Source: Macrostomum lignano (taxonomy: Eukaryota). Taken from it: a stretch of 64,000 bases of DNA. Where the stretch lies: NCBI GenBank assembly GCA_002269645.1, contig NIVC01000352.1, positions 496,001-560,000 on the forward strand. The letters run 5' to 3'. The position numbers and the translations under genes are program-made. The notes under the pieces are model-generated. The model ran no database searches, had not been told where the DNA came from, and worked only from the letters and a program-made list of their open reading frames with translations. The first letter of the stretch is position 1. Each line of letters begins with the position of its first letter. Positions 1 through 64,000 of the stretch are shown piece by piece.

Positions 1-28254
<28,254 letters not shown>

Positions 28255-28919
28255 AATTTTGTTTTTTTGGAGAAATTTGCGCACAATTTATTGGTAAAAA
28301 AAACAATTATAATAATAAAAAGCACTCAAGCTACTGCCTAAGTAGAATAGTGCGATTGGCTTTTTTAATATCGAGAGCGAAAATTTCATCTCAGTAGTCT
28401 GATTTGCGTTTTCGATATTTTTGCCATTCTGACAGCGTCAAAATCGTGCTAATCTGCACACTACTTTAAGTAGCTTGAATGCAAAGCGCCAATTAATTGT
28501 GTGTTTCACCCCAGTGTTTCAAATTATTTTGTTGTGTTTCTTGCCTGCGCCAATGCCAGTGTTGTGTCTGAAATGCGGCTTTTCGTTTTTAACCTATTTT
28601 TATTTATTGAGCTTCTGTCGATTATCTAGATATTAATCTGCTGTTGATAATGAGGTATTAAAATCGTCAAGTTTATCATTTTTATTCGCACAATTTTTTG
28701 CCCTCATTTCATTGACTGTGACATGTTTTTTTGCCGTTTTGTTGTTTGCTTTAACCCAGAAAAGTTTTCTGCATTTTTTATTGTTTTGTTTGTTATTGCT
28801 TTTTCCTAATTGACTGTTTCCTCAATTTCTTTGCTGCATTCACCTTGTGGCCCTGAGTGCAATGCTGCGTTTCTGTCACTGAACTGGCTTGATCAAGCAG
28901 CTATGCTGCCTGTGTTTTT

Positions 28920-28964
28920 CTGTCTGTCTGTGTGTGTGTCTGTCTGTCTGTCTGTCTGTCTGTG

Positions 28965-28999
<35 letters not shown>

Positions 29000-29006
29000 G
29001 TGTGTG

Positions 29007-29051
<45 letters not shown>

Positions 29052-29080
29052 TAGTGTCTGTCTGTTTGTCTGTCTGTCTG

Positions 29081-29135
<55 letters not shown>

Positions 29136-29175
29136 GTCTGTGTGTCTGTCTGTCTGTGTCTGTCCGTCAGTCTGT
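28920..29175 (+). repeat. (TGTC)n microsatellite in the probable NF1 3' UTR
   Basis: Tetramer run. Confidence 0.92.
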
Positions 29176-29227
29176 GTCAGACTGTGGACCCGTTTGTTTC
29201 GCATCAGTTTTGTAGTCGCTCTCTGAA

Positions 29228-29233
29228 AATAAA
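29228..29233 (+). terminator. Probable NF1 poly(A) signal AATAAA (a more proximal one lies at ~28314)
   Basis: Canonical hexamer at the end of the T-rich 3' region; which signal is used is inferred. Confidence 0.5.
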
Positions 29234-29465
29234 AGTACACTAATAACGAACTTGTACACAGCTGTTAGCAGCAAATGGCAATCTCACGAGAGTTTTGTAT
29301 CGGTACTCTGTGATCCCAGCCCGATGTGCGGCCCCCCTGTCTAGTCCTTGCCTCGCGCCCACCGCACAGCCCGTGTCAGTGCAGCGCTCCACTTTTATCA
29401 GCTCCTTGTTCACTCTTTGTCGGCTGTTTTTTGTCTTTTTCTCTTTTTCGACGTTGTTGCTTCAG

Positions 29466-29523
29466 AATAAATTACAAAAAAACTCAAATCGCGTTCGATG
29501 TATAGTCAGCGGTGGCGTTCTGT
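29466..29523 (+). other. Probable non-coding first exon of SMG6
   Basis: Long polypyrimidine tract ending TTCAG at 29465, donor GTAAGT at 29524, and downstream acceptor CCCTTCCAG at 30473, 19 nt before the SMG6 ATG. Confidence 0.5.
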
Positions 29524-29845
29524 GTAAGTGCAATTTTTCCTATTGCAATTTCGGTATTCTGTCCTTGTATGTACTAGAGAGTGTCTGTTGTCTGTAATAT
29601 AGGTGTGAAGCTCAGCTGCAAGCCCCTGGCTTATACTTTATCCCCCTAAACTGTGTTTTTAAAGAGCTTTTTTGTTGACAGACCTGCGTTTTTTTAAAGA
29701 GTTAATTTTGGAACACAATTATTCAATACCAGTTCAGTTTTGGAGCTCCGCGTTTATTTGTTTGTCGGTTGATTGTCGCGTTTATAGTGTGTACCTAGCG
29801 ACTTCTCTTAAATCTTTCTTTATTCGCCGCTTGTAGGTTGTCGAA

Positions 29846-30421
29846 ATCAGTGGGATAGACCGTGGAATCAGTGGGATAGACTGTGGAATCAGTGGGATAG
29901 ACTGTGGAATCAGTGGGATAGACTGTGGAATCAGTGGGATAGACTGTGGAATCAGTGGGATAGACTGTGGAATCAGTGGGATAGACCATGCAATCAGTGG
30001 GATAGACCATGGAATCAGTGGGATAGACTGTGGAATCAGTGGGATAGACTGTGGAATCAGTGGGATAGACTGTGGAATCAGTGGGATAGACCGTGGAATC
30101 AGTGGGATAGACTGTGGAATCAGTGGGATAGACTGTGGAATCAGTGGGATAGACTGTGGAATCAGTGGGATAGACTGTGGAATCAGTGGGATAGACTGTG
30201 GAATCAGTGGGATAGACTGTGGAATCAGTGGGATAGACCATGCAATCAGTGGGATAGACCATGGAATCAGTGGGATAGACTGTGGAATCAGTGGGATAGA
30301 CTGTGGAATCAGTGGGATAGACTGTGGAATCAGTGGGATAGACCATGGAATCAGTGGGATAGACTGTGGAATCAGTGGGATAGACTGTGGAATCAGTGGG
30401 ATAGACCATGGAATCAGTGGT
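29846..30421 (+). repeat. 21-bp minisatellite (GGAATCAGTGGGATAGACTGT), ~27 copies
   Basis: Period 21, in the inferred SMG6 5'-UTR intron. Confidence 0.95.
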
Positions 30422-30492
30422 TTTGATAAACGCGCAGTCTGTTTGCATTAATTAAGCTGATCCGCCCTTCCAGTCAGCCACCAAGAGTGTCA

Positions 30493-33400
30493 ATGGAAGG
30501 CACTGGCAGCAGGCAGCAGCGACATCCAGATCAGCAGATCTATCGACCGCCGCCAATCAGTCGCAGCGACCGTGTTGGTAGCGGCAGCGGCGGCGGCGGC
30601 GGCGGCGGCGGTGGAGGCAGAGGAGGCGGCGGAGGAGGCAGTGGCAGGACGGAAGGCGCCGCCGCAAGTGCGGCAGATGCGGACGCTGTCGGCAAGGCTG
30701 CCGCGCTGTCAGCTGGTGGCGGGCGCACTTTTTATAACAAAAGCCGTCGCAAGGGCGGGCACAGCGCTGGCCAGTCTCAGCAGCAGCAGCAGCAACAGCA
30801 ACAACCGCCGCAACAGAAAAAGCAGCAGAAACAGCCCAATCCTCAAGCGCAGCAACAACCGAAGCAGCAGCAGCAGCAACAGGCAGTAAAAAAGCAGCCA
30901 TCGCCGCAAGATCCGCAGCTTCAGGCTGGCAATACTGCTGGCGAAGGCGGGGGCGGAGGCAGGGGCGGAAGCGGGGGCGGAGGTCGGAGAAGAAACCGGC
31001 GCAGCGGAAATAAGCTGCAAAAGCAGCAACAGCAACAGCCGCATCAGAAGAAGCAGTTTCAAACAGTTGGCGATGCCGATGCGGTTGTCGAATTTTTTGC
31101 CGACGACGAGATGTGGGAACCGCAGGAGGCTGACCAGCATCCGCCACTGCCTCATCAGCCGCCGCCTCCGCCTCCGCCTCCGCTGCCGCAGCCGCAGCCC
31201 AGTTACAATTACCGGCCCAGGGGCGGAGGCGCCGGCGGCGGTTCAGGCAGGCGGGAGAAGCGCTGCTCCGAGTCCTCGCGCGGCGGCGGCGGTCGCGGCG
31301 GCTTCTCGGACAGCTTCTCCGAGGCCGAGTTCGACCGGGGTGAGGTGCTCCGACCGGACGCTCGTCTGTACGACCCGGCCAAGGATCCCGTGGTTGCCCT
31401 GCCGTCGCCTCGCATGCCTCAGCAGCAGCAGCAGCCGCCGCAGTCTGTGTTGAATCCAGGCCAGGACCCGATGGGCCCGCAGCATCTTCATCAACAGCCG
31501 GATGCGGAATCCGGTGCCGGTGGTCAGCTTCAACAGCAGCAGCAGCAGCCGCACACTGGCGGTCTCATTCGTTTGCCCGAGACTCTGCGGCGCGACGCCA
31601 TGCACCGAGGGCCCAAAGATGGGCGCCAGGTGAGTTAATGCTTGTACTATAGGAAAATAGTACATCTATTCAAGTTAAATTTGCTTAAAAACATTTTGAT
31701 CATTATCACCTTCTTTAAAGAAAATATAATTTGTCCATTCTTAAGTACCTAGTGGGATCAGGATTCGAACCCCCGACCTTTCGGTCGTGAGTCCGATTCT
31801 CTAACCACTAGGCTACAACCCCACAATGCCCTCACAAATCCTAAGCACAATGTAGTTGAGGATGTTGAGCACGAAAGTTAATCAGTTATAACATCGAATT
31901 ACAGAAAGTGCGTTTGTTGGATGTGCGGAAAATGTTCCACCATAGGGAACATATCTCCAACTCTCATCGATCTAGTAATAACTGATTTTTCATTGCCTCA
32001 ACAGTGATTTAGCTGTGTAAAATATCAACCATAAGCGTTAAATGAGACTTAATTAACCTGACCTGAAGAATTATAAAATTTTCAACTATGCCTTAATCAA
32101 CAAGCAACAATTAAAATGTTTTACTGACACAAACAACATGCAATGCTTGCCATAAATACAAGATCCGAAAATGTTCGGAGCTCTCAGATGCTCGGACACG
32201 AATCCGGTTTTTACTACCGCATGTTACTACGTCTGAAGAGTTTAAGAGTGGTGATCAGTCACTCAAAAACTCCCACTTCTAGACACGGGGGAACAAGTGC
32301 CTAGGTATTTATCAGTTCAAATAACTTACTTCAGCGGATCCTCTTGGGGTCGGCAGCCGGTGGAGTTCTGTGGCGCGTCGGGATAGCAAGCTTGCTGAGC
32401 GGTTACGGCGACCGGTTCCGGTGAACCACTGTTTTTCTTTGGTGTCCTTAACTTTATCTGTGGGTCGACCAAACGAGAGCGAATCAGAACTTCTTAACGG
32501 TCCTCGAGCTCGGAATTCACAATAGAACGTGCGCCCTAATGAACAATTGAATTCTCTAATTTTCTGTGATAGGTCCTCCTGAAGGGCGGCTTCTTCGTTA
32601 CGTCCGAAACGTAACGGATAACTCAATTAAATCAATAAATCCTCTAGGAATATCCTAGGAAACAAGGAGGCCTTTCTCAAATGTATCGACAATGAACTGC
32701 TCTCGTATACTCAATCAATCACTTTATTAGCGCTATTAACAATTAACTAAATCGGGTAAACGCTTACCAATTGGACAGGGATGGTCCCTCAGAGATTGGT
32801 CTTCTTATTTCTTCGGTGTCTTCTTAGAGACCGCTCCGAGTCTGAATTTTGACTTGAATTTTCACTTATATTTATAGCAAAATTTTGGAAAAAAACCGGT
32901 TTGGGATTGGGTATTTACTTAGGTCAAAAATGTTTGATTAAGCGGTCATGCATGTTTGAGCATTACCATATATGGAGTTAAACAAATACAGCTGTTGAAA
33001 TCCGGTTCCTTGATCAAACAATGTAGGGTTCTAAATCATTCTGTTTGCGCGTGATTCCTAAAATAGATATGACTCATTTTGAAAGAAATTGACTTCCTTA
33101 GAATATTACTTTAAGTAGAGCATTACGGTATGGTCTAATAACTCTCTACAATATCTCCCCTTTTCACAAAAATTCGTCCCGAATTTTAAAGTTAAAGCGG
33201 TGAAGTGGGGTTTTATCTTCTAATAAACATGAAAATGTATTTAAGGATTAGAAATTTTGAACCAGTAGTAGTATAGTAGATGGATAGGTAGATAGGTAGG
33301 TCACATTGTTATTGTGTTGCTTGGCAGGATGCATTGTTATTGTTAATAGGAAAGCGTATTATTCAGTATATCGTTTACTTTGGTTGTCAATCTCGCGAGT

Positions 33401-36400
33401 GGCCACAGTAAGTGCTGTATCGGCGTAAATTGTGTTGATTCGGTGGCGTTGAGGAATTCCAGGTAGATCTCTTCAGTTGTACTCGTAGTATTTATTGGAT
33501 GCGCCGCATATTGACGTACCAAGTCAAAAAGATATTCCAAATGGTCTCTCTTGTTGAATGGTATTGGCCATGTTCGTATAGCTGTTGCTAGTTCCTTGGC
33601 CGTCATACTGTCCATGGTCTCCTTTGTAAGTTGGATCTTTGGTAATGTTGTTGTTCCGGCGTAAATTTCCTTAGATATTGGCGCTGCACAAGTTATGCAA
33701 TGCTTATAGTCGCGGCACCGAATTTTTAGAGCACAATCTCGGCAGACCCAGTGTCCGTTGGCGCACATCCTTTGTTGCGGTGTTGTATTGCATACCTGGC
33801 ACAGGGTAGGTGGTGCGCGGCATAGCGGGCATTTGTCTATTCTATCCGTTGTGCAGCAGTTATAGCAGAACTTATGCCCATGCTGACAGTAGACATACTG
33901 TTCAGTGTCTTCATAACAAACAATGCACTCGTCGCTATCCATGTCTGAAAATGGTCAATGTGATAAGTAATATCTGTGCAAGAATGGTTGCAATATCTGT
34001 GGGTGCATGGTATTTTAATCAATTTCTGAAGCGGAACTATTATAGTCATATGATTCTTGGGGTGGTAATATATAAGACAAGTCCTCATTACGCAGAATGA
34101 GTGCAGGTAGAGCTGTACAGAGGATGGGGCATGGGTGAAAATTCATATCGTTAACAATTTTAAACAGCTTATGTTCAATTTCTTGTGGAGATAATTGCCG
34201 GAGTCTAGAACCGTAGGAAGAGGAATAGCGAACGAGGTATTTACGTGTTTTATGAGCAGCACGTGGTATGGGCCATGATCTGAGGCGGATAATTATAGCA
34301 TGTGATGGAAAAAGAGCATAAGTGAATGGGTGAAGCTGTAGGTTGTAGTCCGCTTGAATGCATGCAAGTTTGTTGTTAACTTTAGGTAAAGGGGTGGCAT
34401 CGCATATAGGACACTGACAAATGGAGCGATAAGCAAGCTTCTTAATACATTGTGTGCACATAAAATGTTGATTTAAGCAATATTGTTCAGTGCGCCAGGA
34501 GTTGCATAACATGCATTGACGGAGATTACCTCGACACATAGGGCAATTTTTTAAAGGTTTTTTGTAATATGCAAGGCTTAAGCAAGAACCACACACCTGG
34601 TGTCTATTGACACATATACAAGGTAGTTTACATGAAAATTCTCCGAGACAGATAGGACAATCCATTGTCGTGTTTGTCGTAGTTGTGTGAGCGTTTGTAG
34701 GAAAACAAGGATTTAGTCGCCTCTTACGACAAGCTTGAGGAAGCTGTAGTGCTATTCTTTATCCCGGTCACTACACGGGGACATGAAGCGAATAATTTAA
34801 CGAGGTCTTAGGTTGTACGTATGACCGACAGGTGGTGCGTTTGTTGTTTGTGTTTCGGCGTGTGCAGTGGCAATGTGTTTATTTGTTGTTTTTGTGTGGT
34901 CTGGATTTTGTAGGTCTGGGAGGAATGTAGTGTCGTTAGTGATACGTTTTAGACGTTGAATGTGAACATAGAACTGAGGTTGATGTGGATCCTGGATATT
35001 AGCGAGGCGTGCTGATACTAGAGAAGGCTTAGGTAGGTCTCGCTTATGTCGTTCTATGACATCTTTTCTCTGATAGGTTCCATTTACTACCTTCAGGAAA
35101 ACATTCTTATCCATATCCTTAAGCGCGATTGGTATTTCTTGGTCGGAGAGGATTAGTTGCTCGTCCTTGTTTTTACATTTCAAGTGTGTGTAGCTTGGTT
35201 GCTTTGGAAATGTAAGAGCCAAATCTCCTGAGTCGGCAAGGAAGGTGTTAGATAGCAGTTTCCCTTGAACAGTGTGATATTTTTGCAGCTTGCAGTCAAT
35301 TTCAGTTTTTACTTCCCATGCAGTGAAATATTTGCGGGTTCGGCTGGGCTCCTCATATCGGGAATCCGATCTATATTCAATTTGGTATCGATAGTCATGG
35401 AAATAAATCGGTGCTAGGGGTAAATTTTGAGCTTCTTCTTTGTTGTAGTTAGGGGTAGAACAATATCCAGAGCTGTAGTGACACTGGTCGAGTGGTAGCT
35501 GTAAGGATTCCATGTTGTCAAATGGATTGTGGTAGAATAAAACATTTCGGATGAGGTAGCTATTGTAGACTGAGTATGTAGGCCATCGTGATTGATGATA
35601 ATGGACATATCTTCCATCGGCTACATTTTTTGTGCGAAATAGCTGTGCTCCGCTGGCGGACGTCTCATGAAGTTTTAATTGACCATCTTCGGAAAACAGA
35701 GTTTGATTCCACCGAAGGCATTCTTCTTGTGATACCATCATCGAAGTTTGCCAATACCTGATTCGGTTCCATTGTACCAGCCAAACCTTTTCAATTTCAT
35801 CCTTGTCTCGGAAGCACACAATTCCCATTTGTCGATGCTTCTTTGTATTTGCTTTGTATATTTCAATAGTTAGTGGTAGTGGCTTGGTTTGGTTTGTCTT
35901 AAAGTAACTGCATTTGATTTCCGTAGGAATCTTGTAAATGACTGGCTGGATGTCTCCATCAGTGGGACAGATCATTGGAGATGGAGACGGCAGTACCGTG
36001 GGAACAATTGCCATCATCAAGATCGTGAGGAAGCATTGCAGTAGCGGATGTTTTTTCTTTCGTCTTGTTGGTACTGGTGGAGTGTCTTCAATCTCGTCAT
36101 GACTATCTTCAGGATACGGCGGAGGAGTAAGGCGAGTCGAAAAGTGCCATTTGTTAGAACATGGTAATGGTGTGGGTGGCTGCGATTGCAACATCGGACG
36201 CATAAAGTTGGTTGATTTTGATATATTGGTAAGATGTGTAGTTGTATTCTCATCAGTTGGAGTGTTAACCGGTTCCATTATTGTTATCGGTTCATCATAT
36301 TCGCTTTCATAGTCTAGGTTCATTGAAACATATGTGTCATCCTCCGTCTGTACGAACTTTTCATCTGTCGAATGGTTAGATTGTGTGTTCGTGGCCTTGT

Positions 36401-39400
36401 CATGTTTCCATTTTTCGTGGACTGGACTAGGGGAGACAATATTTTCATAGTCTGGTTCCTGTGTTGGAGGTGTTTCTGACAGGTCTATATCGTCGACTAG
36501 GACCTGCAACATGTCAACGCTTTCTTCAAAGATGTTTTGAGAAGTTGCTGGATCTCTGTCTTCTTCAAGTGTTGTCATTTCTTTACGATCCTGGAAATTG
36601 TCATCTCGGTGAGTTTCCGAAAGATTGTCGATCGTCGGAACTTTAAATAGATTGCTTTGTTGCTTAGAAATAGTTTGTTGTTGTCTTTTGTTTTCTCGGA
36701 AGACTGGACTTGCTTTAGAAGAGGTAGGAATGGGTGGATCTTCTTCAAACAGAGAATCCATCATGCAGCTACTTTCGCTGCTTGTGCTATCTTTTCGTTT
36801 TTCAAACTCCTCAAGGACATTGATTGTGAAATCCGGCATAAGATCCTCTATCTTAAACTCTGGTTCGATGACTTGAGTGTATTCCGGTTCAATAGCTTGA
36901 GCATATTGTCTGCGGACCTGAGTAGGCTGTCTTGGAGGAGGAGGATTTCTTTGTTGTCGATAAGGTACCAAGGCATTTCCTTGTCTATTCTGTGGTGGGT
37001 TCCAATTGCGATTTTGAGGACGAGTCCAATTTTTTCTTCTGTTGTCATTATATTGTCTTGGATTGCCACGTGATCGGCAGTCTCTGGCGTAATGACCAAT
37101 TCTTCCACAGGTGTAACAAGTGGGTGGCGGAGCGTATCTCTGTCGCTGTGGCATGATTGCAGAAGTTTGGTACTGCTGCATGAGTTTGCTCAATTGTTCT
37201 CCCAATTGTGTCGTATCACTACTACGAGAAGTCAGGAGTGGGGCACTTGCTTCCCATTGCATGCCGCAACGAATTAATTGTTCCTCTGTCTCAATGGTTT
37301 CTCTTAACAACCTGTCTCGCAGCGAAGGTTGAGCATTATTAATGACATGGAGGATTAGGCTTTGTTCTTGGTCAGCAAGGCGTTGTCTTTCTCGTGCAGC
37401 TAGTTCTGCTGGTCCGATAGGCTGAGCTCCTGGGTTCGGTGGTGGTGGCTGGTGCAACGCTTTAATAATTTTGCGGACGTCATCGACGAAAGTAAGGAAG
37501 GATTCCGTCGGACTCATTTTTCGATTATGAAGTTTGTGTAGAAGCACAGATCGATTGGTTCCACATCTGGCGAATTGTGCTCTCAGTTGTGTAACTAAAG
37601 TATGATAGTCTTGCTGTGCGGCGGCATTTAGTTTGCCATAAATTTCTCGAGCAGTACCTTCTAACAGTGGAGGAAGAAGAAGTGCCTTTTCTGGATTTTG
37701 TAGTCCGTATTCGCGAGTTACAAGGTCGAAGTGTTCAATGAAGGTGTTAAAATCTTTATCCATGGTATACATTCCAACAGTTTCCTTGACATCGCGATGC
37801 ACTGTAGGGTTTCTTCGAGCCATATTTTCAAATGGGAACGGCAAGAGGACCAGATCTGGATCAATTTCCAAAGGATTTTCCAGATTGGACTTTCAAAGTG
37901 GCGAACAAGTGTTGTGTGTGTGTGCAAGCTCTTATTTACTTAAAGGAAGAAAGAAAAATGGACACGGGGGCAAAAAAAATTCTGTGTTGCCTTTACCAAA
38001 GAAAGAAATTGAGATAGGATATTCGCAAATTTAACAAAAGTATAAAAAGGTGCACGAAGAATCAAAGGGTCTCTATGCAAACAATGGCGGTTCGGTAAAA
38101 AGTTCAGAAAAATTTGCGCAAAGGACTTGTGTCAAAGTACTTTCAGCGATCTAGCCTGGTAGCGCTTGAGCCTGGGCGAGATCACCAGTTGAAGAGTTTA
38201 AGAGTGGTGATCAGTCACTCAAAAACTCCCACTTCTAGACACGGGGGAACAAGTGCCTAGGTATTTATCAGTTCAAATAACTTACTTCAGCGGATCCTCT
38301 TGGGGTCGGCAGCCGGTGGAGTTCTGTGGCGCGTCGGGATAGCAAGCTTGCTGAGCGGTTACGGCGACCGGTTCCGGTGAACCACTGTTTTTCTTTGGTG
38401 TCCTTAACTTTATCTGTGGGTCGACCAAACGAGAGCGAATCAGAACTTCTTAACGGTCCTCGAGCTCGGAATTCACAATAGAACGTGCGCCCTAATGAAC
38501 AATTGAATTCTCTAATTTTCTGTGATAGGTCCTCCTGAAGGGCGGCTTCTTCGTTACGTCCGAAACGTAACGGATAACTCAATTAAATCAATAAATCCTC
38601 TAGGAATATCCTAGGAAACAAGGAGGCCTTTCTCAAATGTATCGACAATGAACTGCTCTCGTATACTCAATCAATCACTTTATTAGCGCTATTAACAATT
38701 AACTAAATCGGGTAAACGCTTACCAATTGGACAGGGATGGTCCCTCAGAGATTGGTCTTCTTATTTCTTCGGTGTCTTCTTAGAGACCGCTCCGAGTCTG
38801 AATTTTGACTTGAATTTTCACTTATATTTATAGCAAAATTTTGGAAAAAAACCGGTTTGGGATTGGGTATTTACTTAGGTCAAAAATGTTTGATTAAGCG
38901 GTCATGCATGTTTGAGCATTACCATATATGGAGTTAAACAAATACAGCTGTTGAAATCCGGTTCCTTGATCAAACAATGTAGGGTTCTAAATCATTCTGT
39001 TTGCGCGTGATTCCTAAAATAGATATGACTCATTTTGAAAGAAATTGACTTCCTTAGAATATTACTTTAAGTAGAGCATTACGGTATGGTCTAATAACTC
39101 TCTACACGTCCTCGAGCATGTTACCACAACAATCGCTTGCTATAAAGTCTGAGTCTGCATACCATTGTGCCACAATGAAGGTTAACGAATAATATTAACA
39201 TTGTAAGATGGCCATGTGTGACTTCAAAGGCGTCCTCCATCACATACACTTGCACCAAGATCAACTACGCAATCCGAAGATCGGCATAGTAGGAAAAATC
39301 TTCGGAGTTGTAATTGAACAAAACTATGCAGATCTCGCCAGTATAGTCCGGATCAAAAACACCTCCACCGATAAAGATGCCGCGTAGAGCTAGACTAGTT

Positions 39401-41812
39401 CGAATGCTTCGGGATTCGTAGGCTGGTATGATGCCCTCTGTAGCCGAAGATAAATCATACCCAATTGATCCGACAGTTTGACAGGTTGGAATCATCGCCA
39501 AACCAAGCACAAGCTCGACCAAAGTTTTCGATCAAATGTCGTAGACTGCTCTGTCTCTGACTAATCGGTAGATGTTGCACTTGATCCATGTCACCAATTC
39601 TTGTAGCTGAAAGTGATTTAAAAAAGTAAAAGTTTCTCCTAGAACATGAACGTCAGCAACTACATCATCTACGTCTACAAACACAAGTTTTTTTGCATTT
39701 TGAGAAAGAATACCAATATAGCTATAAAACTTACACTCTCAAAAATTGAACACAAAAAGGTACTAAAATTACATACAATTTAAATGAATGTACACCAAAT
39801 GTATGAATGAAATCGACAAGAAAAATCATCCTACTAGCATTACACACCATAAAAAATAAGTAAATAGGTTGCTTTATACAAGAGAGAGAGAGCATTTTTG
39901 CATAGTATTGTTAATCATCCAAACGCCAATGTAAAAAGGCAACGAATCTGTTGGAGTTGTCCAGGAACGCTTATTATAAAAAAAGCTCATACAAAAGCTC
40001 ATCAAAAATACTTTCTGCTTTCGAGAACGAATGCACTGCATGCGCGAAAACACAAGTTGTCGCTGGTTTAGAACTCTAAAATAAAATCAAGTAAATAAAA
40101 CTGCTTGCACCCTTGTCTTGTTAATCGGATTGGACCGGATCGGAAACACCGGAGACTAGTTTGCACCCTTGTCTTGTTAATCGGATTGGACCGGATCGGA
40201 CACACCGGAGACTAGTTTGCACCCTTGTCTTGTTAATCGGATTGGACCGGATCGGACACACCGGAGACTAGTTTGCACCCTTGTCTTGTTAATCGGATTG
40301 GACCGGATCGGACACACCGGAGACTAGTTTGCACCCTTGTCTTGTTAATCAGATTGGACCGGATCGGACACACCGGAGACTAGTTTGCACCCTTGTCTTG
40401 TTAATCGGATTGGACCGGATCGGACACACCGGAGACTAGTTTGCACCCTTGTCTTGTTAATCGGATTGGACCGGATCGGACACACCGGAGACTAGTTTGC
40501 ACCCTTGTCTTGTTAATCGGATTGGACCGGATCGGACACCGGAGACTAGTTTGCACCCTTGTCTTGTTAATCGGATTGGACCGGATCGGACACACCGGAG
40601 ACTAGTTTGCACCCTTGTCTTGTTAATCGGATTGGACCGGATCGGACACACCGGAGACTAGTTTGCACCCTTGTCTTGTTAATCAGATTGGACCGGATCG
40701 GACACACCGGAGACTAGTTTGCACCCTTGTCTTGTTAATCGGATTGGACCGGATCGGACACACCGGAGACTAGTTTGCACCCTTGTCTTGTTAATCGGAT
40801 TGGACCGGATCGGACACACCGGAGACTATTTTGCACCCTTGTCTTGTTAATCGGATTGGACCGGATCGGACACACCGGAGACTAGTTTGCACCCTTGTCT
40901 TGTTAATCGGATTGGACCGGATCGGACACACCGGAGACTAGTTTGCACCCTTGTCTTGTTAATCGGATTGGACCGGATCGGACACACCGGAGACTAGTTT
41001 GCACCCTTGTCTTGTTAATCGGATTGGACCGGATCGGACACACCGGAGACTAGTTTGCACCCTTGTCTTGTTAATCGGATTGGACCGGATCGGAAACACC
41101 GGAGACTAGTTTGCACCCTTGTCTTGTTAATCGGATTGGACCGGATCGGACACACCGGAGACTAGTTTGCACCCTTGTCTTGTTAATCGGATTGGACCGG
41201 ATCGGACACACCGGAGACTAGTTTGCACCCTTGTCTTGTTAATCGGATTGGACCGGATCGGACACACCGGAGACTAGTTTGCACCCTTGTCTTGTTAATC
41301 GGATTGGACCGGATCGGACACACCGGAGACTAGTTTGCACCCTTGTCTTGTTAATCGGATTGGACCGGATCGGACACACCGGAGACTAGTTTGCACCCTT
41401 GTCTTGTTAATCGGATTGGACCGGATCGGATTCGATACTTGGATACTTGGACATTTCAATGCTTGGATGTTAAATTACGCAATTTTGTTTTAAAAGAGCT
41501 GCCAAAATATTTGTAAACTGGCTAATTTTATTAACTTGTGTAAAAATCGTGTTTGTATCGAATTGAAATATAATACTGCTTTAAAAGAAGTTAATTTGAA
41601 TGCGTAAAGTTATACGCAAATATCAGGTTTATATGTCTGAAGTGGTGTGTCTAATTAAGCCACTATTCATTTCGTAAAACTAAGTCTGCGTGCACATGGA
41701 ATTTCAGACTTTGCCATTTTTCTGGGCCTGTACTTGCTATGTATTTCACCATAAGGAAATCGGGTTGTGTCATATTTTCCTATACTAATTATGCTGACTA
41801 AAGTTCTTTTCG

Positions 41813-41861
<49 letters not shown>

Positions 41862-44800
41862 GTCTGTCTGTCTGTCATTGCTATCGGCCACCCCTTCCGC
41901 ACACGCCCAGGTCCCCATAGTGGTAGTGCGGCCACAGTCGCATCACGCGCAGCCGCAGCCGGCCATGCAGTCAGAGGAGTCCCAAGCCGCAGCCGAGCAC
42001 ATTGAGCAGGTTTGCCAGCTGGACTCCGAGCTGGATAGGCTGGTCCAGCAGTGGGCTCCCAGCATGGACCCGCAGGTGTGGTGGGGCCTGGTCCAACGCC
42101 CCCGGCTCGACCTGCTGCACAGGTGCGCCGACGCCCTGCGGGCAGGTGCCGGCTGGCAGGAATCGAACTCAGGCCCGCAGCCGGCCCTAGACCAGAGAAT
42201 GTGGCGCTCAGGGTTTCACGCAATTGTTGAACAGCTACGCCAGATGTCCGGGCCGGATCAGCCGGAGCGACTGGCCGAGCGTGGCCGGGAACTGGCGCTG
42301 GACATGATCGAGTCTGGCTGGCAATTTCTGCAACAACTTGCTGACCAGTTGGCCGCCGAGCACGAACTGCCGGTTGAGCTGCCGCTCCGCATCGGCTTCC
42401 TGCCGCCTGCGGTGAGGTGCACCCGCTGGCAGCGGCTCGGCCTGCTGCTCATCCAGCGGCTCTACCTCAACATTGGTGATTTGCTCCGCTACAGAGAGGT
42501 CTTCTCCGGTGGCGCCGACTATAGCGAAGCTAGAAGGTGAGCTGGGTGCTCCTGTGAATTATTCTACGAAATAGATGTATTTTAGTTTGAAAGTAAAATC
42601 GTTGAGTTCATTTTTCTAAGATTTCTTTTTCAGTTTTTTGAGTGTTAGTGTAAAAGATTCTTAGAATGAATTATCGTACGAGTGTTTCTAAGCAATGAAT
42701 TGTTATCATGAGAATGTTTCTAAGAAATATCGTCTGGAAATGTTTCTAAGAAATATCGTATGGAAATGTTTCTAAGAAATATCGTATGGAAATGTTTCTA
42801 AGAAATATGGTATGGAAATGTTTCTAAGAAATATCGTCTGGAAATGTTTCTAAGAAATATCGTCTGGAAATGTTTCTAAGAAATATCGAATGGAAATGTT
42901 TCTAAGAAATATGGCATGGAAATGTTTCTAAGAAATATCGAATGGAAATGTTTCTAAGAAATATCGAATGGAAATGTTTCTAAGAAATATGGTATGGAAA
43001 TGTTTCTACAAAATATTTATTATCGTAGGAATGTTTTTAAAAAGTATTAAAAAATCTTAGAAATGTTTCTAAGCCAATTTTGTGAGTGTCCCTTGGCAAC
43101 ACTCAGGTGAATGATTCAAGGTAATCCCATATACTAATCCCATATACTAAGAATTGATTCTAGAAATGATTATTTCTCTTCCCTCTTCAACCCTCTTCAA
43201 CTTACCCAGCTGGTACTTGAAGGCTGTGGCGCTGGAGCCCAAGAATGGTCGGACCTACCATCAGCTGGCTGTGCTGGCTAATGCAACAGTGAGTTTTCTT
43301 TAATTCATTGACTCTTTTTGAGTTCCAATTAGATGACTTTCCATGAGATCAATCAATCCGACTTTGAATCTTCTTTATGTTAAGAATTTTCATCCGCTAA
43401 TCAATAATCGCTTCGCTTGAAAGAGTAGCGGAACTGCCCTGTCCCTGAGAGGAATTAAGTTTTCATCTTAAGAATTTTCATGCCTGAACTATCACCTCAC
43501 CTGAAAAATCGCCCCACCTGAAGCACCGCCCTACCTGAAGAACTCCCTCCCCTACCTGAAGAATCGCCCACCTGAAGAACCACCCCTACCTGAAGAGCCG
43601 CCCCACCTGAAGAACCGCTCCACCTGAAGAACTGCCCCACCTAAAGAACCGCCCCACCTGAAGAACCGCCCCACCTGAAGAACCGCCCCAACTGAAGCAC
43701 CGCCTCATCTGAAGCACCGCCCTACCTAAAGAACTCCCTCCCCTACCCGAAGAACCGCCCCACCTGAAGAACCGCTCCACCTGAAGCACCACCCCACCTG
43801 AAGAACCGCCCCACCTGAAGAACCGCCCCACCTGAAGCACCGCCCCACCTGAAGAACCGCCCCACCTGAAGAACCGCCCCACCTGAAGAACCGCCCCACC
43901 TGAAGAACCGCCCCTACCTGAAGAACCGCCCCACCTGAAGAACCGCCCCACCTGAAGCACCGCCCCACCTGAAGAACCGCCCCACCTGAAGCACCGCCCC
44001 ACCTGAAGCACCGCCCCACCTGAAGCACCGCCCCACCTGAAGAACCGCCCCACCTGAAGCACCGCCCCACCTGAAGCACCGCCCCACCTGAAGAACCCCC
44101 GCCGCCGCCCCGGCAGAAGCGCCGGCTAGACGCGGTGTACTACTACATGCGGTCGCTGGCCGCCAGCCACCCGGTGGACCTGTCCCGCCAGTACCTGGCC
44201 CAGCTATTTGAAGAGGCCAGACGCCGCGCCGAGGCGGCCTGGCGGCAGAGAGAAGCGGAGCGCAGCAAGCGTCAGCGGGCGAAGAACGCCGGCTCTTCCG
44301 GGCCGTCGCTCAGCAGCGGCGGCCTCCGGGCGCTTCAACAGCCGAACCGGCGCTGCCGCGTCGAAGTCTGGGTGCCGGTGTCCGGCGCCGGCCGCCAGCT
44401 CAGCTCCGGCCTGCTCAACTCTGACGAAGAGGACGTCGAACAAGAGGAGGACCTGGACCAGCTGTCCTTCATTGAGATCAACACGGCATTCACGGCCAGC
44501 TACCTGCACTGCCACGGCAAGCTGTTCACCCGCATCGGCATGGAGAGCTTCCAGGAGGCCTGCTCGCAGACTCTGCTTGAGCTGGCAGCCTGGCTGCGCC
44601 ACGAGCCGCCGGCTGAGCGGCTACTTCAACTGGCGGCCGGCTGCGTGTTCTCCGCCAGCTGGGCCGCCCGCCAGGGACCGCCAGGAGCGGCCCAGTACAG
44701 ATCTGTGCAGTTGGAGAGCGCCGTTCGGCTGGCGCTGGACTTTGCCGCCGTGCTGGCTAGGCACTGCCGGCACCTGCTGGCTGTGAGTTTGCACCGGGTT

Positions 44801-47604
44801 CACGGCCTGTCACACAGCCTGTCACACAGATTACTCCAATCTATTACACAGCCTGTCACACAGATTACTGCAATCTATCACACAGCCTTCACACAGATTA
44901 CTGCAATCTATCACACAGCCTTCACACAGATTACTCCAATCTATCACACAGCCTGTCACACAGATTACTCCAATCTATCACACAGCCTGTCACACAGATT
45001 ACTCCAATCTATCACACAGCCTGTCACACAGATTACTCCAATCTATCACACAGCCTGTCACACAGATTACTGCAATCTATCACACAGCCTGTCACACGGA
45101 TTACTGCAATCTATCACACAGCCTGTCACACAGATTACTGCAATCTATTACACAGCCTGTCACACAGATTACTGCAATCTATCACACAGCCTGTCACACG
45201 CCCTGTCACACAGCCCGTCACACGGCATGCCTGGCGGACATTCTAATTAAGCCAATAATTCAGCAAATTAGAATCGAATCGGACTGGCATCGCAGCCCAA
45301 TCAGGATACTATGAGTAGGCATCTATGCGCGCATCTGTTGTTAAATACGTTACCCACCGCCGCCCTTCCCCCAACCGGCAGGAACACGTCAAGAACGGCG
45401 GCTGCCTTCCCCTGCCGGAGCCCACCCGGGCGCTCCTGTCCTCGCTGAAGCTGCTGCTAGACTGGATGGAGGTGTCCCCGGAGGCGTGGAACCCGCCGCC
45501 CTTGCAGCGTGACCCGCACCTGCAGCCTCAGCTGGACGTCTGGGAGGACCTGGCCAGCCTGTTCACCGACTGCGCTCGATTCTCCAACCGGCCGGAGGTT
45601 CGCCGCCAGCTGTTGGACTTTGAGGAGTCCAAGAAGCCGCCGATCTCGCCGCCGGGCAGCTGCCGGCTGCACGTGATCCTTCAGGAGGACGTCTTCGCCA
45701 ACGGCTTCACCCCCATGCTCAACCGGACCCCGATTTTCTACGTCGCCAAGCAGGCGCCGGCGGAGCTGTCGGCGGTGACGGACGCGCCCGAAGCCTGGTC
45801 GGTGCGCGAACGCCTGCTGGAGGACTCGATCAGGCTGGACGCCTGCGCCGTGTTCGCCGACTATCTGTGCGGCCTGGAGCCGCCCCTGCTCGGCTACAGC
45901 ATGGAGGCCGGCGGTGCCTACTTCAGCCAGCAGCTCGACAAGCTGGCCTCCGAGCGGATGGAAGATTGCCAACAGCCGCAGCCGCAACCGCCGTCGCTGG
46001 AGTTTGCGGAGGCCGGCATCCAGGATGAGCCGGATGAATCCGGTGCCGCTTCGGCCGACGACGAGCTGGCCGCGTCGGCGGCTGCTGACGGCATTCGGGA
46101 GCTGCGTCTGCGCAAGCAGGAACTGCGACGGGCCCTGGACGAGCAGCAGGAGCGCCAGCGGGCTTATAAGGTAATTGGACTGTCTGTCACGTGATTTGCC
46201 ATCTGGCTAGACACTGTCACGTGATCATTTGTGTTAGTAATCGTCACGTGGCCAGTCTCAGTAGCCGTCACGTGACAGTCTCAGTAGCCGTCACGTGACC
46301 AGTCTCAGTAGCCGTCACGTGACTAGTCTTAATAGCCGTCACGTGACCAGTCTCAGTAGCCGTCACGTGACTAGTCTTAATAGCCGTCACGTGACAAGTC
46401 TCAGTAGCCGTCACGTGACTCTCAGTAATCGTCACGTGACCAGTCTCAGTAGCCGTCACGTGACCAGTCTCAGTAGCCGTCACGTGACCAGTCTCAGTAA
46501 TCGTCACGTGACCAGTCTCAGTAGATGTCACGTGACTTGTCACCCCCTCAAATCAACCCCGCCTCCCCCCGCCTTCAGTCCGCCCTGGAGTCGTCCGGCC
46601 AGCGCTACATGGAGCTGGAGATTGTGCCGATCAACCTGCTGCCGGACACCAATTGCTACATTCACTACCTGGGCGAGATACGCAGCCTACTAGCCATGGG
46701 CAAGCACAATCTGATTCTGCCAATTGTAGTGCTCAACGAATTGGATCACCTGGCTAAGCACGGCGACTCGAGCGAGCACGCTGGCTACGTTGCCAGCCAG
46801 GCTCGAGCCGCGGTTGCCATGCTGGAGGAGGCATTCGAGTCCAAGGCAGGCGGAGCAGCCAGGCGCCGGGTCAAAGCGGTCACGGCCAAGGGCAGCACGT
46901 TGGACACCATCGCTTTCCGGTCCGAGGTGATCGGCCGGCCGGCTAAGAACGACGACCTCATTCTGTCCTGCTGCATGAACCACTGCCAGGACAAGGCTAG
47001 CGCCTTTATGCCTAAGGATAAGGGTGAGTGCGTCCCGTCTGCTGAAGGCTGACCGTCACGTGTCACGGACCTGGGGTTCCAGTCGGCTGGGAGATGAAGG
47101 GTTGGATGAGGCTGGGAGATGGAGGGTTGGATGAGGCTGAGAGATGAAGGTTTGAATGAGGCTGGGAGATGGAGGGTTGGATGAGGCTGGGAGATGGAGG
47201 GTTGGATGAGGCTGAGAGATGAAGGTTTGAATGAGGCTGGGAGATGGAGGGTTGGATGAGACTGAGATAAAAGAGTTGGATGAGGCTGGAAGATAAATGT
47301 TTGGATGAGGCTGGGAGATGAAGGGTTGGATGAAGCTGGGAGATGAAGACTTGGATGAGCCTAGGAGATACAGGCTTTGATGAGGCTGGGAGATAAAGGG
47401 CCTCCAGACGAATGCAGCAAGCTTATATAAATAGTATTAGCCCACCTACTCGTGCCCACAGACCAGCCCGTCAGGCTGCACAGGGACATTGTGCTGCTGA
47501 CCAGCGACAGGAACCTCCGGCTGAAGGCCATCGGGTCGAACATTCCCGCAAAGACAGTGCCGGCCTTCTTCAAGTGGTCCGGCCTGCCCATGTGCCGGAA
47601 TTGA
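30493..47604 (+). CDS. SMG6: SMG6/EST1A nonsense-mediated decay endonuclease, 1294 aa
   Basis: Exons 30493-31629, 41911-42536, 43210-43288, 44117-44782, 45382-46170, 46579-47023 and 47462-47604 join in frame (3885 nt). TPR/EST1 region: GDLLRYRE..YSEARSWYLKA..PKNGRTYHQLAVLA..KRRLDAVYYYMRSLAASHP. PIN domain: LPDTN, NELD, KNDDLILSCC, VLLTSDRNLRLKA. N-terminal EBM-like PDQQIYRP. Confidence 0.95.
31751..31822 (-). mobile_element. tRNA-like sequence, probably a SINE head or tRNA pseudogene
   Basis: The minus strand reads GGGGTTGTAGCCTAGTGGTTAGAGAATCGGACTCACGACCGAAAGGTCGGGGGTTCGAATCCTGATCCCAC. A and B boxes are intact and the anticodon loop is CTCACGA, but the acceptor and T stems pair poorly. Confidence 0.6.
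32234..33150 (-). repeat. 3' LTR (917 bp)
   Basis: Direct repeat of 38190-39106. On the minus strand: TATAAATA at 32869-32876 and AATAAA at 32723-32728. Confidence 0.95.
33151..33165 (-). other. Polypurine tract GAAAAGGGGAGATAT
   Basis: Purine-rich run directly abutting the 3' LTR on the minus strand. Confidence 0.88.
33343..33942 (-). CDS. Cargo ORF B: tandem double C3HC4 (SIAH-like) RING protein, 199 aa
   Basis: CIVC-x9-C-QHG-H-KF-C-YN-C-x8-CPLC followed by CQVC-x8-C-ANG-H-WV-C-RD-C-x11-CITC. Intact ATG-to-stop ORF. Confidence 0.85.
   Translation of the reverse strand: MDSDECIVCYEDTEQYVYCQHGHKFCYNCCTTDRIDKCPLCRAPPTLCQVCNTTPQQRMCANGHWVCRDCALKIRCRDYKHCITCAAPISKEIYAGTTTLPKIQLTKETMDSMTAKELATAIRTWPIPFNKRDHLEYLFDLVRQYAAHPINTTSTTEEIYLEFLNATESTQFTPIQHLLWPLARLTTKVNDILNNTLSY
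34015..34665 (-). CDS. Cargo ORF A: tandem double C3HC4 (SIAH-like) RING protein, 216 aa
   Basis: CPIC-x11-C-VNR-H-QV-C-GS-C-x12-CPMC followed by CMLC-x8-C-LNQ-H-FM-C-TQ-C-x11-CPIC. Intact ORF. Confidence 0.85.
   Translation of the reverse strand: MDCPICLGEFSCKLPCICVNRHQVCGSCLSLAYYKKPLKNCPMCRGNLRQCMLCNSWRTEQYCLNQHFMCTQCIKKLAYRSICQCPICDATPLPKVNNKLACIQADYNLQLHPFTYALFPSHAIIIRLRSWPIPRAAHKTRKYLVRYSSSYGSRLRQLSPQEIEHKLFKIVNDMNFHPCPILCTALPALILRNEDLSYILPPQESYDYNSSASEID
34797..37823 (-). CDS. Gag (capsid-like + CCHC knuckle) fused to an Env-like ectodomain fragment, ~1008 aa from the first ATG
   Basis: N-terminal retrotransposon-gag-like helices (FNTFIEHFDLV..EKALLLPPLLEGTAREIY). CYTCGRIGHYARDC at 37077-37118. 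Acidic/disordered linker. Hydrophobic signal-like LLQCFLTILMMAIVPTVLP (~35988-36044). Cys-containing glycoprotein-like region with N-x-T sequons. Furin-like RHKR at 35040-35051. C-terminal VHIQRLK and HTYNLRPR. Confidence 0.82.
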   Translation of the reverse strand: MARRNPTVHRDVKETVGMYTMDKDFNTFIEHFDLVTREYGLQNPEKALLLPPLLEGTAREIYGKLNAAAQQDYHTLVTQLRAQFARCGTNRSVLLHKLHNRKMSPTESFLTFVDDVRKIIKALHQPPPPNPGAQPIGPAELAARERQRLADQEQSLILHVINNAQPSLRDRLLRETIETEEQLIRCGMQWEASAPLLTSRSSDTTQLGEQLSKLMQQYQTSAIMPQRQRYAPPPTCYTCGRIGHYARDCRSRGNPRQYNDNRRKNWTRPQNRNWNPPQNRQGNALVPYRQQRNPPPPRQPTQVRRQYAQAIEPEYTQVIEPEFKIEDLMPDFTINVLEEFEKRKDSTSSESSCMMDSLFEEDPPIPTSSKASPVFRENKRQQQTISKQQSNLFKVPTIDNLSETHRDDNFQDRKEMTTLEEDRDPATSQNIFEESVDMLQVLVDDIDLSETPPTQEPDYENIVSPSPVHEKWKHDKATNTQSNHSTDEKFVQTEDDTYVSMNLDYESEYDEPITIMEPVNTPTDENTTTHLTNISKSTNFMRPMLQSQPPTPLPCSNKWHFSTRLTPPPYPEDSHDEIEDTPPVPTRRKKKHPLLQCFLTILMMAIVPTVLPSPSPMICPTDGDIQPVIYKIPTEIKCSYFKTNQTKPLPLTIEIYKANTKKHRQMGIVCFRDKDEIEKVWLVQWNRIRYWQTSMMVSQEECLRWNQTLFSEDGQLKLHETSASGAQLFRTKNVADGRYVHYHQSRWPTYSVYNSYLIRNVLFYHNPFDNMESLQLPLDQCHYSSGYCSTPNYNKEEAQNLPLAPIYFHDYRYQIEYRSDSRYEEPSRTRKYFTAWEVKTEIDCKLQKYHTVQGKLLSNTFLADSGDLALTFPKQPSYTHLKCKNKDEQLILSDQEIPIALKDMDKNVFLKVVNGTYQRKDVIERHKRDLPKPSLVSARLANIQDPHQPQFYVHIQRLKRITNDTTFLPDLQNPDHTKTTNKHIATAHAETQTTNAPPVGHTYNLRPR
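38170..38187 (-). other. Primer-binding site TGGTGATCTCGCCCAGGC
   Basis: Begins 2 nt after the 5' LTR and is complementary to a tRNA 3' end ...CCTGGGCGAGATCA-CCA. Confidence 0.85.
38190..39106 (-). repeat. 5' LTR (917 bp)
   Basis: Direct repeat of 32234-33150; no mismatches noticed by eye. TATA at 38825-38832 on the minus strand. Confidence 0.95.
39247..39522 (-). pseudogene. Decayed trimeric dUTPase
   Basis: AMIPT..GSIGYDLSSA (motif 1), GGGVFDPDYTGEICIVLFN (motif 3), RIA*LIL (motif 4, with Gln replaced by TAG at 39265-39267). The motif 2 (RSG) region is deleted. Confidence 0.8.
40105..41430 (+). repeat. 56-bp satellite (TTGCACCCTTGTCTTGTTAATCGGATTGGACCGGATCGGACACACCGGAGACTAGT), ~23 copies
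   Basis: Highly homogeneous period of 56, in the same SMG6 intron as the LTR element. Confidence 0.96.
41814..41875 (+). repeat. (TGTC)n microsatellite
   Basis: Tetramer run just upstream of SMG6 acceptor 41910. Confidence 0.9.
42712..43010 (+). repeat. 26-bp minisatellite (GAAATGTTTCTAAGAAATATCGTATG), ~11 copies
   Basis: Tandem repetition in an SMG6 intron. Confidence 0.9.
43490..44098 (+). repeat. ~17-bp C-rich minisatellite (CACCTGAAGAACCGCCC)
   Basis: Tandem repetition in an SMG6 intron. Confidence 0.92.
44805..45215 (+). repeat. 34-bp minisatellite (TCACACAGCCTGTCACACAGATTACTGCAATCTA), ~12 copies
   Basis: Period 34. Confidence 0.92.
46186..46536 (+). repeat. ~24-bp minisatellite, each unit containing GTCACGTG(AC)
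   Basis: About 15 CACGTG E-box cores, most as the palindrome GTCACGTGAC. Confidence 0.92.
47092..47396 (+). repeat. 25-bp minisatellite (GGATGAGGCTGGGAGATGGAGGGTT), ~12 copies
   Basis: Tandem repetition in the last SMG6 intron. Confidence 0.9.
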
Positions 47605-47865
47605 CCTTCAGCTGTCCCTCAGCCGAGCGCAGGCTAGTCGCGTAATCTTTGAAAGTACAAAGTGTACTTAGTATGCTAATATCTGATGTCACACCTGCCT
47701 ATATAATTACTTTCTCTCTCTCTCATTGTAAATTTATCTATGTATACGAGTTTTAATTTTCTTTTTGCCTTAATTTTTCAAATTTCCCTCCAACGCGATA
47801 TTATTTATACTGCCCTAATGCATTGCAGTGCATTTTGTGTATAATATACTGAAAATATAATATAA

Positions 47866-47871
47866 AATAAA
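47866..47871 (+). terminator. Probable SMG6 poly(A) signal AATAAA
   Basis: Canonical hexamer ~260 nt after the stop, in an AT-rich 3' UTR. Confidence 0.6.
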
Positions 47872-48048
47872 CTGCTTGCGATGTTTATGAAGCATTCGTT
47901 TCGCGATTCCTGCACTGTCTTCAATTCCTACGAGTAATTTAATAAATGCTCTGGTCCTTTTGCTCTTGCTGCCTTCCTTACTTCATTGGCCGCCTTCTAG
48001 AAGCAGCACCATTGACCTTTGTTTTGCTTTTAATGTAGACCGATATTT

Positions 48049-50056
48049 ACGCTACATATCGGCAATCCACCAATCCTGGTACATAAGAATTAGATAACTA
48101 CGCTACATATCGGCAATCCACCAATCCTGGTACATAAGAATTAGATAACTACGCTACATATCGGCAATCCACTAATCCTGGTACATAAGAATTAGATAAC
48201 TACGCTACATATCGGCAATCCACCAATCCTGGTACATAAGAATTAGATAACTACGCTACATATCGGCAATCCACTAATCCTGGTACATAAGAATTAGATA
48301 ACTACGCTACATATCGGCAATCCACCAATCCTGGTACATACGAATTAGATAGCTACGCTACATATCGGCAATCCACCAATCCTGGTACATAAGAATTAGA
48401 TAACTACGCTACATATCGGCAATCCACCAATCCTGGTACATACGAATTAGATAGCTACGCTACATATCGGCAATCCACCAATCCTGGTACATAAGAATTA
48501 GATAACTACGCTACATATCGGCAATCCACTAATCCTGGTACATAAGAATTAGATAACTACGCTACATATCGGCAATCCACCAATCCTGGTACATAAGAAT
48601 TAGATAACTACGCTACATATCGGCAATCCACCAATCCTGGTACATACGAATTAGATAGCTACGCTACATATCGGCAATCCACCAATCCTGGTACATAAGA
48701 ATTAGATAACTACGCTACATATCGGCAATCCACCAATCCTGGTACATAAGAATTAGATAACTACGCTACATATCGGCAATCCACCAATCCTGGTACATAC
48801 GAATTAGATAGCTACGCTACATATCGGCAATCCACCAATCCTGGTACATAAGAATTAGATAACTACGCTACATATCGGCAATCCACCAATCCTGGTACAT
48901 AAGAATTAGATAACTACGCTACATATCGGCAATCCACCAATCCTGGTACATACGAATTAGATAGCTACGCTACATATCGGCAATCCACCAATCCTGGTAC
49001 ATAAGAATTAGATAACTACGCTACATATCGGCAATCCACTAATCCTGGTACATAAGAATTAGATAACTACGCTACATATCGGCAATCCACCAATCCTGGT
49101 ACATAAGAATTAGATAACTACGCTACATATCGGCAATCCACCAATCCTGGTACATACGAATTAGATAGCTACGCTACATATCGGCAATCCACCAATCCTG
49201 GTACATAAGAATTAGATAACTACGCTACATATCGGCAATCCACCAATCCTGGTACATAAGAATTAGATAACTACGCTACATATCGGCAATCCACCAATCC
49301 TGGTACATACGAATTAGATAGCTACGCTACATATCGGCAATCCACCAATCCTGGTACATAAGAATTAGATAACTACGCTACATATCGGCAATCCACCAAT
49401 CCTGGTACATAAGAATTAGATAACTACGCTACATATCGGCAATCCACCAATCCTGGTACATAAGAATTAGATAACTACGCTACATATCGGCAATCCACCA
49501 ATCCTGGTACATACGAATTAGATAGCTACGCTACATATCGGCAATCCACCAATCCTGGTACATAAGAATTAGATAACTACGCTACATATCGGCAATCCAC
49601 TAATCCTGGTACATAAGAATTAGATAACTACGCTACATATCGGCAATCCACCAATCCTGGTACATAAGAATTAGATAACTACGCTACATATCGGCAATCC
49701 ACTAATCCTGGTACATAAGAATTAGATAACTACGCTACATATCGGCAATCCACCAATCCTGGTACATAAGAATTAGATAACTACGCTACATATCGGCAAT
49801 CCACCAATCCTGGTACATACGAATTAGATAGCTACGCTACATATCGGCAATCCACCAATCCTGGTACATAAGAATTAGATAACTACGCTACATATCGGCA
49901 ATCCACCAATCCTGGTACATACGAATTAGATAGCTACGCTACATATCGGCAATCTACCAATCCTGGTACATAAGAATTAGATAACTACGCTACATATCGG
50001 CAATCCACCAATCCTGGTACATAAGAATTAGATAACTACGCTACATATCGGCAATG
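48049..50056 (+). repeat. 51-bp intergenic satellite (ACGCTACATATCGGCAATCCACCAATCCTGGTACATAAGAATTAGATAACT), ~39 copies
   Basis: Period 51, with three recurring variant units. Confidence 0.96.
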
Positions 50057-50804
50057 GACTGAATCTGCTAATGTAGAAAGATATTTTCACTCGTACGAGC
50101 TACCTCTACGCATCGAAAGATGGTCCTTGCTCTGGGTAGTGTAAAATTAGATGACTAGATGTACGCTACATATCGGCAATATCTGTTTATTTTATGTCGT
50201 CGTACATTTACGTGCAAGCAGATAGGTATCTAATTCTTCTACTAAATAGAAGACGGCATGTATCCAGCGCTTCTCTCTTCTATCCCCTTTCCCTGTCCCT
50301 CTGCTCTGCTTTGCTTCTGCCGGATAGCTGCCGCATGAAGCTTGTATCGAGTCTGGAATTCGTTTTGAGCACTCTGTTCGATAACTGCACAACAGCTCTT
50401 CTTTCAACAGCAATTACCCTGACTCATCTTGACGCCACTTGAGCTGAAATCGACCCTACTAGAGCTCGAATTGGCGCTACTAGAACTCGTAGTTGCGCTA
50501 CTAGAACTCGAATTAGCGCTAGAATTAGAGCTAGAACTCAAATCAAATTTAAAAACTCAGAGAATTTGACACCAAAGTATTAAATTGTATTCTTGATGAT
50601 CAGAAAGAATGTCAGGGATAGGGTCAGATTGTCAGACAGATTTTCAGCTAAACTGTGCGGCTTGGCAACAATCGAAGTATTTAATGAACAACATAGAAAA
50701 TTTCAAAAGCAAAGTTTTAAACAAAAATTTTCTGACCATTTTTTCGCCAGCTTTAATCTCAGCCAAATTGTTGTCTTTTTTGTCCTCCTTGTTGTTAACT
50801 CGGC

Positions 50805-53842
<3,038 letters not shown>

Positions 53843-53879
53843 CAGATTAGCGGTAGGAAATCCCTGCGGGCTGGTATAG

Positions 53880-54170
53880 TATCCCGGTTGCTGTACTGGG
53901 CATCCCGGTTGCTGTACTGTGCATCCCGGTTGCTGTACTGTGCATCCCGGTTGCTGTACTGTGCATCCCTGTTGCTGTACTGTGCATCTCGGTTGCTGTA
54001 CTGTGCATCCCGGTTGCTGTACTGTGCATCCCGGTTGCTGTACTGTGCATCCCGGTTGCTGTACTGTGCATCCCGGTTGCTGTACTGTGCATCCCGGTTG
54101 CTGTACTGTGCATCCCTGTTGCTGTACTGGGTATCTCATAGTTGTACCGGATATCCTGATTGCTGTACTA
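53880..54170 (+). repeat. 21-bp minisatellite (CATCCCGGTTGCTGTACTGTG)
   Basis: Period 21, just upstream of the minus-strand gene's first coding exon. Confidence 0.92.
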
Positions 54171-55134
54171 TTGGGTACTTTATTTGCTGTACTGGGTGTC
54201 TCAAAATTTTTTATCAAAGTATGAAAGAAAATAGCAAATATTAAGCCGTTTTTTTCTCTAATCGAACACATATATATAGACATCACATTTTTAGTAGCAA
54301 ATTAGTTCACGTATTGCTGTCAGCTTTCTTGCTTCATGTCGGAGATATCACAGCAGGAAATGAAACTGACACAGGAAACTCAATTCGGTGTTCTTTTTAA
54401 TAACGCTTTCATTTTCCTCAGCAGAAGGGCTTCATGGTCCTGCTAAATCCGCCTTATGTAATTTTTAATCAGCAGACTACAAGACTTCTTCAAGACCCTG
54501 ACTCAGTGGCAAAGCAATCACTCTTACCTGCCTGTTCGTCTAGCCTGACACTCGAGCCGGGGCAAGCAGCACAGAAGCAGAAATCTTGCAATGAAAAGAA
54601 AAGATTTCTTTCTGCACCTACTCGCCCTGCGATAGAATCGAGAAGGATTGCGAGGGATTTAGTGGGCGGGTGGGCATCAGCTTATAGAATTTTTGGGAGA
54701 GGATTGACATGAGAGAGCACTGGACATTCGCGCCGACCAATCGCTTGTAGGGGAAGAGGATAGAGCTTAGCGTCTAATCTCAGCATCCCGATTTGTACCT
54801 GTCTCTTCTTTCCTAGGGGATTATGGGAAGATAATAAAAGATACTATAGAAGAAAGCAGGATCTCTCTGAGTCTGACTGAAGCCCGTCTGTGTGTCAAAA
54901 CCTGAATAATCCCCCGCGGCCCAATGATAAGTCCGTCCATGTATTTCGTTGATGAAGCAGCTTAGCCCAGGTGCACAGGTGCCCTTCTAAAAGCATTTTT
55001 GTTTCTGCTTAGTGTTGAAGTGTTGGCGATGCATTCGTAGCAATTTTGTCTCTCAAATCTGTTATTGCTGGCTAGCCAATTTAATACACCGGCAAACTGT
55101 TCACAGAATCCCGATTTCTCCCTCTCTCCCTTCC

Positions 55135-55700
55135 CTACAGCGCCCCTTACCTACAGCGCCCTTATGGCAGTCCATTCCCTACGGCGCCCCCTTCCCTACG
55201 GCGCTCCATTCCCTACGGCGCTCTCTTCCCTACGGCGCTCCTTCCCTACGGCGCTCCATTCCCTACGGCGCTCTCTTCCCTACGGCGCCCCCTTCCTTAC
55301 GGCGCTCCATTCCCTACGGCGCTCTCTTCCCTACGGCACTCTCTTCCCTACGGCGCCCCCTTCCTTACGGCGCTCCATTCCCTACGGCGCTCTCTTCCCT
55401 ACGGCGCTCTCTTCCCTACGGCGCTCTCTTCCCTACGGTGTTCTCTCCCCTACGGTGTTCCCTTCCCTACGGCGCTCTCTTCCCTACGGCGCTCTCTTCC
55501 CTACGGCGCTCTCTTCCCTACGGCGCTCTCTTCCCTACGGCGCTCTCTTCCCTACGGCGCTTCATTCCCTACGGCGCTCTCTTCCCTACGGCGCCCCCTT
55601 CCCTACAGGCTACAGCCGGCACCCCTTCCCTACAGCCGGCGCCCCTTCCCTACAGCCGGCGCCCCTTCCCTACAGCCGGCGCCCCTTCCCTACAGCCGGC
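55135..55700 (+). repeat. ~17-bp C-rich minisatellite (CCCTACGGCGCTCTCTT)
   Basis: Tandem repetition between the head-to-head genes. Confidence 0.92.
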
Positions 55701-56376
55701 GCTCTTTTTCCAGAGTTCTGGCTCACTTAAACTCATTTAGCTGAATTTAAAATCCACTATCTATACGATCGAAAGTTTTGCTTTCGAGAAAGCATTAAAA
55801 TTGTGCATTTTCAAAGTACTGATACCCTATAGTCATTGACCTTAATAACTAACTGCTCGAGTTCATTTCAGCTCGCGAACTTTATTGAGATAGAGCGCAT
55901 TACAGTCCTTGTAGTGGTTCAACGAAGTGACCAAAAATTAGTTTTATCTTCTTACTTAATCTCCTTGGGCTTAATTACATGTATTCGTATCAGAATCAGT
56001 TATTCTTTTTCGCTTGGCAGAAAATAGAACTTTCTCTAGCCCCCATTCCCTTATCGTCAATGTACATTCACGGCAAAGGACGGCAATGTACGGTTTGTTA
56101 CGAACTCTATGGGTGTGGGGGAGGGGTCTGTCCAAATGTACACCCTTCCTAACCAAATAGGAGAGAAGGACGAAGCCTGAAAGTGATATGGACAGAGGGT
56201 CGAGGACTCGGTTTTCGGCTTATTTCATTGCCCTTCACCAGCCCGCAGTCTTAAGACTAAGATAAGCGCAGCGCACTCCCGTCAAAGCTGTGTGCACTGT
56301 AACTAAAACTAAGTGGTGCTTATGCGTTCATCTTTAATTACAGGCAATCAAGCTGAAAAAAGCAATAATCAACAGT

Positions 56377-59300
56377 ATGATAAAACGCCAAATCAATTTA
56401 GTTAGACTGGCGGCGGCACTAATTGAGCTATTATTAATATCGACGGTCTCTTTGATGTCTGCCACCGACGCCGCGACTTGCGTTGAGTGCCCGGCTGGCC
56501 GAGTGTGGAATCCTAACGAACCTGGCTGCACCAAATGTCCCCAGGGTCGCTGCACAGATGTCGGCCAGTGCGCCCGGTGTCCGCCTGGCACTAGCCAGGC
56601 CAAGCCTGGACAGAGGGACTGTCAGCCCTGTCCGGTGGGCATGCACCAGCCTGCGTCCGGCCAGGCCGGCTGCACAGCCTGTCCAGCAGGCGAGGAGGCG
56701 CCCAGCAGAGGCGCCATTAACTGTACCGAATGCCGGCCGGGTTTCAACAAATCCGAGTCCGGCGCACAGCTGTGCGGCGCCTGTCCGGCCGGGAGCTACT
56801 CGGACGAGTTGGCCAGTTTAGAGTGCCAAGTAAAATTGAGGACTGGTGGAAGAAGAATCGTATAGGGGAGAAATGGGAACAGTAGGGGGAGTAGTTGTAG
56901 TAGTAGGGGGAGAATGGGGAACCGTAGGGGAGAATGGGGAACCGCAGGGGAGAATGGGGAACCGTAGGGGGAGAATGGGGAACCGTAGGGGAGAATGGGG
57001 AACCGTAGGGGGAGAATGGGGAACCGTAGGGGGAGAATGGGGAACCGTAGGGGGAGAATGGGGAACCGTAGGGGGAGAATGGGGAACCGTAGGGGAGAAT
57101 GGGAACCGTAGGGGAGAATGGGGAGCCGTAGGGGGAGAATGGGGAACCGTAGGGGAGAATGGGGAACCGTAGGGGGAGAATGGGGAACCGCAGGGGAGAA
57201 TGGGGAACCGTAGGGGGAGAATGGGGAACCGTAGGGGAGAATGGGAACCGTAGGGGGAGAATGGGGAACCGTAGGGGGAGAATGGGGAACCGTAGGGGGA
57301 GAATGGGGAACCGCAGGGGAGAATGGGGAACCGTAGGGGAGAATGGGGAACCGTAGGGGAGAATGGGAACCGTAGGGGAGAATGGGGAACCGTAGGGGGA
57401 GAATGGGGAACCGTAGGGGAGAATGGGAACCGTAGGGGGAGAATGGGGAACCGTAGGGGAGAATGGGAACCGTAGGGGAGAATGGGGAACCGTAGGGGGA
57501 GAATGGGGAACCGTAGGGGAGAATGGGAACCGTAGGGGGAGAATGGGGAACCGTAGGGGGAGAATGGGAACCGTAGGGGGAGAATGGGTAACCGTAGGGG
57601 GAGAATGGGGAACCGTAGGGGAGAATGTCGAACCGTAGGGGGAGAATGGGGAACCGTAGGGGAGAATGGGGAACCGTAGGGGAGAATGGGAACCGTAGGG
57701 GGAGAATGGGGAACCGTAGGGGAGAATGGGGAACCGTAGGGGGAGAATGGGGAACCGTAGGGGAGAATGGGGAACCGTAGGGGGAGAATGGGGAACCGCA
57801 GGGGAGAATGGGGAACCGTAGGGGGAGAATGGGGAACCGTAGGGGAGAATGGGAACCGTAGGGGGAGAATGGGGAACCGTAGGGGGAGAATGGGGAACCG
57901 TAGGGGGAGAATGGGGAACCGCAGGGGAGAATGGGGAACCGTAGGTGAGAATGGGGAACCGTAGGGGAGAATGGGAACCGTAGGGGAGAATGGGGAACCG
58001 TAGGGGGAGAATGGGGAACCGTAGGGGAGAATGGGAACCGTAGGGGGAGAATGGGGAACCGTAGGGGAGAATGGGAACCGTAGGGGAGAATGGGGAACCG
58101 TAGGGGGAGAATGGGGAACCGTAGGGGAGAATGGGAACCGTAGGGGGAGAATGGGGAACCGTAGGGGGAGAATGGGGAACCGCAGGGGAGAATGGGGAAC
58201 CGTAGAGGAGAATGGGGAACCGTAGGGGAGAATGGGAACCGTAGGGGAGAATGGGGAACCGTAGGGGAGAATGGGGAACCGTAGGGGAGAATGGGAACCG
58301 TAGGGGGAGAATGGGGAACCGTAGGGGAGAATGGGAACCGTAGGGGAGAATGGGGAACCGTAGGGGGAGAATGGGTAACCGTAGGGGGAGAATGGGGAAC
58401 CGTAGGGGGAGAATGGGGAACCGTAGGGGAGAATGGGGAACCGTAGGGGGAGAATGGGGAACCGTAGGGGAGAATGGGGAACCGTAGGGGGAGAATGGGG
58501 AACCGTAGGGGAGAATGGGGAACCGTAGGGGGAGAATGGGGAACCGCAGGGGAGAATGGGGAACCGTAGGGGAGAATGGGGAACCGTAGGGGAGAATGGG
58601 AACCGTAGGGGAGAATGGGGAACCGTAGGGGGAGAATGGGAACCGTAGGGGGAGAATGGGGAACCGTAGGGGAGAATGGGGAACCGTAGGGGGAGAATGG
58701 GGAACCGTAGGGGAGAATGTCGAACCGTAGGGGGAGAATGGGGAACCGTAGGGGAGAATGGGGAACCGTAGGGGAGAATGGGAACCGTAGGGGGAGAATG
58801 GGGAACCGTAGGGGAGAATGGGGAACCGTAGGGGGAGAATGGGGAACCGTAGGGGAGAATGGGGAACCGTAGGCGAGAATGGGAACCGTAGGGGGAGAAT
58901 GGGAACCGTAGGGGAGAGTGTCGAACCGTAGGGGAGAATGGGGAACAAACAGTGGGGGAGAATGGGGAACCGTGGGGGAGAATGGGGAACCGTAGGGGAG
59001 AATGGGGAACCGTAGGGGAGAATGGGGAACCGTAGGGGAGAATGGGAACCGTAGGGGGAGAATGGGAACCGTAGGGGGAGAATGGGGAACCGTTGGGGAG
59101 AATGGGAAACCGTAGGCGAGAATGGGAACCGTAGGGGGAGAATGGGAACCGTAGGGGAGAGTGTCGAACCGTAGGGGAGAATGGGGAACAAACAGTGGGG
59201 GAGAAGGGGAACCGTTGGGAAGAAACTGATACATAAGATACATAGAATGAAGGGAAAACTATAGGTGCTTTAATGGGGCTGACAATATCGGGCAGGGGTA

Positions 59301-60097
59301 CGCTTGTCCCACATTCAGATTACTTTCCTTACAAGCGATTGCAATAGTTCATATTGGGTATAAGGCAGGAGCAACTAACTGTAACATAGGTTAGTCTCAT
59401 GCCTCGTCGTCTAATTAGCGCTCTTGAAAAACTTCCACAGCTCTGCCCATCAGGCCAGTTCAGCCACACGGCGGGTCAGTCGGCCTGCCAGCCCTGTCCG
59501 GCGGGCACCTTCGCTAACTGGACCGGCGCCAGCGCCTGTGTGGTCTGCCCAGCCGGGCGGGATCAGAAACACGAAGGCGGCCTTGACTGCCAGGCCTGCA
59601 GGCGCGGCTTCTACAAAGCCTACCCGGCTGTAGACGACTGCAAGCTGTGCCAGCCCGGCTATTACAATCGGGCCGAGGGCTCCCTGGGCTGCCTGGCCTG
59701 CCCGGCCGGCTACTACTGTCCCCGGCCCTGGGTGGACCCCGAGTCCTGTCCGGCCCTGTCCGTGTGTCCGGCAGGCAGCTACGAGCCAATTCAGTGCCGC
59801 GGTCCTTTCCTGGCCGCTGACAAGTCCAGCAACGCCTGCCAGGCGACCGCCAGTCTGTACGCGGTGCTGTCCGCCTCCGCTATCGTCTCCGTCATTGTCG
59901 GCCTCGCCGTTGCCGGCTACGTGCGCGCTTGGCGCCGGCGCCGGCGCCGTAGAGCCGGTCTTGTCGATGCTAGCGGCGCGGGTGCCGCCGATTTTTCCGA
60001 CTCAATGACTGCGGCGGCGGCGTCGGCAACGGCCGGCAATGAGCGGATGCCGCTGATTAAAGGCGGAGATGGCGGGCCGGTGTACTCCGGTCTGTGA
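56377..60097 (+). CDS. Type I membrane protein with Cys-rich CxxCPxGxY (ephrin-receptor-like / GCC2-GCC3 / TNFR-like) repeats, 369 aa
   Basis: Exons 56377-56829 and 59441-60097 in frame. N-terminal hydrophobic signal (LAAALIELLLISTVSLMSA), repeated C..CP.G motifs, TM LYAVLSASAIVSVIVGLAVAGYV followed by an RRRRRRR stop-transfer, short tail ending VYSGL. Confidence 0.88.
56862..59220 (+). repeat. ~20-21-bp G-rich minisatellite (GGGGAACCGTAGGGGGAGAAT), >100 copies
   Basis: Fills the single intron of the Cys-rich gene; source of two 815-aa pseudo-ORFs. Confidence 0.96.
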
Positions 60098-60147
60098 TGG
60101 GGTGAGCGCCTCGGGCCTGTTCTGCGCATCACACTGGCTCCTGCTGC

Positions 60148-60480
60148 CTCTCCTCTCTCCCTCTCCCTCTCTCCCTCTCCCTCTCCCTCTCTCCCTCTCC
60201 CTGTCTCCCTCTCCCTCTCCCTCTCTTCCTCTCCCTCTCCCTCTCTCCCTCTCCCTCTCTCCCTCTCCCTCTCCCTCTCTCCCTCTCCCTCTCCCTCTCT
60301 CCCTCTCCCTCTCTCCCTCTCCCTCTCCCTCTCTCCCTCTCCCTCTCCCTCTCTCCCTCTCCCTCTCTCCTTCTCCCTCTCCCTCTCCCTCTCTCCCTCT
60401 CCCTCTCCCTCTCTCCCTCTCCATCTCTCCCTCTCCCCTTTCTCCCTCTCTCCCTCTCCCCTTTCTCCCTCTCTCCTTCT
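60148..60480 (+). repeat. Polypyrimidine (CT-rich) low-complexity tract
   Basis: CTCTCC/CTCC iterations. Confidence 0.92.
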
Positions 60481-60642
60481 CTTCCTTTCTACCCTCCCTC
60501 CACTCTCTCGCCATCCGTCCTATCCCTCTTCGCCCATCCGTCCAGTCTCTCTCTCTCTCTCTCTCTCTCCACATCCGCCCAGTCCCTCTCCGTATCTGGT
60601 GTTGCACAAGCTGAAACAGGCACGAGAGGGGTTTCGGTGGCT

Positions 60643-60965
60643 AGGGTGTGAGGTTGGTGTGGAAATGAGGGGTTTTAGGGATAGGGTGTGAGGTGGGTGT
60701 GGAAATGAGGGGTTTTGGGGATAGGGTGTGAGGTGGGTGTGGAAATGAGGGGTTTTGGGGATAGGGTGTGAGGTGGGTGTGGAAATGAGGGGTTTCGGGG
60801 CTAGGGTGTGAGGTGGGTGTGTAAATGAGGGGTTTCGGGGATAGGGTGTGAGGTGGGTGTGGAAATGAGGGGTTTTGGGGATAGGGTGTGAGGTGGGTGT
60901 GGAAATGAGGGGTTTCGGGGCTAGGGTGTGAGGTGGGTGTGGAAATGAGGGGTTTCGGGGCTACA
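60643..60965 (+). repeat. 40-bp G-rich minisatellite (AGGGTGTGAGGTGGGTGTGGAAATGAGGGGTTTTGGGGAT), ~8 copies
   Basis: Period 40. Confidence 0.93.
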
Positions 60966-62679
60966 GTTAGAGGTGGAAATTGGGAGTTTTAAAGCCAGAG
61001 TATGAGTAGGGTGTAAAAATTCAGAAATGATGCTTTGAATAGCACTTTTGTGAGCGAATTTTGGTATCATGCGGGGCTTCTGTCAGAGTTGACAAAGGGG
61101 TAATTAATCAATGAGACTGCATATTTGCTTATTTCCCATAAATGCTTATCCTTTTTAAATTAATTCCAGACAGACAATCGAAAAGCGCAGGACGGCACGC
61201 GAAAAATTGAGTGTATAGAGCAGCCATCGGCACGTTTATTTCCCTCTCGAGTACAGACGGAATCTTCCTATAATTTGCTGCATCGAATCATCCACGTGCA
61301 AAAGCCGCTGGTCTTTCCACTGAGCGTCGTGTATACTTAATTGTGCTCTCATTTCTATTGTTTATTTTTCTACTGATGAAGCTGTGCATTTTCCGGATTT
61401 CACTATTGATTGGAAGCCAATAAAAATCCCTTGAATGCAAAACACTGTCTGTGCAAAGCTCACGAGTAGCTACCGCTAATCAGAATTCGACTTCACTTTC
61501 TGTTCGAGCTGGGACTTTGACCTGTGACAGTGCAGAGGTCAGGATAGACATACTCGTACAGAGAATAACTCTTGCCGAACTCGAAAGATTTGGGCAGCCG
61601 AGAGCAGATCGAGAGTCCCAGATCGAGAGAGAATTTCGCGGGCGGTTGCACAGCGAACAAACTCTATGCTCAGGTGAGCAAATTCTAGCAATTCGATCTC
61701 TCAAATCGGCGTGCATCATTATCCATGGCTTGCAGCGAGTGTGACCTCGGCTACGGATCCACCCTGTGTCCTTGTACTGCATCTTCTTTATGCTTTGTGC
61801 TCGTTCGTTGGATAATTAAATCCCGTCTGTAATAGATAGAGTCTCCCTGCTCTGCCTCAGCTCCCCTTCCTGCGTCGGGTTTTAATACTCATCTGATTTC
61901 CCTGCGTCTTTATGAAGCCGCGTTTTTGGGGGAAGAGACACAGGGGAGAAAGAAATCCGGTGGGTGTCTCCTGTGGCTCAGGCCAGACTAAAAGTGAACC
62001 AAGCGATGCATGGAGAAAACAGCAGACCCCCTTGAAGTATGATACAATTTTTAAGAAGCCAGCAATTTCTTGCTAATTATCGTTCAAACGAAGCAAAAAC
62101 AAGACCGTTTTAATCTGATTAAGTTTCACTGGCTGGTTGAGGTAAGCAGAAACTGTCCGTGGATAAATAGTAGAGCTAGCGTTTTCCTCTAGCCAAGTTA
62201 ACGAGAGCGAAAACAACAAGAATTGGTGAGAAGAGCGGGTAAATAGTACTGGATGTACTTTTCGCTTGTTTCTGTGCGTCAGAAGCTGCATATTTAGCAG
62301 CACGTTTAATCATGCGCGATAGGTAAGCGATATAATAGCACTGAAGCCATAAAAGATATAAGAGTATCGATAATCTTAGAGACTCTTCTCACACAAAGCT
62401 TCGGTAAGAAAGTAAGTTCTGAGATCTTAAACTGTAGATTTCATTTATGCGATTTTATGGTTCACAGAAGAAGGTTAGATAATGCGAGCGTAGTATTAGA
62501 TCTGAGTTCTCTGTGCAGAGAATTATACTTGTGACGCTGTCTATAAGATAAAAAGAATGTATCATTATTTATTAGGAAAGCGACATAGAAATGATTTCAA
62601 ACTGACTCGATGGCCTGATGCACGTTTCATTTTTCTCGGCTTGAACCGAATTCACATCTCTTTCCCCTCTCTTGATTCT

Positions 62680-62940
62680 TATTGGCTGCGACAGATCTGC
62701 TGTAAAGTTGATTTGATTCGGCCTTACCTCCACCCAGTTTGTCTCCCTTCCCCTCTTCTTGCTTCTTATTGGGTGCGAAAATAAGACAATTGGTTTGACT
62801 CAGCCTTATCCCCATCCAGTTTGTCTCCCTCTCTCTTGATTCTGATTGGCTGCGACAGATCTACTGTAAATTTGATTTGACCCAGGCTTACCCCCACCCA
62901 GTTTGTCGCCCCTTCTCTCTCTTAAATCTTATTGGCTGAT
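62680..62940 (+). repeat. Imperfect direct repeats (CTTATTGGCTGCGACAGATCT..TGTAAA.TTGATTTGA..CCCAGTTTGTC)
   Basis: Two longer copies plus partial units downstream of the PKD2-like stop. Confidence 0.7.
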
Positions 62941-63042
62941 AGTTCATTTTAAGTTATCAAGTGTCATATGCAGCTTGTATTGATAAGGCTACATCGTGGC
63001 TGGTGGCAGCGGATCCCAATCAAATTCGAGCCAGCCAGGCAG

Positions 63043-64000
63043 TCACTGCTGCTCAGGTTTCCCAACACCGGCCGCTGGCGAATCCCATTGACGAAGTTCC
63101 TGCTGAAGCTGCTCCATCAGATTGAGTCTAGATACCTCAGGCGACCCAGACAAAGGAGCCCTCACAAGCTTCAGCATTCGGTATAGCGACGTGCGGCGCT
63201 CGAGTCGGAGCCGTTCCAGCCTCTCGAGCGTCATCAGCACTCGATCGATGCTGCTGAGCGCGCCGCCGACCCGGCCTTCCAGACGGTCGACGCGCCGCGT
63301 TAGGAACGCCAGCTCGTCGCGCGAAGCCGGTTCGCCACGAAAGCCGGACCGCAATCCCGGAGCTCCGGCGTCCTCGTCTAAAACGGAGCAGGCGGCGTCC
63401 GAGCCGACTTCGAACGACGTTTCAACCTGGTCGGGTGCCGGCGCCGCTCCGGTGATTTCGCGGTCCAGTTTCATCTGCGGGATTTCAAAATTGAGACTCT
63501 CTTGGCCCTCATATCGCTGCCAGACAGATAGAATCCCTGCGATAGAAAGAGCTCACCTTTTCACCCTCCAAGTCGCGTCGCATTTGCATTCGCTCGGCCG
63601 CGCTTAACACTTGGTCTCCGTCGGCGTCGTATTTCGCGAACAGGGCCTCGATCTCGGCATCGGCAAAGCCGCGTCTGCGTGCGTGAGCGTTTTGGAGCAT
63701 TTGGCGCTTCTTTTAGAAGAAAATTCGATACTTTGAGGATCCTTGCTGTAACCAACAAAAGTGAACTGATAAGCATGGTTGTAAGACAACATTGCCGAAG
63801 GCGTTGCGCCAGGGTGCCCACAGCCCCCTTGCAGTTATTACTATTAGTATTATAGGGAGACAGGACAGCTAGTCTCCGATAGCTAAGCGCATTCAAAAGC
63901 TTGCACGATCGCAACTCACTGCCTCAGTTGATTACGCCAGCCTTCAAAGTTCACGGTCGCTTCGTCGCCGCACTGCAGCACAGCCCGCTGAATATCCAGC
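63043..64000 (-). CDS. PKD2: Polycystin-2 (TRPP2)-like channel, C-terminal cytoplasmic region, 5'-partial
   Basis: Minus-strand exons 64000-63920, 63674-63557 and 63474-63043. Peptides [48 protein letters not shown] (EF-hand) and [34 protein letters not shown] (coiled coil) match PKD2/PKD2L tails. Orthology versus PKD2L paralogues is unresolved. Confidence 0.85.

Follow-up and report, generated by a model that had tools for sequence, protein, structure and literature searches.

The locus examined here raises the question of how an LTR element without a polymerase came to be inserted so recently in the genome of Macrostomum lignano, and of whether it serves the relatives that copied it or lives at their expense. 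The window (the whole stretch of DNA analysed, 64,000 nucleotides of contig NIVC01000352.1) carries the element on its minus strand at 32234-39106, with LTRs ending in TG...CA on either side of a 5,039-bp interior (Table 1). An earlier note had suggested that it might be one half of a split genome, supplying particle, entry or anti-host functions while a helper supplied Pol.

Structure of the element and of its parent family

The signs of recent insertion given in that note held up: the LTRs are of equal length and align without a mismatch, the TG...CA ends, the CGTC on both sides and the polypurine tract were all verified, and the primer-binding site (PBS) is present, although its length had been understated (20 nt rather than 18 match the host tRNA-Val, a pattern found in 7 tRNA-Val genes from 5 of the 12 loci examined). 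Neither motif searches nor Pfam detected a protease (PR), reverse transcriptase (RT), RNase H (RH) or integrase (IN) core in the interior, and with no Pol and no LTR mismatch the insertion is indeed very recent and non-autonomous. The frame of about 1,000 codons described earlier is open from an ATG, as are the two cargo ORFs; hydropathy reveals a single hydrophobic segment (the signal) in its product and no C-terminal membrane anchor, and its C-terminus is the end of an integrase.

Table 1. Features of the element in the window
Feature	Position	Strand	Remarks
5' LTR, 917 bp	38190..39106	-	0 mismatches vs 3' LTR
Primer-binding site	38168..38187	-	20 nt = 3' end of host tRNA-Val
Single ORF, 1,008 aa (Gag, acidic spacer, signal segment, Env N-half, integrase tail)	34797..37823	-	
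Gag CCHC zinc knuckle	37077..37118	-	PF00098, E 7e-7
Hydrophobic internal signal-like segment preceding Env	35991..36047	-	hydropathy; putative signal
gB-like (class III) Env, N-terminal half	35013..35990	-	fold match of parent's Env to herpes gB and nyamivirus G
Furin-type RHKR site inside Env half	35040-35051	-	
Deletion junction, 5-nt microhomology	35008..35012	-	4,416 bp lost; joint also in 3/4 public runs
Integrase tail, last ~70 codons, in-frame fusion	34800..35007	-	
Cargo ORF R1, 216 aa, Cys-rich, RING-like	34015..34665	-	24% identity to R2, E 8e-13; own Pfam RING match absent
Cargo ORF R2, 199 aa, tandem RING fingers	33343..33942	-	PF13920, E 8e-8, two stretches
Polypurine tract	33151..33165	-	
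3' LTR, 917 bp	32234..33150	-	
Target-site duplication CGTC	32230..32233, second copy 39107-39110	+	single CGTC at two empty homologous sites

A DNA search of the genome found the interior uninterrupted at five places, and interrupted by a 4.4-kb insert in longer copies. The parent, family A, is an 11.3-kb Ty3/gypsy family of the same genome with a single ORF of ~2,480 aa (Gag-Env-PR-RT-RH-IN), so that the Pol-encoding relative with shared LTR and PBS sought by the earlier note does exist; the LTRs of C717 and C2596 share 99.0-99.7% identity with that of the window element. The single frame is open in two of the ten regions examined, C717 (11,288 bp, 2,503 codons) and C583 (11,502 bp, 2,502 codons), both with the order Gag, spacer, signal-like segment, Env, transmembrane segment (TM), PR, RT, RNase H and IN. 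Two further copies, C2596 and C262, are full-length with broken frames, and C2129 is missing its 5' part. The Pol order PR-RT-RH-IN (by Pfam), the LTRs, tRNA PBS, polypurine tract and short target-site duplication (TSD) place the parent in Ty3/gypsy (Metaviridae); an Env located between Gag and Pol, with a gB/class III fold between signal and TM, places it with the GAG-ENV-POL gB-type errantiviruses. The window copy itself has neither an intact Env ectodomain with its anchor nor an intact Pol. The comparison of C717 with C583 gives dN/dS values of 0.06 (Gag), 0.13 (the half of Env kept in the window element), 0.07 (the half lost), 0.01-0.05 (Pol) and 0.22 (R1); purifying selection acts on Env and Pol of the parent (dN/dS 0.01-0.13).

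The window element is what remains of C717 when 4,416 bp are taken out and the ends joined in frame across a 5-nt microhomology; the missing part comprises the C-terminal half of Env with its anchor, PR, RT, RNase H and most of IN. A junction of this kind has a one-in-three chance of being in frame in any case. Splicing was rejected as its origin because the skipped sequence has GC..CG ends and genomic DNA carries the joint; no env-skipping splice joint was seen among 15 of the 16 joints listed, a comparison made on contigs, which cannot show absence. We infer that the deletion arose by template switching of RT.

R1 and R2 are paralogues, and families A, B and C all carry them 3' of Pol; R1 is truncated in many family-B copies, and C583 carries a different R2. 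The RING cargo is a swappable feature of the clade, older than the deletion and received from the parent, and the cargo ORFs would have been carried along as passengers 3' of the breakpoint. That R1 and R2 might act as E3 ligases is a guess from the RING domain. A length-limited search for R2 homologues recovered none among 35 candidates; the best atlas scores for R2 (at most 0.86, to giant-virus RING/SAP proteins) are a lead only.

The truncated envelope and the split-genome reading

The parent Env was modelled with AlphaFold (55-sequence alignment, pLDDT 77), and the model matches HSV-1 gB (Foldseek E 9e-21; VIA Z 12.7, rmsd 7.8, 417 aligned) and nyamivirus G (E 3e-24). In the model, the cut falls at residue 327-328, in the first turn of a 47-residue central helix and about ten residues past the furin site. 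The remnant keeps the signal, domains I-II and the furin site but has lost the central helix, the anchor and most of the crown; compared with full-length relatives, ~283 of ~611 Env residues are missing, and the description of Env as intact was therefore wrong. By established knowledge of gB, the modelled remnant could not trimerise normally or fuse membranes.

The hydropathy of the parent Env (two hydrophobic segments), together with the same layout in other families and in database polyproteins, suggests an unusual topology. Gag would stay cytosolic; Env would be directed into the ER lumen by the internal signal, after which its anchor would lead the chain back across the membrane, leaving Pol on the cytosolic side, suspended from the Env tail. 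This layout recurs in four further, distant families of the same genome (C1672/C247, C1189, C1695/C3269 and C1674), some of them with breaks, as well as in the database polyproteins. In the derivative, the same reasoning predicts a membrane-tethered Gag, with an anchorless Env half and integrase tail that would be luminal or secreted and unable to fuse membranes.

These observations bear directly on the partnership proposed earlier, for which it could be said that all five full derivative copies keep their three ORFs open and that C2129 retains a roughly complementary half (the C-terminal half of Env, and Pol). The Env of the derivative, however, has no central helix, crown or anchor, and the element supplies no function that a helper lacks: Gag, a complete Env, Pol and the RING cargo are all encoded by the intact relatives themselves, so that a split genome is not needed. 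C2129 was rejected as complementing partner; it is without U5 and PBS and shares its flank with C262, and is therefore a post-insertion deletion. As for the open frames, the copies are too young for these to be evidence of function. Six of the nine variable codons among the five copies are non-synonymous, which fits neutrality (p 0.42) and fits poorly with parent-level constraint (p 0.03), in a small sample. The split-genome reading is thus already largely refuted, and we regard it as very improbable.

Movement after the deletion and the choice of helper

The exact junction occurs at six places in the genome, the reversed control at none. Two of these copies (C301 and C2828) have all of 570 flank bases in common, and the six copies therefore represent five independent sites. 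Their TSDs are GACG, CTCG, CCGA, CTCG and TCGA, with 0-2 LTR mismatches each, and two homologous copies of the window locus are empty, with one CGTC each. A junction found at five independent sites, together with empty loci, implies mobilisation in trans after the deletion, as the earlier note had supposed in assigning the enzymes to a helper; the same data answer its calls for copies of like internal structure and for presence or absence of the insertion.

An assembly chimera, or copying by segmental or chromosome duplication, might be invoked, since duplicated regions exist in this genome (C301/C2828 and C262/C2129). The five different flanks with matching TSDs refute this, the TSDs being independent, and the joint is present in contigs of three of the four public runs (X9, X16 and X19, from different studies; absent from X11), in one run with 248 letters of support on its short side. 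The assembly may itself derive from X9, and that X11, X16 and X19 are RNA is a guess. Neither a one-off deletion in a single copy nor an assembly artefact, the two outcomes that would have overturned the earlier account, is what the genome shows, and the reading as chimera or duplication is of negligible probability.

Two other deletion classes, both formed at short homologies, are present: a 3.2-kb form at three sites, in which Gag is retained as far as the knuckle, and a 4.7-kb form, seen a single time, in which Gag is cut. Both classes with several copies (6.9 kb at five sites, 3.2 kb at three) thus keep Gag through CCHC, and the class with Gag cut is single.

We estimate the probability at about 0.75 that the element is a Pol-less, internally deleted copy of the 11.3-kb Gag-Env-Pol Ty3/gypsy family, re-inserted at five sites, likely through co-packaging with full-length copies of the same family and copying by them. 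Rather than their partner, it is likely a defective parasite living off these relatives. Cis signals, Gag and cargo ORFs were kept after the deletion, and a helper would have copied the RNA in trans; Gag would still be made and, acting in cis, might carry the RNA that encodes it into helper particles, a step proposed by analogy with the mouse IAP 1Δ1 element (PMC6466679) and from the pattern among the three derivative classes. The Env patch of the derivative lineage is nearer to C262 (11 differences in 499) than to C717 (~17), and the LTR of C301 includes a divergent patch, for which no donor turned up (at best a partial match of 95% over 80 bp); both patches suggest recombination within the family and co-packaging with family-A variants. 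The actual helper may be absent from the assembly, as only two of the five full-length or near-full family-A copies examined have the whole open frame.

The choice of target sites fits less well with an own-family helper. All five derivative sites have CG in the TSD, against 5 of 35 sites of relatives (Fisher p 4e-4, or ~4e-3 allowing for 10 dinucleotide classes), a pattern spotted post hoc with n=5 and compared with control sites some of which rest on one flank. Duplicated sites were entered once, and the count leaves out L075, whose ends are unclear, C538 and C255, where at most one flank could be used, and C391, a family-C site. Such a bias counts against a helper from family A because the same integrase would not give differing targets, and CG is found at only 2 of 14 other family-A sites. 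The same parasite could then owe its integration to another family, or to a CG-preferring integrase variant missing from the assembly, in keeping with which the open-frame copy C583 also has a CG target. Family B, a sister family with at least 55 integrase matches at 74-77% identity, shares with family A the tRNA-Val PBS and the terminal TGTAGAG...TCA; the two are 67-71% identical in nucleotides over aligned segments and 82% in RT-RH amino acids, with no BLAST match between the window LTR and that of family B. A UniRef protein 99.5% identical to family B is named Macrostomum lignano retrovirus-related polyprotein. Family B was rejected as a CG-preferring helper, CG being present at 3 of its 21 sites where the background is 0.136, and a search for family-A integrases that vary at the DNG motif found none. 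With this evidence on both sides, a foreign or variant helper is unlikely. Should the bias hold in more insertions, it would point to a hidden helper or to an effect of the passenger on integration.

The retained signal, domains I-II and furin site also allow the derivative to be imagined as a defective-interfering element or host-tolerated decoy, in which a secreted Env half with its predicted fusion-loop domain, or the tethered Gag, would dampen the spread of the parent. In line with this, the junction copies number six against five full-length family-A copies in the assembly (and at least 55 integrase copies of family B), and two runs taken, as a guess, for RNA contain the junction in their contigs; against it, the derivative copies give no sign of selection, and the RNA status of these runs is that same guess. 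We hold this to be improbable, and no less so the fuller proposal of a defective-interfering lineage whose hybrid product would hijack helper particles, shift targets to CG and restrain the enveloped parent in flatworm stem cells.

Relation to known elements

The derivative is real, young, multi-copy and non-autonomous, and its parent is a family that stands as sister to a published type of errantivirus and is itself uncatalogued. No published description of family A or of its derivative was found, in a search that covered few subscription journals. Nematode NERVs, as described by Sacco and colleagues in 2022, reportedly have a continuous gag-env-pro-pol ORF and a nyamivirus-like Env. They differ in host phylum and in being autonomous, and they are not known to carry RING cargo.

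The accessible part of an errantivirus survey (PMC13524379) places Env before Pol in the NERVs and reports GAG-ENV-POL elements whose Env is of the HSV/gB type, from Platyhelminthes, Nematoda and Bryozoa, Mlig_errantivirus_2 of M. lignano being among those listed; elements with large truncations were excluded from it, and 'non-autonomous', 'RING' and 'single ORF' do not occur in that part of its text. Family A shares with these errantiviruses the gene order, the gB-like Env and the same 12-nt PBS. By the description listed there, family B fits Mlig_errantivirus_2 (864-bp LTR, ~10.6 kb), whereas family A, with its 917-bp LTR, its length of 11.3 kb and no LTR similarity to family B, does not. 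A further text, PMC4604429, had no occurrences of four retroelement terms.

The closest parallel in mode of life is IAP 1Δ1, in which, according to the part of PMC6466679 available, an in-frame internal deletion creates a Gag fusion ORF and the resulting non-autonomous element out-transposes its parent, with a fusion protein that acts in cis. The window element resembles it in the in-frame deletion, in the Gag fusion ORF and in the presence of the same deletion at several TSD-flanked sites (six copies, five sites). IAP is, however, an Env-less, betaretrovirus-like ERV, whereas the fusion described here runs through a signal and half an Env, and its cis effect would be assumed by analogy. As far as the available part of PMC5408684 goes, rotifer TelKA2n is a non-autonomous LTR family lacking most of pol, which has lost the Gag C-terminus and kept a separate F-type env ORF; the window element, conversely, keeps Gag and breaks Env.

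The locus thus offers, in a tractable laboratory flatworm, a naturally occurring and well-documented deletion mutant of a virus with an unusual design. A Gag-Env-Pol polyprotein made as one frame must, on the predicted topology, cross the ER membrane twice. The lineage shows that an RNA with only Gag, a signal and half an Env can still be copied in trans, which makes the action of Gag in cis, the topology of the polyprotein and the role of the RING cargo open to experiment.

The insertion site and its surroundings

The Pol-less element lies antisense within an SMG6/EST1A-like gene, apparently in the first large intron, and the insertion is absent from two homologous copies of this gene. A broken dUTPase relic adjoins the insertion site; DNA 66-80% similar to it occurs at about 30 further places in the genome assembly of the same worm (G000), which suggests that the relic is part of another repeat family. 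The window also carries long minisatellite arrays.

Features of the window other than the element
Feature	Position	Strand	Remarks
SMG6/EST1A-like gene	30430-47640	+	EST1, EST1_DNA_bind and PIN_4 matches in exons further downstream
dUTPase relic	39199-39531	-	PF00692, E 2e-12
Minisatellite	17283-20400		22-bp unit
Minisatellite	40100-41430		24-bp unit
Minisatellite	47940-50150		51-bp unit
Minisatellite	52885-53400		8-bp unit
Minisatellite	56835-59300		20/21-bp unit

Other elements with family-A features

A 3.2-kb Gag-only derivative of family A, with near-identical LTRs, is found at three independent sites (G000:C3022, C70 and C1130; L018-L020). The LTR end and PBS of family A are shared by further decayed or non-coding elements on G000:C613, C2459, C3344, C3452, C462 and C1424 (L146-L151). 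A sequencing run labelled as a second organism (X15) contains 59% of the words of the parent element.

Related Gag-Env-Pol families

More distant Gag-Env-Pol families are present on G000:C1672, C247, C1884, C1695 and C3269 (L132-L143), their Env having a long Thr-rich mucin-like insert with a furin-type site on either side. Target site duplications are of 5 bp instead of 4 bp at 2 of the 21 sites of the larger sister family B (G000:C2112 and C260; L155, L156, L170). Many fragments of families B and C, along with RING ORFs, are clustered within tens of kb on G000:C2121, C87, C1130 and C272, and these clusters are possibly piRNA-cluster-like loci.

Follow-up and report, generated by a model that had tools for sequence, protein, structure and literature searches.

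Related elements and accessory proteins

Errantiviruses of GAG-ENV-POL order with an HSV/gB-type Env, including Platyhelminthes_Rhabditophora_Mlig_errantivirus_2, have been described (Chary & Hayashi 2026, PMC13524379), and the published Macrostomum lignano element was classed there as Ty3/gypsy. The family described here is like that element in having Env between Gag and Pol, a gB-type fusogen and the Ty3/gypsy domain order, and also in its host species, its 12-nt primer-binding site (PBS) and its recent multicopy expansion. The LTR retrotransposons with extra ORFs of bdelloid rotifers (Rodriguez et al. 2017, PMC5408684) likewise carry captured enzymes, shared or exchanged between lineages, in a modular slot for 3' ORFs, but their cargo is a GDSL esterase, a DEDDy exonuclease or Env-like. 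CERV of the C. elegans element Cer1 (PMC10309623) is, as here, an accessory protein with cysteines that an LTR element of an invertebrate encodes, and is required for export of the Cer1 genomic RNA, but it shares sequence with Gag and has a putative C4 loop instead of RINGs. A term search found no mention of RING, ubiquitin or ligase in PMC5408684, and none of RING, zinc, ubiquitin or accessory in the main text of PMC13524379.

Accessory RING E3s of viruses (herpesvirus ICP0 and those of giant viruses and baculoviruses) resemble the two proteins of the present locus, RA and RB, as small virus-encoded RING proteins, but the likeness is limited to one RING and none matches the whole RING-RING-helical arrangement. 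The nearest matches in ESM Atlas and BFVD are viral RING proteins, all weak (scores <0.9, E>=0.01), the ESM Atlas ones being viral RING/SAP clusters only. The retroviral accessory genes Vif and Vpx provide a functional comparison: such lentiviral factors hijack cullin ligases and, to our knowledge, do not themselves contain a RING. It is an open question how the activity of LTR elements persists in animals whose stem cells and germline are under strong PIWI surveillance; we know of only rare documented cases of protein-level counter-defence by animal LTR elements. The locus described here adds small ubiquitin-ligase-like accessory genes, of a kind that complex viruses are known to have; their products may mark host defence proteins for degradation. 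The backbone of the element is already published, and searches of openly accessible literature found no report of a RING cassette or of RING cargo in LTR elements.

The errantivirus copy in the window

The window is a 64,000-nt stretch of M. lignano DNA (contig NIVC01000352.1, positions 496,001 to 560,000), and all coordinates below refer to it. The LTR retroelement predicted there is real: TG..CA-ended LTRs, target site duplication (TSD), PBS and polypurine tract (PPT), the hallmarks of a Ty3/gypsy LTR retrotransposon, are all present, and the element, on the minus strand, is a Pol-deleted copy of a GAG-ENV-POL Ty3/gypsy errantivirus of M. lignano with a gB-type Env. The 5' LTR (38190..39106, 917 bp, TG...CA) is identical to the 3' LTR (32234..33150), with 0/917 differences, and the copy is therefore very young. 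The TSD CGTC abuts both LTRs (39107-39110 and 32230-32233), the PPT lies at 33151..33165, and the PBS TGGTGATCTCGC (38176..38187) has as its reverse complement the PBS of Mlig_errantivirus_2 (PMC13524379 supplement). The 3' LTR carries TATAAA at 32876, a splice donor after 32768 and AATAAA at 32728.

Loss of Pol, as originally proposed, is true of this copy. Compared with a longer relative it has a ~4.4-kb in-frame internal deletion, with its junction near 35010, that takes out the C-terminal half of Env with its TM anchor and, from Pol, the PR, RT and RNase H domains together with the greater part of IN. Because of this deletion the 1008-aa ORF (34797..37823, minus strand) consists of Gag with a zinc knuckle, a linker, a signal/TM segment, the N-terminal half of the gB-type Env and, joined in frame, the last ~72 aa of Pol; the order PR-RT-RNaseH-IN is found in all three longer relatives (3/3).

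Env lies between Gag and Pol in the polyprotein and has the features of a class III, gB-like fusogen with signal and TM segments, hydrophobic segments being present at aa ~431 and ~1032. Foldseek with an Env model of low confidence (pLDDT 39.7) gave, among the matches listed of 50 at E<=0.001, only herpesvirus gB (best E 2.7e-6). Pfam PF24664 was matched below its cut-off (E 4e-5 to 2e-4), and a sequence-profile search of PDB with Env gave no match. Mlig_errantivirus_2 is listed with a span of 10,591 bp and LTRs of 864 bp (PMC13524379). This span fits a lineage of the family with a truncated RING cassette (about 11,674 minus about 1,060 bp), and the cassette may therefore have gone unremarked.

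Two double-RING paralogs

The two intact ORFs of the original prediction, RA (34015..34665, 216 aa) and RB (33343..33942, 199 aa), are on the minus strand and follow the Gag-Env ORF of the window copy, upstream of its PPT. Both consist of two RINGs followed by a helical domain. Their RINGs are at 34531-34659 and 34402-34515 in RA and at 33817-33927 and 33688-33801 in RB, whose helical domain spans 33349-33624. Each ORF has two C3HC4 motifs with the predicted C-x3-H-x2-C-x2-C spacing, starting at aa 3 and 51 in RA and at aa 6 and 48 in RB; among 100,000 residue shuffles of each protein, a RING-like regular expression matched once in 1 (RA) and 2 (RB) and twice in none. The zinc ligands, which had been said to be kept, are retained at 316/320 positions across 20 diverged family ORFs. 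The alignment of RA with RB extends over 181 aa and takes in the WPIP motif (24% identity, E 8e-13), which bears out their paralogy and its extension into the C-terminal region. A tandem duplication inside this element is not supported: RA and RB belong to two old clades, each with members from outside this assembly, and their split is ancient.

The description of both proteins as SIAH-like stands for the C-x3-H spacing only. SIAH/Sina proteins (PF21362, PF21361, PF03145) share this spacing and a CPxCR end with the family, but they combine a RING with zinc fingers and a TRAF-like substrate domain, whereas the family has two RINGs and a helical domain. RB matches zf-C3HC4_3 above the Pfam cut-off (E 7e-8) and Sina_RING at 22.1 bits against a cut-off of 29.3; RA has no Sina_RING match at E<=1. 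Sina_RING is matched by 18/20 family members at E<=0.05, with some paralogs passing at 30-33 bits and the host SIAH scoring 62-63 bits. Sina_ZnF and Sina_TRAF are absent from 20/20 family members in Pfam searches, while the host SIAH matches Sina_ZnF at E 6e-31 and Sina_TRAF weakly and in part, and its RING is not the best match from outside the family. By domain content RA and RB do not appear to be SIAH proteins.

Active RING E3s follow a linchpin residue rule, and by this rule the four predicted E3 RINGs are not equivalent. In RING1 of the 20 ORFs the linchpin Arg after C8 is present in 20/20, Pro after C7 in 18/20 and V/I at C1+2 in 16/20; in RING2 a linchpin Arg or Lys is found in 0/20 and Pro after C7 in 9/20. 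RING1 thus carries the residues of an active E3, and ligase activity is predicted for it. It superposes on E2-bound RINGs with ~2 Å over ~45 residues and on solved RINGs with 1.8-2.7 Å; the superposition was done for RING1, RING2 being assigned from ligand spacing and Pfam matches. The predicted RB structure (pLDDT 90.8) is all helical in its C-terminal part. Searches of PDB and BFVD with this model gave no match at E<=0.001, ESM Atlas returned nothing for the helical domain, and the best VIA match of the helical part has Z 5.8, a size that is not meaningful for helical bundles. No known fold is assigned to the RB model on this basis, from which novelty of the fold does not follow.

We give an even chance to the reading that RA and RB are trans-acting accessory E3 ligases aimed at a restriction or silencing factor of the host. 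Conserved residues and what is known of RING chemistry suggest that RING1 would bind E2~ubiquitin and that RING2 would have no catalytic role but serve in structure or dimer formation; the helical domain, which is specific to the family, may recruit the substrate. The evolutionary pattern described below suggests as substrate a host restriction or silencing factor that the ligases would eliminate or disable at sites of element expression, with the piRNA, RNAi, chromatin and NMD pathways as candidates. A product acting in trans can also serve other copies, and cassette-defective and Pol-defective copies could therefore ride on it. Identification of the substrates would reveal by which host factors these elements are restricted.

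Selection, paralog turnover and defective copies

Selection on the cargo, part of the original prediction, was assessed by pairwise Nei-Gojobori counts for 37 pairs, 21 of them estimable. Cassette dN/dS is 0.11-0.32 in these 21/37 pairs, with bootstrap upper bounds <=0.51; the other 16/37 are saturated, with pS>=0.76 against pN of 0.25-0.46. Pairwise values are well below 1 throughout, and purifying selection acts on the cassette across lineages whose synonymous sites are saturated. It changes faster than either Env (dN/dS 0.10) or RT (0.02). The argument that open frames kept after the loss of Pol are a sign of such selection fails: with 0/917 LTR differences the copy has had too little time to decay, and the cassette is also present in relatives that still have Pol. 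Pol loss is uninformative in this respect.

These values also bear on whether the ORFs are recently captured host gene fragments in neutral decay, an explanation that is already largely refuted and that we regard as extremely improbable. Stops, frameshifts or deletions do occur in the cassette of many copies, as it would require, but dN/dS of 0.11-0.32 with saturated dS and conserved splice acceptors argue against it. No cellular parent was found either, the host SIAH being a separate gene without RING2 and the helical domain, and full-length matches among 1.84 billion representatives are limited to a M. lignano model and a few proteins of short contigs. The ORFs are cargo of the element and not decaying host genes. 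In a word-index search, RB alone gave 0/35 candidates and alignment A4 2/437, and no genomic locus of an outside relative was found among viral_contigs (query RA) or metagenome_contigs (query P0159).

RA and RB occupy a constant position, after the pol stop and before the PPT, and are transcribed at the family level. The cassette is family-wide, with 1-3 RING ORFs after pol, placed directly after IN in the Pol-bearing copies examined. It is old and has been exchanged between lineages: the RING ORFs form at least five paralog groups, and unrelated RB types occur in copies whose identity is 98% in IN and 97% in RA. Together with faster change than in Env and RT, and with a different ORF in the same slot of a distant GAG-ENV-POL element, the paralog groups and RB swaps make up a pattern that looks conflict-like.

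About 25 copies have RA reduced to RING-RING with RB missing, and about 20 have a dead RA with RB missing. Because these truncated or dead-cassette copies (~45) have amplified, and all of those sampled (9/9) are independent insertions, the cassette is dispensable in cis. Cassette-defective lineages are more numerous than any full-cassette lineage, a spread that fits trans-complementation and a marginal benefit of the cassette equally well. A trans-acting cassette dispensable in cis is also what would be seen if the ligases were cargo altering the fate of the expressing cell (its survival, or the stem-cell or germline cycle) instead of a silencing pathway. RINGs of the IAP type and others with cell-regulatory roles are among the many on which RING1 superposes, but this IAP likeness is generic RING likeness (E>0.2), domain searches gave no BIR or other signalling domain, and paralog turnover is better matched by conflict. 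We consider such host-tolerance cargo very unlikely.

A role at the particle or membrane is judged quite unlikely. Here the ligases would ubiquitinate Gag, Env or host membrane proteins and so drive polyprotein turnover, Env trafficking, budding or receptor down-regulation, as a single-polyprotein backbone with internal membrane segments and a need for unusual sorting might lead one to expect. One RA lineage has an MGNxxS start (8/8 motif sites examined there), which we take to be of the myristoylation type and for which arenavirus Z is an analogue; an MG start is missing, however, from the window RA and two other RA lineages. The rate of change of RA and RB is far above that of Gag and Env, their exchange between lineages does not follow that of either, and a related GAG-ENV-POL element is without a RING ORF.

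M. lignano is a laboratory model with RNAi and transgenesis, and in this young multicopy family with candidate E3 ligases under selection, the full, swapped, truncated and dead cassettes are a natural comparison.

The upstream RNA element and expression of the cassette

Between the pol stop and RA is a conserved non-coding RNA element (34712..34780, minus strand) with an H-type pseudoknot-like fold, in which a CCCG/CGGG stem is formed and the loop pairs with a downstream 6-7-mer, together with a small hairpin and a GTCG-x7-CGAC hairpin. Its motif occurs at 99 sites (control, 0), 94/99 of them with an RA-type match <=250 nt downstream, and its second helix exists in three covarying versions; the MFE fold, computed without pseudoknots, has z -1.6. 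No ribozyme or riboswitch identity was found: an Rfam scan of 32200-35200 gave four chance-level matches, none on the element. Stop-codon readthrough into RA was discarded: spacer length varies, the window RA is out of frame with pol, and stops intervene.

Contig coverage of both RA and RB was seen in 3/3 runs from three studies that are RNA-like by our guess, none of the listed holders being on record as RNA. This supports transcription at the family level, although such contigs cannot show level, strand or translation. A 3' splice acceptor (33945..33960, minus strand; pyrimidine tract and CAG) ends 2 nt upstream of the RB ATG, and 8/11 RB-type ORFs have an AG 0-2 nt upstream of theirs. An X3 contig match begins at 33944, by this acceptor, while X1 and X5 contigs read through it, so that splicing to RB is seen in 1/3 RNA-like runs. 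Splicing of the RB mRNA with its acceptor at the RB ATG is partly demonstrated; the donor is probably that of the LTR, and the 29-nt leader on RB would then be the LTR exon, but it may instead be the spliced leader of SL trans-splicing. In the proposed mechanism RB would be made from this spliced mRNA, and translation of RA or RNA processing would depend on the structured RNA upstream. With spliced accessory genes, the cassette would liken these errantiviruses to complex retroviruses, and it adds a protein architecture as well as a structured RNA that are new.

The element splices, in the LTR intron and at the RB acceptor, and its unspliced RNA therefore needs a way out. RA and/or RB could accordingly be regulators of the Rev/CERV kind that bind the RNA element or another site and aid export, stability or translation of unspliced RNA, with any ubiquitination serving that purpose. 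The covarying RNA immediately upstream of RA and the cysteine-loop protein CERV needed for export of Cer1 genomic RNA (PMC10309623) are in favour of such regulators. An essential export factor, however, would be expected to be single and slowly evolving, in contrast to at least five swappable paralogs; the RNA element is retained in copies with dead RA, the E2-binding residues of RING1 are invariant, and domain and structure searches gave no RNA-binding domain. We find this role unlikely.

Returning to counter-defence by accessory ligases, its widest form would be an ancient, lineage-wide arsenal of an invertebrate endogenous virus, built on a new E3 architecture of catalytic RING, inert RING and new helical adaptor. 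Each of its exchangeable paralogs would break down one component of the machinery by which flatworms silence transposons, and their expression would make use of a splice acceptor and of a new RNA element of pseudoknot type. Cheater copies would profit from the arsenal, and the host would oppose it with single-strand loci full of cassette fragments. This larger picture is possible but doubtful.

The GT-AG intron inside the LTR (32458..32767, minus strand, 310 nt) is seen as the joint 32457-32768 in contigs of X1, X3 and X5, the joint being absent from X17. Suppression of polyadenylation by the LTR donor was rejected as a general feature, with AATAAA inside the intron in only 1/4 LTR lineages; the donor motif itself lies ~110-130 nt after TATA in 4/4.

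Structure of the RING proteins

The LTR element occupies 32234-39106 (-) of the window, with identical 917-bp LTRs, TSD CGTC, a PBS and a PPT. An ORF scan placed RA (216 aa) at 34015-34665 (-) and RB (199 aa) at 33343-33942 (-), where the original prediction had located them, and both contain the two C3HC4 motifs with C-x3-H spacing that it described. Among 100,000 residue shuffles per ORF, a single match to the RING regex turned up in 1 (RA) and 2 (RB), a double match in none. The proposed homology of the two proteins is borne out by pairwise alignment (24% identity over 181 aa, E 8e-13).

In the confident RB model (pLDDT 90.8, pTM 0.81), aa 107-198 form a helical domain behind the two RINGs. 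RING1 can be overlaid on solved RINGs, including several in E2 complexes, at ~2 Å over ~45 residues, and no whole-protein fold match to the model was found at E 0.001. In 20 diverged ORFs, RING1 ends in C-P-x-C-R (Arg in 20/20, Pro in 18/20), while RING2 keeps a fixed x8, x3, x11 spacing in 20/20, with Pro in 9/20 and Arg or Lys at the linchpin position in none. The reading of all four RINGs as E3 modules is therefore supported for RING1 and not for RING2; by known RING chemistry, we take RING1 to be the predicted E2-activating unit and RING2 to be structural. A RING1 profile scores on average 70 bits on RING1 copies vs 16 on RING2 copies, so the two have long diverged. On the same profile host SIAH reaches 33 bits, less than the 45-48 of several unrelated RING proteins, and it has domains that RA and RB are without; "SIAH-like" thus describes the spacing but not the kinship. 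The helical-domain profile matches family members only. A Sina-type RING also occurs in host genes at loci L118, L121 and L122 (contig C210 and copies), where a B-box-like motif and a coiled coil come after it; these genes apparently form a TRIM-like cluster.

Backbone and deletion derivatives

The host, judging by the named UniRef matches of cassette and polyprotein, is Macrostomum lignano. The longer relatives in the host contigs (3/3 scanned) carry a single long Gag - linker - Env - PR - RT - RNaseH - IN frame, from which ~4.4 kb is missing in frame in the window copy. All rows shown in a fold search with the low-confidence Env model (pLDDT 39.7) are herpesvirus gB (best E 2.7e-6). The GAG-ENV-POL backbone is already known: as far as the accessible part of PMC13524379 goes, Chary & Hayashi described gB-type errantiviruses of this kind in Platyhelminthes and list one from the same species whose PBS matches that of the window element; RING, zinc and ubiquitin gave no match in the main text. 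Rotifer LTR elements also have extra 3' ORFs, but encoding other enzymes in the portion of PMC5408684 available. RING cargo in LTR elements was not reported in the literature searched, which most subscription journals and Repbase lie outside.

The 6.87-kb Pol-less derivative was in turn copied in trans, since further copies (C301, C1192, C2869, C525) each have their own TSD and LTRs 99.8-100% identical. A joint at 33382-37041 that skips 3,658 nt in all four sequencing runs, the DNA-like X17 included, is another deletion derivative, without Env, RNA element and cassette.

The cassette across the family

Of 150 candidates scored for each query (from 186 and 236), 139 matched RB and 150 matched RA; the two lists overlap, and the counts exceed the independent insertions because some insertions appear on more than one contig (L102 and L109, for example, have a common flank). 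In the loci fetched, the pol stop is directly followed by one to three RING ORFs. Family LTR-like sequence lies near the RING matches in 15 of 17 regions with Pol missing or remote. No such sequence was listed at threshold for L082, L083 or L042, and in L090 Pol is present instead; L042 carries the IN tail, and L082 and L083 hold fragments only. No intron-containing parent gene was found among the inspected part of the matches.

In a midpoint-rooted tree with long branches, built from 20 chosen intact ORFs and four outside proteins from short contigs, RA and RB clades split with support 100/99, the RB clade comprising at least four groups. One outside protein falls inside the RA clade and three inside the RB clade, which places the duplication far back and gives no support to the tandem duplication within this element originally proposed. 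Cassettes move between backbones: C262 and C2129 match C717 at 98% identity in IN and at 97% in RA, but their RB shares ~35% with window RB. In a more distant GAG-ENV-POL element, with 26% Env identity and 99.9% identical LTRs, the slot after pol holds an unrelated 266-aa frame, L046:1525-2322 (+), with no convincing Pfam match.

One RA lineage (L069, L070, L071, L075, L098, L063, L065) starts with MGNxxS at 8/8 sites examined, a myristoylation-type start, which is absent from other RA lineages; a role of RA/RB in the particle or at the membrane is quite unlikely overall.

Some loci are dense with cassettes of several lineages, all lying on one strand: C2121:1-70000 (29/0 RING segments by strand), C272:350000-429999 (0/22), C4009:30000-49999 (11/0) and C1405:245000-284999 (0/11). 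They resemble unistrand piRNA clusters; tandem duplication would keep orientation too.

A search for a 20-nt motif that precedes RA found 99 sites (control 0). When these were compared with 103 RA-type matches from the RA query's 150, RB cross-matches and fragments having been dropped, the RA match was near-full at 40 sites, ended at aa 95-120 at 30, and was shorter at 23, intermediate at 1 and missing at 5. Judged by match ends, two deletion lineages hold ~25/30 and ~20/23 of the shortened matches, the remainder being full cassettes frameshifted or broken. All 8/8 sampled copies were confirmed to have a deletion of ~1.1 kb that takes away the helical domain of RA and the whole of RB; RING-RING is still open in one lineage, and in the other RA shows altered ligands and a stop. 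As these lineages have amplified, with differing 3' flanks in 9/9 sampled copies and long Pol frames kept in several, the cassette is dispensable in cis. A trans-acting product would allow this, yet the same finding limits the cassette's possible importance.

Selection and function

Selection had been argued from open RING frames in an element that lost Pol. This argument fails, because the window copy is so young that open frames are expected anyway, but the conclusion itself holds. Nei-Gojobori counts on 37 non-independent pairs of chosen intact ORFs in five groups gave dN/dS of 0.11-0.32 in the 21 pairs with estimable dS (bootstrap upper bounds ≤0.51), and pS of at least 0.76 against pN of 0.25-0.46 in 16 saturated pairs. 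Window RA and its nearest diverged relative give 0.25 (0.14-0.39); every pair with window RB is saturated (pS 0.85-0.89, pN 0.25-0.34). pN is below pS in RINGs and helical part alike. One polyprotein pair gives, for scale, RT 0.02, IN 0.03, Gag 0.06, Env 0.10 and linker 0.43. By these counts the cassette is constrained, yet changes several times faster than the core, and that it is neutral cargo is extremely improbable.

The cassette is real and under selection; its function we infer. RA and RB are almost certainly functional element-encoded proteins, and RING1-dependent E3 activity is predicted as probable. Rapid yet constrained change, turnover of paralogs, exchange and the cheater lineages suggest, at about an even chance, that the substrate may be a host restriction or silencing factor; a role in host-cell tolerance is very unlikely.

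Expression and the RNA element

X1, X3 and X5, three runs from three studies guessed as RNA, behave as RNA: their host-exon contigs end at donor 31631, where the X17 contig runs on; a 310-nt LTR intron (32458-32767 (-); CT..AC joint, GT-AG on the element strand) is present in all three and absent from X17; and flank depth at 31946-32177 is 0, 2.2 and 7.4 vs 66.7. In four LTR lineages a GGTAAGC donor is kept ~110-130 nt downstream of the TATA box. Both RA and RB are covered by contigs of X1, X3 and X5. One X3 contig matches precisely from 33944 on, immediately after the RB acceptor AG, and has 29 unaligned letters before that point, which may stem from the LTR exon or a spliced leader; X1 and X5 contigs read through. 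An AG stands 0-2 nt before ATG in 8/11 RB-type ORFs; in the remaining 3 the distance is 41-49 nt. No AG is present within 55 nt of the window RA ATG; in three other RA copies an AG lies 10-16 nt away.

Upstream of RA lies an RNA element of ~70 nt (34712-34780 (-)) whose DNA sequence is conserved between lineages sharing ~70% identity in IN; it has no Rfam match. It folds into a CCCG/CGGG stem, a loop pairing with a downstream segment, and two small hairpins. The loop pairing occurs in three covarying versions (TGTAGTG/CACTACA, TGTAGAG/CTCTACA, TGTGGA/TCCACA), which amount to two or three independent compensatory events and are suggestive only. That RA/RB act as an RNA regulator like Rev or CERV (compare the part of PMC10309623 available) is unlikely.

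Surrounding locus

The element lies antisense in an intron, probably a chance insertion site, of a + strand gene for an SMG6-like NMD nuclease (30430-31631, 41755-42540, 44075-45250 and 46525-47052 (+); EST1 weak, EST1_DNA_bind E 7e-15, PIN E 7e-14). We infer that the 30430-31631 exon is part of this gene; its QIYRPP motif resembles an EJC-binding motif. The ~600 bp beside the 5' LTR (39110-39700), read by eye, may include a short coding remnant on the reverse strand. Minisatellite arrays with units of 22, 24, 20, 56, 51, 8 and 20/21 nt occupy 17283-20400, 29850-30420, 40090-41430, 47940-50200, 52885-53400 and 56835-58000, and read depth indicates a short high-copy repeat at ~31740-31795.

Follow-up and report, generated by a model that had tools for sequence, protein, structure and literature searches.

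The window (the whole stretch of DNA analysed, 64,000 nucleotides) contained an LTR element of 6,873 bp on the minus strand, at positions 32234-39106. Its ends, flanks and priming sites were located as follows:

39107-39110, minus strand: target-site duplication GACG in the flank sequence, upstream copy
38190-39106, minus strand: 5' LTR, 917 bp, TG...CA, with 0 differences from the 3' LTR
38176-38187, minus strand: candidate primer-binding site (PBS) TGGTGATCTCGC, 12 nt, starting 2 nt past the 5' LTR
33154-33165, minus strand: polypurine tract (PPT), identified from sequence, preceding the 3' LTR
32234-33150, minus strand: 3' LTR, 917 bp
32230-32233, minus strand: target-site duplication GACG in the flank sequence, downstream copy

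The hallmarks of Ty3/gypsy LTR elements were all present, namely TG...CA ends, a PBS, a PPT and a short target-site duplication. The candidate PBS had 164 matches in the element's own genome (G000) versus 12 for the reversed control, and a tRNA search gave at least 19 matches (63 of 61,948 candidates scored). The element seemed to lie antisense within an intron of an SMG6/EST1-like host gene on the plus strand (30430-31638 and 41755-42540). The EST1 match on the downstream side of this gene was weak and below the cut-off (E 0.0039), and its upstream Q/G-rich frame carried motifs that may resemble exon-junction-complex-binding motifs. A dUTPase remnant (39265-39531, minus strand; PF00692, E 1.9e-12) was found just outside the 5' LTR; it did not belong to the element and may derive from an older element at the target site. 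Long minisatellite arrays (17283-20300, 40100-40500, 47940-50000, 52885-53400 and 56744-59319), with units of 22, 24, 51, 8 and 20-21 bp, and one more array were the source of many long frames in the window.

Inside the element, ORF1 was open from the Met codon at 37823 to the stop codon at 34797, and was divided into the following parts:

34797-37823, minus strand: ORF1, 1008 aa, in the order Gag, spacer, signal-like segment, Env N-terminal part, integrase tail
37014-37823, minus strand: Gag, about aa 1-270, with a CCHC knuckle at 37077-37118
36069-37013, minus strand: acidic, Ser/Thr-rich, fast-evolving spacer (D+E 0.20 in aa 331-585; dN/dS 0.40)
35988-36065, minus strand: internal segment predicted from sequence to be signal-like, basic RRKKK and then a hydrophobic core
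35040-35987, minus strand: retained N-terminal part of a gB-type class III Env (PH-like modules), 8 Cys, from fold comparison and alignment, ending in a furin-type RHKR
35005-35012, minus strand: deletion junction, GCACG exact (5 bp) and 7 of 8 bases in all, from comparison with the long copy G000:C717
34797-35004, minus strand: integrase C-terminal tail (end of the GPY/F module, VHxxRLK, YNLRPR), matching the last 70 codons of the long ORF with 0 differences

A Pfam scan of ORF1 gave the CCHC knuckle of Gag as its sole match (PF00098, E 6.8e-07, above the cut-off). Neither the Env part that was kept nor the 69-aa tail, scanned by itself, gave a match, and both were therefore identified through a long relative of the element. 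The 69-aa tail also gave no significant alignment with the nematode protein P0059. The capsid part of Gag was a putative assignment from its position and its conservation among relatives.

The sequence-only reading had described an Env-like ectodomain, fused to Gag and followed by an integrase-like peptide, from eight named peptide features. All eight were recovered by translation at the described places, within one open frame, downstream of a hydrophobic stretch:

35988-36044, minus strand: hydrophobic stretch, aa 594-612, the only region of ORF1 above 1.0 in 19-residue Kyte-Doolittle windows
35964-35978, minus strand: PMICP
35910-35939, minus strand: IYKIPTEIKC
35814-35873, minus strand: LTIEIY...GIVC
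35709-35735, minus strand: VSQEECLRW
35460-35486, minus strand: QCHYSSGYC
35040-35051, minus strand: RHKR, furin-type
34947-34973, minus strand: FYVHIQRLK
34800-34823, minus strand: HTYNLRPR

No second hydrophobic stretch was detected in these windows, in agreement with the proposed lack of a transmembrane anchor. The furin site was present as described, but the break had been placed at that site, and the join was found about 10 residues beyond it. A hydrophobic segment ahead of the ectodomain was seen in 8 of the 9 own-genome frames examined, and the ninth was without the motif searched. Since the ectodomain, searched against the own genome, had at least 127 matches (203 candidates, 126 scored), this part of ORF1 was not a chance frame.

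A long relative, G000:C717 in the same genome, was 99.2% identical to the window element over the left 4,102 nt and 99.7% identical over the right 2,779 nt. Its ORF was a single frame of 2,503 aa in the order Gag-Env-protease-RT-RNase H-integrase, with these features:

aa 258-273: CCHC knuckle
aa 617-635: hydrophobic segment
aa 948: furin site
aa 965-1092: weak match to PF24664
aa 1218-1236: membrane anchor (hydrophobic)
aa 1333-1421: protease
aa 1658-1817: RT
aa 1882-2014: RNase H
aa 2109-2281: integrase

Compared to C717, the window copy lacked 4,416 bp, a multiple of three. At the protein level both sides of the junction read A-R-L, 10 to 12 residues past RHKR. The last 70 codons of ORF1 showed 0 differences from the end of the long ORF. 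In the long ORF, 84 aa separate the GPF motif, positioned immediately upstream of the join, from the C-terminus, and 56 aa separate VHxxRLK from it. On both counts, the tail of ORF1 is the integrase end. The proposal of one in-frame deletion joining Env to the integrase tail was thus borne out, with a microhomology at 35005-35012. The long relative contained GAG, ENV and POL in that order, whereas the window copy, having lost 4,416 bp, did not contain all three in full.

A mosaic tract was observed in the Env part at about 35090-35410 of the window (about 3700-4016 of the element), where the window copy differed from C717 in patches and was closer to the copy C262. The left part of ORF1 differed from C717 in 20 codons, 17 of which lay in aa 806-911, mostly as synonymous changes. 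The donor of this tract was not found among the own-genome copies compared. Coupling of the deletion to an intermolecular template switch was considered and found unsupported, since the informative site 4041 was of the C717 type and the mosaic tract stopped before the junction.

The domain order of C717 was found in each of the five long own-genome ORFs scanned, which were picked to span 98% to 27% Env identity. The single-ORF gag-env-pol parent that the sequence-only reading had proposed was therefore recovered, as were full-length relatives with Env between Gag and Pol, and no gag-pol-env order was met among them. The Pol order of C717 (PR-RT-RH-IN) was that of Ty3/gypsy, and the best solved relatives of the RT of the long relative were Ty3 RT chains (E 2e-67), with retroviral RTs behind. 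A profile search of 1.84 billion proteins gave 373 hits at E up to 0.001. Among the best 150 of these, 21 had RT in the same chain, and Env was ahead of RT in 21 of 21; the named ones among 10 hits looked up were from Macrostomum lignano, Meloidogyne and Globodera. A parent with the usual gag-pol-env order, in which the tail would belong to Env, was given almost no credence. Nothing was found in its favour, the tail was the end of the integrase region in the long ORF, and the RT-bearing chains all argued for the opposite order. In the distant gag-env-pol family at L037:3431-9901 (G000:C247; 27% in Env), a Thr-rich, mucin-like insert of roughly 200 aa was observed before the furin site.

The fold of Env was modelled on the Env of the long copy with a 6-row alignment, and the model was of modest quality (pLDDT 56.6, pTM 0.33). 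In a Foldseek comparison with the PDB, the best match was herpesvirus gB (E 1.2e-15), and all matches listed were gB. Against viral models, the best match was a Nyavirus glycoprotein (E 5.2e-20), with rhabdo-like, chuvirus-like and gB proteins also matched. TM-scores of the model to gB were low (0.2-0.3). A VIA-align comparison also placed gB first (Z 9.0, rmsd 33.7, 359 aligned), and model residues 30-307, the PH-like range that the window copy keeps, matched PH domains and rabies G (Z 5.4). As modelled, the Env of the long relative is of the class III, gB fold and lies between the hydrophobic segment and the anchor, in line with the class III reading made from cysteine spacing. Nematode ERVs described by Sacco and colleagues reportedly have a continuous gag-env-pro-pol ORF with an Env like that of Nyamiviridae, and here too the top viral fold match was a Nyavirus glycoprotein. 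The family in the window differs from those ERVs in host group, going by the nearest named hits, and in its accessory ORFs, which here encode two RING proteins. A Globodera protein of 2,517 aa was collinear with the long form (28% in Pol, 22% in part of Env).

The window copy was without the long helix (model residues 328-373), the later strands and the anchor of this Env. It kept 8 of the 12 Cys that were invariant in the Env alignment and lost the other 4. Isolated gB domain IV matched the model from residues 4 to 580 (Z 8.7, rmsd 4.2, 154 aligned), and because this match spans both ends, the N-terminus of Env is predicted to pack against the part that is missing. By comparison with gB, the first two Cys of the stump would be left unpaired. 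In the long copies, Env was under purifying selection, with dN/dS values of 0.14 and 0.07 versus C583, and of 0.06 and 0.05 versus C391, at which dS was above 1. The dN/dS of Gag between long copies was 0.06. Values versus the 64% sister family were not usable in that dS was saturated.

In internally deleted, non-autonomous LTR retrotransposons, as in defective-interfering-like genomes, the LTRs, PBS and PPT remain, Pol has been removed at short repeats, and copying depends on an autonomous element. The window copy was of this type, in that Pol was absent and the short form was present at five independent sites with target-site duplications; compared to the generic case, it retained an open frame of 1008 aa containing Gag and half of Env. 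This frame is kept in the short form because Env sits inside the same ORF. The junction was spanned by 6 of 40 own-genome matches, and 5 of these were complete copies. The five had different flanks, each had its own 4-bp duplication, and their LTR pairs differed at 0, 0, 1, 2 and 0 of 917 positions. The sixth match (C2828) ran off its contig and had its 3' flank in common with C301, which makes one of the six junction matches a duplicate or an allele and could suggest that the short copies stem from one broken locus by assembly collapse or segmental duplication. We consider this very unlikely, in view of the different flanks and separate duplications of the other five and of contigs from public runs in which both the joined and the long forms were seen at 35012. 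Nor did the copies represent a single fixed host locus that is no longer mobile, since five young insertions with near-identical LTRs were found. The presence of the short form at five separate sites without a Pol of its own, next to a 99% identical long relative in the same genome, suggests that it was copied in trans by the Pol of another element.

Two other deletion forms were found. In the second form, 6,579 bp were removed in frame at a 9-bp repeat; it was present at one site and lacked both Env and the zinc knuckle. The third was a Gag-only form of 3,215 bp, joined at a 7-bp repeat, with an ORF of 268 aa, a stop codon 209 nt before the 3' LTR and no Env. It occurred at three sites with their own duplications (L063, L064 and L065, in G000:C3022, C1130 and C70), and its junction was also present in contigs of 2 of the 4 runs examined. 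The form with the Env stump was thus the commonest deletion form found (5 sites versus 3 and 1). Partial copies that looked truncated or interrupted were left out of the deletion forms (C538, C1950, C1205, C255, C2129, C5158, C1319, C59, C283, C2038 and a second C1130 site).

The two deletions that terminate within ORF1 were both in frame (4,416 and 6,579 bp), and all three forms kept the Gag start. In-frame deletions could have been selected because the natural stop is kept and the RNA is spared nonsense-mediated decay, or because Gag is made in cis, with the stump itself neutral. The Gag-only form, with its stop so near the 3' LTR, would fit this as well. However, of the 2,606 pairs of 7-mer repeats that the long ORF offers, 39% were in frame, and two of two would arise by chance with a probability of about 0.15. 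The 6,579-bp form, moreover, was without the zinc knuckle and was found once. By the repeat-pair count, such selection was indistinguishable from chance, and we regard it as a minority reading.

Soluble truncated Envs of vertebrate ERVs, such as Refrex-1 and FeLIX, consist of a signal and an N-terminal Env part without an anchor; they are class I receptor-binding domains at fixed loci. The window stump likewise combined a signal-like segment with an N-terminal Env part and no anchor, and the sequence-only reading had offered a receptor-interference factor as its possible role. By this account, the anchorless Env fragment, or Gag, would act against the long form or related viruses, either by blocking a receptor in soluble form or as a dominant-negative partner, and the short form would be favoured. 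ORF1 was open in 5 of 5 complete copies, the Env part had no variable site, the form occupied more sites than the other deletion forms, and its junction was found in a contig of one run. However, an open frame is expected in any case since the LTR pairs of these young copies differ at only 0-2 of 917 sites. Of the 4 sites at which ORF1 varied across the five copies, 3 were nonsynonymous and 1 was synonymous, with 3.6:1 expected under neutrality. There was no sign of selection on the Env stump, and 4 variable sites among 5 copies are too few to show or exclude it. An Env-less form had spread too, the copies bore the hallmarks of mobile elements rather than of a fixed host gene, and the central helix and four invariant Cys were gone, as were the parts against which the stump would pack. 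The stump also differs from Refrex-1 and FeLIX in being of class III and in being carried by a young mobile element. We found the receptor-interference role unsupported and consider interference improbable. Its fullest version, a mobile, defective-interfering-like element that encodes Gag, a secreted class III Env fragment and a spliced RING gene, and in which the fragment dampens the long form to the advantage of the short one, is in our judgement similarly improbable; if true, soluble Env restriction factors would have a class III counterpart in an invertebrate, observed at its origin.

Taken together, the window copy very probably arose by deletion from a single-ORF Ty3/gypsy element of gag-env-pol order and gB-type Env, and is a recent, non-autonomous insertion. 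With the same confidence, we regard the Env stump as a passenger whose retention reflects the position of the break, a side effect of the deletion and not a new defence gene. In the long form, one polyprotein would be threaded through the ER membrane, with Gag cytosolic, Env directed to the ER lumen by the basic and hydrophobic internal segment, and Pol cytosolic again after the anchor; signal peptidase, furin and the element's own protease would then cut it. The deletion may have originated from a template switch of reverse transcriptase or from microhomology-mediated repair. The short RNA would be packaged by Gag, and reverse-transcribed and integrated by the Pol of long relatives. In the short form, domains I-II and an 80-aa tail would enter the ER through the same signal, without an anchor or a folding partner there, and this luminal stump, unable to anchor, trimerise or fuse, would most likely be degraded or released as an inert fragment.

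Past the integrase end, the element carried two accessory ORFs, and an intron was found inside its LTR:

34015-34665, minus strand: accessory ORF A, 216 aa, tandem RING-like Cys/His clusters; weak Pfam match (E 0.96), Cys/His pattern common to ORF B and relatives
33343-33942, minus strand: accessory ORF B, 199 aa, tandem RING; PF13920, E 7.2e-08, above the cut-off
38414-38723, minus strand: GT-AG intron inside the LTR, 310 nt; joint in 3 of 4 runs (X6, X10 and X13), absent from X17

ORFs A and B (33343-34665) were paralogous and were retained by sister families as distant as the 64% family; a different ORF was found at the RING position in the 27% family member C1189. Their products are putative E3 ligases, judging from the Cys/His clusters. 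No report of paired RING ORFs, or of non-autonomous forms of such elements, was found in the freely accessible literature searched. Transcript evidence was drawn from contigs of 4 of the 24 listed public runs, none of which is recorded as RNA, and gives neither level nor strand. The GT-AG joints of X6, X10 and X13 suggest that these runs are RNA, with DNA admixture possible. A further GT-AG joint connected 38286 to 33944, 2 bases before the ATG of ORF B, in 1 of the 4 runs (X6), which suggests that ORF B has a spliced message from an LTR donor. One contig of X6, of 2,320 nt, crossed the deletion junction with 0 differences; junction-bearing RNA thus probably exists, and the Env-stump fragment may be made. 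The sole AATAAA of the LTR (38684, minus strand) was located inside the 310-nt intron, about 40 nt past the splice donor, and could bear on avoidance of polyadenylation in the 5' LTR.

The sequence-only reading had called the gag-env-pol order of the parent unusual; the order is, however, already described. Chary and Hayashi (eLife 2026; PMC13524379) report "ancient errantiviruses" of Nematoda, Bryozoa and Platyhelminthes with ENV of the HSV/gB type only and in the order GAG-ENV-POL, and credit Sacco et al. 2022 (J Gen Virol 103:1739) for nematode ERVs with flipped ENV and POL. The family in the window resembles these errantiviruses, as that paper describes them (e.g. Platyhelminthes_Rhabditophora_Mlig_errantivirus_2), in its Ty3/gypsy Pol, a gB-type Env between Gag and Pol, and LTRs, whereas the window copy is without Pol and half of Env. 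The reverse complement of the window PBS was the same 12 nt as the PBS listed there for Mlig_errantivirus_2, and the nearest named proteins of the family were from Macrostomum lignano. The same PBS was common also to a 63-65% identical sister family, so that a match to the listed PBS does not equate the family with Mlig_errantivirus_2. The terms "non-autonomous", "RING", "single ORF" and "polyprotein" do not occur in the main text of PMC13524379.

The window copy is a defective member of this published GAG-ENV-POL kind, whose gene order is already known. What our results add is a young family resolved in one genome, with long single-frame copies, three deletion forms that each have their own microhomology, and a RING gene reached by splicing. 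Less ordinary is the pair of RING ORFs, which sister families have retained. The young family provides a natural set for the study of ER threading of a Gag-Env-Pol polyprotein and of the competition of defective forms with their helper.
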